Source of the DNA: Dictyostelium discoideum
Taxonomy: Eukaryota
Reading direction: 5' to 3'
Length of the DNA stretch: 64,000 nucleotides
Assembly (NCBI GenBank): GCA_000004695.1
Contig: CM000150.2
Location: forward strand, 32,001 to 96,000
Both the position numbers and the translations under genes were made by a program. How positions within the stretch are numbered: position 1 is the first letter of the stretch; the number at the start of each line of letters is the position of its first letter. Of the stretch, positions 1-64,000 are shown piece after piece. The notes below the pieces were generated by a model, which was not told the DNA's origin, ran no database searches, and worked only from the letters and a program-made list of their open reading frames with translations.

Positions 1-237
1 TATTAATTCAATTGTACTATCAACACTCTCAAAGTCAGGTATTGATATTGTCAAGTTCAAATCTCACTCTACCCGTTCCGCTATGGCTTCTCTGCTGTTG
101 TCCAATAACGCTCCGTTCCACGTTGTAAAGAAGTTGGGTCGTTGGAAATCAAACGATACTGTAGATACTTTCTACGATAAAAGAATCATTGGTGAAAAAT
201 CTGGTGGTTTCTTAAATACTGTCGTCCAAATTTCATA
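1..237 (+). CDS. DIRS-1-type ORF2 (tyrosine recombinase) C-terminal fragment; 5' part lies outside the window (copy D1)
   Basis: Translation ...LSTLSKSGIDIVKFKSHSTRSAMASLLLSNN..VDTFYDKRIIGEKSGGFLNTVVQIS* is near-identical to the C-termini of the 1025-aa ORFs at 14105-17182 and 42542-45619. Confidence 0.8.
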
Positions 238-697
238 ATATATATATATATATGATAATATAAATTAAAAATTTAATTTATTAAATTATATTTTATATTA
301 AATATATATATATATATTAGTCCCATCCCACCCGCCCTTAGTCGGAATTCCATAAATCAAATTGTTTTAGTTTTTAGTGCCACTATTTATACGTTTTTAT
401 TTTCTTAAAAATTTCGCAAAACTCAAAAAAATAAGAGTTTTCGACCCTTCACAACTTTGTGCATAGTGTCGGTTCGGAATTTTTTAGTTTTTTCGACCTT
501 GCGCAATGATCGCGTCATTGTGCCGGTTCGAAATTTTTACTTTTCTTTCGAAAATTTTTTATTCTTCGAATGTTCTAGAACATTCTAAAAAATTATCTTA
601 AATATTTGGGAAATTCAAATAAATAAATGTTATTCATAATATATATATATATATTTAATATAAAATATAATTTAATAAATTAAATTTTTAAACTTTC
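238..697 (+). repeat. DIRS-1 right inverted terminal repeat region of copy D1
   Basis: Reverse complement of 13655-14104 and 42086-42541; contains the ITR core with the palindromic GAATGTTCTAGAACATTC block. Confidence 0.75.
568..585. promoter_or_regulatory. Heat-shock-element-like palindromic array (GAAtgTTCtaGAAcaTTC) inside the DIRS ITR; the same block recurs in every ITR copy in the window
   Basis: Perfect alternating nGAAn/nTTCn pentamers; DIRS-1 ITRs are reported to carry heat-shock promoter elements (established knowledge). Confidence 0.55.
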
Positions 698-2925
698 CAT
701 CTAACTTCCAAGTGAATGTCGCTCCATTCGGTACACCTGAAGGTATTACTGTATCATCCAACGTCAAGAACAATGATACTGACTTGTTGATTGTCGAAAA
801 GCGAATCAACGATAGCTTGAAACCTTTGCTTCTCATGTCAAGTATGTTATCATCTGATAGCTCCAATGTCGATGTAGAACTTATTAGTTACTTAACTCAG
901 AGTGCAATCGTCTTAGCCGTTAATGCTCAAGCATCGCTTAGTCGTGTCCGTCGTAAAAACATCGCTAAAGAAATCTATGGTTCTGAAGTACTCTTACCAA
1001 TTAAGATCAAGGATACACCAAAGATGTTTGATGAAACTGAAACTGAACGTGTAAGAAAGCTAGCCAAGTCAATCAGAAAGAACAACGAAGCTAAACAATC
1101 ATTGTTAAAATTGAATTATCATTCCAAGTCCAATGTCAAGAAATCAGTTAACTCAAGTGGTAATAACACTACAGGAAACAGTAGTAATAGTAAATCCAGT
1201 AGTGGGAGTAATGGCCGATCTAACAACTTCAATGGATCACCAAGTAATGTTGCATCAGGTAGCAACAATACCAAGTCTGCCAACGGTACCAACAACCGTT
1301 TTCAGAAGAACAAGAAGTAAACTTACCAGTATGTGGACGTCTGTTCCACCACAAACAAGTTTGGAAAGAATTGGGTCTTCCAAACTTTTGTCAAGAGGTC
1401 GTAAATGGATTAAAAGTCCATCTACTTCCAAATTTCAAGCCGATGCTAAACCCAATTCCGATTTCAATTCCAGAGGGTCCAAAATCAGATTGTATCACAA
1501 AGGAAGTACAAGACTTGTTATCAGACGATGCCATCGAACAAGTACTTCCAAACTGTTATTCAAAACGCGTTTTTTACTCCAACGTGTTTACGGTTCCAAA
1601 ACCTGGGACGAATCTACATCGTCCAGTTCTAGATTTAAAAAGGTTAAACACCTACATCAACAACCAATCATTCAAGAAGGAAGGAATCAAGAATCTACCA
1701 TCAATGGTCAAACAAGGTTATTACATGGTAAAACTCGATATCAAGAAAGCTTACCTCCACGTATTAGTAGATCCACAATACAGAGACTTATTCCGCTTCG
1801 TGTGGAAAGGTTCACATTACCGTTGGAAAACAATGCCGTTCGGGTTATCGACAGCTCCTCGTATCTTTACAATGCTGTTAAGACCTGTACTTTCTTGAAT
1901 ACCAGAGACTTATTCCGCTTCGTGTGGAAAGGTTCGCATTACCGTTGGAAAACAATGCCGTTCGGGTTATCAACAGCTCCTCGTATCTTTACAATGCTGT
2001 TAAGACCTTTACTTCGAATGTTGAGAGATATCAACGTATCCGTCATCGCATACTTGGACGATCTATTAATCGTCGGTTCAACAAAAGAAGAATGTATATC
2101 CAACCTCAAAAAGACAATTGACTTACTTGTCAAACTAGGCTTCAAGTTAAACCTAGAAAAGAGTGTTCTCGAACCAACTCAATCAATTACGTTTCTCGGG
2201 TTACAGATCGATTCGGTATCAATGAAGCTTCTTGTTCCCAAAGAAAAGAAAAAAAGTGTCATCAAGGAAATAAGAAACTTTTTAAAACTAGATTGTTGCT
2301 CCCCAAGAAAGCTTGCTGGTTTAAAAGGAAAGTTAATCGCACTGAAAGATGCAGTCATCCCATTCAGACTTTACACTCGTCGAACAAACAAGTTTTCATG
2401 GATTATCTTACACGTCTGTTCAAGCACAAACCTCCGTTAGCCTTCTCAACAATTAACGGTCATCGCTCTGTGTTGAATCAGTTGTTACTCCTTAGGAATC
2501 AAACTGATATTGTTAATGATCCATTCATCTCAAGAATTATGACTAATATTCACAAGTTGCGCCCTTCATCAGCAAAGTATAAAGAGATATGGGATGCAAA
2601 TCAAGTATTCAAGCACTTATCTACTATCAAAGTCATCCCTAAGTACACATACACTGCGCTATTAAACAAGACATTTGTACTCTGTAAAATGTTTGGTTTA
2701 GCAAGATCACCAGACTTGTTTAAGTGGTCGTTCAAAGGTCTCATTATTACTCCTGACTCAATCAAAGGTCCAGTTATTAATGCTAAAGAACAAAGAAATG
2801 GTGTTGTTTCAATCTTAGAATTAACATCGTTAGATGATACAAACTCTCAAGTATGCCCTGTTCGCCACCTTGCAACATACCTTAGAGCCTCTAAAGGAAG
2901 AAGAAAACCCCATTCGGGTGATTTG
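698..2925 (+). mobile_element. DIRS-1 copy D2, 5'-truncated and rearranged: ORF1 C-terminal half (712-1320), RT start (1371-1898), ~120-bp tandem duplication (about 1780-2010), internal deletion joining RT to the recombinase region near 2400, recombinase fragment to 2925
   Basis: ORF-track proteins match the intact DIRS ORFs piecewise. The duplicated block cagagacttattccgcttcgtgtggaaaggttc...gctgttaagacc occurs twice back-to-back. Confidence 0.8.
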
Positions 2926-3590
2926 TTTATATTATCATATATATATATATATTATGAATAACATTTATTTATTTGAATTTCCCAAATATCTAAGATAATT
3001 TTTTAGAATGTTATAGAACATTCGAAGAATAAAAAATTTTCCAAAGAAAAGTAAAAATTTCGAACCGGCACAATGACGCGATCATTGAGCAAGGTCGAAA
3101 AACATAAAAATTAAATTGAAACCTTTGATTTAAGAATGAAATCAATGGAAGATCAAATCAACAACCTTTCCTTAGCCTTTACAAGATTCATGAAAGAACC
3201 AATGTTCTATTCTAATAAAAATTCACGTAGCCAACCTTCTCATGATAACTCTGACACTGAGAATGAACAAAGTGAAGATGAATCAAGTAACAATTTCGAT
3301 GTTTCAACCGATTATCAATTATCCGATACCTTACTTGGTCAGTACAAACATATGGTAAACAATCAAGGTTTACTCGTAGAAGAAGAATGTATCCTCAAGA
3401 AAGATGAGATATCCGAATTGAATAAAGTATTCAACTTTCCATCTAACTTCCAAGTGAATGTCGCTCCATTTATTACACTTGAAGGTAATTCTGTATCATC
3501 CAACTTCAAAAACAATGATACTGACTTGTTGATTGTCGAAAAGAGAATCAATGATAGCTTGAAACCTTTGATTCTCTTTTTTTTATAAAT
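2926..3590 (+). mobile_element. DIRS-1 fragment D3: partial left ITR (about 2930-3105) plus ORF1 codons ~28-170 (3136-3588), inserted into the recombinase ORF of D2
   Basis: ttatattatcatatatat...gaatgttatagaacattc ITR start followed by MKSMEDQINNLSLAFTRF..., which is ORF1 from residue 28. Confidence 0.75.
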
Positions 3591-3839
3591 TTTTTGATAT
3601 TTATTAACAATTAAAATAAAAAATATATATAAAAATAAATAAAATAAAAGAATGATTTACATACTAAATTTTAATTCTACGATAAGTCTTAACAAATATT
3701 GTTTAATATTATATAAAATTTTTGTTTTAAATAATGCGTTTTATTAAAAAAAAAAAAAAAAAAAAACAAATTTCATTTTAATTTTAAATCTTATAATTTT
3801 TTTTTTTTTTTTATTATTTTTTTTCACTTGAAAAGGTGT

Positions 3840-5640
3840 AAACATAGAAGTAGAAGATATCATCTACTTTTCATATTAATTTAATATGAAGTTTTTAACT
3901 TGGAAAAATTAAATTTATTGAATATCAAAAAGAGCACCAAAATCAACAAGTTTTGTTTCATTTGATAAATCACTTCTGATTGTTTGGTATTTATTGACTA
4001 AATAGCCAATGACACACCACACATCGTGATGTCTTTCCAAAACTTTATCCATATCTATTGTATCGCTTTTAAATTTATATATAAGTGGTAGACTTGCTAT
4101 TTAAAATTGTTTAATTCTTGTAAATACGTTTTCTATAATTATTCTAATAGATTTTTGATTGTTATCTTTTTATTTTTGGTAATCAGTTCTTTGACCTGAT
4201 GGGATCGTAAATATATTTTTGAAATGTTTTGTTAAACCCCTGAATCTTTTGTCACCAAACACGGAATCAACATTTTCATCTAATGATTTAATAAATTCTA
4301 AATCTCTTTGAAATAAATTAATATCGTTTTTACAACCACCACTTGGGTACCCTATGTGTAATATTTTCCCACTATTAGGACAACAATAAACTAGTAGAGT
4401 TAAAGTTGATTTACATTTTTTACCACTGTATAACATATTTCTTAATTTTTCATTGGTGGGAATAGTTATTTGTTGTTCCGATCCATCCACCACCATTGTT
4501 ACTGTATATTGTTTAACACCATCATTATAGTCACAACTATTTGATTTATCTTTTCTATCATTAAATATTGATTGGAAATTATTAATTGCTAATTGTTTTG
4601 TATATATTATATATTCATCAACATATCTTTTTAAAGTTCTGGTATCAATATTAAAAAGAACTTCCATTATAACAGGTCATGTATAGTGGCGAAAATAAAT
4701 GCAATATAGTTTCTTTCGACCCCTTTTTTCACCATTTTTAACAACCAACTTTTCTAAAATGTAGTCATTGAAATTTTCGTATGATATTCCAATTAAAGAT
4801 AAAAATTTATCCTTTAATTTTTCAATGGATACATTTGTTAAAAATTGTCTTTTATTTTTATTTTTTTGTTTTGATATTTTTGGAATTACCTTTTGGTTTT
4901 CCTTGAACCAACTCTTGTTCATCCTCTTCTTCTTCTTCATCATTTTTTGATTTTGATCTTGTTTTAATTGGTTCTTTTTTATCTTTTGATTTTTCATCTT
5001 TTTCTTCTTTTTCTTTTTCTTTTTCTTTTTCTTTTGGGGAGAATCTTCTTATAATTGTCTCCATGGTTTGTGTATATTGTTTCAATTTTACTGGTGAATT
5101 TACATTTGATATTTGTTTTGTTTGTTGAGTCGATTCTATCTGTTGAATGGGTTCAATGTTTTCAATGGTTTCGATTGGTTGTTTGGACTGATTTTGATGT
5201 TTGAACTAGCTGTGATTCATCTTTGAAGAAATTTAGTTTTAATTCATTTGTTCTTTTTCTTTTCCACCTTTCTTCACTTGAGAGTGAACAATTATTCATA
5301 TTTTATTCAACAAAGTTCAATTTAAAAGTTAATTCTTCAACTTTTTTTGATAATTCTTCTATCTGTTTTTGTTTATCATTAAATTGTTCAATTGTTGGAA
5401 ATCTTTCAATTTCATTTTCATCTAGTTTAACATTTATACATTTATGAACATGTTCTTGAATTAATTCAATCGTTTTGGCTGAAAATTCAATTACACAATT
5501 ACATATAAAACATTCAGTTGTAAACTTTTTCATATTAAATTTTATATTGTAAAACAAAAAAAAAAATTTAACAAAAAAAAACAAATTTTTTTTTTTTTAT
5601 TTTTTTTTGTTTTTTTTTTTTGCGGAAATTTATGATATAT
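3840..5640 (-). mobile_element. Putative Harbinger/PIF-like DNA transposon remnant; boundaries approximate and no TIRs identified
   Basis: Contains the DDE_Tnp_4-like transposase pseudogene (see 4101-5533), flanked by homopolymer-rich AT sequence. Confidence 0.4.
4101..5533 (-). pseudogene. Harbinger/PIF-type (DDE_Tnp_4-like) transposase, disrupted. Catalytic core at 4170-4667. An in-frame TAA at 4170 is followed by the C-terminal '..RIIIENVFTRIKQF' motif (to about 4101). Upstream exon-like pieces at 4677-4997 and 5303-5533 (C2HC-like N-terminus).
   Basis: Motifs VVDGSEQQITIP, YSGKKCKSTLTLLVYCCPNSGKILHIGYPSGGCKNDINLF, VFGDKRFRGL and IENVFTRIK match the D..D..E layout of Harbinger transposases. 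An in-frame stop and frame breaks are present. Confidence 0.55.
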
Positions 5641-5698
5641 TTTTGTTCTTTTTCATTTCCATTAACAATAATATGTTTAAGTTTGATATTATTAATTA

Positions 5699-7884
5699 TT
5701 AATTCAGTCCCAAATAATTCATTATAATCATCATTAAATAAGTTGCTAAATGATTATATTGATTTGGTTTTAAGTTTCTAACAATTATTTGATTGATAAA
5801 ATCTGTGACTGATTTATTTTCTTTTACATGCAACTGATTATCTTCTTTCCTTTGTATATTGGATGACATATCTGGATTAGAAACAAATTTGGAATTGATT
5901 AGACACTTTCGGAGAACATTCGAGACAATTCTGACCATGATTTGAGCTTGACCATTACCATGATGGTGGTAAGGCAGACATGTATTGTGAGTAATATTGT
6001 TGACTTGAATACATTTCTTCCAAGGTGTTGATGTGAACAAAGTATCATTATACTCAACTTGATCAACAGTACAGGCATCCAACCCGGATATAAAGTCCAT
6101 ATTGATTTCCATAAAGCATCAGACAGGTAAATGAGATGGCAAGTATAATCCCATGTTCATCTGTGGCGCATAAACAAACATTGCAACTCTTGCAGTAAAA
6201 TAAGATATATTCCATCATTCCATACCAATAAAAATTTCTCTTGACTAATTCAGAAGTTTTACGATTACTCCAGTGTCCAGCAATAGCAGAATCATGATAA
6301 CTTGAAATGACTAACTGTATGACATCTTCAATCTTGATCCATTCGATACCATTCTGATATGTGATACTTAAACTTTTATACTGGTCGTTGATGGTTTCAG
6401 ATTTAATAAGTTTAGCTTCCAATTCATAACCTTTTAAAATTTCCTTAACGATCTTCATTTCATCAAGAATGATACCTGTATTAAAATAATTTTTATCACA
6501 AAAAGAATTTTTAAGAGAGTTAGTAATTTGAGAGAAGTCCATTTTACTTCGATCGAAGTTATGTGATAAATATTATTATTATAATGTGATCTGAAAGACC
6601 ATCAGCGGCTGAATTGGTGACGCCTTTGATGTATTCAAGTGTGACTTTTCAGGCATCAATCTTCTGCATCCATCTGTTGATTCTTTGATTTAACCCAAGG
6701 ACCCTTTGGTTTCTTAGGAATTAAATATTATTATGATGATTACCTTGAACCCAAAGATATTGAAGTGATGCATTTCTAATGATTTCACGAATAGGCTTCC
6801 TTTTCTAACACATTCAAGGTAGAATGGATACTTGGTATTTGGAAGGTTGAGACTTACCGCATTGGCTACAGCTGATTTAACTTGATCAAAAGCCAATTGC
6901 ACCTCAGTATCCCATGTGAAAGCAGAATTCTTCTTAGTGAGACGATAGAGTGGATCAGCTATAATGGCTAAATTTCGGATGAAATCCTTGCAATAATTAA
7001 CGGTTCCCATAAATTATCTAACGGTAGTCTTATCAATTGGTTCTGGCCACTCGACGATTTGACACGGATGAAGAGTTGTACTACATTACATTGAGGTTAT
7101 GATACTTGAGCTTATTGAATACCTGTGATAAATCTTGTTTATGTTGATCATAATAAAAAGATTTTGTTAGTACTAAAATATCATCGATATAGACCACGAC
7201 GAGTCCTCAATCGATTTCATCGGCCAATATTTGTTACATAAATCTTTGAAAAGTATACGGTGCATTCTTGGCACCGAATGGCATTCCCCTCCACTGGAAT
7301 GTACCAAAAGGTGTATGGAATGCTGTCTTTGACCGATCTCTAGGTTCTACTTGGATCTGGTGGAAACCATCGGCTAAATCGATCCTGGACATTAACTTTG
7401 CACCTTTGGTCTTCTGGATGAGTACCGTTGTATTTGGAAGTGGATAACTATCATAAATAGTAAAGTCATTTAATGAACGGTTATCGATGCACATTCACCA
7501 CTTACCATTTTTCTTCTTTGCGAATATCACTGGTGCACCGAATTCTGATTTGTTTCTTTCAATCCATAACTTCTTTAACCTTTCAGTAAGTTGATCTTTC
7601 AATTCTTGTTATATTGACAATAGTACTGGATAACATCTTGATTTTGGAACTTGTGCACCATATTTTAACTTCACTTCAAAATTGAAACCTTTCCGAGATG
7701 GCGGAACTTGGTCTAATGAATCGAAGACTTCCTTGTAGTTTCCCTTCAGATGTTTGATGATGAATTGATCTTGAACTTCTTTCCATTCTTGGTGTTTTAC
7801 TTCCACTACCTTGTATTTCTCTTGATTTGGCTGATGATTAACTTTGTGAACTTGGTACGTTGGTTGATGATTGAAGACCTCTTG
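5699..7884 (-). mobile_element. Ty3/gypsy-type LTR-retrotransposon pol fragment (Skipper/DGLT-like), degenerate: protease end and RT (7234-7806), RT thumb (6714-7010), integrase HHCC zinc finger and core (5699-6542); no LTRs in view
   Basis: Motifs VPPSRKGFNFEVKLKYGAQVPKSR.YPV, LMSRIDLADGFHQIQV, FGTFQWRGMPFGAKNAPYTFQRFM, HDSAIAGHW..C..C and an integrase core. Multiple stops and frameshifts. Confidence 0.7.
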
Positions 7885-7889
7885 ATCAT

Positions 7890-10049
7890 ATGAGCCAACA
7901 AAATTTAAATGAAAATTTTATAATTGATGAGAATAATAATAATTTAGAAAATGAAAATGAAAATGAAAATGAAAATAATTCATTTGAGGATATAGGAAAT
8001 ATATTAAACCAAAATGGACAAGAAAATGATGATATTGAAATTTTAAAAGAAAAAGAAAATGGAAATTTAGGAAAAGAATTAAATAATTATGAAATTGGAT
8101 TTTTAAAGTTGGGTTTAGAAAATGCTAAATCGTTAAAATTTATGCAACAAATTTTGGATTTTTTTAAAAACAATATAAATGCAATTAATGAAATTAGATA
8201 TACAACAAAGTATATGGATTCTATATTTTTAGCAAATTTACCTATCGATGGTCACTTTTTGAGTTACAAATATTATGAAGAGTCAATTTTTTATTATGAA
8301 ATTTGTTCAGTTGTAAAATTATTAATTGAAAAAAAAATTTTTTTAGAATATTTAGATTTCTCAAAAGACTATGAGCAAGGTATTTATAAAAATTATAAAT
8401 CTGGAGAACAATTCAAAAAAGTAAAAAATTCAATTTCAGATAAATTTATTTTATTAAGAATATTTAGTGACGGAATGAGTCATCAAGGTAGATCAGATTA
8501 TACTATAATGGTGGATTTTGAAAATTATAATGGTCCATTTTTTAAAAATAACAAAATTGTTTTATTTAGTGTTCCAAAAGAAAGGTTTCACAATATACAT
8601 CAAACAATTAAAAAATTATTTTCAGCGCAATTTAATAATAAATTAATAATTAAAGATAATAATGGAAATGATTATGAAATTATACCATATGGATTAACAA
8701 TGGATATACCAGAATTTAGATCATCTTGTAGGATTAACCATTATAATTGCAATGAGTTCTCATGTCATACATGTGATAAAGCAAGAGGTGTCGATTATTT
8801 ATTAAAAGAAGGAAATTATAGAAATCAAAAAGACATTATTGACTTTCACAATTCAAAACCAAATAAACAAGATTTTTTGAATCCTCAAAATAAAATTTTA
8901 AAATTAGAAACAGAACAAAAAATGAAAAAAATCGGCATTACAGATTATGACAGATCTTGGGTAGAAAATTTAAAAATAAATTATTTGTACTTACATACTG
9001 ATATTTTACACAAAATATTATTGGGTATTGTACAATGGGTTTTAAATTATATTTTCAAAAAATATAAGGATCAAATTACAATTTTTATAAAAAAATTAAA
9101 AGAAGCTAAAATCATTCCAGATCATTTACCACCATCAGAATCTTTATTTGGTGTAAAAACAAGAAAAGGTAGAGAGAATAGAAGCATATTATATTTTATT
9201 TTATTTTTTACTAAATCAAATGTATCAAATGATGATTCCTTATTATTAGAAGAAATGGTTCAGATTACTTTTTTATTATATCAAGATTCTTTCGACGAAG
9301 ATGATTTGGATAAAATAAATTATTTAGTTAAAAATTTTAATAAAAAAATATTTATGATAATACCAAATGAACCAATCAACTTTCACCTTTTATTACATTA
9401 TCCTTTATATATAAAAAATTGGGGTGCACCAAAATTTACATCAGCAGAGAGATTTGAAGCACAATTTAGTAAAATTAAAGACCTTTTGACAAACAATACA
9501 AACAACCAAGATCAACATAAATTTGAAAGAGTAACAAAAATATTAATGGCAACATTTTTAGATAATTTTAACAATCTAAAAGAAAAAGATGATGACAATA
9601 ATGATTTAATTTTAGGGCAAATAATTAAAAAAAATGAAAATATTTATTTAAAAAATAATATTTTATCAGACATTAACTTGCATTACAAAAACATTGAAAA
9701 TATTCAATTTCATAAATCAATTAAAAATTTAAAAGAAATATATAATGTTGGTGATGGAATTGAAGTTGCCTCAGAAAATTCATTAACTGGACGATGGAGT
9801 GCAATAATTATTGCTATTTGTTTAATAGAATTAAAAAATAAAAAAAGTGCACATTCTATTTATATACAATACTTTGATAAAGATATAGGTGATCAAAATA
9901 ATAAGTACCACTTTTTAAGAAAAAGCTTTTCAAGTATAGTATTTGATAACATAGTAAACACATTAATACCAATACAAATCGATTCGTCTAACTATCTTAT
10001 AATTTATAAGTGCCATGACCAATTTTCAATAAGTAAAAAAAAAAAATGA
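7890..10049 (+). CDS. Family-A transposase, N-terminally truncated (equals residues ~100-816 of the 31591-34041 copy)
   Basis: 719-aa ORF. Motifs IIPYGLTMDIPEF, HYNCNEFSCHTCDK, DILHKILLGIVQ, NFHLLLHYPLYIKNWGAPKFTSAERFEAQFSKIK and a C-terminal GDGIEVASENSLTGRWSAII...LIIYKCHD domain resemble the Transposase_21/DUF4218/DUF4216 blocks of CACTA TnpD. Confidence 0.7.
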   Translation: MSQQNLNENFIIDENNNNLENENENENENNSFEDIGNILNQNGQENDDIEILKEKENGNLGKELNNYEIGFLKLGLENAKSLKFMQQILDFFKNNINAINEIRYTTKYMDSIFLANLPIDGHFLSYKYYEESIFYYEICSVVKLLIEKKIFLEYLDFSKDYEQGIYKNYKSGEQFKKVKNSISDKFILLRIFSDGMSHQGRSDYTIMVDFENYNGPFFKNNKIVLFSVPKERFHNIHQTIKKLFSAQFNNKLIIKDNNGNDYEIIPYGLTMDIPEFRSSCRINHYNCNEFSCHTCDKARGVDYLLKEGNYRNQKDIIDFHNSKPNKQDFLNPQNKILKLETEQKMKKIGITDYDRSWVENLKINYLYLHTDILHKILLGIVQWVLNYIFKKYKDQITIFIKKLKEAKIIPDHLPPSESLFGVKTRKGRENRSILYFILFFTKSNVSNDDSLLLEEMVQITFLLYQDSFDEDDLDKINYLVKNFNKKIFMIIPNEPINFHLLLHYPLYIKNWGAPKFTSAERFEAQFSKIKDLLTNNTNNQDQHKFERVTKILMATFLDNFNNLKEKDDDNNDLILGQIIKKNENIYLKNNILSDINLHYKNIENIQFHKSIKNLKEIYNVGDGIEVASENSLTGRWSAIIIAICLIELKNKKSAHSIYIQYFDKDIGDQNNKYHFLRKSFSSIVFDNIVNTLIPIQIDSSNYLIIYKCHDQFSISKKKK

Positions 10050-10192
10050 AAAAAATTCGTTGAACTTATTTACATAACTTTTACATTTTTACGTAACTTT
10101 TTCTTTTTTTTTTTTCTTTTTTTCCAATTTTCTTTTTTTTCGGTTGGAAATTATAGGATTTTAAAAAAAATTAAAAAAATATTATAAAAAAA

Positions 10193-10482
10193 ATGACTCA
10201 CAATAATTCTACATCATTTGAAACACCAAATAGAAGTGGTAATTATGTAAATAGATCATCTTTAACTTCACCAACATCACCAATAACACCAATACCATCT
10301 CTTATTTTAAATCAAACTGATACCTCCATAGGTCCACAACGTACTGTTAGAAGACAACAAAGACCTCAAAGACCAAATGCAAGTCATCCACCAACAACAA
10401 ATATTGTAGAAAAAATATTGGTGTATGAAACATTGCACAGAAATTGTGTTTCTCAATACTATGCAACTGGTAAGGTAAGATA

Positions 10483-10530
<48 letters not shown>

Positions 10531-11179
10531 GACTAATTAAATTAAATAAACAAAAACAATACATAAGATTTCCTCTCGTTTTATTAGGACCTGTATATTA
10601 AATGCTGGCGGTACAAATTCAAATGAAAATAAAGTTGTTCTATCCAAATTGGTTAAATGGGTCAACAATAAACGTGGTAACACACGTATTAAAGCCCTAA
10701 ATACCCTTAGACTTTTAGTTAGAAATAAAGTAGAACAGTTCAGCGAGTTGCTCTCTCAGGTTCCAGCATTAATGGAGTATGAATCGGTATGTAAAAAAAA
10801 AAAAAAATAAAAAAATAAAAAAAAAAAAAAAAATAAAAAAAAAAATAAAAAAAAAAAAAAAAATAAATTATTAATAATTTGTTTTTTTAATTTTTTAATT
10901 ATTATTTAGATAACTCCTTTTGATTTGGCCACTCTTATTATCGATACAGTTACCTTAGAAGCTTTTGACTCCGATCCTTTTGTAAAGTTCTTAGTGTCTC
11001 AATGCTTTACAATTGAAGAAAAAGAATGGTACAGCGGTTCCAAACCTCTTATTTCTTTAATAGTTAAAGCATTGCGTGGTGTTTCTCAAAAGTTCATTGA
11101 CTCTCCTGATGAACTTACTTACACTGAAAAGGTTGCTTTTGAATTCACTTCAATACCTCTTTATGCTCCACTAAATTAA
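10193..11179 (+). CDS. Family-A second gene (accessory protein of unknown function), 3 exons: about 10193-10474, ~10568/10588-10786, ~10909-11179. Exact splice phases not resolved by hand.
   Basis: Exon 1 ends ...YYATGK followed by GTAAGA. AT-rich introns end in AG. All three exon translations are conserved in family B (39540-40243, and 61147-61900 reverse) while the introns are not. Confidence 0.5.
10488..10525. repeat. Poly(A) tract (~38 nt) inside intron 1 of the family-A second gene
   Basis: Homopolymer; the corresponding tract in copy 2 (34483-34541) is ~59 nt. Confidence 0.9.
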
Positions 11180-11340
11180 ATCGTTTAAATAAAAAAAATT
11201 AATATGATTTCACATACTCAACTTTAATTTTTTCTTTTTTTTTTAAATCTTTATTTAATTTTTATTTTAAATTTTTATTTTTAATTTTTATTTTTAAAGT
11301 GATATTATTAATATATCTTATTAAGTTAACTTTATAATAT

Positions 11341-11760
11341 AAATTTATAAATGCACTTTTAAATTGAATTTTATAAATATAATTAATAAGAATACTTAAT
11401 AAGTGTACTTATAAAGAGTACATTATAATTATAAATAGTAATTACGCTTAATAAGTATACTTAATAATAATACTTAATAATAATACTTAATAAGTATACT
11501 TATTAAGTATACTTATTAATTTTACTTAATATGTATACTTATTAATTTTACTTAATATGTATACTTAATAATTATACTTAATAAGTATACTAATTAATTA
11601 TACTTAATAATTATACTTAATAATTATACTTAATAAGTATACTTAATAAGTATACTTAATAAGTGTATTTAATAAGTATACTTAATAAGTATACTTTATA
11701 AGTATATTTAATAAGTATACTTAAAAAGTATACTTTATAACTATACTTATTAAGTACACT
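11341..11760. repeat. Tandem array of ~15-17-bp units (TACTTAATAAGTATA and variants): subterminal repeats of family A
   Basis: Visible periodic repetition; the same array is at 35341-35760 and related arrays flank family-B ends (30300-30480, 36400-36480, 40808-40920). Confidence 0.75.
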
Positions 11761-11825
11761 TTATAATAGTACTATTTACATTCCTACTTTAAAGATGCTT
11801 TTAAGTATTTTTTTTCGCCCCTGTG

Positions 11826-12127
11826 AAAGGTATAGACAGGGTCATAGGTTCCCCGTCATTTTTTGAAAATGGGGTATATCCCTCTAAATAAATAAATCTA
11901 AAGCTAAATCCTATATTGACTTGCTATATTGCTAAAATTTGAATAAAATGAAAAAAAAAAAAAAAAATCGTAAAAACTCGAGGAAAAAAAAAAAAAAAAT
12001 ATTATTTTTAATTTCCACCCAGCAAACAAAATGAATTTAAATAACATATCATGCATTAATTGCAGAGAAAAATTAAAGAATTTTAAAAATATTATTATTC
12101 ATTATTTTATGCATAAAAATATATGTC
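11826..12127 (+). mobile_element. Family-B 5' region plus first 32 codons of its transposase (ATG at 12031), truncated at 12128 by a MITE-like insertion
   Basis: 11826-12127 aligns with 36707-37010 (aaaggtatagacagggtcataggttccccgtc...atgaatttaaataacatatcatgcattaattgc). Confidence 0.6.
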
Positions 12128-12764
12128 CACAGCAAAGAAAAATGCACCTTTAAAGCAAATTTAAAGCAAAGTTGATTTAAATTTGATTTAAATTGAATTT
12201 AAAGCCGCATTTAAAAAATTCATTTTTAAGGTAATTTTTAAGGTTATTTTTAAGATATTTAAAAATGCTTTTAAAATTTGCTTTAAAATAAATTTTTAAG
12301 CAATTTTAAAGGTGATTTTAAAGGTGATTTTAAAGGTGATTTTTAAGGTAATTTTTAAGATAATTTTTAAGATATTTAAAAATACCTTTAAAATTTATTT
12401 TAAATTAATTTTAAATTGAATTTAAGTAGATTTAAAGTAGATTTATAGTGAATTTAAATTTCCTTTAAATATAAATTTAAGGTTTTTAATAAAAAAGATC
12501 TAATTTTAGATCAAAATGGGGATAAAATATTCTATCAATTTTAAATTTTCATCAAAGCAATCAAATGGTGAAATGGTTGATGAGACTACCCTTTGATAAA
12601 GGGTCGGGGGGTAGAATCCCTTTTGGTAATTTTTGAAAAATTTAAAAAAAAAATTAAATAATTTTATCCGTTAAATAACGGCTTCGAACTCAGGACCTCG
12701 CTTTTAAAGCGATTAAAAAGGTTATTTTAAAGGTAATTTTTAAGGTGATTTTAAAGTAAACTTT
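12128..12764 (+). mobile_element. CACAG-terminus nonautonomous (MITE-like) element, copy i, 3'-truncated; contains GGTGATTTTAAA-type tandem repeats and a tRNA-like module (about 12545-12720)
   Basis: Starts CACAGCAAAGAAAAATGCACCTTTAAAGCAAATTTAAAG, the same as the termini of the complete copy at 55858-56605. Confidence 0.55.
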
Positions 12765-12812
12765 TAAATTTTTCAAGTAGCTTTAAACTTATTGAGTTTT
12801 CAATTCCCAACA
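12765..12812 (-). mobile_element. 48-bp fragment of the family-B transposase gene (reverse orientation)
   Basis: Reverse complement matches 37500-37547 (..FLMLGIENSISLKLLEKF..). Confidence 0.45.
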
Positions 12813-13654
12813 TTAAACACCGTCCAATAGCTCGTTAGTGGATATAATTCTTTCGTGGAACGTTTTAATGTGCGGGTGTTTCCGCGCCAATGACGGCTAG
12901 CTGGTGGTCGCTTTTTGTAATAACGAACAAGATTGAACAGAGATATCATCATTTGCGATCAACTTAAATAAATAGTCGACAGTCTGGGGAGTAGTGGGCA
13001 TTTCTGGATCGATAAGGTAAGCGTGACGATCATTTTAAATGGTTTCGCCTAAGCCCTTAACTTTACGTGCAACCATCTCAGTAAATTGCTCTGTGGTTAT
13101 TACACCCGCTGTGAGGTCTTGTTTACAGTTAGCGTACCATTGATCTAATTTTTGATTTGGTGTTTGTTTCATGATTGATACTCACTAATGGCTGATAGTA
13201 TTTAATGGGATGCGTGTTTCTTCAGACGACGCTGTAATACCGAATAGCCTTTGTTGAACCGTTCAGCATATAAATTTGACAAGCCGTTATACTGTATGAT
13301 GCGCCGCCATCCATCCGATGCTTACTGCTCAAATGAGGCTGCTGAACGACACAGTACCTTGAATGCCGGCATTAGATTCGATCACCTCATTGCTGGTTTC
13401 AAATGACACTGGCGCACGTCCGACGACCAGACCATCTTTAAGATTGTCGTAAGCTGTTGCGTACTGTAGCAAAGCACGTTTGAAATATAAATTGATTACC
13501 ACAACTAGAACGTTAGGGTTACGTATAGTATACTCAATTAACCAGCGAGTTTTCCCAGTTTGACGTGAGCCACTGAAGCCAATTGTAAACAACTCTCGTA
13601 AATGACATGCCTTAGTACCGCCAAGATTATTAGCAGCGCTACGCATTATTTAAA
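12813..13654 (-). other. Compositionally foreign (visibly higher-GC) prokaryote/phage-like segment, left half; continues at 18479 beyond the DIRS insertion
   Basis: Base composition differs sharply from the flanking AT-rich DNA. Contains a P-loop ORF and a further small ORF (MKQTPNQKLDQWYANCKQDLTAGVITTEQFTEMVARKVKGLGETI) on the minus strand. Confidence 0.5.
13329..13646 (-). CDS. P-loop NTPase fragment resembling the N-terminal ATPase of phage large-terminase subunits (Walker A GSRQTGKT; compare T4 gp17 SRQLGKT)
   Basis: 105-aa ORF; ATG at 13646 abuts the DIRS insertion point. Assignment is motif-based only. Confidence 0.4.
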   Translation of the reverse strand: MRSAANNLGGTKACHLRELFTIGFSGSRQTGKTRWLIEYTIRNPNVLVVVINLYFKRALLQYATAYDNLKDGLVVGRAPVSFETSNEVIESNAGIQGTVSFSSLI

Positions 13655-14104
13655 AATTTAATTTATTAAATTATATTTTATATTAAATATATATATATAT
13701 ATTATGAATAACATTTATTTATTTGAATTTCCCAAATATTTAAGATAATTTTTTAGAATGTTCTAGAACATTCGAAGAATAAAAAAAAATTTTCGAAAGA
13801 AAAGTAAAAATTTCGAACCGGCACAATGACGCGATCATTGTGTAAGGTCGAAAAACTGAAAAATTCCGAACCGACACTATGCACAAAGTTGTGAAGGGTC
13901 GAAAACTCTTATTTTTTTGAGTTTTGCGAAATTTTTAAGAAAATAAAAACGTATAAATAGTGGCACAAAAAACTAAAACAATTTGATTTATGGAATTCCG
14001 ACTAAGGGCGGGTGGGATGGGACTAATATATATATATATATTTAATATAAAATATAATTTAATAAATTAAATTTTTAATTTATATTATCATATATATATA
14101 TATA

Positions 14105-17100
14105 TTATGAAATTTGGACGACAGTATTTAAGAAACCACCAGATTTTTCACCAATGATTCTTTTATCGTAGAAGGTATCTACAGTATCATTTGATTTCCA
14201 ACGACCCATCTTCTTAACAACGTGGAACGGAACGTTATTGGACAACAGCAGAGAAGCCATAGCGGAACGGGTAGAGTGAGATTTGAACTTGACAATATCA
14301 ATACCTGACTTTGAGAGTGTTGATAGTACAATTGAGTTAATATCATTAACTTGGAGCGGTTCACCCTCATTCTTAATAAAGACAGAGTCACCCGAATGGG
14401 GCTTTCTTCTTCCTTTAGAGGCTCTAAGGTATGTTGCAAGGTGGCGAACAGGGCATACTTGAGAGTTTGTATCATCTAACGATGTTAATTCTAATATTGA
14501 AACAACACCACTTCTTTGTTCTTTAGCATTAATAACTGGACCTTTAATTGAGTCAGTAGTAATAATGAGACCTTTGAACGACCACTTCACCAAGTCTGAT
14601 GATCTTGCTAAACCAAACATTTTACAGAGTACAAGTGTCTTGTTTAATAGCGCAGTGTATGTGTACTTAGGGATAACTTTGATAGTAGATAAGTGCTTGA
14701 ATACTTGATTTGCATCCCATATCTCTTTATACTTTGCAGATGAAGGACGCAACTTGTGAATACCAGTCATAATTCTTGTGATGAATGGATCATTAACAAT
14801 ATCAGTTTGATTCCTGAGGAGTAACAACTGATTCAACATAGAGCGATGACCGTTAATTGTTGAGAAGGCTAACGGAGGTTTGTGTTTGAATAGATGTGTA
14901 AGATAATCCATGAAAACAACTAAGGTAATGTTTGCTGGATTCAAAGAGTTCAAAGTACAGAAATTGCGGAATCTTGTATAACTGGAGCTATATACTTTGA
15001 GAGTTGAAGGTTCCCAAGACTTCATTAACAGCTCAGCTGTTTTTGTATTTGCTGTACGAGCGAAGGACATTACATGAGATTGGAAAGTTGAATAATCCCC
15101 AGTTTCCAACGTTGTTGAATCTGGATTGGTATCGACTCTACTGATTGTTTGGTCAATACTTCTTGGAATGTTCCCAGTACTTGAGGGAACATGTGACGAT
15201 GATGACGAGGAACTTGTGCTTGAATCATCGGATACCAAGTTGCTGATCTCCAGATTGGGAAGATCAGTATTATAGAAACCTTCTTCGAACTGGATGAGTT
15301 CATCTTCTCCAGGATAGAAGGCAAAAGAATGGGTGGTGGGAAGGCCAGACATTGCTTCCATTGACTCCAGTCGAGGTGGAGTGCATTCATTCTGATTGTT
15401 GAGTAGTTGTTCGTTTGATGGTTCAGGTGAGATGCGAACAGATCCATCTGTATTTGACCGAATTGAAGTTGGATGCGATTGAACACTTCTTTCTTCAGTT
15501 GCCAGTTGTAACTCTTGATTACTCTGGTGGATGATTTGTGATTCATCTCTGAAAGACGGCTGAGGTGGTCGGCTTTTACATTGAAGAATCCTGGAATATG
15601 CTCTCCAATCAAGTTCACTTTCTTTTTGAGGCATTGTTTCCAAAGTTGTTCGAACAGAACTGAGAGATCTTGTATTTGACCACCCTGGCGATTGATGTAA
15701 GAGAGAGTAGTAGTGTTGTCGGTTTGAATCTTCAGCTTGCAGTTGTTTAGTTTCCGACATAGCGCTTGATAGGCCATAAGCAGCGCGAGCATTTCTCGAC
15801 GATTTGACGACATGTTTGATTGAGTTGTTGACCACTGGAATGACCAAGTTTTGATTACCTTGTTTCCTTTCTTGAGTGTGGCACCTGCACCTGATTCCGA
15901 GGCATCGGTTGTAAGAACATAGTCGTAACTTGGAAACAGACTGATTTCTTTTCCATTCCATTGGTTTAGAACTGTTAACCAATGCGAAATCTCTGACTTG
16001 ACCTCTTGGGGAATGGGGAATGATTGATCCCAATCTCCTTTGGCTATAGTCAGACACTGAGAGTGAAACTTGTTTGTTCGACGAGTGTAAAGTCTGAATG
16101 GGATGACTGCATCTTTCAGTGCGATTAACTTTCCTTTTAAACCAGCAAGCTTTCTTGGGGAGCAACAATCTAGTTTTAAAAAGTTTCTTATTTCTTTGAT
16201 GACACTTTTCTTCTTTTCTTTGGGAACAAGAAGCTTCATTGATACCGAATCGATTTGTAATCCGAGAAACGTAATTGATTGAGTTGGTTCGAGAACACTC
16301 TTTTCTAGATTTAACTTGAAGCCTAGTTTGACAAGTAAGTCCATTGTCTTTTTGAGGTTGGATAAACATTCTTCTTTTGTTGAACCGACGATTAATAGAT
16401 CGTCCAAGTAAGCGATGACGGATACGTTGATATCTCTCAACATTCGAAGTACAGGTCTTAACAGCATTGTAAATATACGAGGAGCTGTCGATAACCCGAA
16501 CGGCATTGTTTTCCAACGGTAGTGCGAACCTTTCCACACGAAGCGGAATAAGTCTCTGTATTGTGGATCTACTAACACGTGGAGGTAGGCTTTCTTGATA
16601 TCGAGTTTTACCATGTAATAACCTTGTTTGACCATTGACGGTAGATTCTTGATTCCTTCCATCTTGAATGATTGGTTGTTGATGTAAGTGTTTAACCTTT
16701 TTAGATCGAGAACTGGACGATGTAGATTCGTTCCAGGTTTTGGAACCGTAAACACGTTGGAGTAAAAAACGCGCTTTGAATAACGGTTTGGAAGTACTTG
16801 TTCGATAGCATCGTCTAATAACAAGTCTTGTACTTCCTTTGTGATGCAATCTGATTTCGGACCCTCTGGAATTGAAATCGGAATTGGGTTTAGCATCGGC
16901 TTGAAATTTGGAAGCAGATGGACTTTTAATCCATTTACGACCTCTTGACAAAAGTTTGGAAGACCCAATTCTTTCCAAACTTGTTTGTGGTGGAACAGAC
17001 GTCCACCTACTGGTAAGTTTACTTCTTGTTCTTCTGAAAACGGTTGTTGGTACCGTTTGCAGACTTGGTATTGTTGCTACCTGATGCAACACTACTTGGT

Positions 17101-17182
17101 GATCCATTGAAGTTGTTAGATCGGCCATTACTCCCACTACTGGATTTACTATTACTACTGTTTCCTGTAGTGTTATTACCAC
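14105..17182 (-). CDS. DIRS-1 long overlapping frame (ORF2), 1025 aa; C-terminal ~300 aa (about 14105-15060) is the tyrosine-recombinase domain; the N-terminal part overlaps ORF3 in another frame
   Basis: Open in all intact copies (also 20425-23520, 42542-45619). The true translation start is uncertain. Confidence 0.7.
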   Translation of the reverse strand: MVITLQETVVIVNPVVGVMADLTTSMDHQVVLHQVATIPSLQTVPTTVFRRTRSKLTSRWTSVPPQTSLERIGSSKLLSRGRKWIKSPSASKFQADAKPNSDFNSRGSEIRLHHKGSTRLVIRRCYRTSTSKPLFKARFLLQRVYGSKTWNESTSSSSRSKKVKHLHQQPIIQDGRNQESTVNGQTRLLHGKTRYQESLPPRVSRSTIQRLIPLRVERFALPLENNAVRVIDSSSYIYNAVKTCTSNVERYQRIRHRLLGRSINRRFNKRRMFIQPQKDNGLTCQTRLQVKSRKECSRTNSINYVSRITNRFGINEASCSQRKEEKCHQRNKKLFKTRLLLPKKACWFKRKVNRTERCSHPIQTLHSSNKQVSLSVSDYSQRRLGSIIPHSPRGQVRDFALVNSSKPMEWKRNQSVSKLRLCSYNRCLGIRCRCHTQERKQGNQNLVIPVVNNSIKHVVKSSRNARAAYGLSSAMSETKQLQAEDSNRQHYYSLLHQSPGWSNTRSLSSVRTTLETMPQKESELDWRAYSRILQCKSRPPQPSFRDESQIIHQSNQELQLATEERSVQSHPTSIRSNTDGSVRISPEPSNEQLLNNQNECTPPRLESMEAMSGLPTTHSFAFYPGEDELIQFEEGFYNTDLPNLEISNLVSDDSSTSSSSSSSHVPSSTGNIPRSIDQTISRVDTNPDSTTLETGDYSTFQSHVMSFARTANTKTAELLMKSWEPSTLKVYSSSYTRFRNFCTLNSLNPANITLVVFMDYLTHLFKHKPPLAFSTINGHRSMLNQLLLLRNQTDIVNDPFITRIMTGIHKLRPSSAKYKEIWDANQVFKHLSTIKVIPKYTYTALLNKTLVLCKMFGLARSSDLVKWSFKGLIITTDSIKGPVINAKEQRSGVVSILELTSLDDTNSQVCPVRHLATYLRASKGRRKPHSGDSVFIKNEGEPLQVNDINSIVLSTLSKSGIDIVKFKSHSTRSAMASLLLSNNVPFHVVKKMGRWKSNDTVDTFYDKRIIGEKSGGFLNTVVQIS
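15070..16968 (-). CDS. DIRS-1 ORF3 (reverse transcriptase / RNase H / C-terminal MT-like region), 632 aa, intact
   Basis: Motifs YLDDLLIVGS (RT), TDASESGAGATL and NVKADHLSR (RNase H). Confidence 0.85.
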   Translation of the reverse strand: MGLPNFCQEVVNGLKVHLLPNFKPMLNPIPISIPEGPKSDCITKEVQDLLLDDAIEQVLPNRYSKRVFYSNVFTVPKPGTNLHRPVLDLKRLNTYINNQSFKMEGIKNLPSMVKQGYYMVKLDIKKAYLHVLVDPQYRDLFRFVWKGSHYRWKTMPFGLSTAPRIFTMLLRPVLRMLRDINVSVIAYLDDLLIVGSTKEECLSNLKKTMDLLVKLGFKLNLEKSVLEPTQSITFLGLQIDSVSMKLLVPKEKKKSVIKEIRNFLKLDCCSPRKLAGLKGKLIALKDAVIPFRLYTRRTNKFHSQCLTIAKGDWDQSFPIPQEVKSEISHWLTVLNQWNGKEISLFPSYDYVLTTDASESGAGATLKKGNKVIKTWSFQWSTTQSNMSSNRREMLALLMAYQALCRKLNNCKLKIQTDNTTTLSYINRQGGQIQDLSVLFEQLWKQCLKKKVNLIGEHIPGFFNVKADHLSRLSEMNHKSSTRVIKSYNWQLKKEVFNRIQLQFGQIQMDLFASHLNHQTNNYSTIRMNALHLDWSQWKQCLAFPPPILLPSILEKMNSSSSKKVSIILIFPIWRSATWYPMIQAQVPRHHRHMFPQVLGTFQEVLTKQSVESIPIQIQQRWKLGIIQLSNLM

Positions 17183-18026
17183 TTGAGTTAACTAATTTCT
17201 TGACATTGGACTTGGAATGATAATTCAATTTTAACAATGATTGTTTAGCTTCGTTGTTCTTTCTGATTGACTTGGCTAGCTTTCTTACACGTTCAGTTTC
17301 AGTTTCATCAAACATCTTTGGTGTATCCTTGATCTTAATTGGTAAGAGTACTTCAGAACCATAGATTTCTTTAGCGATGTTGTTACGACGGACACGACTA
17401 AGCGATGCTTGAGCATTAACGGCTAAAACGATTGCACTCTGAGTTAAGTAACTAATAAGTTCTACATCGACATTAGAGCTATCAGATGATAACATACTTG
17501 ACATGAGAAGCAAAGGTTTTAAGCTATCGTTGATTCGCTTTTCAACAATCAACAAGTCAGTATCATTGTTCTTGACGTTGGATGATACAGTAATACCTTC
17601 AGGTGTACCGAATGGAGCGACATTCACTTGGAAGTTAGATGGAAAGTTGAATACTTTATTCAATTCGGATATTTCATCTTTCTTGAGGATACATTCTTCT
17701 TCGACGAGTAAACCTTGATTGTTAACCATATGTTTGTACTGACCAAGTAAGGTATCGGATAATTGATAATCGGTTGGAACATCGACATTGTTACTTGATT
17801 CATCTTCACTTTGTTCATTCTCGGTGTCAGAGTCATCATGAGAAGGTTGGCTACGTGAATTGGTATTAGATGAGAACATAGGTTCTTTCATGAATCTTGT
17901 AAAGGCTAAGGAAAGGTTGTTGATTTGATCCTCCATTGATTTCATTCTTAAATCAAAGGATTCAGCGCTATTAGAGACAGAGGTACTACTACTAGAGGCA
18001 TCATTATTATTAACAGTGGTAGACAT
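17019..18026 (-). CDS. DIRS-1 ORF1 (Gag-like), 335 aa, intact
   Basis: Open ORF; same protein in copies at 28063-29070 and 45456-46463. Confidence 0.85.
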   Translation of the reverse strand: MSTTVNNNDASSSSTSVSNSAESFDLRMKSMEDQINNLSLAFTRFMKEPMFSSNTNSRSQPSHDDSDTENEQSEDESSNNVDVPTDYQLSDTLLGQYKHMVNNQGLLVEEECILKKDEISELNKVFNFPSNFQVNVAPFGTPEGITVSSNVKNNDTDLLIVEKRINDSLKPLLLMSSMLSSDSSNVDVELISYLTQSAIVLAVNAQASLSRVRRNNIAKEIYGSEVLLPIKIKDTPKMFDETETERVRKLAKSIRKNNEAKQSLLKLNYHSKSNVKKLVNSSGNNTTGNSSNSKSSSGSNGRSNNFNGSPSSVASGSNNTKSANGTNNRFQKNKK

Positions 18027-18478
18027 ATTTTATTGTTGATATCTAAAATTATAATATGAGAAAAATAATAATATTAAAAATTAATAAAGAGAAATAATTA
18101 TTTGTATAAAATTTGTGTGTGTGTGTATCTTAAATATATATAGGAGGAATTCCCAAATAAAATAAATCAAATTGTTTTAGTTTTTTGTGCCACTATTTAT
18201 ACGTTTTTATTTTCTTAAAAATTTCGCAAAACTCAAAAAAATAAGAGTTTTCGACCCTTCACAACTTTGTGCATAGTGTCGGTTCGGAATTTTTCAGTTT
18301 TTCGACCTTACACAATGATCGCGTCATTGTGCCGGTTCGAAATTTTTACTTTTCTTTCGAAAATTTTTTTTTATTCTTCGAATGTTCTAGAACATTCTAA
18401 AAAATTATCTTAAATATTTGGGAAATTCAAATAAATAAATGTTATTCATAATATATATATATATATGATAATATAAAT

Positions 18479-19567
18479 AATCGCAATACTTTTCTCAAGT
18501 TCTTGAACTATCGCATCATAATCAATGGTAGAAGTCATGATTTTTTACCTCATTTATTTAAGTGGTTGTATGAACCCACAGGGTTATAGTCCTCATAAAC
18601 AGGAAGTAGTAGACCAGGTGCATTAGGCATTATTATTAATACACGCTGACCACGCACATAAGGTTGGTTGTTAACATATTTAAAATCAGTTGCCACATAG
18701 CCTTTTGGAATTTCCATGTTAAACTAATCCTCTTAATAGGTGACCGATGGCGGGGTTGACCGTCAGACTTCTACAACACCCAACCACGTAATATCGGAAG
18801 TGCTTCTGTCATTGTTCTTTTATTTTTAGATGCTACGCGGTTGATTGTGGTTTACTTACACCAAAGTGTAAGCGTCGGTTATTTGCTGGCATACTTTCAG
18901 ACACGTCCCAAGTCTCCAATTCACCGCCTTCCGCTATTAAGGGTGCCTAATGACGGACATTCATCTCAAAATAAAACCAGGAGGGGTAAAACCATCCTAT
19001 ATACTAATCTTACGGACGTGGTGATATCGAATACCACATTCTGTAATTTAGATCATGATCGGTGTTATTTATTTAATGTTTTGGCTATTGCTATAACCGA
19101 CCAAGCTACTGTGTTTCCACAGAAATGACTCGAACCATCGACCCACAGCGTGTATATAGTGAGCTGGTGGTTTAACCTCCCAAGGGCGGTGTTCGACTAT
19201 TCGTCAAACGATGACAAGCTTTTTAATTTAATTAAACTACCACACCATCTACAATTTCGATTTTGGTAGAAGAGTTAGATTCAGTTAACGCGTAATCAAT
19301 GTTGGCTTCGAAATCCAGAATCTCTTTTTCCTACTGCTTGATTACTTTGCTGATCTCCAGCGGATACAGCACGCCTGGCTGATAACGTTCGATAACTGGA
19401 TTAACGAACGCAGCAATGGAAGCTTCATCGGCTTTCTTAGTACCGTTGAATGCTTCGGTGCGCGCGATATTTTCACGCTGGTCAAAATTGGAGTTACCGT
19501 TGTGACGAGATATCGATTCGTAGTTCGCTTTCAAAGCTTTGACAATATCGCGTTTCTCACCTAATGC
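18479..19567 (-). other. Continuation of the prokaryote/phage-like segment; small ORFs with SD-like GAGG spacing
   Basis: Minus-strand ORFs 19331-19534, 18550-18716 (MEIPKGYVATDFKYVNNQPYVRGQRV...) and 18479-18538 (MTSTIDYDAIVQELEKSIAI). aaataaatGAGGtaaaaaatcATG sits 7 nt before the last of these. Confidence 0.45.
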
Positions 19568-19579
19568 ATTATGTGCATG

Positions 19580-19974
19580 TGCAGCAAAGAAAAATCCACA
19601 TTTAAAGCAAATTTAAAGCAAAGTTGATTTAAATTGGATTTAAATTGAATTTAAAGCCGGGTTTAAAAAATTCATTTTCAAGGTAATTTTTAAGATAATT
19701 TTAAGATATTTAAAAATGCTTTAAAATTTATTTTAAAATAATTTTAAAGAGGATTTAAAGTTGATTTAAAGTAGATTTAAAGTGAATTAAAATTTCCTTT
19801 AAATATAAATTTAAGGTTTTTAATAAAAAACATCTAATTTTAGATCAAAAAAATGGGGATAAAATATTCTATCATTTTTAAATTATCATCAAAGCAATCA
19901 AATGGTGAAATGGTTGATGAGACTACCCTTTGATTGATGAGACTACCCTTTTGGTAAATTTTCAAAAAATTTAA
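19580..19974 (+). mobile_element. MITE-like element, copy ii (5' ~400 bp), truncated by DIRS copy D5
   Basis: ..CAGCAAAGAAAAATCCACATTTAAAGCAAATTTAAAGCAAAGTTGATTTAAATT... is collinear with 12128-12560 and with the reverse complement of 56180-56605. Confidence 0.5.
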
Positions 19975-22900
19975 AAATTTAATTTATTAAATTATATTTT
20001 ATATTAAATATATATATATATATATTATGAATAACATTTATTTATTTGAATTTCCCAAATATTTAAGATAATTTTTTAGAATGTTCTAGAACATTCGAAG
20101 AATAAAAAATTTTCGAAAGAAAAGTAAAAATTTCGAACCGGCACAATGACGCGATCATTGCGACAGGTCGAAAAACTGAAAAATTCCGAACCGACACTAT
20201 GCACAAAGTTGTGAAGGGTCGAAAATACTTATTTTTTTTGAGTTTTGCGAAATTTTTAAGAAAAGAAAAACTTATAAATAGGGCACTAAAAACTAAAACA
20301 ATTTGATTTATGGAATTCCGACTAAGGGCGGGTGGGATGGGACTAATATATATATATATTTAATATAAAATATAATTTAATAAATTAAATTTTTAATTTA
20401 TATTATCATATATATATATATATATTATGAAATTTGGACGACAGTATTTAAGAAACCACCAGATTTTTCACCAATGATTCTCTTATCGTAGAAGGTATCT
20501 ACAGTATCGTTTGATTTCCAACGACCCATCTTCTTGACAACGTGGAACGGAACGTTATTGGACAACAGCAGAGAAGCCATAGCGGAACGGGTAGAGTGAG
20601 ATTTGAACTTGGAAATATCAATACCTGACTTTGAGAGTGTTGATAGTACAATTGAGTTAATATCATTAACTTGGAGTGATTCACCTTCATTCTTAATAAA
20701 GACAGAGTCACCCGAATGGGGCTTTCTTCTTCCTTTAGAGGCTCTAAGGTATGTTGCAAGGTGGCGAACAGGGCATACTTGAGAGTTAGTATCATCTAAA
20801 GATGTTAATTCTAAGATTGAAACAACACCACTTCTTTGTTCTTTAGCATTAATAACTGGACCTTTAATTGAGTCAGGAGTAATAATGAGACCTTTGAACG
20901 ACCACTTCACCAAGTCTGATGATCTTGCTAAACCAAACATTTTACAGAGTACAAGTGTCTTGTTTAATAGCGCAGTGTATGTGTACTTAGGGATAACTTT
21001 GATAGTAGATAAGTGCTTGAATACTTGATTTGCATCCCATATCTCTTTATACTTTGCTGATGAAGGACGCAACTTGTGAATACCAGTCATAATTCTTGTA
21101 ATGAATGGATCATTAACAATATCAGTTTGATTCCTAAGGAGTAATAACTGATTCAACATAGATCGATGACCGTTAATTGTTGAGAAGGCTAACGGAGGTT
21201 TGTGCTTGAACAGATGTGTAAGATAATCCATGAAAACAACTAAGGTAATGTTTGCTGGATTCAAAGAGTTCAAAGTACAGAAATTGCGGAATCTTGTATA
21301 ACTGGAGCTATATACTTTGAGAGTTGAAGGTTCCCAAGACTTCATTAACAGCTCAGCTGTTTTTGTATTTGTTGTACGAGCGAAGGACATTACATGAGAT
21401 TGGAAAGTTGAATAATCCCCAGTTTCCAACGTTGTTGAATCTGGATTGGTATCGACTCTACTGATTGTTTGGTCAATACTTCTTGGAATGTTCCCAGTAC
21501 TTGAGGAAACATGTGACGATGATGACGAGGAACTTGTGCTTGAATCATCGGATACCAAGTTGCTGATCTCCAGATTGGGAAGATCAGTATTATAGAAACC
21601 TTCTTCGAACTGGATGAGTTCATCTTCTCCAGGATAGAAGGCAAAAGAATGGGTGGTGGGAAGGCCAGACATTGCTTCTATTGACTCCAATCGAGGTGGA
21701 GTGCATTCATTCTGATTGTTGAGTAGTTGTTCGTTTGATGGTTGAGGTGAGATGCGAACAGATCCATCTGTATTTGACCGAATTGAAGTTGGATGCGATT
21801 GAACACTTCTTTCTTCAGTTGCCAGTTGTGACTCTTGATTACTCTGGTCGATGATTTGTGATTCATCTCTGAAAGACGACTGAGGTGGTCGGCTTTTACA
21901 TTGAAGAATCCTGGAATATGCTCTCCAATTAAGTTCACTTTCTTCTTGAGGCATTGTTTCCAAAGTTGTTCGAACAGAACTGAGAGATCTTGTATCTGAC
22001 CACCCTGGCGATTGATATAAGAGAGAGTGGTAGTGTTGTCGGTTTGAATCTTCAGCTTGCAGTTGTTCAGTTTCTGACATAGCGCTTGATAGGCCATTAG
22101 CAGTGCGAGCATTTCTCGACGATTTGACGACATGTTTGATTGAGTTGTTGACCACTGGAATGACCAAGTTTTGATTACCTTGTTTCCTTTCTTGAGAGTG
22201 GCACCTGCACCTGATTCCGAGGCATCGGTTGTAAGAACATAGTCGTAACTTGGAAACAGACTGATTTCTTTTCCATTCCATTGGTTTAGAACTGTTAACC
22301 AATGTGAAATCTCTGACTTGACATCTTGAGGAATGGGGAATGATTGATCCCAATCTCCATTGGCTAGAGTCAGACACTGAGAGTGAAACTTGTTTGTTCG
22401 ACGAGTGTAAAGTCTGAATGGGATGACTGCATCTTTCAGTGCGATTAGCTTTCCTTTTAAACCAGCAAGCTTTCTTGGGGAGCAAAAATCTAGTATTAAA
22501 AAGTTTCTTATTTCCTTGATGACACTTTTCTTCTTTTCTTTGGGAACAAGAAGCTTCATTGATACCGAATCGATTTGTAATCCGAGAAACGTAATTGATT
22601 GAGTTGGTTCGAGAACACTCTTTTCTAAGTTTAACTTGAAACCTAGTTTGACAAGTAAGTCCATTGTCTTTTTGAGGTTGGATAAACATTCTTCTTTTGT
22701 TGAACCGACGATTAATAGATCGTCCAAGTAAGCGATGACGGATACGTTGATATCTCTCAACATTCGAAGTACAGGTCTTAACAACATTGTAAAGATACGA
22801 GGAGCTGTCGATAACCCGAACGGCATTGTTTTCCAACGGTAGTGCGAACCTTTCCACACGAAGCGGAATAAGTCTCTGTATTGCGGATCTACTAATACGT

Positions 22901-25222
22901 GGAGGTAGGCTTTCTTGATATCGAGTTTTACCATGTAATAACCTTGTTTGACCATTGATGGTAGATTCTTGATTCCTTCCATCTTGAATGATTGGTTGTT
23001 GATGTAAGTGTTTAACCTTTTTAGATCGAGAACTGGACGATGTAGATTCGTTCCAGGTTTTGGAACCGTAAACACGTTGGAGTAAAAAACGCGCTTTGAA
23101 TAACGGTTTGGAAGAACTTGTTCGATAGCATCGTCTGATAACAAGTCTTGTACTTCCTTTGTGATGCAATCTGGACCCTCTGGAATTGAAATCGGAATTG
23201 GGTTTAGCATCGGCTTGAAATTTGGAAGTAGATGGACTTTTAATCCATTTACGACCTCTTGACAAAAGTTTGGAAGACCCAATTCTTTCCAAACTTGTTT
23301 GTGGTGGAACAGACGTCCACCTACTGGTAAGTTTACTTCTTGTTCTTCTGAAAACGGTTGTTGGTACCGTTGGCAGACTTGGTATTGTTGCTACCTGATG
23401 CAACACTACTTGGTGATCCATTGAAGTTGTTAGATCGGCCATTACTCCCACTACTGGATTTACTATTACTACTGTTTCCTGTAGTGTTAATACCACTTGA
23501 GTTAACTGATTTCTTGACATTGGGCTTGGAATGATAATTCAATTTTAACAATGATTGTTTTGCTTCGTTGTTCTTTCTGATTGACTTGGCTAGCTTTCTT
23601 ACACGTTCAGTTTCAGTTTCATCAAACATCTTTGGTGTATCCTTGATCTTAATTGGTAAGAGTACTTCAGAACCATAGATTTCTTTAGCGATGTTGTTAC
23701 GACGGACACGACTAAGCGATGCTTGAGCATTAACGGCTAAGACGATTGCACTCTGAGTTAAGTAACTAATAAGTTCTACATCGACATTAGAGCTATCAGA
23801 TGATAACATACTTGACATGAGAAGCAAAGGTTTCAAGCTATCGTTGATTCGCTTTTCGACAATCAACAAGTCAGTATCATTGTTCTTGACGTTGGATGAT
23901 ACAGTAATACCTTCAGGTGTACCGAATGGAGCGACATTCACTTGGAAGTTAGATGGAAAGTTGAATACTTTATTCAATTCGGATATCTCATCTTTCTTGA
24001 GGATACATTCTTCTTCGACAAGTAAACCTTGATTGTTTACCATATGTTTGTACTGACCAAGTAAGGTATCGGATAATTGATAATCGGTTGGAACATCAAC
24101 ATTGTTACTTGATTCATCTTCACTTTGTTCATTCTCGGTGTCAGAGTTATCATGAGAAGGTTGGCTACGTGAGTTGGCACGATTAAGCGATGCTTGAGCA
24201 TTAACGGCTAAGACGATTGCACTCTGAGTTAAGTAACTAATAAGTTCTACATCGACATTAGAGCTATCAGATGATAACATACTTGACATGAGAAGCAAAG
24301 GTTTCAAGCTATCGTTGATTCGCTTTTCGACAATCAACAAGTCAGTATCATTGTTCTTGACGTTGGATGATACAGTAATACCTTCAGGTGTACCGAATGG
24401 AGCGACATTCACTTGGAAGTTAGATGGAAAGTTGAATACTTTATTCAATTCGGATATCTCATCTTTCTTGAGGATACATTCTTCTTCGACAAGTAAACCT
24501 TGATTGTTTACCATATGTTTGTACTGACCAAGTAAGGTATCGGATAATTGATAATCGGTTGGAACATCAACATTGTTACTTGATTCATCTTCACTTTGTT
24601 CATTCTCGGTGTCAGAGTTATCATGAGAAGGTTGGCTACGTGAGTTGGTATTAGAAGAGAACATAGGTTCTTTCATGAATCTTGTAAAGGCTAAGGAAAG
24701 GTTGTTGATTTGATCCTCCATTGATTTCATTCTTAAATCAAAGGATTCAGCGCTTTTAGAGGCAGAGGTACTACTACTAGAGGTATCATTATTATTAACA
24801 GTGGTAGACATATTTTATTGTTGATATCTAAAATTATAATATGAGAAAAATAATAATATTAAAAATTAATAAAGAGAAATAATTATTTGTATAAAATTTG
24901 TGTGTGTGTGTATCTTAAATATATATAGGAGGAATTCCCAAATAAAATAAATCAAATTGTTTTAGTTTTTAGTGCCACTATTTATACGTTTTTATTTTCT
25001 TAAAAATTTCGCAAAATCAAAAAAATAAGAGTTTTCGACCCTTCACAACTTTGTGCATAGTGTCGGTTCGGAATTTTTCAGTTTTTCGACCTTGCGCAAT
25101 GATCGCGTCATTTTGCCGGTTCGAAATTTTTACTTTTCTTTCGAAAATTTTTTATTCTTCGAATGTTCTAGAACATTCTAAAAAATTATCTTAAATATTT
25201 GGGAAATTCAAATAAATAAATG
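19975..25222 (-). mobile_element. DIRS-1 copy D5: ORF2 open (20425-23520). ORF3 split by a frameshift near 21650-21680 (534-aa and 84-aa pieces). ORF1 carries a 471-bp internal tandem duplication. Left ITR truncated at 25222 where it abuts D6.
   Basis: ORF-track; the duplicated ORF1 segment gives identical antisense ORFs at 23817-24032 and 24288-24503. Confidence 0.85.
23333..24811 (-). CDS. DIRS-1 ORF1 variant with in-frame 157-codon tandem duplication (492 aa)
   Basis: Protein repeats ..NSRSQPSHDNSDTENEQSEDESSNNVDVPTDYQLSD...AVNAQASL twice and stays in frame. Confidence 0.8.
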   Translation of the reverse strand: MSTTVNNNDTSSSSTSASKSAESFDLRMKSMEDQINNLSLAFTRFMKEPMFSSNTNSRSQPSHDNSDTENEQSEDESSNNVDVPTDYQLSDTLLGQYKHMVNNQGLLVEEECILKKDEISELNKVFNFPSNFQVNVAPFGTPEGITVSSNVKNNDTDLLIVEKRINDSLKPLLLMSSMLSSDSSNVDVELISYLTQSAIVLAVNAQASLNRANSRSQPSHDNSDTENEQSEDESSNNVDVPTDYQLSDTLLGQYKHMVNNQGLLVEEECILKKDEISELNKVFNFPSNFQVNVAPFGTPEGITVSSNVKNNDTDLLIVEKRINDSLKPLLLMSSMLSSDSSNVDVELISYLTQSAIVLAVNAQASLSRVRRNNIAKEIYGSEVLLPIKIKDTPKMFDETETERVRKLAKSIRKNNEAKQSLLKLNYHSKPNVKKSVNSSGINTTGNSSNSKSSSGSNGRSNNFNGSPSSVASGSNNTKSANGTNNRFQKNKK

Positions 25223-28200
25223 TTACAGTATCGTTTGATTTTCAACGACCCATCTTCTTGACAACGTGGAACGGAACGTTATTGGACAACAGCAGAGAAG
25301 CCATAGCGGAACGGGTAGAGTGAGATTTGAACTTGACAATATCAATGCCTGACTTTGAGAGCGTTGATAATACAATTGAGTTAATATCATTAACTTGGAG
25401 CGGTTCACCCTCATTCTTAATAAAGACAGAGTCACCCGAATGGGGCTTTCTTCTTCCTTTAGAGGCTCTAAGGTATGTTGCAAGGTGGCGAACAGGACAT
25501 ACTTGAGAGTTTGTATCATCTAACGAAGTTAATTCTAAGATTGAAACAACACCACTTCTTTGTTCTTTAGCATTAATAACTGGACCTTTGATTGAGTCAG
25601 GAGTAATAATGAGACCTTTGAACGACCACTTCACCAAGTCTGATGATCTTGCTAAACCAAACATTTTACAGAGTGCAAGTGTCTTGTTTAATAGCGCAGT
25701 GTATGTGTACTTAGGGATAACTTTGATAGTAGATAAGTGCTTGAATACTTGGTTTGCATCCCATATCTCTTTATACTTTGCAGATGAAGGACGCAACTTG
25801 TGAATACCAGTCATAATTCTTGTGATGAATGGATCATTAACAATATCAGTTTGATTCCTAAGGAGTAACAACTGATTCAACATAGAGCGATGACCGTTAA
25901 TTGTTGAGAAGGCTAACGGAGGTTTGTGCTTGAACAGATGTGTAAGATAATCCATGAAAACAACTAAGGTAATGTTTGCTGGATTCAAAGAGTTCAAAGT
26001 ACAGAAATTGCGGAATCTTGTATAACTGGAGCTATATACTTTGAGAGTGGAAGGTTCCCAAGACTTCATTAACAGCTCAGCTGTTTTTGTATTTGTTGTA
26101 CGAGCGAATGACATTACATGAGATTGGAAAGTTGAATAATCCCCAGTTTCCAACGTTGTTGAATCTGGATTGGTATCGACTCTACTGATTGTTTGGTCAA
26201 TACTTCTTGGAATGTTCCCAATACTTGAGGAAACATGTGACGATGATGACGAGGAACTTGAGCTTGAATCATCGGATACCAAGTTGCTGATCTCCAGATT
26301 GGGAAGATCAGTATTATAGAAACCTTCTTCGAACTGGATGAGTTCATCTTCTCCAGGATAGAAGGCAAAAGAATGGGTGGTGGAAAGGCCAGACATTGCT
26401 TCCATTGACTCCAATCGAGGTGGAGTGCATTCATTCTGATTGTTGAGTAGTTGTTCGTTTGATGGTTGAGGTGAGATGCGAACAGATCCATCTGTATTTG
26501 ACCGAATTGAAGTTGGATGCGATTGAACACTTCCTTCTTCAGTTGCCAGTTGTAACTCTTGATTACTCTGGACGATGATTTGTGATTCATCTCTGAAAGA
26601 CGACTGAGGTGGTCGGCTTTTACATTGAAGAATCCTGGAATATGCTCTCCAATCAAGTTCACTTTCTTCTTGAGGCATTGTTTCCAAAGTTGTTCGAATA
26701 GAACTGAGAGATCTTGTATTTGACCACCTTGGCGATTGATGTAAGAGAGAGTGGTAGTGTTGTCGGTTTGAATCTTCAGCTTGCAGTTGTTCAGTTTCCG
26801 ACATAGCGCTTGATAGGCCATCAGCAGCGCTAGCATTTCTCGACGATTTGACGACATGTTTGATTGAGTTATTGACCACTGGAATGACCAAGTTTTGATT
26901 ACCTTGTTTCCTTTCTTGAGAGTGGCACCTGCACCTGATTCCGAGGCATCGGTTGTAAGAACATAGTCGTAACTTGGAAACAGACTGATTTCTTTTCCAT
27001 TCCATTGGTTTAGAACTGTTAACCAATGTGAAATCTCTGACTTGACATCTTGAGGAATGGGGAATGATTGATCCCAATCTCCATTGGCTAGAGTCAGACA
27101 TTGAGAGTGAAACTTGTTTGTTCGACGAGTGTAAAGTCTGAATGGGATGACTGCATCCTTCAGTGCAATTAGCTTTCCTTTTAAACCAGCAAGCTTTCTT
27201 GGGGAACAACAATCTAGTTTTAAAAAGTTTCTTATTTCCTTGATGACACTTTTCTTCTTTTCTTTGGGAACAAGAAGCTTCATTGATACCGAATCGATTT
27301 GTAATCCGAGAAAAGTAATTGATTGAGTTGGTTCGAGAACACTCTTTTCTAGATTTAACTTGAAACCTAGTTTGACAAGTAAGTCCATTGTCTTTTTGAG
27401 GTTGGATAAACATTCTTCTTTTGTTGAACCGACGATTAATAGATCGTCCAAGTATGCGATGACGGATACGTTGATATCTCTCAACATTCGAAGTACAGGT
27501 CTTAACAACATTGTAAAGATACGAGGAGCTTTCGATAACCCGAACGGCATTGTTTTCCAACGGTAGTGCGAACCTTTCCACACGAAGCGGAATAAGTCTC
27601 TGTATTGTGGATCTACTAACACGTGTAGGTAAGCTTTCTTGATATCGAGTTTTACCATGTAATAACCTTGTTTGACCATTGATGGTAGATTCTTGATCCC
27701 TTCCATCTTGAATGATTGGTTGTTGATGTAAGTGTTTAACCTTTTTAAATCTAGAACTGGACGATGTAGATTCGTTCCAGGTTTTGGAACCGTAAACACG
27801 TTGGAGTAAAAAACGCGCTTTGAAAAACGGTTTGGAAGTACTTGTTCTATGGCATCGTCTAATAACAAGTCTTGTACTTCCTTTGTGATGCAATCTGATT
27901 TCGGACCCTCCGGAATTGAAATCGGAATTGGGTTTAGCATCGGCTTGAAATTTGGAAGTAGATGGATTTTTAATCCATTTACGATCTCTTGACAAAAGTT
28001 TGGAAGACCCAATTCTTTCCAAACTTGTTTGTGGTGGAACAGACGTCCACCTACTGGTAAGTTTACTTCTTGTTCTTCTGAAAACGGTTGTTGGTACCGT
28101 TTGCAGACTTGGTATTGTTGCTACCTGATGCAACACTACTTGGTGATCCATTGAAGTTGTTAGATCGGCCATTACTCCCACTACTGGATTTACTATTACT

Positions 28201-29513
28201 ACTGTTTCCTGTAGTGTTATTACCACTTGAGTTAACTAATTTCTTGACATTGGGCTTGGAATGATAATTCAATTTTAACAATGATTGTTTTGCTTCGTTG
28301 TTCTTTCTGATTGACTTGGCTAGCTTCCTTACACGTTCAGTTTCAGTTTCATCAAACATCTTTGGTGTATCCTTGATCTTAATTGGTAAGAGTACTTCAG
28401 AACCATAGATTTCTTTAGCGATGTTGTTACGACGGACACGACTAAGCGATGCTTGAGCATTAACGGCTAAGATGATTGCACTCTGAGTTAAGTAACTAAT
28501 AAGTTCTACATCGACATTAGAGCTATCAGATGATAACATACTTGATATGAGAAGCAAAGGTTTCAAGCTATCGTTGATTCGCTTTTCGACAATCAACAAG
28601 TCAGTATCATTGTTTTTGACGTTGGATGATACAGTAATACCTTCAGGTGTACCGAATGGAGCGACATTCACTTGGAAGTTAGATGGAAAGTTGAATACTT
28701 TATTCAATTCGGATATCTCATCTTTCTTGAGGATACATTCTTCTTCGACGAGTAAACCTTGATTGTTTACCATATGTTTGTACTGACCAAGTAAGGTATC
28801 GGATAATTGATAATCGGTTGGAACATCGACATTCTTACTTGATTCATCTTCACTTTGTTCATTCTCGGTGTCAGAGTTATCATGAGAAGGTTGGCTACGT
28901 GAATTGGTATTAGAAGAGAACATAGGTTCTTTCATGAATCTTGTAAAGGCTAAGGAAAGGTTGTTGATTTGATCCTCCATTGATTTCATTCTTGAATCAA
29001 AGGATTCAGCACTATTAGAGGCAGAGGTACTACTACTAGAGGCATCATTATTATTAACAGTGGCAGACATATTTTATTGTTGATATCTAAAATTATAATA
29101 TGAGAAAAATAATAATATTAAAAATTAATAAAGAGAAATAATTATTTGTATAAAATTTGTGTGTGTGTGTATCTTAAATATATATAGGAGGAATTCCCAA
29201 ATAAAATAAATCAAATTGTTTTAGTTTTTAGTGCCACTATTTATACGTTTTTATTTTCTTAAAAATTTCGCAAAACTCAAAAAAATAAGAGTTTTCGACC
29301 CTTCACAACTTTGTGCATAGTGTCGGTTCGGAATTTTTCAGTTTTTCGACTTTGTGCAATTATCGCGTCATTGTGCCGGTTCGAAATTTTTACTTTTCTT
29401 TCGAAAATTTTTTATTCTTCGAATGTTCTAGAACATTCTAAAAAATTATCTTAAATATTTGGGAAATTCAAATAAATAAATGTTATTCATAATATATATA
29501 TATATGATAATAT
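25223..29513 (-). mobile_element. DIRS-1 copy D6: lacks the right ITR and the last ~25 codons of ORF2 (junction with D5). ORF3 (26114-28012, 632 aa) and ORF1 (28063-29070, 335 aa) are open. Left ITR about 29085-29513.
   Basis: At 25222/25223 the sequence jumps from an ITR (..aaatgtta) directly into the recombinase coding sequence (cagtatcgtttgattt...). Confidence 0.85.
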
Positions 29514-30255
29514 AAATAAATTAAATTTTTAATTTATATTATCATATATATATATATATTATGAAATTTGGACAGTATTTAAGAAACCACCAGATTTTTC
29601 ACCAATGATTCTTTTATCGTAGAAGGTATCTACAGTATCGTTTGATTTCCAACGACCCATCTTCTTGACAACGTGGAACGGAACGTTATTGGACAACAGC
29701 AGAGAAGCCATAGCGGAACGGGTAGAGTGAGATTTGAACTTGACAATATCAATACCTGACTTTGAGAGTGTTGATAGTACAATTGAATTAATATCATTAA
29801 CTTGGAGCGGTTCACCCTCATTCTTAATAAAGACAGAGTCACCCGAATGGGGCTTTCTTCTTCCTTTAGAGGCTCTAAGGTATGTTGCAAGGTGGCGAAC
29901 AGGGCATACTTGAGAGTTTGTATCATCTAACGAAGTTAATTCTAAGATTGAAACAACACCACTTCTTTGTTCTTTAGCATTAATAACTGGACCTTTGATT
30001 GAGTCAATAGTAATAATGAGACCTTTGAACGACCACTTCACCAAGTCTGATGATCTTGCTAAACCAAACATTTTACAGAGTACAAGTGTCTTGTTTAATA
30101 ACGCAGTGTATGTGTACTTAGGGATAACTTTGATAGTAGATAAGTGCTTGAATACTTGGTTTGCATCCCATATCTCTTTATACTTTGCTGATGAAGGACG
30201 CAACTTGTGAATACCAGTCATAATTCTTGTAATGAATGGATCATTAACAATATCA
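29514..30255 (-). mobile_element. DIRS-1 fragment D7: 3' ~740 bp (recombinase C-terminus 29559-30221), truncated at 30255 by a family-B terminus
   Basis: ORF 29559-30221 matches the ORF2 C-terminus. The expected continuation ..aacaatatcagtttgattcc is replaced by cacagcggcgaaaatc. Confidence 0.8.
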
Positions 30256-30505
30256 CACAGCGGCGAAAATCAACACTTTAAAGCACCTTTAAATCCAAGT
30301 ACTCTTTTTAATATATATTAATAAGTATACTTAATAAGTAATACTTAATAAGTACACTTAATAAGTATACTTAATAAATATACTTTATAAGTACTACTTA
30401 ATAAGTACACTTATTAAGTATACTTATTAAGTATACTTATAAAGTATTACTTTTTAAGTATACTTATTAATATATATTAATAATTAATTATTTTTATTTT
30501 TTTTT
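30256..30505 (-). mobile_element. Family-B right-end fragment (inverted): terminus CACAGCGGCGAAAATCAACACTTTAAAGCACC plus TAAGTATAC-type repeats
   Basis: Reverse complement of 40808-40976. Confidence 0.55.
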
Positions 30506-31270
30506 TTAAAAAATGTTTTGTGTGGGAATTGAACCCGTGACCTCCCTTCCTGAAGTTCCGTGGAAATGTTTTATGTGGGAATTTAACCATGACCTCCCTT
30601 CTGGAAGTTCCGGGGGAAAAAATGTTTTATATGGGAATCGAACCCTTGACCTCTACCTTATTAATTTATCGTATTTCTATGTAAGCTATAGACACTTTGA
30701 TAATTTTCATTGAAAATAGCTATAATATGAATGTTAAAAAACTTCCAAGTAAAAAAAAAAAGAATGTGAAATAACTCTGTGGTTGTTGTATTATTGATAT
30801 TGCTGTATGTAATTTCTATTGCTGTTGCTGTATTAGTGATGTTGTATTATTATTGTTGCTTTATTATTGCTGTTGTTGTACTATTGATGTTGCTGTTTTA
30901 TTGATGTTGCAGTCCTAACTGTTGTTGTGTTGTTATTATGTTGTAATTATTGTTGTTGTCGCACCTGTTGTGTTCAGCTACAGTGTTGTTATTGTGTTGT
31001 TATTGTGTTGTAATTGATTTTGAAGTTGTTTTGTTATTGTGTTGTTATTGTGTTTGTTGTGTTGTTATTGTGTTGTTATTGTGTTTGTTGTGTTGTTATT
31101 GTGTTGTTATTGTGTTTTTTGTGTTGTTATTGTGTTGATTTCATTTTTCAATTGATTTTGCAGTTGTTGTTGTACCTGTTATTGTTTTATTGTTTTATGG
31201 TTGCACCTGTTGTGGTTTTTATTATTGTTGCTAAAATTGTTGGTGTGTGTTGTAGTTGTTTGTTCTGTGT
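30506..31270. repeat. Left inverted arm of family-A copy 2: three tRNA-3'-half-like ~50-bp units (30513-30660), a GT-rich region, then a (TGTTGTTATTGTG)n array ending ..GTTCTGTG
   Basis: Inverted copy at 35830-36400. Units contain GGGAATCGAACCCTTGACCTC, the complement of a T-arm-like motif. Confidence 0.6.
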
Positions 31271-31289
31271 ATATATTCATAAAATTTTC

Positions 31290-31334
<45 letters not shown>

Positions 31335-31590
31335 ACTTTTTTCAATTTTTTCATTTTTTATTTTTTTTTTGCCGAAAAGGGAAAACATGCATGTTTAATT
31401 TTTAATTTTATTTTTTTTAATTTAATTTTATTTAATTCTTTTTTTTTTTTTGTATTTTTTTTTTTTTTTCATTTTTTTATTTCACTTTTTTATTTTTATT
31501 TTTTCATTTTTCATTTTTTTTTTTTCGCTTTTTTATTTCACTTTTTTATTTTTATTTTTTTAATTTATTTATTTTAAAAACATATTTGAA

Positions 31591-34041
31591 ATGGATTTAA
31601 AAAAAGTGGATTGCATTATTTGTAAACAACCAATTAAATGTTTCAAAGATATAGTTATACATTTTATTAAACATAATGATCGTTGCCCAATTTGTTTAAG
31701 CAAATATACATCATTTTCAAAAATGTATGCTTTAACAGGTCATTATTATTCACAAGGTTGTAATAATAAAAAAAATAATATAAAGGGTGAACAAAAATTG
31801 CAAGATGAATTTTATCAGAGGTTATCAAAGATTACAGGCGATAATATTATATACCCAACCAACTTATCCGATGACCCTTTCAATCATATGAGCCAACAAA
31901 ATTTAAATGAAAATTTTATAATTGATGAGAATAATAATAATTTAGAAAATGAAAATGAAAATGAAAATAATTCATTTGAGGATATAGGAAATATATTAAA
32001 CCAAAATGGACAAGAAAATGATGATATTGAAATTTTGAAAGAAAAAGAAAATGGAAATTTAGGAAAAGAATTAAATAATTATGAAATTGGATTTTTAAAG
32101 TTGGGTTTAGAAAATGCTAAATCGTTAAAATTTATGCAACAAATTTTGGATTTTTTTAAAAACAATATAAATGCAATTAATGAAATTAGATATACAACAA
32201 AGTATATGGATTCTATATTTTTAGCAAATTTACCTATCGATGGTCACTTTTTGAGTTACAAATATTATGAAGAGTCAATTTTTTATTATGAAATTTGTTC
32301 AGTTGTAAAATTATTAATTGAAAAAAAAAATTTTATAGAATATTTAGATTTCTCAAAAGACTATGAGCAAGGTATTTATAAAAATTATAAATCTGGAGAA
32401 CAATTCAAAAAAATAAAAAATTCAATTTCAGATAAATTTATTTTATTAAGAATATTTAGTGACGGAATGAGTCATCAAGGTAGATCAGATTATACTATAA
32501 TGGTGGATTTTGAAAATTATAATGGTCCATTTTTTAAAAATAACAAAATTGTTTTATTTATTGTTCCAAAAGAATGGTTTCACAATATACATCAAACAAT
32601 TAAAAAATTATTTTCAGCGCAATTTAATAATAAATTAATAATTAAAGATAATAATGGAAATGATTATGAAATTATACCATATGGATTAACAATGGATATA
32701 CCAGAATTTAGATCATCTTGTAGGATTAACCATTATAATTGCAATGAGTTCTCATGTCATACATGTGATAAACTAAGAGGTGTCGATTATTTATTAAAAG
32801 AAGGAAATTATAGAAATCAAAAAGACATTATTGACTTTCACAATTCAAAACCAAATAAACAAGATTTTTTAAATCCTCAAAATAAAATTTTAAAATTAGA
32901 AACAGAACAAAAAATGAAAAAAATCGGCATTACAGATTATGACAGATCTTGGGTAGAAAATTTAAAAATAAATTATTTGTACTTACAACCTGATATTTTA
33001 CACAACATATTATTGGGTATTGTACAATGGGTTTTAAATTATATTTTCAAAAAATATAAGGATCAAATTACAATTTTTATAAAAAAATTAAAAGAAGCTA
33101 AAATCATTCCAGATCATTTACCACCATCAGAATCTTTATTTGGTGTAAAAACAAGAAAAGGTAGAGAGAATAGAAGCATATTATATTATATTTTATTTTT
33201 TACTAAACCAAATGTATCAAATGATGATTTCTTATTATTAGAAGAAATGGTTCAGATTACTTTTTTATTATATCAAGATTCTTTCGACGAAGATGATTTG
33301 GATAAAATAAATTATTTAGTTAAAAATTTTAATAAAAAAATATTTATGATAATACCAAATGAACCAATCAACTTTCACCTTTTATTACATTATCCTTTAT
33401 ATATAAAAAATTGGGGTGCACCAAAATTTACATCAGCAGAGAGATTTGAAGCACAATTTAGTAAAATTAAAGACCTTTTGACAAACAATACAAACAACCA
33501 AGATCAACATAAATTTGAAAGAGTAACAAAAATATTAATGGCAACATTTTTAGATAATTTTAACAATCTAAAAGAAAAAGATGTTGACAATAATGATTTA
33601 ATTTTAGGGCAAATAATTAAAAAAAATGAAAATATTTATTTAAAAAATAATATTTTATCAGACATTAACTTGCATTACAAAAACATTGAAAATATTCAAT
33701 TTCATAAATCAATTAAAAATTTAAAAGAAATATATAATGTTGGTGATGGAATTGAAGTTGCCTCAGAAAATTCATTAACTGGACGATGGAGTGCAATAAT
33801 TATTGCTATTTGTTTAATAGAATTAAAAAATAAAAAAAGTGCACATTCTATTTATATACAATACTTTGATAAAGATACAGGTGATCAAAATAATAAGTAC
33901 CACTTTTTAAGAAAAAGCTTTTCAAGTATAGTATTTGATAACATAGTAAACACATTAATACCAATACAAATCGATTCGTCCAACTATCTTATAATTTATA
34001 AGTGCCATGACCAATTTTCAATAAGTAAAAAAAAAAAATGA
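31591..34041 (+). CDS. Family-A transposase, 816 aa, open: N-terminal C2H2/CPxC zinc-finger region then CACTA TnpD-like blocks
   Basis: MDLKKVDCIICKQPIKCFKDIVIHFIKHNDRCPICL..., then the motif set listed for 7890-10049. Confidence 0.75.
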   Translation: MDLKKVDCIICKQPIKCFKDIVIHFIKHNDRCPICLSKYTSFSKMYALTGHYYSQGCNNKKNNIKGEQKLQDEFYQRLSKITGDNIIYPTNLSDDPFNHMSQQNLNENFIIDENNNNLENENENENNSFEDIGNILNQNGQENDDIEILKEKENGNLGKELNNYEIGFLKLGLENAKSLKFMQQILDFFKNNINAINEIRYTTKYMDSIFLANLPIDGHFLSYKYYEESIFYYEICSVVKLLIEKKNFIEYLDFSKDYEQGIYKNYKSGEQFKKIKNSISDKFILLRIFSDGMSHQGRSDYTIMVDFENYNGPFFKNNKIVLFIVPKEWFHNIHQTIKKLFSAQFNNKLIIKDNNGNDYEIIPYGLTMDIPEFRSSCRINHYNCNEFSCHTCDKLRGVDYLLKEGNYRNQKDIIDFHNSKPNKQDFLNPQNKILKLETEQKMKKIGITDYDRSWVENLKINYLYLQPDILHNILLGIVQWVLNYIFKKYKDQITIFIKKLKEAKIIPDHLPPSESLFGVKTRKGRENRSILYYILFFTKPNVSNDDFLLLEEMVQITFLLYQDSFDEDDLDKINYLVKNFNKKIFMIIPNEPINFHLLLHYPLYIKNWGAPKFTSAERFEAQFSKIKDLLTNNTNNQDQHKFERVTKILMATFLDNFNNLKEKDVDNNDLILGQIIKKNENIYLKNNILSDINLHYKNIENIQFHKSIKNLKEIYNVGDGIEVASENSLTGRWSAIIIAICLIELKNKKSAHSIYIQYFDKDTGDQNNKYHFLRKSFSSIVFDNIVNTLIPIQIDSSNYLIIYKCHDQFSISKKKK

Positions 34042-34188
34042 AAAAAATTCGTTGAACTTATTTACATAACTTTTACATTTTTACGTAACTTTTTCTTTTT
34101 TTTTTTTTTTCTTTTTTTCCAATTTTCTTTTTTTTCGGTTGGAAATTATAGGATTTTAAAAAAAAATTAAAAAAATATTATAAAAAAA

Positions 34189-34476
34189 ATGACTCACAAT
34201 AATTCTGCATCATTTGAAACACCAAATAGAAGTGGTAATTATGTAAATAGATCATCTTTAACTTCACCAACATCACCAATAACACCAATACCATCTCTTA
34301 TTTTAAATCAAACTGATACCTCCATAGGTCCACAACGTACTGTTAGAAGACTACAAAGACCTCAAAGACCAAATGCAAGTCATCCACCAACAACAAATAT
34401 TGTAGAAAAAATATTGGTGTATGAAACATTGCACAGAAATTGTGTTTCTCAATACTATGCAACTGGTAAGGTAAGA

Positions 34477-34543
<67 letters not shown>

Positions 34544-35191
34544 AAGAGACTAATTAAATTAAATAAACAAAAATAATACATAAGATTTCCTCTCGTTTTA
34601 TTAGGACCTGTATATTAAATGCTGGCGGTACAAATTCAAATGAAAATAAAGTTGTTTTATCCAAATTGGTTAAATGGGTCAACAATAAACGTGGTAACAC
34701 ACGTATTAAAGCCCTAAATACCCTTAGACTTTTAGTTAGAAATAAAGTAGAACAGTTCAGCGAGTTGCTCTCTCAGGTTCCAGCATTAATGGAGTATGAA
34801 TCGGTATGTAAAATAAAAAAAAAAAATAAAAATAAAAAAATAAAAAAAAAAAAAAAATAAAAAAAAAAAAAAAAATAAATTATTAATAATTTGTTTTTTT
34901 AATTTTTTAATTATTATTTAGATAACTCCTTTTGATTTGGCCACTCTTATTATCGATACAGTTACCTTAGAAGCTTTTGACTCCGATCCTTTTGTAAAGT
35001 TCTTAGTGTCTCAATGCTTTACAATTGAAGAAAAAGAATGGTACAGCGGTTCCAAACCTCTTATTTCTTTAATAGTTAAAGCATTGCGTGGTGTTTCTCA
35101 AAAGTTCATTGACTCTCCTGATGAACTTACTTACACTGAAAAGGTTGCTTTTGAATTCACTTCAATACCTCTTTATGCTCCACTAAATTAA
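34189..35191 (+). CDS. Family-A second gene, copy 2: exons about 34189-34470, ~34585/34605-34803, ~34921-35191
   Basis: Identical organisation to 10193-11179; intron 1 carries a 59-nt poly(A) tract. Confidence 0.5.
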
Positions 35192-35340
35192 ATCGTTTAA
35201 ATAAAAAAAATTAATATGATTTCACATACTCAACTTTAATTTTTTCTTTTTTTTTTAAATCTTTATTTAATTTTTATTTTAAATTTTTATTTTTAATTTT
35301 TATTTTTAAAGTGATATTATTAATATATCTTATTAAGTTA

Positions 35341-35760
35341 ACTTTATAATATAAATTTATAAATGCACTTTTAAATTGAATTTTATAAATATAATTAATA
35401 AGAATACTTAATAATTGTACTTATAAAGAGTACATTATAATTATAATTAGTAATTACGCTTAATAAGTATACTTAATAATAATACTTAATAAGTATACTT
35501 ATTAAGTATACTTATTAATTATACTTAATAATTATACTTAATAAGTATACTTATTAAGTATACTTATTAATTATACTTAATAATTATACTTAATAAGTAT
35601 ACTAATTAATTATACTTAATAATTATACTTAATAATTATACTTAGTAAGTATACTTAATAAGTATACTTAATAAGTGTATTTAATAAGTATACTTAATAA
35701 GTATACTTTATAAGTATATTTAATAAGTATACTTAAAAAGTATACTTTATAATTATACTT
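35341..35760. repeat. TACTTAATAAGTATA-type subterminal tandem array (family-A copy 2)
   Basis: Same array as 11341-11760. Confidence 0.75.
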
Positions 35761-35829
35761 ATTAAGTACACTTTATAATAGTACTATTTACATTCCTACT
35801 TTAAAGATGCTTTTAAGTATTTTTTTTCG

Positions 35830-36400
35830 CCCCTGTGCAACACAACAAACAAATAACAACACAACAAACAAATAACACAATAACAACACAACAAACACAA
35901 TAACAACACAACAAACACAATAACAACACAATAACAAAACAACTTCAAAATAAATTACAACACAATAACAACACAATAACAACACTGTAGCCGAACACAA
36001 CAGGTACGACAACAACAATAATTACAACATAATAACAACACAACAACAGGTAGGACTGCAACATCAATAAAACAGCAACATCAATAGTACAACAACAGCA
36101 ATAATAAAGCAACAATAATAATACAACATCAATAATACAGCAACAGCAATAGAAATTACATAGCAATATCAATAATACAACAACCACAGAGTTATTTCAC
36201 ATTCTTTTTTTTTTTTACTTGGAAGTTTTTTAACATTCATATTATAGCTATTTCCAATGAAAATTATCAAAGTGTTTATAGCTTACATGGTAATGCGATA
36301 AATTAATAAGGTAGAGGTCAAGGGTTCGATTCCCATATAAAACATTTCCACGGAACTTCAGGAAGGGAGGTCACGGTTCAATTCCCACATAAAACATAAA
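35830..36400. repeat. Right inverted arm of family-A copy 2 (AC-rich array plus tRNA-half-like units)
   Basis: Reverse complement of about 30513-31140. Confidence 0.6.
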
Positions 36401-36913
36401 TATATATATTAATAAGTATACTTAAAAAGTAATACTTTATAAGTACACTTAATAAGTATACTTAATAAGTGTACTTATTAAGTAGTACCACAGCAAAGAA
36501 AAATGAAAAAAAAAAAAAAAATTTAATTATTTGTTTTGCATATTTATATTATAAGTATAAACATACATATAAAAAAAGATTTTTTATTTTTTATTTTTTA
36601 TAATTAATAAACAATTAACGAGTGCACAGGTATATTATTGCATTAGTGTAGTTTTACAATTAATTGGGCAGATTTTATAGTTTTTTTTTAATATTTTAAA
36701 AAGAAAAAGGTATAGACAGGGTCATAGGTTCCCCGTCATTTTTTGAAAATGGGGTATATCCCTCTAAATATAAAATTCTAAGTACTAAATCATATATCTA
36801 CTTGCTATAATGCTAAAATTTGAATAAAATGAAAAAAAAAAAAAAAAAAAACGTAAAAACTCGAGGAAAAAAAAAAAAAAAAAATTATTTTTAATTTCCA
36901 GCCAGCAAACAAA

Positions 36914-39420
36914 ATGAATTTAAATAACATATCATGCATTAATTGCAGAGAAAAATTAAAGAATTTTTAAAATATTATTATTCATTATATTATGCATAAA
37001 AATATATGTCCATTTTGTCTTGCATATTACCGTTCTTATAAACAATTTTATGATGTAAATGGACATTTCAACACCAAAAAATGTAAAAATGAACAAAATA
37101 AAATTATTACAAATAATCAAAAAAGAGATAGCTTTTATAAAAAATTAATGGATATTACTGGTGAAAAAATAAAATATCCAACAAATGATCCAGATGACCC
37201 ATGTAAACATTTATGTAACCAAAACCAAGATGAAATTTTTTATCAAGAAAATAATGAAAATAATGAAAATAATCAAACAATTGATAATGAAGAAAATCAT
37301 GATATAATTGGGTTGGTACATAGTGAAGATGAAAACAATGAAATTAGAATAGATGAAAATGAAGCAAACATTAATAATGAAAATAATGAAAATAATGAAA
37401 ATGAAAATGCTCAAAACGAACCAATAAATAATAATCTAAATAATAATTTAGATAATGAAAAATCAAAAAAAAAATTAAATGAAACTGAAATTGAATTTTT
37501 AATGTTGGGAATTGAAAACTCAATAAGTTTAAAGCTACTTGAAAAATTTAAAAGTTTTATTGACAAAAATAAAACCAATTTAAATCAAATAAGATACACA
37601 CCTCAATATATGGATAAATTATTTATTGAAGATTTTCAAATAAAAGGAGAAACATTTATAAATAAAAATTATGATCACTCAATTTTTTATTTTGAAATTA
37701 AAAAAGTATTAGAAACTTTATTAAATAAAAAGCAATTTTTTGAAAGAATAGATTTTGATACAGATTTTGAAACTGGAATTTATACAAATTATAAAAGTGG
37801 TCAACAATTTAAAGATTTAAAAAATAAAAATAAAAATAAAATTGTTTTACTTAGAATTTTCACTGATAGTATGCAGTGTCAAAACAAGAAAGATTATACT
37901 ATAATGCTGGATATAGAAAATTATATTGGAAATGAATTTAAAAATAATAAATTATTATTATTTGTAGTACCAAATGATTGGTTACTTAATTTTCATCAAA
38001 CAATTAGGGCATTGTTTTCATCTTTTATTGGTAATGGCTTTAATTTAATTATTGAAAATGAACAAATAGATGTTGTACCGTTTGGACTAACAATGGATAT
38101 TCCAGAATTTAGAGCATCGTGTAAACTTAATGGACATAATTCAAATGAATATGCATGTCACACATGTGAAAAACCAAGAGATGGTTTATTTATTTGCAAA
38201 TCAGGTACATTAAGAAAACAAGAAGATATTACAAATTTTCACTCCAACAAACCAAATTATGCTGAATTAAATGCTGATATAGAATTAAAAAAAGTATGGG
38301 AAAAAAAAGCAAAAGATATTGGTATCAAAGGTGTGGACAGAGGGTGGGTCGAACCCTTGTCTATTAATTATTTAAAAACACAACCAGACATATTACATAA
38401 TATTTTATTAGGTGTCGCGCAAAGATGTTTAAATTACATTTTTGATAAATATAAAAATAAAATTGCAAATTTTTTAAATAATTTAAAAAATGCAAAAATA
38501 ATAGATAACAAACCAAAACCTTCAATTTCACTATTTGCAAATAAAACAAGGAAAGGAAGAGAGAATAGATCAATATTATATTACCTTTTAATATCAATTA
38601 AAAATCAAATATCAAATGATGATTTTTTAATTATGGAACAATTAGTAACTATATGTTTTAAATTATATAGTGACTCTTTTGATGAAAATGATTTAAATTC
38701 ACTTCAAGTATTAATTGAATCGTTTAATGCAAAAGTAAATTTAATTACTGAAACAGAAATAATGAATTTCCACTTGTTGTTACATTATCCAATCTATATA
38801 AAAAATTGGGGAGCACCAAAATACACTTCAGCTGAAACTTTTGAAGCACAATTATCAAGAATTAAAAATTATTTAAAAAATAATACAAATAATAGGGATG
38901 AACAATATGAAAGGGTTACCAAATTAAACATGGTGAAATTTTTTAATTCAGTAGATAAATTAAAAAGTATTGAACCTGAAAGTACAGCATTAATTATTGG
39001 TTACAAAATAAAAAATCCAGATAATTTAGATAACATAAAAATTAAATTAGATTCATTATTTCAAAACTATAAAAATATAACTTTTCACTCATCAATTAAA
39101 AATAATTAAGAAATATACAATGTTGGTGATGCAGTTGAAGTTGCATCAGATAATGAACTTTCAGGTAGATGGTCAGGTATTATCAATTCAATATCAATGA
39201 TTGAAATGGATGATAACATAATAAAACATGCAATATTATTAAATTATTTTGACAAATATGTTGGTGACCAATTTAATAAATACCAATAATTAAATTATAT
39301 TACATATGATAATATTCTAAATAATGTTATACCAATTCAAATTGATGATACCAATTACCTTATTATTTACAAATGCCACGATAAATTCTCGGCTTCAAAA
39401 AATAAAAAATCAAAAAATTA
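36914..39420 (+). pseudogene. Family-B transposase (about 830 codons), disrupted: +1 T near 36965 (MNLNNISCINCREKLKNF*), in-frame TAA at 39107, further stops in the C-terminal domain
   Basis: 705-aa ORF-track piece 36992-39109 is homologous to the family-A transposase (same motif order). The undamaged N-terminus is seen at 12031-12127. Confidence 0.65.
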
Positions 39421-39539
39421 AAAACTTTTTTACATAATTTTTACATTGTTATGTAAATAATGATTTTTTTTTTTTAATTTTTTTTCATTTTCGGGCAGAC
39501 TGAAAAAGCGAATATGATTTCAATACATATTTTTTTAAA

Positions 39540-39920
39540 ATGAATTCATCTGCAAATTTTATAGCACCAAATGGTAATGTACCTGATTTTAACCAATCAC
39601 CAATCCAAAGAAGAACAAACAATAATATTTCTATCGGAGATGAATCATTTAATAATTTGTCAATAGGTAATGTATTAGGAAATGCAAATGCTCCAAACCC
39701 AATGGAAAACCAGAGAATAATTAGAAGAGTTCCAAGGCCAACTGTTCCACCAATCCAAGAAACAGTGCAAATAGCCACAAACCCACGTGTAACATACATA
39801 TTGGAATACGAAAGTCTTCAGAAAGTTTGTCAAAGTAAATACTATTCAGATGGCGATGTATGTTACCATTTGGTAATGAAATTGTGTGTATAAATTTATA
39901 TAATCAAAATTTACAAAATA

Positions 39921-39968
<48 letters not shown>

Positions 39969-40243
39969 AAATATAGTTTTCCCCTGCTTTACTTTCTCTT
40001 TTTCTCAGCCACATTAATTATGAAAATTATCAAAATGATATTTTCATAAAAGAGTTTGTTGACTCTTGTAAAACAGGTGAAGAGAAACACTGGTACCCAG
40101 ATTCAGTTCCTTTAATAAAGAGATTAATTTCAATATTAAATGATTTTAGTAGTAAATTTGACTCTAAGGCTAAAATGAGAAAAGATGCACAAGAAGCTTT
40201 TCAATTTCCTCATTCTGCACTTTACTTAAATTCTTCCCAATAA
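39540..40243 (+). CDS. Family-B second gene lacking the middle exon: exon about 39540-39857, intron with poly(T), exon ~40009-40243
   Basis: ..TYILEYESLQKVCQSKYYSDGD | ..EEKHWYPDSVPLIKRLISILNDFSSKF.. is homologous to family-A exons 1 and 3. Confidence 0.45.
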
Positions 40244-40489
40244 AAGTTTTAAAATAATTTTTAAAATTTAAAAATAAATTTTATTATTAAAAAATAATAT
40301 ATCTGTGTATTTTATTGTTCACATAAAATTTTATTTCATACTATAGTTTTAAAATAATTTTTAAATTTTTTTTTTTATTTTTGTGGCATTATTAATAAGG
40401 TGCTTTTAAATGTAATTATTAATAATCTTTAAAATTCAATTTTTAAGGAGCTTTAAAATGTAATTATTAATATAATTTTTAATCATATT

Positions 40490-40690
40490 TTTAAGTAATT
40501 TTAAAGAGCATTATAAAGTTAATTTTAAAGGGCATTTTAAACTTAATTTTAAAGAGCATTATAAAGGTAATTTTAAAGGTCATTTTAAAGGTAATTTTCA
40601 AGGTCATTTTAAAGTTAATTTTAAAGGTGATTTTAAAGGTAATTTTAAAGGTGATTTTAAAGGTGATTTTAAAGGTGATTTTAAAGGTCA
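40490..40690. repeat. Tandem ~10-12-bp repeats (A)GGTGATTTTAAA and variants: subterminal repeats of family B, also present in the MITE-like elements (12290-12360, 56370-56420) and at 60630-60900
   Basis: Direct visual periodicity. Confidence 0.8.
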
Positions 40691-40976
40691 TTTAAATAAT
40701 TGCTTTTAAATTAATTTTTAAGTGACTTTTTTATAGGACTTTAAATCCACTTTTAATTTAATTTAAAGTTGCTTTAAAGGTGTAATTTTCATCGCTGTGA
40801 CTTATAAAGTATATTTATTAAGTATACTTATTAATTGTACTTATTAAGTATTATTTATTAAGTATACTTATTAATTGTACTTATTAAGTATTACTTATTA
40901 AGTATACTTATTAATATATATTAAAAAGAGTACTTGGATTTAAAGGTGCTTTAAAGTGTTGATTTTCGCCGCTGTG

Positions 40977-41926
40977 GTTGATCACAGTGCAGATACGTTT
41001 CGATTTTAAAATTCACATCTACCCTTGCACCTTTATTGTGTAGCAATTTGACCAGATCTACCTTATTTTTTTTCACTGCCCAATTCAACAACTTCTCACC
41101 GTTATCATTAATCGCAACATCTAAGTCTGGGAGTTTACTCTTGGAAGAAAGGTAAGTTGTTAGAAGAAGGTTTAACAAATCATTACTCGGCCATGCGAAG
41201 CCAAACCCAGAGAGGTTTTTTTTTCACTATCTCGTTAAGCATTTCTGTAATAACGTAATCGCTATTACCCTCACCACGCAGTTCGATTATCATGGCAATT
41301 TATTCTGGGTTAAGTTGTTTCTTTTGGCTTTTACTAAATGCTGATCTACCAAGAGATAATTGTAACTTGGCGCTACACGAATTTGAGCAGGTTGGTGGCG
41401 TACCGGTTTCCATTCTAGCTAAATAGTTCTTAGCGAGGATGCGTTTGAGCGCTCCACATAATGGACAGTAGAAGTCGAAGTATACACCGCCTTTCTCTTT
41501 CAAAAATCTGCGATAACGTTCACTCTTAATTCGATTCTCTTCTACTGTAAGAATCTGATATCGTCATTGGTCCTATCTTCATCCATGTGATCTACTTGTT
41601 CATTGGGCGATAATAATCTACCCAACTTCACCGACATTAAGTATTATGCGTAAGTCCGAAACGATCATGGCTGCTGTTGAAGCGTTTTCTTTTATCAGAA
41701 CACTCGATTAGATATCCGAGAAGCCATTGTTCTTTAAAACGGTAACTGCAACTCTAAACGCATTTTGACTCCTTAATGGTCTATCAAGGTAGTCATGTAG
41801 GACTAAGAATATCTGCCACCGAAACCAATCATTCTACCAACTGAACTACACGAGCAAATATGGAATGAGACCTAGGAGTCGAACCCAGGACCGCCGGATT
41901 TGAATCCTATGCTCAACCAAGTGAGC
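40977..41926 (-). other. Higher-GC island between the family-B terminus and a DIRS ITR: degenerate ORF with zinc-ribbon-like (41300-41503) and ankyrin-repeat (40977-41178) pieces in different frames, plus two tRNA-like sequences (about 41770-41845 and 41851-41925)
   Basis: ..YCPLCGALKRIL..CSNSCS..; ..DVAINDNGEKLLNWAVKKNKVDLVKLLHNKGARVDVN.. fits the ankyrin consensus; T-arm-like CTGGGTTCGACTCCTAG. Confidence 0.45.
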
Positions 41927-44900
41927 TCATATTTAAAAATTTAATTTATTAAATTATATTTGAATTTCCCAAATATTTAAGATAATTTTTTAGAATGTTC
42001 TAGAACATTCGAAGAATAAAAAATTTTCGAAAGAAAAGTAAAAATTTCGAACCGGCACAATGACGCGATCATTGCGCAAGGTCGAAAAATTAAAAATTTA
42101 ATTTATTAAATTATATTTTATATTAAATATATATATATATATTATGAATAACATTTATTTATTTGAATTTCCCAAATATTTAAGATAATTTTTTAGAATG
42201 TTCTAGAACATTCGAAGAATAAAAAATTTTCGAAAGAAAAGTAAAAATTTCGAACCGGCACAATGACGCGATAATTGCGCAAGGTCGAAAAACTGAAAAA
42301 TTCCGAACCGACACTATGCACAAATTTGTGAAGGGTCGAAAACTCTTATTTTTTTGAGTTTTGCGAAATTTTTAAGAAAATAAAAACGTATAAATAGTGG
42401 CACTAAAAACTAAAACAATTTGATTTATGGAATTCCGACTAAGGGCGGGTGGGATGGGACTAATATATATATATATATTTAATATAAAATATAATTTAAT
42501 AAATTAAATTTTTAATTTATATTATCATATATATATATATATTATGAAATTTGAACGACAGTATTTAAGAAACCACCAGATTTTTCACCAATGATTCTTT
42601 TATCGTAGAAGGTATCTACAGTATCGTTTGATTTCCAACGACCCATCTTCTTGACAACGTGGAACGGAACGTTATTTGACAACAGCAGAGAAGCCATAGC
42701 GGAACGGGTAGAGTGTGATTTGAACTTGACAATATCAATGCCTGACTTTGAGAGTGTTGATAATACAATTGAATTAATATCATTAACTTGGAGCGGTTCA
42801 CCCTCATTCTTAATAAAGACAGAGTCACCCGAATGGGGCTTTCTTCTTCCTTTAGAGGCTCTAAGGTATGTTGCAATGTGGCGAACAGGGCATACTTGAG
42901 AGTTTGTATCATCTAACGATGTTAATTCTAAGATTGAAACAACACCACTTCTTTGTTCTTTAGCATTAATAACTGGACCTTTGATTGAGTCAGGAGTAAT
43001 AATGAGACCCTTGAACGACCACTTCACCAAGTCTGATGATCTTGCTAAACCAAACATTTTACAGAGTACAAGTGTCTTGTTTAATAGCGCAGTGTATGTG
43101 TACTTGGGGATGACTTTGATAGTAGATAAGTGCTTGAATACTTGATTTGCATCCCATATCTCTTTATACTTTGCAGATGAAGGACGCAACTTGTGAATAC
43201 CAGTCATAATTCTTGTAATGAATGGATCATTAACAATATCAGTTTGATTCCTAAGGAGTAACAACTGATTCAACATAGATCGATGACCGTTAATTGTTGA
43301 GAAAGCTAACGGAGGTTTGTGTTTGAATAGATGTGTAAGATAATCTATGAAAACAACTAAGGTAATGTTTGCTGGATTCAAAGAGTTCAAAGTACAGAAA
43401 TTGCGGAATCTTGTATAACTGGAGCTATATACTTTGAGAGTTGAAGGTTCCCAAGACTTCATTAACAGCTCAGCTGTTTTTGTATTTGTTGTACGAGCAA
43501 AGGACATTACATGAGATTGGAAAGTTGAATAATCCCCAGCTTCCAACGTTGTTGAATCTGGATTGGTATCGACTCTACTGATTGTTTGGTCAATACTTCT
43601 TGGAATGTTCCCAGTACTTGAGGAAACATGTGACGATGATGACGAGGAACTTGTGCTTGAATCATCGGATACCAAGTTGCTGATCTCCAGATTGGGAAGA
43701 TCAGTATTATAGAAACCTTCTTCGAACTGGATGAGTTCATCTTCTCCAGGATAGAAGGCAAAAGAATGGGTGGTGGGAAGGCTAGACATTGCTTCCATTG
43801 ACTCCAATCGAGGTGGAGTGCATTCATTCTTATTGTTGAGTAGTTGTTCGTTTGATGGTTGAGGTGAGATGCGAACAGATCCATCTGTATTTGACCGAAT
43901 TGAAGTTGGATGCGATTGAACACTTCCTTCTTCAGTTGCCAGTTGTAACTCTTGATTACTCTGGTCGATGATTTGTGATTCATCTCTGAAAGACGACTGA
44001 GGTGGTCGGCTTTTACATTGAAGAATCCTGGAATATGCTCTCCAATTAAGTTTACTTTCTTCTTGAGGCATTGTTTCCAAAGTTGTTCGAACAGAACTGA
44101 GAGATCTTGTATTTGACCACCCTGGCGATTGATATAAGAGAGAGTGGTAGTGTTGTCGGTTTGAATCTTCAGCTTGCAGTTGTTCAGTTTCCGACATAGC
44201 GCTTGATAGGCCATCAGCAGCGCGAGCATTTCTCGACGATTTGACGACATGTTTGATTGAGTTGTTGACCACTGGAATGACCAAGTTTTGATTACCTTGT
44301 TTCCTTTCTTGAGAGTGGCACCTGCACCTGATTCCGAGGCATCGGTTGTAAGAACATAGTCGTAACTTGGAAACAGACTGATTTCTTTTCCATTCCATTG
44401 GTTTAGAACTGTTAACCAATGTGAAATCTCTGACTTGACGTCTTGAGGAATGGGGAATGATTGATCCCAATCTCCATTGGCTAGAGTCAGACAGTGAGAG
44501 TGAAACTTGTTTGTTCGACGAGTGTAAAGTCTGAAAGGGATGACTGCATCTTTCAGTGCGATTAGCTTTCCTTTTAAACCAGCAAGCTTTCTTGGGGAGC
44601 AAAAATCTAGTTTTAAAAAGTTTCTTATTTCTTTGATGACACTTTTCTTCTTTTCTTTGGGAACAAGAAGCTTCATTGATACCGAATCGATTTGTAATCC
44701 GAGAAACGTAATTGATTGAGTTGGTTCGAGAACACTCTTTTCTAGGTTTAACTTGAAACCTAGTTTGACAAGTAAGTCCATTGTCTTTTTGAGGTTGGAT
44801 AAACATTCTTCTTTTGTTGAACCTACGATTAATAGATCGTCCAAGTAAGCGATGACGGATACGTTGATATCTCTCAACATTCGAAGTACAGGTCTTAACA

Positions 44901-46905
44901 GCATTGTAAAGATACGAGGAGCTGTCGATAGCCCGAACGGCATTGTTTTCCAACGGTAGTGCGAACCTTTCCACACGAAGCGGAATAAGTCTCTGTATTG
45001 TGGATCTACTAATACGTGGAGGTAGGCTTTCTTGATATCGAGTTTTACCATGTAATAACCTTGTTTGACCATTGATGGTAGATTCTTGATTCCTTCCATC
45101 TTGAATGATTGGTTGTTGATGTAAGTGTTTAACCTTTTTAAATCTAGAACTGGACGATGTAGATTCGTTCCAGGTTTTGGAACCGTAAACACGTTGGAGT
45201 AAAAAACGCGCTTTGAATAACGGTTTGGAAGTACTTGTTCGATGGCATCGTCTAATAACAAGTCTTGTACTTCCTTTGTGATGCAATCTGATTTCGGACC
45301 CTCCGGAATTGAAATCGGAATTGGGTTTAGCATCGGCTTGAAATTTGGAAGCAGATGGATTTTTAATCCATTTACGACCTCTTGACAAAAGTTTGGAAGA
45401 CCCAATTCTTTCCAAACTTGTTTGTGGTGGAATAGACGTCCACCTACTGGTAAGTTTACTTCTTGTTCTTCTGAAAACGGTTGTTGGTACCGTTGGCAGA
45501 CTTGGTATTGTTGCTACCTGATGCAACATTACTTGGTGATCCATTGAAGTTGTTAGATCGGCCATTACTCCCACTACTGGATTTACTATTACTACTGTTT
45601 CCTGTAGTGTTATTACCACTTGAGTTAACTAATTTCTTGACATTGGGCTTGGAATGATAATTCAATTTTAACAATGATTGTTTTGCTTCGTTGTTCTTTC
45701 TGATTGACTTGGCTAGCTTTCTTACACGTTCAGTTTCAGTTTCATCAAACATCTTTGGTGTATCCTTGATCTTAATTGGTAAGAGTACTTCAGAACCATA
45801 GATTTCTTTAGCGATGTTGTTACGACGGACACGACTAAGCGATGCTTGAGCATTAACAGCTAAGACGATTGCACTCTGAGTTAAGTAACTAATAAGTTCT
45901 ACATCGACATTAGAGCTATCAGATGATAACATACTTGATATGAGAAGCAAAGGTTTCAAGCTATCGTTGATTCGCTTTTCGACAATCAACAAGTCAGTAT
46001 CATTGTTTTTGACGTTGGATGATACAGTAATACCTTCAGGTGTACCGAATGGAGCGACATTCACTTGGAAGTTAGATGGAAAGTTGAATACTTTATTCAA
46101 TTCGGATATCTCATCTTTCTTGAGGATACATTCTTCTTCGACGAGTAAACCTTGATTGTTTACCATATGTTTGTACTGACCAAGTAAGGTATCGGATAAT
46201 TGATAATCGGTTGGAACATCGACATTGTTACTTGATTCATCTTCACTTTGTTCATTCTCGGTGTCAGAGTTATCATGAGAAGGTTGGCTACTTGAATTGG
46301 TATTAGAAGAGAACATAGGTTCTTTCATGAATCTTGTAAAGGCTAAGGAAAGGTTGTTGATTTGATCTTCCATTGATTTCATTCTTAAATCAAAGGATTC
46401 AGCGCTATTAGAGGCAGAGGTACTACTACTAGAGGCTTCGTTATTATTAACAGTGGTAGACATATTTTATTGTTGATATCTAAAATTATAATATGAGAAA
46501 AAAATAATAATAAAAATTAATAAAGAGAAATAATTATTTGTATAAAATTTGTGTGTGTGTGTATCTTAAATATATATAGGAGGAATTCCCAAATAAAATA
46601 AATCAAATTGTTTTAGTTTTTAGTGCCACTATTTATACGTTTTTATTTTCTTAAAAATTTCGCAAAACTCAAAAAAATAAGAGTTTTCGACCCTTCACAA
46701 ATTTGTGCATAGTGTCGGTTCGGAATTTTTCAGTTTTTCGACCTTGCGCAATTATCGCGTCATTGTGCCGGTTCGAAATTTTTACTTTTCTTTCGAAAAT
46801 TTTTTATTCTTCGAATGTTCTAGAACATTCTAAAAAATTATCTTAAATATTTGGGAAATTCAAATAAATAAATGTTATTCATAATATATATATATATATG
46901 ATAAT
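41927..46905 (-). mobile_element. DIRS-1 copy D8, full length with all three ORFs open (ORF2 42542-45619, ORF3 43507-45405, ORF1 45456-46463); preceded by an extra partial ITR (41927-42085)
   Basis: 335-aa, 632-aa and 1025-aa ORFs open; ITRs 42086-42541 and about 46480-46905. Confidence 0.9.
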
Positions 46906-47049
46906 ATAAACATAAAAATTCCGAACCGACACAATGCACAAAGTTGTGAAGGGTCGAAAACTCTTATTTTTTTTTGAGTTTTGCGAAATTTTTAAGAAAA
47001 TAAAAACGTATAAATAGTGGCACTAAAAACTAAAACAATTTGATTTATT
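46906..47049. repeat. Isolated DIRS ITR fragment
   Basis: ..gaaaaattccgaaccgacac...ctaaaacaatttgatttat matches the ITR core. Confidence 0.7.
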
Positions 47050-47912
47050 TTATTTGGGAAAACTCTTATTTTTTTGTATTTGACCACCTTGGCGATTGAT
47101 GTAAGAGAGAGTGGTAGTATTGTCGGTTTGAATCTTCAGTTTGCAGTTGTTCAGTTTCTGACATAGCGCTTGATAAGCCATTAGCAGCGCGAGCATTTCT
47201 CGACGATTTGACGACATGTTTGATTGAGTTGTTGACCACTGGAATGACCAAGTTTTGATTACCTTGTTTCCTTTCTTGAGTGTGGCACCTGCACCTGATT
47301 CCGAGGCATCGATTGTAAGAACATAGTCGTAGCTTGGAAACAGACTTATTTCTTTTCCATTCCATTGGTTTAGAACTGTTAACCAATGAGAAATCTCTGA
47401 CTTGACCTCTTGAGGAATGGGGAATGATTGATCCCAATCTCCATTGGCTAGAGTCAGACACTGAGAGTGAAACTTGTTTGTTCGACGAGTGTAAAGTCTG
47501 AATGGGATGACTGCATCCTTCAGTGCGATTAGCTTTCCTTTTAAACCAGCAAGCTTTCTTGGGGAGCAACAATCTAGTTTTAAAAAGTTTCTTATTTCCT
47601 TGATGACACTTTTCTTCTTTTCTTTGGGAACAAGAAGCTTCATTGATACCGAATCGATTTGTAATCCGAGAAACGTAATTGATTGAGTTGGTTCGAGAAC
47701 ACTCTTTTCTAGATTTAACTTGAAACCTAGTTTGACAAGTAAGTCCATTGTCTTTTTGAGGTTGGATAAACATTCTTCTTTTGTTGAACCGACGATCAAT
47801 AGATCGTCCAAGTAAGCGATGACGGATACGTTGATATCTCTCAACATTCGAAGTACAGGTCTTAACAGCATTGTAAATATACGAGGAGCTGTCGATAACC
47901 CGAACGGCATTT
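47050..47912 (-). mobile_element. DIRS-1 internal fragment D9 (RT/RNase H part of ORF3 only)
   Basis: ORF 47050-47910 MPFGLSTAPRIF...TDNTTTLSYINRQGGQIQ. Confidence 0.8.
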
Positions 47913-48340
47913 ATATTATCATATATATATATATATTATGAATAACATTTATTTATTTGAATTTCCCAAATATTTAAGATAATTTTTTAGAATGTTCTAG
48001 AGTTTTGCCAAATTTTTTAGTGCCACTATTTATACGTTTTTATTTTCTTAAAAATTTCGCAAAACTCAAAAAAATAAGTGTTTTCGACCCTTCACAACTT
48101 TGTGCATAGTGTCGGTTCGGAATTTTTCAGTTTTTCGACCTTGCGCAATGATCGCGTCATTGTGCCGGTTCGAAATTTTTACTTTTCTTTCGAAAATTTT
48201 TTATTCTTCGAATGTTCTAGAACATTCTAAAAAATTATCTTAAATATTTGGGAAATTCAAATAAATAAATGTTATTCATAATATATATATATATATTTAA
48301 TATAAAATATAATTTAATAAATTAAATTTTTAATTAAAAG
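47913..48340. repeat. Two juxtaposed DIRS ITR fragments in opposite orientations
   Basis: ttatattatcatatat...gaatgttctaga followed by tagtgccactatttatacg...aaatttttaa. Confidence 0.7.
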
Positions 48341-51300
48341 TCCATCTGCTTCCAAATTTCAAGCCGATGCTAAACCCAATTCCGATTTCAATTCCAGAGG
48401 GTCCGAAATCAGATTGCATCACAAAGGAAGTACAAGACTTGTTATTAGACGATGCCATCGAACAAGTACTTCCAAACCGTTTTTCAAAGCGCGTTTTTTA
48501 CTCCAACGTGTTTACGGTTCCAAAACCTGGAACGAATCTACATCGTCCAGTTCTAGATTTAAAAAGGTTAAACACTTACATCAACAACCAATCATTCAAG
48601 ATGGAAGGAATCAAGAATCTACCATCAATGGTCAAACAAGGTTATTACATGGTAAAACTCGATATCAAGAAAGCTTACCTACACGTGTTAGTAGATCCAC
48701 AATACAGACTTATTCCGCTTCGTGTGGAAAGGTTCGCATTACCGTTGGAAAACAATGCCGTTCGGGTTATCTTTACAATGTTGTTAAGACCTGTACTTCG
48801 AATGTTGAGAGATATCAACGTATCCGTCATCGCTTACTTGGACGATCTATTAATCGTCGGTTCAACAAAAGAAGAATGTTTATCCAACCTCAAAAAGACA
48901 ATGGACTTACTTGTCAAACTAGGTTTCAAGTTAAATCTAGAAAAGAGTGTTCTCGAACCAACTCAATCAATTACGTTTCTCGGATTACAAATCGATTCGG
49001 TATCAATGAAGCTTCTTGTTCCCAAAGAAAAGAAGAAAAGTGTCATCAAGGAAATAAGAAACTTTTTAAAACTAGATTGTTGTTCCCCAAGAAAGCTTGC
49101 TGGTTTAAAAGGAAAGCTAATCGCACTGAAGGATGCAGTCATCCCATTCAGACTTTACACTCGTCGAACAAACAAGTTTTACTCTCAATGTCTGACTCTA
49201 GCCAATGGAGATTGGGATCAATCATTCCCCATTCCTCAAGAGGTCAAGTCAGAGATTTCACATTGGTTAACAGTTCTAAACCAATGGAATGGAAAAGAAA
49301 TCAGTCTGTTTCCAAGTTACGACTATGTTCTTACAACCGATGCATGGGAATCAGGTGCAGGTGCCACTCTCAAGAAAGGAAACAAGGTAATCAAAACTTG
49401 GTCATTCCAGTGGTCAACAAATCAATCAAACATGTCGTCAAATCGTCGAGAAATGCTCGCTCTGCTAATGGCCTATCAAGCGCTATGTCGGAAACTGAAC
49501 AACTGCAAGCTGAAGATTCAAACCGACAACACTACCACTCTCTCTTACATCAATCGCCAAGGTGGTCAAATACAAGATCTCTCAGTTCTATTCGAACAAC
49601 TTTGGAAACAATGCCTCAAGAAGAAAGTGAACTTGATTGGAGAGCATATTCCAGGATTCTTCAATGTAAAAGCCGACCACCTCAGTCGTCTTTCAGAGAT
49701 GAATCACAAATCATCGTCCAGAGTAATCAAGAGTTACAACTGGCAACTGAAGAAGGAAGTGTTCAATCGCATCCAACTTCAATTCGGTCAAATACAGATG
49801 GATCTATTCGCATCTCACCTCAACCATCAAACGAACAACTACTCAACAATCAAAATGAATGCACTCCACCTCGATTGGAGTCAATGGAAGCAATGTCTGG
49901 CCTTCCCACCACCCATTCTTTTGCCTTCTATCCTGGAGAAGATGAACTCATCCAGTTCGAAGAAGGTTTCTATAATACTGATCTTCCCAATCTGGAGATC
50001 AGCAACTTGGTATCCGATGATTCAAGCTCAAGTTCCTCGTCATCATCGTCACATGTTTCCTCAAGTATTGGGAACATTCCAAGAAGTATTGACCAAACAA
50101 TCAGTAGAGTCGATACCAATCCAGATTCAACAACGTTGGAAACTGGGGATTATTCAACTTTCCAATCTCATGTAATGTCATTCGCTCGTACAACAAATAC
50201 AAAAACAGCTGAGCTGTTAATGAAGTCTTGGGAACCTTCAACTCTCAAAGTATATAGCTCCAGTTATACAAGATTCCGCAATTTCTGTACTTTGAACTCT
50301 TTGAATCCAGCAAACATTACCTTAGTTGTTTTCATGGATTATCTTACAAATCTGTTCAAGCACAAACCTCCGTTAGCCTTCTCAACAATTAACGGTCATC
50401 GCTCTATGTTGAATCAGTTGTTACTCCTCAGGAATCAAACTGATATTGTTAATGATCCATTCATCACAAGAATTATGACTGGTATTCACAAGTTGCGTCC
50501 TTCATCTGCAAAGTATAAAGAGATATGGGATGCAAACCAAGTATTCAAGCACTTATCTACTATCAAAGTTATCCCTAAGTACACATACACTGCTCTATTA
50601 AACAAGACACTTGTACTCTGTAAAATGTTTGGTTTAGCAAGATCATCAGACTTGGTGAAGTGGTCGTTCAAAGGTCTCATTATTACTCCTGACTCAATCA
50701 AAGGTCCAGTTATCAATGCTAAAGAACAAAGAAGTGGTGTTGTTTCAATCTTAGAATTAACATCGTTAGATGATACAAACTCTCAAGTATGCCCTGTTCG
50801 CCACCTTGCAACATACCTTAGAGCCTCTAAAGGAAGAAGAAAGCCCCATTCGGGTGACTCTGTCTTTATTAAGAATGAGGGTGAACCGCTCCAAGTTAAT
50901 GATATTAACTCAATTGTATTATCAACGCTCTCAAAGTCAGGCATTGATATCGTCAAGTTCAAATCTCACTCTACCCGTTCCGCTATGGCTTCTCTGCTGT
51001 TGTCCAATAATGTTCCGTTCCACATTGTCAAGAAGATGGGTCGTTGGAAATCAAACGATACTGTAGATACCTTCTACGATAAAAGAATCATTGGTGAAAA
51101 ATCTGGTGGTTTCTTAAATACTGTCGTCCAAATTTCATAATATATATATATATATGATAATATAAATTAAAAATTTAATTTATTAAATTATATTTTATAT
51201 TAAATATATATATATATTAGTCCCATCCCACCCGCCCTTAGTCGGAATTCCATAAATCAAATTGTTTTAGTTTTTAGTGCCACTATTTATACGTTTTTAT

Positions 51301-51990
51301 TTTCTTAAAAATTTCGCAAAACTCAAAAAAATAAGAGTTTTCGACCCTTCACAACTTTGTGCATAGTGTCGGTTCGGAATTTTTCAGTTTTTGTAAAAGT
51401 CACTCACACTAATCTTCAATCCATTGTCACATTTGTTCAATCTTAAATCAAACAGTCCAATCTTTAAAGTAATGTATTTTAATATGAAGGATAGAAAGAG
51501 TGAAAGACTAATATCATAAAAGTAAACATACATAAAAGAGATAATTAAAAGTAAGGGCGTTATGAAACTAAACCGAAAAATCAGAATTTTTATTATTTTT
51601 TTAAATTTTAATTTAATTTAATTTTTTTTAATTTAATTTTTTATTTTTTGACTGAAAAAATAAAAAATTAAAAAATAAAAATAAAAATTAAATGAAATAT
51701 TTTTACATGGAGATGCGCGAATTTGTTACGTTGTTGAGCTCATACTAACTTTAAATTAATTTAGTTTTGAGTCTCTAACAGTTTTTCGACCTTGCGCAAT
51801 TATCGCGTCATTGTGCCGGTTCGAAATTTTTACTTTTCTTTCGAAAATTTTTTATTCTTCGAATGTTCTAGAACATTCTAAAAAATTATCTTAAATATTT
51901 GGGAAATTCAAATAAATAAATGTTATTCATAATATATATATATATTTAATATAAAATATAATTTAATAAATTAAATTTTTAATTTTTTGA
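48341..51990 (+). mobile_element. DIRS-1 copy D10, 5'-truncated (starts within ORF3 codon ~14): ORF3 48367-50175 has a small internal rearrangement (~48700-48790); ORF2 48414-51140; right ITR interrupted by a 388-bp insertion (51393-51780)
   Basis: ORF-track 602-aa and 908-aa proteins match the RT/RH and recombinase sequences. Confidence 0.85.
51393..51780. other. 388-bp insertion of unknown identity inside the D10 right ITR, flanked by a 5-6-bp direct duplication (GTTTTT)
   Basis: ITR sequence ..ttcagttttt | insert | gtttttcgaccttgcgc..; the uninterrupted ITR reads ttcagtttttcgacc. No TIRs and no coding potential seen. Confidence 0.4.
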
Positions 51991-54900
51991 GTTTTGCGAA
52001 ATTTTTAAGAAAATAAAAACGTATAAATAGTGGCACAAAAAACTAAAACAATTTGATTTATGGAATTCCGACTAAGGGCGGGTGGGATGGGACTAATATA
52101 TATATATATATTTAATATAAAATATAATTTAATAAATTAAATTTTTAATTTATATTATCATATATATATATATTATGAAATTTGGACGACAGTATTTAAG
52201 AAACCACCAGATTTTTCACCAATGATTCTTTTATCGTAGAAAGTATCTACAGTATCATTTGATTTCCAACGACCCATCTTCTTAACAACGTGGAACGGAA
52301 CGTTATTGGACAACAGCAGAGAAGCCATAGCGGAACGGGTAGAGTGAGATTTGAACTTGACAATATCAATACCTGACTTTGAGAGTGTTGATAGTACAAT
52401 TGAGTTAATATCATTAACTTGGAGCGGTTCACCCTCATTCTTAATAAAGACAGAGTCACCCGAATGGGGCTTTCTTCTTCCTTTAGAGGCTCTAAGGTAT
52501 GTTGCAAGGTGGCGAACAGGGCATACTTGAGAGTTTGTATCATCTAACGATGTTAATTCTAAGATTGAAACAACACCACTTCTTTGTTCTTTAGCATTAA
52601 TAACTGGACCTTTGATTGAGTCAGTACTAATAATGAGACCTTTGAACGACCACTTCACCAAGTCTGATGATCTTGCTAAACCAAACATTTTACAGAGTAC
52701 AAGTGTCTTGTTTAATAGCGCAGTGTATGTGTACTTAGGGATAACTTTGATAGTAGATAAGTGCTTGAATACTTGATTTGCATCCCATATCTCTTTATAC
52801 TTTGCAGATGAAGGACGCAACTTGTGAATACCAGTCATAATTCTTGTGATGAATGGATCATTAACAATATCAGTTTGATTCCTGAGGAGTAACAACTGAT
52901 TCAACATAGAGCGATGACCGTTAATTGTTGAGAAGGCTAACGGAGGTTCGTGTTTGAATAGATGTGTAAGATAATCCATGAAAACAACTAAGGTAATGTT
53001 TGCTGGATTCAAAGAGTTCAAAGTACAGAAATTGCGGAATCTTGTATAACTGGAGCTATATACTTTGAGAGTTGAAGGTTCCCAAGACTTCATTAACAGC
53101 TCAGCTGTTTTTGTATTTGCTGTACGAGCGAAGGACATAACATGAGATTGGAAAGTTGAATAATCCCCAGTTTCCAACGTTGTTGAATCTGGATTGGTAT
53201 CGACTCTACTGATTGTTTGGTCAATACTTCTTGGAATGTTCCCAATACTTGAGGAAACATGTGACGATGATGACGAGGAACTTGTGCTTGAATCATCGGA
53301 TACCAAGTTGCTGATCTCCAGATTGGGAAGACCAGTATTATAGAAACCTTCTTCGAACTGGATGAGTTCATCTTCTCCAGGATAGAAGGCAAAAGAATGG
53401 GTGGTGGGAAGGCCAGACATTGCTTCCATTGACTCCAGTCGAGGTGGAGTGCATTCATTCTGATTGTTGAGTAGTTGTTCGTTTGATGGTTCAGGTGAGA
53501 TGCGAACAGATCCATCTGTATTTGACCGAATTGAAGTTGGATGCGATTGAACACTTCCTTCTTCAGTTGCCAGTTGTAACTCTTGATTACTCTGGTGGAT
53601 GATTTGTTATTCATCTCTGAAAGACGGCTGAGGTGGTCGGCTTTTACATTGAAGAATCCTGGAATATGCTCTCCAATCAAGTTCACTTTCTTCTTGAGGC
53701 ATTGTTTCTAAAGTTGTTCGAACAGAACTGAGAGATCTTGTATTTGACCACCCTGGCGATTGATGTAAGAGAGAGTGGTAGTGTTGTCGGTTTGAATCTT
53801 CAGCTTGCAGTTGTTCAGTTTCCGACATAGCGCTTGATAGGCCATAAGCAGCGCGAGCATTTCTCGACGATTTGACGACATGTTTGATTGATTTGTTGAC
53901 CACTGGAATGACCAAGTTTTGATTACCTTGTTTCCTTTCTTGAGAGTGGCACCTGCACCTGATTCCGAGGCATCGGTTGTAAGAACATAGTCGTAACTTG
54001 GAAACAGACTGATTTCTTTTCCGTTCCATTGGTTTAGAACTGTTAACCAATGCGAAATCTCTGACTTGACCTCTTGGGGAATGGGGAATGATTGATCCCA
54101 ATCTCCATTGGCTAGAGTCAGACATTGAGAGTGAAACTTGTTTGTTCGACGAGTGTAAAGTCTGAATGGGATGACTGCATCCTTCAGTGCGATTAACTTT
54201 CCTTTTAAACCAGCAAGCTTTCTTGGGGAGCAACAATCTAGTTTTAAAAAGTTTCTTATTTCTTTGATGACACTTTTCTTCTTTTCTTTGGGAACAAGAA
54301 GCTTCATTGATACCGAATCGATTTGTAATCCGAGAAAAGTAATTGATTGAGTTGGTTCGAGAACACTCTTTTTTAAGTTTAACTTGAAGCCTAGTTTGAC
54401 AAGTAAGTCCATTGTCTTTTTGAGGTTGGATAAACATTCTTCTTTTGTTGAACCGACGATTAATAGATCGTCCAAGTAAGCGATGACGGATACGTTGATA
54501 TCTCTCAACATTCGAAGTACAGGTCTTAACAGCATTGTAAAGATACGAGGAGCTGTCGATAACCCGAACGGCATTGTTTTCCAACGGTAGTGCGAACCTT
54601 TCCACACGAAGCGGAATAAGTCTCTGTATTGTGGATCTACTAACACGTGGAGGTAGGCTTTCTTGATATCGAGTTTTACCATGTAATAACCTTGTTTGAC
54701 CATTGATGGTAGATTCTTGATTCCTTCCATCTTGAATGATTGGTTGTTGATGTAAGTGTTTAACCTTTTTAAATCTAGAACTGGACGATGTAGATTCGTT
54801 CCAGGTTTTGGAACCGTAAACACGTTGGAGTAAAAAACGCGCTTTGAATAACAGTTTGGAAGTACTTGTTCGATAGCATCGTCTAATAACAAGTCTTGTA

Positions 54901-57290
54901 CTTCCTTTGTGATGCAATCTGATTTCGGACCCTCTGGAATTGAAATCGGAATTGGGTTTAGCATCGGCTTGAAATTTGGAAGCAGATGGACTTTTAATCC
55001 ATTTACAACCTCTTGACAAAAGTTTAGAAGACCCAATTCTTTCCAAACTTGTTTGTGGTGGAACAGACGTCCACCTACTGGTAAGTTTACTTCTTGTTCT
55101 TCTGAAAACGGTTGTTGGTACCGTTGGCAGACTTTGTATTGTTGCTACCTGATGCAACAATACTTGGTGATCCATTGAAGTTGTTAGATCGGCCATTACT
55201 CCCACTACTGGATTTACCATTACTACTGTTTCCTGTAGTGTTATTACCACTTGAGTTAACTGATTTCTTGACATTGGACTTGGAATGATAATTCAATTTT
55301 AACAATGATTGTTTAGCTTCGTTGTTCTTTCTGATTGACTTGGCTAGCTTTCTTACACGTTCAGTTTCAGTTTCATCAAACATCTTTGGTGTATCCTTGA
55401 TCTTAATTCGTAAGAGTACTTCAGAACCATAAATTTCTTTAGCGATGTTGTTACGACGGACACGACTAAGCGATGCTTGAGCATTAACGGCTAAGACGAT
55501 TGCACTCTGAGTTAAATAACTAATAAGTTCTAAATCGACATTAGAGCTATCAGATGATAACATACTTGACATGAGAAGCAAAGGTTTTAAGCTATCGTTG
55601 ATTCGCTTTTCGACAATCAACAAGTCAGTATCATTGTTCTTGACGTTGGATGATACAGTAATACCTTCAGGTGTACCGAATGGAGCGACATTCACTTGGA
55701 AGTTAGATGGAAAGTTGAATACTTTATTCAATTCGGATATCTCATCTTTCTTGAGGATACATTCTTCTTCGACGAATAAACCTTGATTGTTAACCATATG
55801 TTTGTACTGACCAAGTAAAGTATCGGATAATTGATAATCGGTTGGAAAATCGACATTCACAGCAAAGAAAAAACCACCTTTAAATTCGCTTTAAATTAAA
55901 TTTAAATTTGCTTTAAAGTCCTGAATTAAAGCAATTTTAAAGGTAATTTTAAAGGTAATTTTTAAAGGTTACTTAAAATCACCTTAAAAAATTACATTAA
56001 AATTACCTTTTTAATGGCTTTAAAAGCGAGGTCCTGAGTTCGAATCCGTTATTTAACGGATAAATTTTTTAAAATTTTTTTTTTAATTTTTCAAAAATTA
56101 CCCAAAAGGGATTCGATCCCCCGACCCTCTATCAAAGGGTAGTCTCATCAACCATTACACCATTTGATTGCTTTGATGAAAAATTTAAAAATGATAGAAT
56201 ATTTTATCCCCATTTTTTTGTGCTAAAATTAGATCTTTTTTATTAAAAACCTTAAATTTATGTTTAAAGGAAATTTAAATTCACTTTAAATCTACTTTTA
56301 ATCTACTTTAAATCCTATTTAAAATTAATTTAAAATAAATTTTAAAGGTATTTTTAAATATCTTAAAAATTATCTTAAAAATTACCTTAAAAATCACCTT
56401 TAAAATCACCTTTAAAATCACCTTTAAAATTGCTTAAAAATTTATTTTAAAGCAAATTTTAAAGGCATTTTTAAATATCTTAAAAATTACCTTAAAAATT
56501 ACCTTAAAAATGAATTTTTTAAACGCGGCTTTAAATTCAATTTAAATCCAATTTAAATCAACTTTTCTTTAAATTTGCTTTAAAGGTGCATTTTTCTTTG
56601 CTGTGTTGTTACTTGATTCATCTTCACTTTGTTCATTCTCAGTGTCAGAGTCATCATGAGAAGGTTGGCTACGTGAATTGGTATTAGATGAGAACATAGG
56701 TTCTTTCATGAATCTAGTAAAGGCTAAGGAAAGGTTGTTGATTTGATCCTCCATTGACTTCATTCTTAAATCAAAGGATTCAGCACTATTAGAGGCAGAG
56801 GTATTGCTACTAGAGGCTTCATTATTATTAACAGTGGTAGACATATTTTATTGTTGATATCTAAAATTATAATATGAGAAAAATAATAATATTAAAAATT
56901 AATAAAGAGAAATAATTATTTGTATAAAATTTGTGTGTGTGTGTATCTTAAATATATATAGGAGGAATTCCCAAATAAAATAAATCGAATTGTTTTAGTT
57001 TTTAGTGCCACTATTTATACGTTTTTATTTTCTTAAAAATTTCGCAAAACTCAAAAAAATAAGAGTTTTCGACCCTTCACAACTTTGTGCATAGTGTCGG
57101 TTCGAAATTTTTCAGTTTTTCGACCTTACACAATGATCGCGTCATTGTGCCGGTTCGAAATTTTTACTTTTCTTTCGAAAATTTTTTATTCTTCGAATGT
57201 TCTAGAACATTCTAAAAAATTATCTTAAATATTTGGGAAATTCAAATAAATAAATGTTATTCATAATATATATATATATATGATAATATA
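51991..57290 (-). mobile_element. DIRS-1 copy D11, full-length-derived: recombinase C-terminus 52173-53429, frameshifted ORF3 pieces (53093-55036), ORF1 split by a MITE-like insertion, left ITR about 56870-57290
   Basis: ORF1 residues 79-335 at 55087-55857 and residues 1-78 at 56606-56844, separated by the 748-bp element. Confidence 0.85.
55858..56605 (-). mobile_element. Complete MITE-like nonautonomous element (748 bp) with ~15-bp TIR CACAGCAAAGAAAAA / TTTTTCTTTGCTGTG, internal GGTGATTTTAAA-type repeats and a tRNA-like module (about 56040-56180), inserted into DIRS ORF1 codon ~79
   Basis: Uninterrupted ORF1 reads ..atcgacattgttacttg.. (e.g. 17780-17800). Here atcgacatt + element + ttgttacttg, an apparent 2-bp (TT) duplication. 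Confidence 0.7.
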
Positions 57291-58640
57291 AAACAGCTGA
57301 GCTGTTAATGAAGTCATGGGAACCTTCCACTCTCAAAGTATATAGCTCCAGTTATACAAGATTCCGCAATTTCTGTACTTTGAACTCTTTGAATCCAGCA
57401 AACATTACCTTAGTTGTTTTCATGGATTATCTTACACATCTGTTCAAACACAAACCTCCGTTTGCCTTCTCAACAATTAACGGTCATCGCTCTATGTTGA
57501 ATCAGTTGTTACTCCTTAGGAATCAAACTGATATTGCTAATGATCCATTCATCACAAGAATTATGACTGGCATTCACAAGTTGCGTCCTTCATCTGCAAA
57601 GTATAAAGAGATATGGGATGCAAATCAAGTATTCAAGCACTTATCTACTATCAAAGTCATCCCCAAGTACACATACACTGCGCTATTAAACAAGACACTT
57701 GTACTCTGTAAAATGTTTGGTTTAGCAAGATCATCAGACTTGGTGAAGTGGTCGTTCAAAGGTCTCATTATTACTACTGACTCAATCAAAGGTCCAGTTA
57801 TTAATGCTAAAGAACAAAGAAGTGGTGTTGTTTCAATCTTAGAATTAACATCTTTAGATGATACAAACTCTCAAGTATGCCCTGTTCGCCACCTTGCAAC
57901 ATACCTTAGAGCCTCTAAAGGAAGAAGAAAGCCCCATTCGGGTGACTCTGTCTTTATTAAGAATGAGGGCTCCAAGTTAATGATATTAACTCAATTGTAT
58001 TATCAACACTCTCAAAGTCAGGTATTGATATTGTCAAGTTCAAATCTCACTCTACCCGTTCCGCTATGGCTTCTCTGCTGTTGTCAAATAACTTTCCGTT
58101 CCACGTTGTCAAGAAGTTGGTTCGTTGGAAATCAAACGATACTGTAGATACCTTCTACGATAAAAGAATCATTGGTGAAAAATCTGGTGGTTTCTTAAAT
58201 ACTGTCGTCCAAATTTCATAATATATATATATATATAATAATATAAATTAAAAATTTAATTTATTAAATTATATTTTATATTAAATATATATATATATAT
58301 TAGTCCCATCCCACTCTCCCTTAGTCGGAATTCCATAAATCAAATTGTTTTAGTTTTTAGTGCCACTATTTATACGTTTTTATTTTCTTAAAAATTTCGC
58401 AAAACTCAAAAAAATAAGTGTTTTCGACCCTTCACAACTTTGTGCATTGTGTCGGTTCGGAATTTTTATGTTTTTCGACCTTGCGCAATGATCGCGTCAT
58501 TGTGCCGGTTCGAAATTTTTACTTTTCTTTCGAAAATTTTTTTATTCTTCGAATGTTCTAGAACATTCTAAAAAATTATCTTAAATATTTGGGAAATTCA
58601 AATAAATAAATGTTATTCATAATATATATATATGATAATA
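57291..58640 (+). mobile_element. DIRS-1 fragment D12: recombinase C-terminal region (57308-58220) with an internal deletion/frameshift near 57970, plus right ITR (58221-58640)
   Basis: ORF 57308-58147 MKSWEPSTLKVYSSSYTRFRNF...; canonical ITR follows the stop. Confidence 0.8.
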
Positions 58641-58692
58641 TAAATGCCGTTCGGGTTATCGACAGCTCCTCGTATCTTTACAATGCTGTTAC

Positions 58693-60530
58693 AAAGAGAT
58701 AGCTTTTATAAAAAATTAATGGATATTACTGGTGAAAAAATAAAATATCCAACAAATGATCCAGATGACCCATGTAAACATTTATGTAACCAAAACCAGA
58801 TGAAATTTTTTATCAAGAAAATAATGAAAATAATGAAAATAATCAAACAATTGATAATGAAGAAAATCATGATACAATTGGGTTGGTACATAGTGAAGAT
58901 GAAAACAATGAAATTATAATGGATCAAAATGAAGCAAACATTAATAATGAAAATAATGAAAATAATGAAAATGAAAATTGTCAAAATGAACCAATAAATA
59001 ATAATCAAAATAATAATATAGATATTGAAAAATCAAAAAAAAAATTAAATGAAACTGAAATTGAATTTTTAATGTTGGGAATTGAAAACTCAATAAGTTT
59101 AAAGCTTCTTGAAAAATTTAAAAGTTTTATTGACAAAAATAAAACTAATTTAAATCAAATAAGATACACACCTCAATATATTGATAAATTATTTATGGAA
59201 GATTTTCAAATAAAAGGAGAAACATTTATAAATAAAAATTATGATCACTCAATTTTTTATTTTGAAATTAAAAAAGTATTAGAAACTTTATTAAATAAAA
59301 AGCAATTTTTTGAAAGAATAGATTTTGATACAGATTTTGAAACTGGAATTTATACAAATTATAAAAGTGGTCAACAATTTAAAGATTTAAAAAATAAAAA
59401 TAAAAATAAAATTGTTTTACTTAGAATATTCACTGATAGTATGCAGTGTCAAAACAAGAAAGATTATACTATAATGCTGGATACAGAAAATTATATTGGA
59501 AATTAATTTAAAAATAATAAATTATTATTATTTGTAGTACCAAATGATTGGTTACTTAATTTCCATCAAACAATTAGGGCATTGTTTTCATCTTTTATTG
59601 GTAATGGCTTTAATTTAATTATTGAAAATGAGCAAATAGATGTTGTACCGTTTGGACTGACAATGGATATTCCAGAATTTAGAGCATCGTGTAAACTTAA
59701 TGGACATAATCCAAATGAATATGCATGTCACACATGTGACAAACCAAGATATGGTTTATTTATTTGCAAATCAGGTACATTAAGAAAACAAGAAGATATT
59801 ACAAATTTTCACTCCACCAAACCAAATTATGCTGAACTAAATGCTGATATAGAATTAAAAAAAGTATGGGAAAAAAAAGCAAAAGATATTGGTATCAAAG
59901 GTGTGGACAGAGGGTGGGTCGAACCCTTGTCCATTAATTATTTAAAAACACAGCCGGACATTTTACATAATATTTTATAAGGTGTCGCACAAAGGTGTTT
60001 AAATTACATTTTTGATAAATATAAAAATAAAATTGCAAATTTTTTAAATAATTTAAAAAATGCAAAAATAATAGATAACAAACCAAAACCAGCAATTTCA
60101 CTATTTGCAAATAAAACAAGGAAAGGAAGAGATAATAGATCAATATTATATTACCTTTTGATGTCAATTAAAAATCAAATATCAAATGATGATTTTTTAA
60201 TTATGGAATAATTAGTAACTATATGTTTTAAATTATACAGTGACTCTTTTGATGAAAATGATTTAAATTCACTTCAAGAATTAATTGAAAGTAAATTTAA
60301 TTACTGAAACAGAAATAATGAATTTCCACTTGTAATTACATTATCCAATTTATATAAAAAATTTAGGTGCTCCAAAATACACTTCAGCTGAAACTTTTGA
60401 AGCACAATTATCAAGAATTAAAAATTATTTAAATAATAATACAAATAATAGGGATGAACAATATGAAAGGGTTTCCAAAGAAAACATGGTGAAATTTTTT
60501 AATTCAGTAGATAAATTAAAAACACAGCGA
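58693..60530 (+). mobile_element. Family-B copy 2: internal transposase-gene fragment (residues ~47-600), frameshifted, lacking both termini
   Basis: ORFs 58883-59506 and 59582-59980 match 37300-38400 at protein level with frame breaks. Confidence 0.6.
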
Positions 60531-60532
60531 TG

Positions 60533-61421
60533 AAAGTTACACCTTTAAAGCAACTTTAAATTAAATTAAAGTGGATTTAAAGTCCTATAAAAAAGTCACT
60601 TAAAAATTAATTTAAAAGCAATTTTTTAAATGACCTTTAAAATCACCTTTAAAATCACCTTTAAAATTACCTTTAAAATCACCTTTAAAATTAACTTTAA
60701 AATGACCTTGAAAATTACCTTTATAATGCTCTTTAAAATTAACTTTAAAATGCCCTTTAAAATTACCTTTATAATGCTCTTTAAAATTACCTTTAAAATG
60801 ACCTTTAAAATGACCTTTAAAATTACCTTTATAATTTTTTTTAAAATTAAGTTTAAAATGCCCTTTAAAATTAACTTTATAATGCTCTTTAAAATTACTT
60901 AAAAATATGATTAAAAACTATATTAATAATTACATTTTAAATCTCCTTAAAAATTGAATTTTAAAGTTTATTAATAATTACATTTAAAAGCACCTTATTA
61001 ATAATGCAAAAATAAATAAAAAAATTTTAAAAATTATTTTAAAACTATAGTATGAAATAAAATTTTATGTGAACAATAAAATACACAGATATATTATTTT
61101 TTAATAATAAAATTTATTTTTAAATTTTAAAAATTATTTAAAACTTTTATTGGGAAGAATTTAAGTAAAGTGCAGAATGAGGAAATTGAAATGCTTCTTG
61201 TGCATCTTTTCTCATTTTAGCCTTAGAGTCAAATTTACTACTAAAATCATTTAATATTGAAATTAATCTCTTTATTAAAGGAACTGAATCTGGGTACCAG
61301 TGTTTCTCTTCACCTGTTTAACAAGAGTCAACAAACTCTTTTATGAAAATATCATTTTGATAATTTTCATAATTAATGTGGCTGAGAAAAAGAGAAAGTA
61401 AAGCAGGGGAAAACTGTATTT

Positions 61422-61471
<50 letters not shown>

Positions 61472-61749
61472 TATTTTGTAAATTTTGATTATATTAATTT
61501 ATACACACAATTTCATTACCAAAAAATACTTGGCTATCGGAAATATAAACTTTAAGATTGTGGTTTTTTTCACCTTTTGAATAAATGGCTAAACTGTCAG
61601 CTACTTTTGTTCTTGTGTTACTATCCTTATTACTTACCCATTTCGTTAACCTTGCAAAAATATTTTGACTGGTACAATCTTCGTTACTACCACCAGCTTG
61701 TTTAATTATTCCAGTAATAAAGAAATTTGAAACCTATTTATTTAAATTA

Positions 61750-61786
<37 letters not shown>

Positions 61787-64000
61787 ATTAATCTGGTAAC
61801 ATACATCGCCATCTGAAAAGTATTTACTTTGACAAACTTTCTGAAGACTTTCGTATTCCAATATGTATTGAAATCATTTTCGCTTTTTCAGTCTGCCCGA
61901 AAATGAAAAAAAATTAAAAAAAATCATTTTTTACATAAAAATGTAAAAATTATGTAAAAAAGTTTTTAATTTTTTGATTTATTATTTTTTGAAGCCGAGA
62001 TTTTATCGTGGCATTTGTAAATTATAAGGTAATTGGTATCATCAATTTGAATTGGTAAAACATTATTTAGAATATTATCATATGTAATATAATTTAATTC
62101 ATTTGAAAGAAAATGGTATTTGTTAAATTGGTCACCAACATATTTGTCAAATAATTTAATAATATTGCATGTTTTATTATGTTATCATCCATTTCAATCA
62201 TTGATATTGAATTGATAATACCTGACCATCTACCTGAAAGTTCATTATCTGATGCAACTTCAACTGCATCACCAACATTGTATATTTCTTTATTATTTTT
62301 AATTGATGAGTGATTATTTATATTTTTATAATTTTGAAATAATGAATCTAATTTAATTTTTATGTTATCTAAATTATCTGGATTTTTTATTTTGTTACCA
62401 ATAATTAAAGCTGTACTTTCAATTTCAATACTTTTTAATTTATCTACTGATTTAAAAAATTTCACCATGTTTAATTTGGTAACCCTTTCATATTGTTCGT
62501 CCCTATTATTTGTATTATTATTTAAATAATTTTTAATTCTTGAGAATTGTGCTTCAAAAGTTTCAGCTGAAGTGTATTTTGGTGCACCCCAATTTTTTAT
62601 ATAAATTGGATAATGTAACAACAAGTGGAAATTCATTATTTCTGTTACTTTAAACATCTTTGCGCGACACCTAATAAAATATGTAAAATGTCTGGTTGTG
62701 TTTTTAAATAATTAATGGACAAGGGTTCGACCCACCCTCTGTCCACACCTTTGATACCAATATCTTTTGCTTTTTTTCCCATACTTTTTTTAATTCTATA
62801 TCAGCATTTAGTTCAGCATAATTTGGTTTGGTGGAGTGAAAATTTGTAATATCTTCTTGTTTTCTTAATGTACCTGATTTGCAAATAAATAAACCATATC
62901 TTGGTTTGTCACATGTGTGACATGCATATTCATTTGGATTATGTCCATTAAGTTTACACGATGCTCTAAATTCTGGAATATCCATTGTCAGTCCAAACGG
63001 TACAACATCTATTTGCTCATTTTCAATAATTAAATTAAAGCCATTACCAATAAAAGATGAAAACAATGCCCTAATTGTTTGATGGAAATTAAGTAACCAA
63101 TCATTTGGTACTACAAATAATAATAATTTATTATTTTTAAATTAATTTCCAATATAATTTTCTGTATCCAGCATTATAGTATAATCTTTCTTGTTTTGAC
63201 ACTGCATACTATCAGTGAATATTCTAAGTAAAACAATTTTATTTTTATTTTTATTTTTTAAATCTTTAAATTGTTGACCACTTTTATAATTTGTATAAAT
63301 TCCAGTTTCAAAATCTGTATCAAAATCTATTCTTTCAAAAAATTGCTTTTTATTTAATAAAGTTTCTAATACTTTTTTAATTTCAAAATAAAAAATTGAG
63401 TGATCATAATTTTTATTTATAAATGTTTCTCCTTTTATTTGAAAATCTTCCATAAATAATTTATCAATATATTGAGGTGTGTATCTTATTTGATTTAAAT
63501 TAGTTTTATTTTTGTCAATAAAACTTTTAAATTTTTCAAGAAGCTTTAAACTTATTGAGTTTTCAATTCCCAACATTAAAAATTCAATTTCAGTTCCATT
63601 TAATTTTTTTTTTGATTTTTCATTATCTAAATTATTATTAAGATTATTATTTATTGGTTCGTTTTGAGCATTTTCATTTTCATTATTTTCATTATTTTCA
63701 TTATTAATGTTTGCTTCATTTTCATCTATTCTAATTTCATTGTTTTCATCTTCACTATGTACCAACCCAATTATATCATGATTTTCTTCATTATCAATTG
63801 TTTGATTATTTTCATTATTTTCATTATTTTCTTGATAAAAAATTTCATCTTGGTTTTGGTTACATAAATGTTTACATGGGTCATCTGGATCATTTGTTGG
63901 ATATTTTATTTTTTCACCAGTAATATCCACTAATTTTTTATAAAAGCTATCTCTTTTTTGATTATTTGTAATAATTTTATTTTGTTCATTTTTACATTTT
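60533..64000 (-). mobile_element. Family-B copy 3 (inverted), running off the window end: inner terminus unit (60533-60600), GGTGATTTTAAA repeats (60630-60900), second-gene remnant (61147 to about 61905, exon 1 largely deleted but middle exon retained), frameshifted transposase (62094-63930)
   Basis: 60533 CACAGCGATGAAAGTTACACCTTTAAAGC is the reverse complement of 40779-40807. ORFs 62094-62657, 62704-63066 and 63142-63930 match the family-B transposase. Confidence 0.6.

Follow-up and report, generated by a model that had tools for sequence, protein, structure and literature searches.

What raised the question addressed here is a short, GC-rich segment with coding remnants and tRNA-like sequences among the transposons of an amoeba centromere: where did it come from? 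The window, i.e., the whole 64-kb stretch of DNA that was analysed, is located in the DIRS-1 cluster of chromosome 1 of Dictyostelium discoideum AX4, a transposon-filled centromere region, and exact protein matches in the window run from DDB_G0267208 to DDB_G0267264 of that chromosome. An initial annotation, based on the letters of the sequence, had described the segment as foreign DNA carrying one disrupted zinc-ribbon/ankyrin ORF and two tRNA-like sequences, and had called such a combination typical of giant-virus or endosymbiont-derived DNA and of integration targeted to tRNA genes. Its foreign character was borne out by phage homologues and a composition unlike that of the host. As argued below, island 40977-41930 is very probably a non-functional relic of tailed-phage DNA in the D. 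discoideum germ line. Coordinates of all features are listed in Table 1.

Table 1. Relic islands of the phage segment in the window, their component features and the host transposon sequences that border or interrupt them.
Feature	Position	Strand	Remarks
Right terminal inverted repeat of host DNA transposon ("family B")	40800..40976	+	Ends ...TTTTCGCCGCTGTG; left border of island
Fragment joined to HNH gene at breakpoint, 258 bp	40977..41234	-	Open frame and one ankyrin repeat
Phage HNH homing endonuclease pseudogene	41235..41763	-	HNH motif VDHMDEDRTNDD, Cys4 site CPLC...CSNSC, start of C-terminal HTH
HNH cassette leader	41764..41829	-	Bacterial ribosome-binding site AAGGAG at 41774 to 41769
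tRNA-Asn-like gene, 5' 26 nt (GCTCGTGTAGTTCAGTTGGTAGAATG)	41830..41855	-	Acceptor 5' strand and D-arm; alignment A1
Relic phage-type tRNA gene (tRNA #1)	41861..41930	-	D-arm, T-arm, 3' acceptor and CCA recognisable
DIRS-1 inverted terminal repeat fragment	41931..42098	+	Right border of island
Second relic island of this phage segment	18481..19581	-	tblastn, tblastx; alignments A2, A4
Phage gene A, C-terminal half (phrog_1491)	19573 to 19238	-	One in-frame stop
tRNA relics of second island	about 19150 to 19000	-	Within 18481..19581
Conserved non-coding element	18972 to 18818	-	Within 18481..19581
55-aa ORF	18717 to 18550	-	Within 18481..19581
Phage gene B, first 20 codons	18538 to 18478	-	Last feature of second island in minus-strand order
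Full-length DIRS-1 retrotransposon inside phage gene B	13651..18477	-	Junction sequences
Third relic island: rest of gene B (phrog_2586), stop codons, downstream sequence	12818..13650	-	phrog_2586, E = 8e-10

The GC content of the island was 0.36-0.45, as against 0.17-0.21 in the left flank and 0.13-0.30 in the DIRS inverted terminal repeat (ITR) on the right, in agreement with its first description as GC-richer than its surroundings. No second copy of the island exists in the window, where only two other segments are likewise both GC-rich and unique. Its overall GC (0.40) is barely below that of the homologous phage region (0.42), so that the composition shows little sign of a long stay in a 22% GC genome. 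Both borders coincide with exact host transposon termini, as the description of the island as wedged between a family-B terminus and a DIRS ITR had implied. The terminal inverted repeat (TIR) on the left matches, at 94% identity and in inverted orientation, the left TIR of a complete 5.6-kb family-B copy at 30254-35839, which recurs at another locus of an independent assembly. On the right, the DIRS-1 terminus (ATTTAAAAATTTAATTT...) is the same sequence as at the DIRS-1/phage junction 13650/13651, and a dozen ITR copies within the window match the ITR fragment at 95-98% identity. The right edge, put at 41926 in the initial annotation, had been placed 4 nt short of 41930. Elsewhere in the window, region 3577-7884 was semi-unique in appearance; as a candidate for phage DNA it was rejected, and it consists of host transposon debris (Harbinger-like DDE, LTR-retroelement RT).

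The minus-strand coding pieces reported in three frames (CPLCG...CSNSCS, VDHMDEDRTNDD and the ankyrin-like GEKLLNWAVKKNKVDLVKLLHNKGARVDVN) are real, with matches far beyond chance. The first two belong to a phage HNH homing endonuclease gene. A profile match of the reconstructed protein to phrog_14913 (HNH endonuclease; E = 3e-19) covered profile positions 9-136 of 149, and the Cys-rich piece, rightly noticed but read as a zinc ribbon, is the Cys4 part of this nuclease. Catalytic and zinc-binding columns have been kept: VDHMDEDRTNDD and CPLC...CSNSC align with the invariant D62, H63, D65 and N70 and C107, C110, C133 and C137 (alignment A6). Pfam HNH_3 (PF13392; cutoff 24.8 bits) scored weakly with the pseudogene (13.5 bits) and reached 30 bits with the intact homologue P0001. 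A search of 5.8 billion proteins produced no close homologue other than P0001 (64% amino acid identity, E = 1.4e-59). P0001 is encoded on a 10.5-kb metagenomic contig (SRR28047936_26955, hereafter L001) that is 80-83% identical in nucleotide sequence to Erwinia phage pEa_SNUABM_48 and Salmonella phage SA002. In blastn, L001 3056-3690 aligned with 41850-41234 of the window at 70% identity over 642 bp, including a tRNA-Asn fragment and the leader (TGGCAGAT..CCTACATGACTACCTTGAT..AAGGAGTCAnnATG), which is common to both and in which the Shine-Dalgarno site sits 5 nt upstream of the ATG at 41763. In IMG/VR, a search with the translated pseudogene had no match and one with alignment A6 gave 43% identity at best, over part of the protein; in a metagenome search for a closer HNH donor the best full-length match was 45%. 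None of these matches was nearer than L001.

The gene no longer has an intact reading frame. Nucleotide alignment with L001 revealed frameshifting indels of +1, -4 and -10 and a premature TAA (CAA in the phage), its tblastn HSPs fall in three frames, and its 3' end has also been replaced at about 41234. These three frameshifts and the stop confirmed that the coding sequence is disrupted; the frames are broken by indels in a phage gene and not by an intron in a host gene. A mitochondrial or host-gene origin was also discarded, given a GC3 of 0.38 versus 0.12-0.14 in host transposon ORFs, the Shine-Dalgarno site, and homologues in phages only.

HNH endonucleases are known in the tRNA region of T5-like phages. 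In Serratia phage Totoro (vB_SmaS-Totoro), a member of the family of the island's HNH gene is followed by tRNA-Ser and then by a gene B homologue, and 15 of 19 IMG/VR loci have tRNA genes no more than 3 kb from the HNH ORF, about ten of these 15 with a same-strand tRNA within about 60 bp. The family is thus habitually embedded in or between phage tRNA genes, site-specific cleavage and homing being predicted from this context, and a tRNA next to the "zinc-ribbon" ORF is the phage's own gene order.

Both tRNA-like sequences of the island are real and degenerate. The T-arm (CTGGGTTCGACTCCTAG) and D-arm (GCTCACTTGGTTGAGC) quoted for them belong to a single relic, tRNA #1 (read from 41930 to 41861), and the second sequence exists only as a 26-nt 5' fragment (41855 to 41830), separated from the first by 5 nt. 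Besides its D-arm, tRNA #1 retains a T-arm (CTGGG-TTCGACT-CCTAG) and a 3' acceptor strand (GTCTCAT-T-CCA) with an encoded CCA at 41863-41861; its anticodon loop is shortened and its 5' acceptor strand, on which the DIRS-1 terminus abuts exactly, is incomplete. Its identity to tRNA-Lys and tRNA-Trp genes of phages is 83-85% over about 57 nt. The window's tRNA relics still contain T-arms with the GGTTCGA motif. The absence of a clean cloverleaf, remarked on earlier, was confirmed: ARAGORN at its standard setting detected no tRNA anywhere in the window, reported 41861-41930 as tRNA-??? (malformed anticodon loop, 2-nt anticodon) only at 80% thresholds, and yielded only noise below these, while Rfam RF00005 gave no match in the window at the gathering score and only a weak T-arm match for tRNA #1. 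Ordinary tRNA genes were thereby ruled out.

The remainder of the tRNA-Asn-like gene has been replaced by the HNH cassette. The same truncated 5' part precedes the HNH gene in L001, where it coincides with a weak Rfam tRNA match (3051-3136), and the gene is intact in pEa_SNUABM_48. Nuclear tRNA genes of D. discoideum do not encode CCA. The encoded CCA, the 5-nt spacing and the collinearity with L001 ruled out that the relics are host tRNA genes that served as a retrotransposon target, and neither TRE nor DGLT-A elements lie beside them, the island being flanked by the TIR of a DNA transposon and by a DIRS-1 ITR. The tRNA relics came with the phage segment, from a phage tRNA cluster of which the island preserves a portion, and tRNA-targeted integration is not supported.

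The ankyrin repeat has a different history. At about 41234/41235 the window diverges from L001 and from the paralogues on contigs L092 and L094 of an independent D. discoideum assembly (alignment A7), all three retaining the authentic 3' end of the HNH gene. Since the repeat lies beyond this breakpoint and is absent from the paralogues, it is not part of the same ORF as the HNH domain, and the single zinc-ribbon/ankyrin ORF has to be given up. The last ~17 HNH codons of this copy were replaced by 258 bp of other, non-host-like DNA (GC 0.38, GC3 0.38). This piece contains an open frame of 67 codons (41178 to 40977), which the transposon terminus truncates at 40976/40977, with a single full canonical ankyrin repeat at about 41106 to 41011. 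That the repeat is canonical was upheld by a HMMER search covering 1.84 billion representatives, in which 1469 ankyrin-repeat proteins matched at E ≤ 1e-3; the best of these carry 10-24 matched repeats and are scattered over molluscs, sponges, insects and metagenomes. The Pfam Ank_4 score (cutoff 22.7 bits) was 21.5 bits in the first reconstruction and 22.8 bits with a query that joined the piece to island 18481-19581. The piece is not part of an intact gene with an array of two or more repeats, a tblastn search of phages with it found nothing, and no ankyrin gene lies near any HNH relative examined.

Alignment A7 excluded that the ankyrin piece naturally follows the HNH gene. It was also considered as the N-terminal half of phage gene A, as a single open frame results when 40977 is joined to 19581 on the minus strand, and MAFFT aligns both collinearly. 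This reading was rejected because phrog_1491 matches only the part from island 18481-19581, no phage match reaches into the ankyrin part, and the genuine N-terminus of gene A (MATKISITRALATVKS...) is present in other D. discoideum copies.

Islands 40977-41930, 18481-19581 and 12818-13650 represent one neighbourhood of such phage genomes, of which at least three pieces are present in the window. The gene A piece of the second island matched phrog_1491 with E = 2.4e-19 and 526 phage records, the best at 45.5% (Agricanvirus). Gene B is split by a complete DIRS-1 element, with amino acids 2-16 encoded at 18532-18488 and amino acids 28-112 at 13625-13377 on the other side; the two halves are directly joined in paralogue L094, which thus represents the empty DIRS-1 site. 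As DIRS-1 inserted within gene B, the phage DNA was already in the chromosome beforehand. Residence in the host chromosome is further indicated by the exact transposon termini. Pieces of the third island are annotated in AX4 as hypothetical proteins DDB_G0267234 and DDB_G0267232; these are fragments of the phage-derived islands, one from the gene B pseudogene itself and one from just downstream of it. The phage segment also has an AX4 paralogue, DDB_G0267284, which is probably another such fragment. A protein homologue search with the gene B reconstruction missed DDB_G0267234, its exact fragment, so that negative results of this search for short fragments are unreliable.

In the independent de novo assembly GCA_054883475.1, three further copies of the segment were detected (P0191-P0193 on L092-L094), in addition to a copy on L005 that is 98.8% identical to 12818..13650 over 751 bases. 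The overall order in the paralogues is HNH, tRNA-Ser, gene A, tRNA relics, conserved non-coding element, small ORF and gene B; in L092 and L094 it runs from the HNH 3' end through tRNA-Ser, the gene A N-terminus, a MITE-like element and the gene A C-terminus to gene B. The non-coding element, a highly conserved putative structured RNA, is kept in all examined copies that span its region. All reading frames of the segment are broken. For the island itself, paralogous sequence in this assembly is limited to 94-118 nt of the HNH 3' part (about 91% identical). Island 40977-41930 with the HNH 5' part and tRNA relics (41353-41930) was not found in any other assembly checked, and a search for the orthologous site via neighbouring transposon ORFs (L003, L089-L091) returned non-orthologous transposon copies without the island.

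All informative homologues were from Caudoviricetes, mostly from 272-294 kb jumbo phages of Enterobacterales, and the search of 5.8 billion proteins led only to the phage contig. Sequence comparison places the donor in or close to a clade of ~270-295 kb Enterobacterales jumbo phages that includes SA002, pEa_SNUABM_37/48 and L001. Because gene A is widespread, as its number of phage records indicates, this assignment rests on synteny, on the HNH cassette and on the non-coding element, which was found only in the SA002/pEa_SNUABM_48/L001 clade. Salmonella phage vB_SalM_SA002, Erwinia phages pEa_SNUABM_37/48, Agricanvirus and L001 share with the amoeba copies the order gene A, tRNA(s), non-coding element, small ORF and gene B, and L001 has the HNH cassette in common with them too, together with its leader and the tRNA-Asn gene truncated in the same way. 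The proteins are, however, only 35-48% identical (64% for HNH), and HNH and tRNA-Ser lie upstream of gene A in the amoeba copies, whereas HNH lies downstream of gene A in L001. This placement and the low identities point to a relative as donor and to none of the named phages; with the nearest known phage at 64% amino acid identity, the donor is identified only to clade.

The multiplicity of the segment might alternatively be due to capture as cargo by a host mobile element instead of segmental duplication of centromeric DNA. At least five copies on different contigs or chromosomes, each surrounded by family-B/C DNA-transposon termini, would fit such capture, but the copies are broken at different points and have different flanks, and in no copy examined does a matching pair of termini enclose the phage segment. 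Moreover, the MITE-like insertion in gene A is common to L094, L092 and the window, which implies that the copies were duplicated along with later insertions, as expected for segmental duplication. Cargo capture is therefore considered unlikely.

Ankyrin repeats are common in nucleocytoplasmic large DNA viruses (NCLDV) and in amoeba symbionts, and one good repeat is present in the 258-bp piece. Wild Dictyostelium isolates, moreover, harbour chlamydial endosymbionts (PMC12745789). A giant virus or intracellular symbiont as the source of a single zinc-ribbon/ankyrin gene, integrated at tRNA genes, is nevertheless very improbable. The HNH gene, its leader, the tRNA-Asn fragment, genes A and B and the non-coding element match, in the databases searched, only Caudoviricetes, with conserved synteny, and a Shine-Dalgarno site precedes the ATG; the breakpoint parts the ankyrin piece from the HNH gene, other copies lack ankyrin, and the best ankyrin matches show no taxonomic focus. 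The origins named in the initial annotation were accordingly replaced by one from tailed phages.

Use of the segment by the host would offer an explanation for its retention and amplification. tRNA genes can serve as boundary elements in other eukaryotes, and tRNA-like A and B boxes in the segment could be bound by TFIIIC and have a role as Pol III genes or as chromatin boundaries of the centromere. One paralogue keeps a canonical tRNA-Ser(UGA) cloverleaf (L092 9780-9869), a related tRNA-Ser copy scores 50.7 bits in Rfam, and the GGTTCGA T-arms have survived in the window. Yet no tRNA of the window passes ARAGORN or Rfam, the tRNA-Ser anticodon is mutated in L094, all ORFs are broken, and large deletions distinguish the copies. 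Such co-option is hardly to be expected, and it is just as doubtful that some copies are in use as Pol III/TFIIIC-bound boundary elements or as small-RNA sources in DIRS-1 heterochromatin; if true, phage RNA genes would have been co-opted for eukaryotic centromere biology.

Least credible of all is an artefact, with phage DNA from cloning hosts or food bacteria mis-stitched into the assembly: in AX4, the centromere region of chromosome 1 was pieced together by hand from shotgun reads (PMC2665215), the island itself was not recovered from another assembly, and order and content around related islands differ between AX4 and GCA_054883475.1, but a contaminating phage gene would be intact and not carry three frameshifts and a stop, the island borders are exact host transposon termini, a complete DIRS-1 splits the sister islands, and the independent assembly contains diverged paralogues both of these islands, including an empty DIRS site, and of part of the HNH gene. 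Diverged copies in that assembly and the empty DIRS-1 site argue for real, old, duplicated phage-to-amoeba DNA.

As to the route of entry, phage DNA, either free or within infected prey bacteria, would have been taken up by the phagocytic amoeba and then joined by end-joining into gene-poor pericentromeric heterochromatin, where such an insertion may be tolerated. After integration, the segment was duplicated several times, its copies now being 1-9% diverged, and was cut by DIRS-1, DNA transposons and a MITE-like element of ~630 bp, with loss of all reading frames. The relic presumably does nothing today; nothing suggests a function.

No published report of the phage relic was found. To our knowledge, there are few documented cases of DNA passing from tailed phages to eukaryotes, and these involve single useful genes. 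Here, a dead selfish endonuclease, tRNA genes and anonymous phage ORFs appear fixed, duplicated and transposon-riddled in the centromeric heterochromatin of a model phagotroph, a concrete and datable example of DNA from phages of prey bacteria reaching an amoeba germ line. The result also accounts for part of the "unique" sequence outside transposons in the chromosome 1 centromere, and the diverged copies with their transposon insertions could mark centromere evolution among Dictyostelium strains.

The HNH gene of the island resembles the free-standing HNH endonucleases of phage tRNA clusters, such as that of Totoro, in family, HNH motif, Cys4 site, coding-strand position and possession of its own ribosome-binding site, and in L001 and the island alike HNH replaces the 3' part of a tRNA-Asn gene. 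Unlike these endonucleases, the island copy is dead, lies within a eukaryotic chromosome and has had its C-terminal DNA-binding end replaced. Known transfers from bacteria to Dictyostelium and from phages to eukaryotes (e.g., lysozymes) concern single, intact, expressed and selected genes. Transfers into phagotrophs likewise bring in DNA from the prokaryotic world, in line with "you are what you eat"; in contrast to the known single-gene cases, tRNA genes and a selfish endonuclease arrived here as raw DNA, and there is no sign of their use. NUMTs, NUPTs and Wolbachia-to-insect nuclear transfers are neutrally decaying insertions of non-nuclear DNA. They are likewise multi-gene, pseudogenised, interrupted by transposons, duplicated and located in gene-poor, repeat-rich chromatin, while the donor of the D. 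discoideum segment was, in all probability, a lytic-type tailed phage of prey bacteria.

The window spans gene models DDB_G0267208 to DDB_G0267264 of Dictyostelium discoideum AX4 chromosome 1, as judged by exact ORF matches, and lies in the DIRS-1-rich centromeric cluster of that chromosome. This cluster was manually reconstructed and described as "mostly but not entirely" composed of transposons (Glöckner and Heidel, PMC2665215). Self-comparison of the window revealed only three unique segments of raised GC content, one of which holds the island under study (40977-41930). The composition step reported in the initial annotation was confirmed, with a GC content of 0.36-0.45 within the island versus approximately 0.2 to its left, and the three minus-strand coding pieces and two tRNA-like stretches were present as claimed. 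At the left border (40976/40977), a host DNA transposon ends precisely with its right terminal inverted repeat (TIR; ...TTTTCGCCGCTGTG), which was 94% identical to the left TIR of a complete 5.6-kb copy at 30254-35839. The right border (41930/41931) was an exact DIRS-1 ITR terminus, ATTTAAAAATTTAATTT, which recurred at another DIRS/phage junction.

The coding pieces proved to be genuinely disrupted, but they did not form a zinc-ribbon/ankyrin ORF. When joined across frames, the "zinc-ribbon" and "middle" pieces matched the HNH homing endonuclease family phrog_14913 in a profile search (E=3e-19). Their single close homologue among 5.8 billion proteins was P0001 (199 amino acids, 64% identity, E=1.4e-59), which has a C-terminal HTH. 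The HNH motif VDHMDEDRTNDD and the CPLC...CSNSC Cys4 site, previously taken for a zinc ribbon, were both invariant in the alignment of the family (A6). The HNH gene starts at ATG 41763, with an AAGGAG ribosome-binding site 5 nt before it. Nucleotide alignment with the phage homologue showed indels of +1, -9, -4, -10, +3, and -3 nt, a TAA replaced a phage CAA, and tblastn HSPs fell in three frames. By sequence, the island copy is thus a pseudogene.

P0001 is encoded on a 10.5-kb metagenomic (Logan) phage contig, SRR28047936_26955 (L001), with a GC content of 0.47 and a nucleotide identity of 80-83% to Erwinia phage pEa_SNUABM_48 (294 kb) and Salmonella phage SA002 (288 kb). Remoter members of the HNH family occurred in other jumbo phages, including Serratia phage Totoro, Aeromonas phage Aszh-1, and the RaK2 group. 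The island has drifted little in composition, because its GC content (0.40) remains near that of the homologous phage region (0.42); copies diverge by up to 9%, and this is a better guide to its age.

The similarity between the window and L001 (70% nucleotide identity over 642 bp) already begins 86 bp before the ATG. Ahead of the HNH ORF, both sequences have the initial ~26 nt of a tRNA-Asn gene (GTAGTTCAGTYGGTAGAA...) and then a common leader, TGGCAGAT..CCTACATGACTACCTTGAT..AAGGAG. In the Erwinia phage, tRNA-Asn is intact and HNH is absent. The second tRNA-like sequence of the island is thus a phage tRNA-Asn stump into which the endonuclease cassette was inserted. The first (41930->41861), located 5 nt upstream of the stump, is a decayed tRNA whose D-arm, T-arm, and 3' acceptor strand can still be recognised and whose CCA is encoded. 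No tRNA in the window passed ARAGORN or Rfam, in agreement with the earlier remark that no clean cloverleaf could be folded. Adjacency to tRNA genes is the norm for the phrog_14913 family: in Serratia phage Totoro the HNH gene ends 4 bp ahead of tRNA-Ser, and 15 of 19 IMG/VR loci carried tRNA genes within 3 kb of the family member, about ten of them with a same-strand tRNA within ~60 bp of the HNH ORF. At one IMG/VR locus, the HNH gene lay inside a 20-tRNA array.

The two other unique GC-rich islands carry phage neighbours of the HNH gene.

Coordinates of GC-rich segments and phage-derived features (window positions unless a locus is named)
Feature	Position	Strand	GC
Unique GC-rich segment	12818-13645		0.43
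Unique GC-rich segment	18481-19581		0.41
Unique GC-rich segment (holds the island under study)	40977-41952		0.39
Gene A (phrog_1491), C-terminal half	19573-19238	-	
Gene B (phrog_2586), codons 2-16	18532-18488	-	
Gene B (phrog_2586), codons 28-112	13625-13377	-	
Non-coding element, about 150 nt (135-155)	18972-18818	-	
Non-coding element counterparts	L001 3891-4021; L004 7718-7895; L007 1487-1618		

A complete DIRS-1 (13651-18477) splits gene B with clean junctions, so the chromosome already contained the phage DNA when this retrotransposon inserted. AX4 annotation places two gene models in island 12818-13650: DDB_G0267234 (105 aa, 13329-13646, minus strand), a fragment of the gene B pseudogene, and DDB_G0267232 (45 aa, 13035-13172, minus strand), in the island sequence just downstream of it. 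A paralogous fragment at another place on chromosome 1, DDB_G0267284 (61 aa), differs by 2 aa.

Over its conserved core, the non-coding element showed ~80% identity with L001, pEa_SNUABM_48, and SA002 (alignment A4). By blastn, identity was 76-78% over about 100 nt, with SA002 as the only passing match in the phage database. In the clade of these three jumbo phages it lies downstream of tRNA-Asn, and its flanking proteins are 35-50% identical. A helix closes the element (TCTGAGATG...CATCTCAGA), and two positions bear lineage-specific hairpin insertions, of 47 nt in the Erwinia phage and of 22 nt in the amoeba copy. Of the 26 pairs predicted by RNAalifold, three show compensatory changes, and Rfam gave no match. 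The element is a candidate for an undescribed structured phage RNA.

The independent assembly GCA_054883475.1, probably from the long-read project of PMC12745789, contains four further copies of the phage-derived segment (L005, L092, L093, and L094), with 1-9% divergence among copies. At L094 the halves of gene B are contiguous, representing the empty site of the DIRS-1 insertion (11975-11983). Together, the copies show an ancestral order of HNH 3' end, class-II tRNA, full gene A, tRNA relics, non-coding element, small ORF, and gene B. L092 and L094 retain the genuine 3' end of HNH, whose last 28 codons are 86% identical to those of L001. The copies thus identify the three window islands as pieces of a single phage-derived segment family. 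Island 40977-41930 overlaps L092/L094 by 94-118 nt at ~91% identity, and island 18481-19581 is 98.7% identical to L092; the two may therefore descend from different paralogous copies.

Several further features of these copies were observed. A bacterial/phage-type class-II tRNA-Ser(UGA) with a canonical cloverleaf separates the HNH relic from gene A in L092 (9780-9869); in L094 (9780-9869) its anticodon is mutated to UAA (Rfam tRNA, 50.7 bits), and the window has no counterpart. The L092 contig stops exactly at the DIRS-1/gene B junction, suggesting that its strain has a DIRS-1 there too, and in L005 another transposon terminus abuts gene B at the equivalent of window 13568. Such differing junctions could serve as markers of centromere evolution. 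Gene models ACTFIT_003263, ACTFIT_001947, ACTFIT_001916, and ACTFIT_012385 of this assembly are chimeric, combining pieces of phage pseudogenes with transposon sequence. A MITE-like element of ~630 bp (CACAGTGAAAGAAAAACC...GGATTTTTCTTTGCTG; L094 10256-10890), with termini related to family-B/C DNA transposons, sits around codon 96-100 of gene A in L094, L092, and the window, which keeps its right part alone (19582-19997); next come ~21 kb of DIRS-1 and DNA-transposon copies. The hairpin inside the MITE-like element causes spurious mir-548-like Rfam matches.

The family-B transposon at 30254-35839 carries an 816-aa C2H2 ORF (DDB_G0267250) and is bounded by TIRs of ~215 bp that contain 13-bp tandem repeats. 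A tRNA T-arm-like sequence, GGGAGGTCACGGGTTCAATTCCCACA, lies immediately interior to the left TIR (30513-30560). A similar motif at 36345-36390, considered as a phage tRNA relic, was rejected as family-B sequence; a second lies at about 36320-36345, within 36300-36395. A long imperfect CAA/ACA-rich simple repeat (caacacaacaaacaaataacaa...) separates two DNA-transposon copies at 35840-36180.

Carriage as transposon cargo is a less favoured route to multiple copies, as the evidence favours segmental duplication. Contamination or chimeric assembly is unlikely for island 40977-41930 itself: its 5' two-thirds were not found in the second assembly, but it is pseudogenised and bordered on each side by an exact transposon terminus. 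The DIRS-1-split sister islands and the diverged copies in GCA_054883475.1 make this explanation very unlikely for the whole family.

The ankyrin piece requires a separate account. At about 41234/41235 the window departs from L094, L092, and L001 (alignment A7), contradicting the placement of zinc ribbon and ankyrin in one gene. The other copies lack the 258 bp that run from this point up to the transposon terminus. This stretch has a GC3 of 0.38 versus 0.12-0.14 in host ORFs of the window, and its open frame of 67 codons includes one good ankyrin repeat (Ank_4, 21.5-22.8 bits). Database proteins matching it at E<=1e-3 numbered 1469, typically multi-repeat ankyrin proteins, and the best matches were taxonomically scattered; it had no match among phages and no counterpart beside any HNH relative examined. 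Its identification as the missing N-terminal half of gene A was rejected on other evidence, despite an open frame across the 40977-19581 join. The piece is a separate truncated fragment that a rearrangement joined to the HNH gene, and it does not belong to a zinc-ribbon/ankyrin gene. This piece aside, the giant-virus or symbiont origin initially suggested has no support, as the HNH and neighbouring genes match jumbo tailed phages.

The island family thus derives from a phage, whose DNA resided in the chromosome before the DIRS-1 and DNA-transposon insertions, was duplicated, and lost all its reading frames. In the phage, the cassette would have been a selfish homing endonuclease resident in a tRNA cluster. 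Relatives of the donor infect Enterobacterales, which include common food bacteria of Dictyostelium, and the DNA may have entered when the amoeba engulfed phage particles or prey infected with phage. It would then have been integrated into pericentromeric heterochromatin by end-joining and have spread between repeat-rich regions by segmental duplication. Nothing suggests activity in the amoeba, and host co-option of the relic is unsupported.

A full-text literature search yielded no earlier account of DNA of phage origin in Dictyostelium centromeres, and the centromere paper (PMC2665215) does not mention it. Although non-functional, the relic may somewhat surprise specialists and helps annotation and work on centromere evolution. 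It adds to the known instances of foreign DNA that decays within eukaryotic genomes and is unusual in its jumbo tailed-phage donor, its combination of tRNA genes with a homing endonuclease, and its multicopy presence in centromeric DIRS-1 clusters.

Follow-up and report, generated by a model that had tools for sequence, protein, structure and literature searches.

Analysis of a 64,000-nucleotide stretch of chromosome 1 of Dictyostelium discoideum AX4 (the window, whose coordinates are used throughout) revealed a non-coding element of 748 bp at positions 55858-56605, within the chromosome 1 DIRS-1 cluster. The open reading frames of the window were exact matches to the AX4 chromosome 1 proteins DDB_G0267228, DDB_G0267238 and DDB_G0267250. 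As the initial annotation had described, the element is bounded by perfect 15-bp terminal inverted repeats (TIRs): CACAGCAAAGAAAAA is present at 55858-55872 on the plus strand and, with no mismatch, at 56591-56605 on the minus strand. The same sequence was also found at 12128 and 36489 and, with two mismatches, at 19580, and it gave six matches in the window against 0.58 expected.

The element lies in ORF1, the gag ORF, of a DIRS-1 copy located at 51973-57292 on the minus strand, and splits this ORF at about codon 79, as calculated from the coordinates. Comparison with uninterrupted DIRS-1 copies showed that the empty site reads GACATTGTTAC and becomes GACATT[element]TTGTTAC once filled; the TT dinucleotides at 55856-55857 and 56606-56607 correspond to a single TT in the uninterrupted copies. 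Since the two flanks of the insertion overlap by 2-3 nt in four other DIRS-1 copies, the 2-bp TT target site duplication (TSD), previously described as apparent, is real. The longest ORF of the element is 37 aa and lies within repeat sequence. The element thus has the size (below about 800 bp), the lack of coding capacity, the TIRs and the TSD of a MITE.

Two blocks of 11-12-bp repeats lie next to the TIRs. The left block (55873-56025) is composed of degenerate AATTTTAAAGGT and CTTTAAATT units, and the right block (56263-56590) contains three tandem TTTAAAATCACC units, one of them with a single mismatch. The 12-bp unit TTTAAAATCACC was found 30 times in the window against 1.9 expected, and all 30 matches fall in copies of the short element or in the ends of a large element, the "family B" of the initial annotation, which had proposed that termini and subterminal repeats are shared between the two. 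The subterminal repeats are presumed to be transposase-binding sites.

The large relative, probably DDT-A, is located at 36489-40799 on the plus strand and carries a 705-aa transposase ORF at 36992-39109; its left subterminal repeats are missing, and it lies nested within the right arm of a member of a second DDT family (30256-40976), which is probably DDT-B. Another copy of the large relative, at 60523-64000 on the minus strand, shares the terminus and the 12-bp subterminal repeats. The ends of the short element match those at 40799 and 60523, and they match, end for end, those of a 5,034-bp autonomous copy found in another D. discoideum assembly (L002:9218-14251), the left TIR of the short element being the counterpart of the right end of that copy and the right TIR of its left end. 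The earlier description of a non-autonomous, MITE-sized derivative is therefore upheld.

Two truncated copies that had been reported in the window were recovered. The second copy, at 12128-12771 on the minus strand, is truncated at its left end and is 94% identical to the 748-bp element over positions 100-748. Its insertion site is the beginning of a 705-aa-type ORF in a large DDT element, at a point corresponding to about 37012, that is, in the first few codons of the ORF starting at 36992, in agreement with the claim that one copy interrupts the transposase start of the large family. The third copy, at 19582-19993 on the minus strand, is truncated too and is about 85% identical over element positions 206-746. 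A TRE5-A insertion was considered at the truncation point of the second copy (about 12795, some 45-60 bp upstream of the B box described below as module 2) and rejected: the neighbour is a G+C-rich piece carrying a phage-like P-loop ORF, which gave no blastn match among phages or E. coli.

A search of other D. discoideum assemblies for further copies with the same termini found ten more, so that 13 are now known from several assemblies, in TE-rich DNA that totals about 240 kb. The copies form two subfamilies that are about 80% identical to each other, the consensus of subfamily 1 being 746 bp long. Five full-length copies are present in loci L002 and L003 and one full-length subfamily-2 copy in L004; the other finds include a 325-bp deletion derivative, a partial copy and a copy in L007 that is split by a nested element. 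A retrotransposon was considered as the interrupter of the L007 copy and rejected, the inserted sequence being another DDT-type element; it is the only insertion within the core of any copy. Among the ten DDT-type elements for which both ends are available, nine have a TSD of 2 bp and the tenth pair is imperfect. The duplications of the short copies are TT, CC, GT, TA, TA, TA and AA, that of the autonomous copy L002:9218-14251 is TG and that of a nested 2.1-kb relative is TA. The 325-bp derivative, from which the core is missing, has intact ends and a TA duplication; therefore the core is not needed for insertion.

The proteins of the autonomous elements are 705-814 aa long. When the DDT proteins themselves were used as queries, neither Pfam nor PDB sequence searches retrieved anything, and DDT transposases have been reviewed as being without similarity to known transposases (PMC5633606). 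A search with a DDT protein profile led to remote relatives; among the 12 that were aligned, Pfam Transposase_21 was identified in four, DUF1258 in three and DUF4218 in one. Comparison of the DDT transposase with the aligned relatives by hhalign gave a probability of 99.8% and an E-value of 6.8e-29 over 456 columns in a test that is not fully independent, because the relatives were picked from matches of the DDT profile; the Pfam labels of these relatives are independent of that profile. In this alignment D292, D369 and E618 of the DDT transposase correspond to the invariant D, D and E of the relatives. The 2-bp TSD falls in the 2-4 bp range of the short duplications of CACTA/Mirage/Chapaev (CMC) elements, and Mirage elements have a TSD of 2 bp. 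The termini read CACAGC...GCTGTG in nearly all copies (TGCAGC in the degenerate third copy), and 5'-CAC...GTG-3' termini are a hallmark of the CMC superfamily (PMC4079192). On profile comparison, the DDT transposase is a DDE-type enzyme of the CMC superfamily. The DDT elements resemble CMC transposons in their CAC...GTG ends, short TSD, arrays of subterminal repeats and a DDE transposase homologous to Transposase_21 and DUF1258 proteins; unlike CACTA elements, their termini read CACAG and their proteins pass no Pfam model.

The 748-bp element is almost certainly DDT-S, a name that rests on the host, the size, the absence of coding capacity and the DDT-type ends. DDT-S was reportedly described by Glockner et al. 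in 2001, and its size, which we take to be roughly 0.75 kb, agrees with that of the 748-bp element. Further features in common are the ends shared with a large DDT element and the location in TE clusters. A published list of putative D. discoideum DNA transposons includes both DDT-A and DDT-S (PMC4559204), and DDT elements make up one of three DNA-transposon families (PMC5633606). A comparison with thug-type elements had been suggested; thug-S and thug-T are also D. discoideum DNA transposons, but thug-S contains an intron and is a source of miRNA-like RNAs (PMC4894637), and thug is a family separate from DDT (PMC5633606), so that a thug-type element was rejected and the appropriate comparator is DDT-S (PMC4559204).

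The core between the arms contains a degenerate tRNA-like unit of 71 nt, module 1, at 56099-56169 on the minus strand, 242-312 nt inside the 748-bp unit, with an anticodon arm that reads ACCCT/TTGATAG/AGGGT. The tRNA-like segment of the initial annotation is thus present, but its resemblance to tRNA is limited: Infernal aligned it over its full length to the Rfam tRNA model with only 13.6 bits, the gathering score being 29, and the copy whose module equals the subfamily-1 consensus reached 14.8 bits while subfamily 2 gave no match at all with this model. The statement that the acceptor stem is missing was roughly right; yet six of seven positions are paired in the 748-bp copy (one G-U) and, by reading, five of seven in the family consensus (again one G-U). 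ARAGORN at standard settings found no tRNA gene in the window and called module 1 only at relaxed thresholds (ps85 and ps80), which are uninformative because shuffled sequence yields as many calls, about 33 per 64 kb at ps80. RNA folding, proposed as a check, showed that the modules are no more stable than shuffled sequence (z of 0.02 to -0.27), and the cloverleaf is absent from the minimum-energy fold of subfamily-1 module 1. A tRNA annotation of module 1 by way of phage records was discarded, the BLAST matches of 24-37 nt being at chance level.

Module 1 contains the A box TGGTGTAATGG at 56152-56162 on the minus strand, which corresponds to module positions +8 to +18, matches TRGYNNANNGG and is perfect in both subfamilies. 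Its B-box-like site, GTCGGGGGATCGAATC (56110-56125, minus strand), starts 44 nt after the start of the A box, carries the GTC signature and has one mismatch (T to A) to GTCnnnnGTTCRAnYC, and the same mismatch was found in every intact copy of both subfamilies. In the second copy this B box is mutated, and the third has lost the T-arm part of module 1. A T5 run at 56093-56097 on the minus strand, 2 nt past the module, resembles a Pol III terminator. Module 1 therefore has A and B boxes at tRNA spacing followed by an oligo-T terminator, while it falls short of a tRNA gene or pseudogene in both covariance-model score and cloverleaf fold.

A second B box, GTCCTGAGTTCGAATC, lies at 56031-56046 on the plus strand (module 2) and is an exact match to GTCnnnnGTTCRAnYC, the D. 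discoideum internal-type B-box consensus (PMC3159450). Convergent to module 1, it had been overlooked in the initial annotation. The family consensus of module 2, GTTCGAAGC, has one mismatch, at the Y position, and the box fits GTTCRANNC in eight of the nine aligned copies that keep it. No convincing A box was found upstream (4 of 7). Module 2 is followed by a short hairpin, CCGTTATTTAACGG (56046-56059, plus strand), which is kept in subfamily 1 and has an altered stem in subfamily 2, and, as read directly from the sequence, by an A/T-rich spacer with T runs on both strands (56060-56098). The unique core upstream of module 1 (56170-56262) is 88-95% identical between subfamilies and holds a near-palindrome with the consensus GATCTAAAATTAGATC. 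The extended B-box consensus was matched 12 times in the window against 2.1 expected, mostly in DDT-type elements. Hairpins resembling mir-581 and MIR9481 were traced to the two B boxes, which are near-palindromic and face each other, and the Rfam matches over 1 kb around the element were only chance miRNA-like ones derived from A/T repeats.

The core is absent from the autonomous DDT copies, in which a search yielded no more than low-complexity T-run matches, as it did in the second DDT family, and in the window and eight loci (about 240 kb of TE-rich D. discoideum DNA) it was not found outside the arms of the short element. No description of a tRNA-like core in DDT-S was found in the literature open to search. 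The view of the initial annotation that a tRNA-like module is unusual in such an element is not supported, since an A/B-box motif in DDT-B has been published as a target of the retrotransposon TRE5-A (Barth et al. 2022, PMC9012585), its link to DDT-B replication being left open by these authors, and the second DDT family of the window has tRNA-like modules in both arms together with extra T-arm repeats, about 370-440 nt from the ends. Like DDT-B, the 748-bp element combines an A box and a B box in a DDT-family transposon with no full tRNA context; unlike in the DDT-B-like element, where the boxes occupy the long terminal arms, they lie in a central core, and use by TRE5-A has been shown for DDT-B only. 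Local alignment of the short-element module with the DDT-B-like module was significant (z of about 4.6) but covered a generic T arm only, and the sequences are otherwise dissimilar. B boxes outside tRNA genes, accompanied by A boxes or not and following the same B-box consensus, are also known from the A/B-box loci of the D. discoideum rDNA palindrome and from the "extra TFIIIC" sites of yeast (PMC3159450, PMC5391098); TRE5-A integrations obtained in experiments, transcripts and a G at +1 are on record for the rDNA loci, whereas none of these has so far been seen for the DDT-S modules.

These likenesses raise the possibility, which we consider doubtful and which would add to the passenger reading given below without replacing it, that the core is functional: it would bind TFIIIC, perhaps TFIIIB and Pol III, give a short module 1 transcript and act as a decoy tRNA gene, and it could be a landing site for retrotransposons that target tRNA genes, such as TRE5-A, or a chromatin boundary. 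[quoted passage not shown] The TRE5-A target sequence GTCnnnnGTTCRAnYC is exact in module 2 of the 748-bp copy and has one mismatch in module 1, both B boxes survive the divergence between the subfamilies (~80% identity), and the DDT-B-like arms, taken as the published target, score lower and gave no tRNA match at E<=10. Against function, no retroelement was seen upstream of either module at the canonical distance, that of TRE5-A (about 47 bp) included, in any of the 13 copies; this negative evidence is weak, since the copies are few and were drawn from TE clusters. Module 1 starts with an A at +1 in place of G, the nucleotide found in 83% of tRNA genes and in all rDNA A/B loci (PMC5391098), module 2 is without a credible A box, and the coreless 325-bp derivative shows that the core is dispensable for insertion. 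The boxes are also no more conserved than the neighbouring core, and with the adjacent core as conserved as module 1 itself there is no pointer to selection on the tRNA-like part specifically.

It is rather unlikely that the likeness to tRNA arose by chance, from a patch of higher G+C content within the A+T-rich element that came to resemble A and B boxes. The low scores would fit such an origin: 13.6-14.8 bits against 29 correspond to about 0.06-0.25 matches expected per 64 kb (tRNA family alone, scaled E-values), relaxed ARAGORN calls are equally common in shuffled sequence, the fold z-score is about 0, subfamily 2 is without a tRNA match, and B-box-like motifs occur about every 7.5 kb of the genome (PMC5391098). 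On the other hand, Infernal and ARAGORN independently chose the same 71-nt boundaries, and an A box, a GTC-signature B box, the correct spacing and a terminator coincide in module 1. The second B box, about 50 nt away, agrees with the consensus at each of the 12 positions that are specified out of 16, and the excess of consensus B-box sites in the window (12 against 2.1) is concentrated mostly in DDT-type elements.

A stronger proposal, which we consider improbable, is that DDT elements have been selected for mimicry of tRNA genes as an inherent property, with the A/B boxes of the DDT-B arms and of the DDT-S core recruiting TFIIIC. If this were true, DDT elements would be decoy tRNA genes that might steer TRE5-A, TRE3 and DGLT-A into transposon DNA; alternatively, the boxes might provide a chromatin boundary or Pol III transcripts that aid persistence in a gene-dense haploid genome.

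The initial annotation had spoken of unusual SINE-like cargo, and on that view a short deletion derivative received its core through the insertion of a tRNA-derived SINE or of a retroposed tRNA pseudogene, which we regard as very improbable. Like tRNA-derived SINEs, the repeated element has an internal Pol III promoter-like pair of A and B boxes, and an A-rich stretch extends behind the tRNA-like head on the minus strand (from 56098 to about 56060). A-rich runs are ubiquitous in the D. discoideum genome, however, the score of the core is well below tRNA thresholds, no TSD flanks it, and in the window and eight loci it never occurs outside the transposon arms. The same core is in the same place in both subfamilies and is therefore older than the subfamily split. 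Unlike SINEs, DDT-S moves as DNA, its tRNA-like part is internal rather than at the 5' end, and it has no independent copies. That module 1 is a real tRNA gene beside an element with misdrawn boundaries, for which no supporting point was found, is refuted by the DIRS-1 empty-site comparison and by its internal position in every copy, at about ten different loci, the module lying well inside a TIR/TSD-bounded unit within a DIRS-1 ORF with known uninterrupted copies and no tRNA gene being called in the window by standard ARAGORN.

The reading that we prefer, with a probability of about 80%, is that the 748-bp sequence is a short non-coding DDT copy, presumably mobilised in trans by an autonomous DDT and carrying a passenger core most likely derived from a tRNA gene. 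The element would be moved by the 700-800-aa DDE transposase of the autonomous DDT of about 5.0 kb, in a cut-and-paste reaction that leaves a 2-bp duplication of any sequence, and the present copy landed in DIRS-1 ORF1 within the centromeric DIRS-1 cluster. The core of about 250-280 bp between the arms has no counterpart in the autonomous elements and contains a decayed tRNA-gene-like unit with an A box, a near-consensus B box and a T5 terminator, accompanied about 50 nt downstream by a second tRNA-type B box on the opposite strand. Most likely the core began as tRNA-gene DNA, captured or inherited, and is now a passenger that may still bind TFIIIC. The tRNA ancestry of module 1 is suggested rather than proven, given a score of half the Rfam threshold, no match in subfamily 2, no fold advantage and a B-box mismatch shared by all intact copies.

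As a copy of a transposon family already catalogued in Dictyostelium the element is ordinary, and its tRNA-like core is a modestly new detail. For annotation, the tRNA-like match is part of a repeat and should not be listed as a tRNA pseudogene locus. A 2-bp TSD of any sequence, CAC...GTG ends and profile homology to CMC proteins together provide a superfamily for the DDT elements. Boxes resembling tRNA promoters are now seen in two DDT lineages, in the core of the short element and in the arms of the probable DDT-B, and the short element offers a compact second test case for the role of A and B boxes in DDT.

ORFs in the window were identical to the D. discoideum AX4 chromosome 1 proteins DDB_G0267228, DDB_G0267238 and DDB_G0267250, and since self-comparison revealed about ten DIRS-1 copies, the window (31% G+C) represents a DIRS-1 cluster at the chromosome end. 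One DIRS-1 copy, 51973-57292, matched four others up to 55857 and resumed at 56606, the interruption being the 748-bp short element (55858-56605) with terminal inverted repeats (TIRs). The flanks overlapped by 2 nt in three of the four comparisons and by 3 nt in the other; the empty site in an uninterrupted copy is GACATTGTTAC and the filled site GACATT-[748 bp]-TTGTTAC. Because real empty DIRS-1 sites were compared, the element boundaries and the TT duplication are established, and the initial annotation, which proposed this duplication and an insertion into a DIRS-1 ORF, was correct on both, ORF1 being split by the element.

The 15-mer CACAGCAAAGAAAAA had exact matches at 55858 (+), 12128 and 36489 and, in inverted orientation, at 56591-56605; the match at 19580 contained two mismatches (6 matches in the window, 0.58 expected). 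The 12-bp unit TTTAAAATCACC was found 30 times in the window (1.9 expected), always in copies of the short element or at the ends of its large relative, which carries a 705-aa ORF at 36992-39109. The perfect ~15-bp TIRs and subterminal repeats annotated as common to both elements were therefore confirmed, as were two truncated copies at 12128-12771 (-; 94% identical) and 19582-19993 (-; ~85% identical).

A search for further copies in ~150 kb of TE-rich sequence around seven genes for 705-aa homologues in other assemblies, and in 22 kb surrounding the gene for the 816-aa protein of a second large element, yielded ten more. Full-length copies lie at L002:21345-22097, L003:4029-4760, L003:6581-7341, L003:16856-17613, L003:19010-19766 and L004:18783-19511 (fetched loci are numbered L), and a partial copy at L004:6036-6596. 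The copies form two subfamilies, ~80% identical to each other; the L004:18783-19511 copy belongs to subfamily 2, as does an L007 copy that a nested element splits, while L003:5012-5336 is a 325-bp deletion derivative that kept both arms without the tRNA-like core and is flanked by TA. The flanking dinucleotides of the short copies were TT, CC, GT, TA, TA, TA and AA, with one imperfect pair, TC/TA; those of an autonomous copy (L002:9218-14251) and of a nested 2.1-kb relative were TG and TA, and therefore nine of ten elements have a 2-bp target site duplication (TSD) without fixed sequence. The nested relative, L007:15996-18076, is a non-coding element of the Dictyostelium DNA transposon (DDT) type with 15% G+C, TIR CACAGCGAAGAAAATC and TSD TA; it represents another non-autonomous DDT lineage.

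The autonomous copy, of 5,034 bp, has the same termini, CACAGCAATGAAAA, as the short element; its left and right ends correspond to the right and left ends of the short element, respectively, which makes the latter a classical non-autonomous derivative of that lineage. Homologues of the 705-aa protein were found only in D. discoideum and D. cf. discoideum. Along its whole length this protein shares 47% identity with the 715/816-aa family of the second large DDT-family element in the window (30256-40976; 816-aa protein, termini CACAGCGGCGAAAATC, subterminal repeats TAATAAGTA), which indicates two related autonomous lineages, as expected for DDT-A and DDT-B. Conserved within the transposase ORF of all three 705-aa-lineage copies, on the opposite strand, is a B box one mismatch from consensus, GACAAGGGTTCGACCC (38346-38361, 59916-59931 and 62718-62733); as it has no good upstream A box, it may be a coding coincidence.

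Both arms of the second element (~30520-30700 (-) and 36273-36385 (+), also L001:8662-9100) carry, in order, repeats of TAATAAGTA, repeats resembling a T arm, and a tRNA-like unit that faces outward, has a good A box and G at +1, and begins ~437 nt from the terminus in L001 by our count; the layout resembles that of a tRNA gene of Dictyostelium accompanied by external B boxes. Barth et al. (2022) described an A/B-box motif in DDT-B (consensus 5,471 bp) with TRE5-A integrated 46 bp upstream of it, in a fragment comprising nt 428-1 plus 3291-1646, and left the role of the motif open (PMC9012585). Since the arm layout fits that description, the second element is probably DDT-B and its arm unit the published A/B box; the 705-aa lineage is probably DDT-A, and the 748-bp element probably DDT-S. 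A diverged version of the second element (~74% identical) occurs at L004:13120-13502 and 15617-15998. A 705-aa-lineage copy at 36489-40799 is nested in the right arm of the second element. Alignment of 7885-12129 with 31883-37012 revealed that one copy joins the equivalents of 35837 and 36706 directly while the other has 868 extra bp in between, made up of an arm duplicate, the terminus at 36489 and repeats of TAATAAGTA. This junction of the two DDT lineages is chimeric or rearranged and not accounted for by simple nesting.

Three G+C-rich patches (~38-47% G+C) at 12800-13650, 18480-19580 and 40980-41860 adjoin DDT ends, one encoding a P-loop ORF matching phrog_2586 (E 1e-7). Apart from a tRNA fragment, blastn matched nothing in them to phage or E. 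coli collections, and they were not found in the eight fetched loci; foreign DNA, a repeat not yet recognised and an assembly problem are candidate explanations. Beside the third lie two tRNA fragments (41800-41930 (-)): one ends in an encoded CCA, is 85% identical over 57 nt to tRNA-Lys of Stenotrophomonas phages and matches the B-box consensus perfectly at 41876-41891; the second, GCTCGTGTAGTTCAGTTGGTAGAAT, corresponds to the 5' half of a tRNA. The patch beside the third DDT-S copy holds a perfect internal B-box consensus, GTCGATGGTTCGAGTC, at 19127-19142 (-).

The 705-aa and 715/816-aa proteins had no match in Pfam or PDB sequences, and a review citing earlier work describes DDT transposases as lacking significant similarity to known transposases (PMC5633606). 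A profile search of 1.8 billion representatives yielded ~50 remote relatives; among 12 aligned, the Pfam labels were Transposase_21 (tnp2) in four, DUF1258 in three and DUF4218 in one, and these labels provide the independent evidence, the relatives having been chosen from DDT-profile matches. Comparison by hhalign of the alignment of DDT transposases (A2; ORFs 36992-39109 and 31591-34041) with that of the relatives (A3) gave 99.8% probability (E 6.8e-29, 456 columns), with D292, D369 and E618 aligned to invariant D, D and E; CxxC and HxxxH motifs were likewise in register. Judged by these profiles, DDT transposases are remote members of the CACTA/Mirage/Chapaev (CMC) superfamily, with D292, D369 and E618 as candidate DDE residues; the termini (5'-CAC...GTG-3' being a CMC hallmark, PMC4079192), short TSD and subterminal repeat arrays also fit.

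Between its arms the short element carries two tRNA-promoter-like sites. Module 1 (56099-56169 (-)) aligned over its full length to the Rfam tRNA model at 13.6 bits, against a gathering score of 29; the module of another copy, which equals the subfamily-1 consensus, scored 14.8 bits, and subfamily 2 gave no match. ARAGORN called the identical 71 nt in relaxed settings only (shuffled sequence at the 80% setting gave ~33 calls per 64 kb). The A box, TGGTGTAATGG, fits TRGYNNANNGG and is perfect in both subfamilies; GTCGGGGGATCGAATC departs at one position from GTCnnnnGTTCRAnYC, the consensus of internal B boxes in D. discoideum (PMC3159450); the box starts are 44 nt apart (32-57 bp in D. discoideum tRNA genes, PMC5391098), and a T5 run follows 2 nt downstream. 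Of the annotated tRNA-like segment, this architecture and a clean anticodon arm (5-bp stem, 7-nt loop) stood, while the model score fell short and the RNA folded no better than shuffled sequence; the likeness of module 1 lies in promoter architecture. Module 2, which the initial annotation did not notice, has a B box at 56031-56046 (+) that matches all 12 specified positions of the 16-position consensus in this copy and fits GTTCRANNC in eight of nine aligned copies retaining the site; no credible A box was found. Because TTCGAA is palindromic, the site also lies ~50 nt downstream of module 1, near the position of the external B boxes found ~41 bp downstream of 66% of Dictyostelium tRNA genes (PMC3159450) and present in a real tRNA-Gly in L001, but on that strand it fits a B box only with an extra base.

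The core was not found in autonomous copies or the second DDT family, nor outside short-element arms in the window or fetched loci. In 13 copies, neither module had a retroelement at the canonical distance; the core was interrupted only by another DDT-type element, with TSD TA, and the core-less 325-bp derivative retains intact ends and TSD. We therefore rank first, at a probability of about 0.8, that the element is as described and its core a relic of tRNA-gene DNA carried as a passenger, which may still be a TFIIIC site. The interrupting element, L007:15996-18076, lies at the 5' end of module 1 and cuts the A box of a subfamily-2 DDT-S copy. An active Pol III or TFIIIC role of the core is unlikely. 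The whole core (element positions ~249-429) is 88-95% identical between the subfamilies, with the tRNA-like module no more conserved than adjoining unique sequence. A low tRNA score does not exclude use by TRE5-A, since the probable DDT-B arm modules score below module 1. Pure chance resemblance, with which the shuffled-sequence results agree, is somewhat less probable still, the window holding 12 occurrences of the extended B-box pattern (2.1 expected), most of them in DDT-type DNA. What was initially observed thus holds, and its interpretation in part. The short element is a copy of a known element family, to which the tRNA-promoter-like core adds a modest new detail, and the CMC affiliation of the DDT transposases is a by-product.
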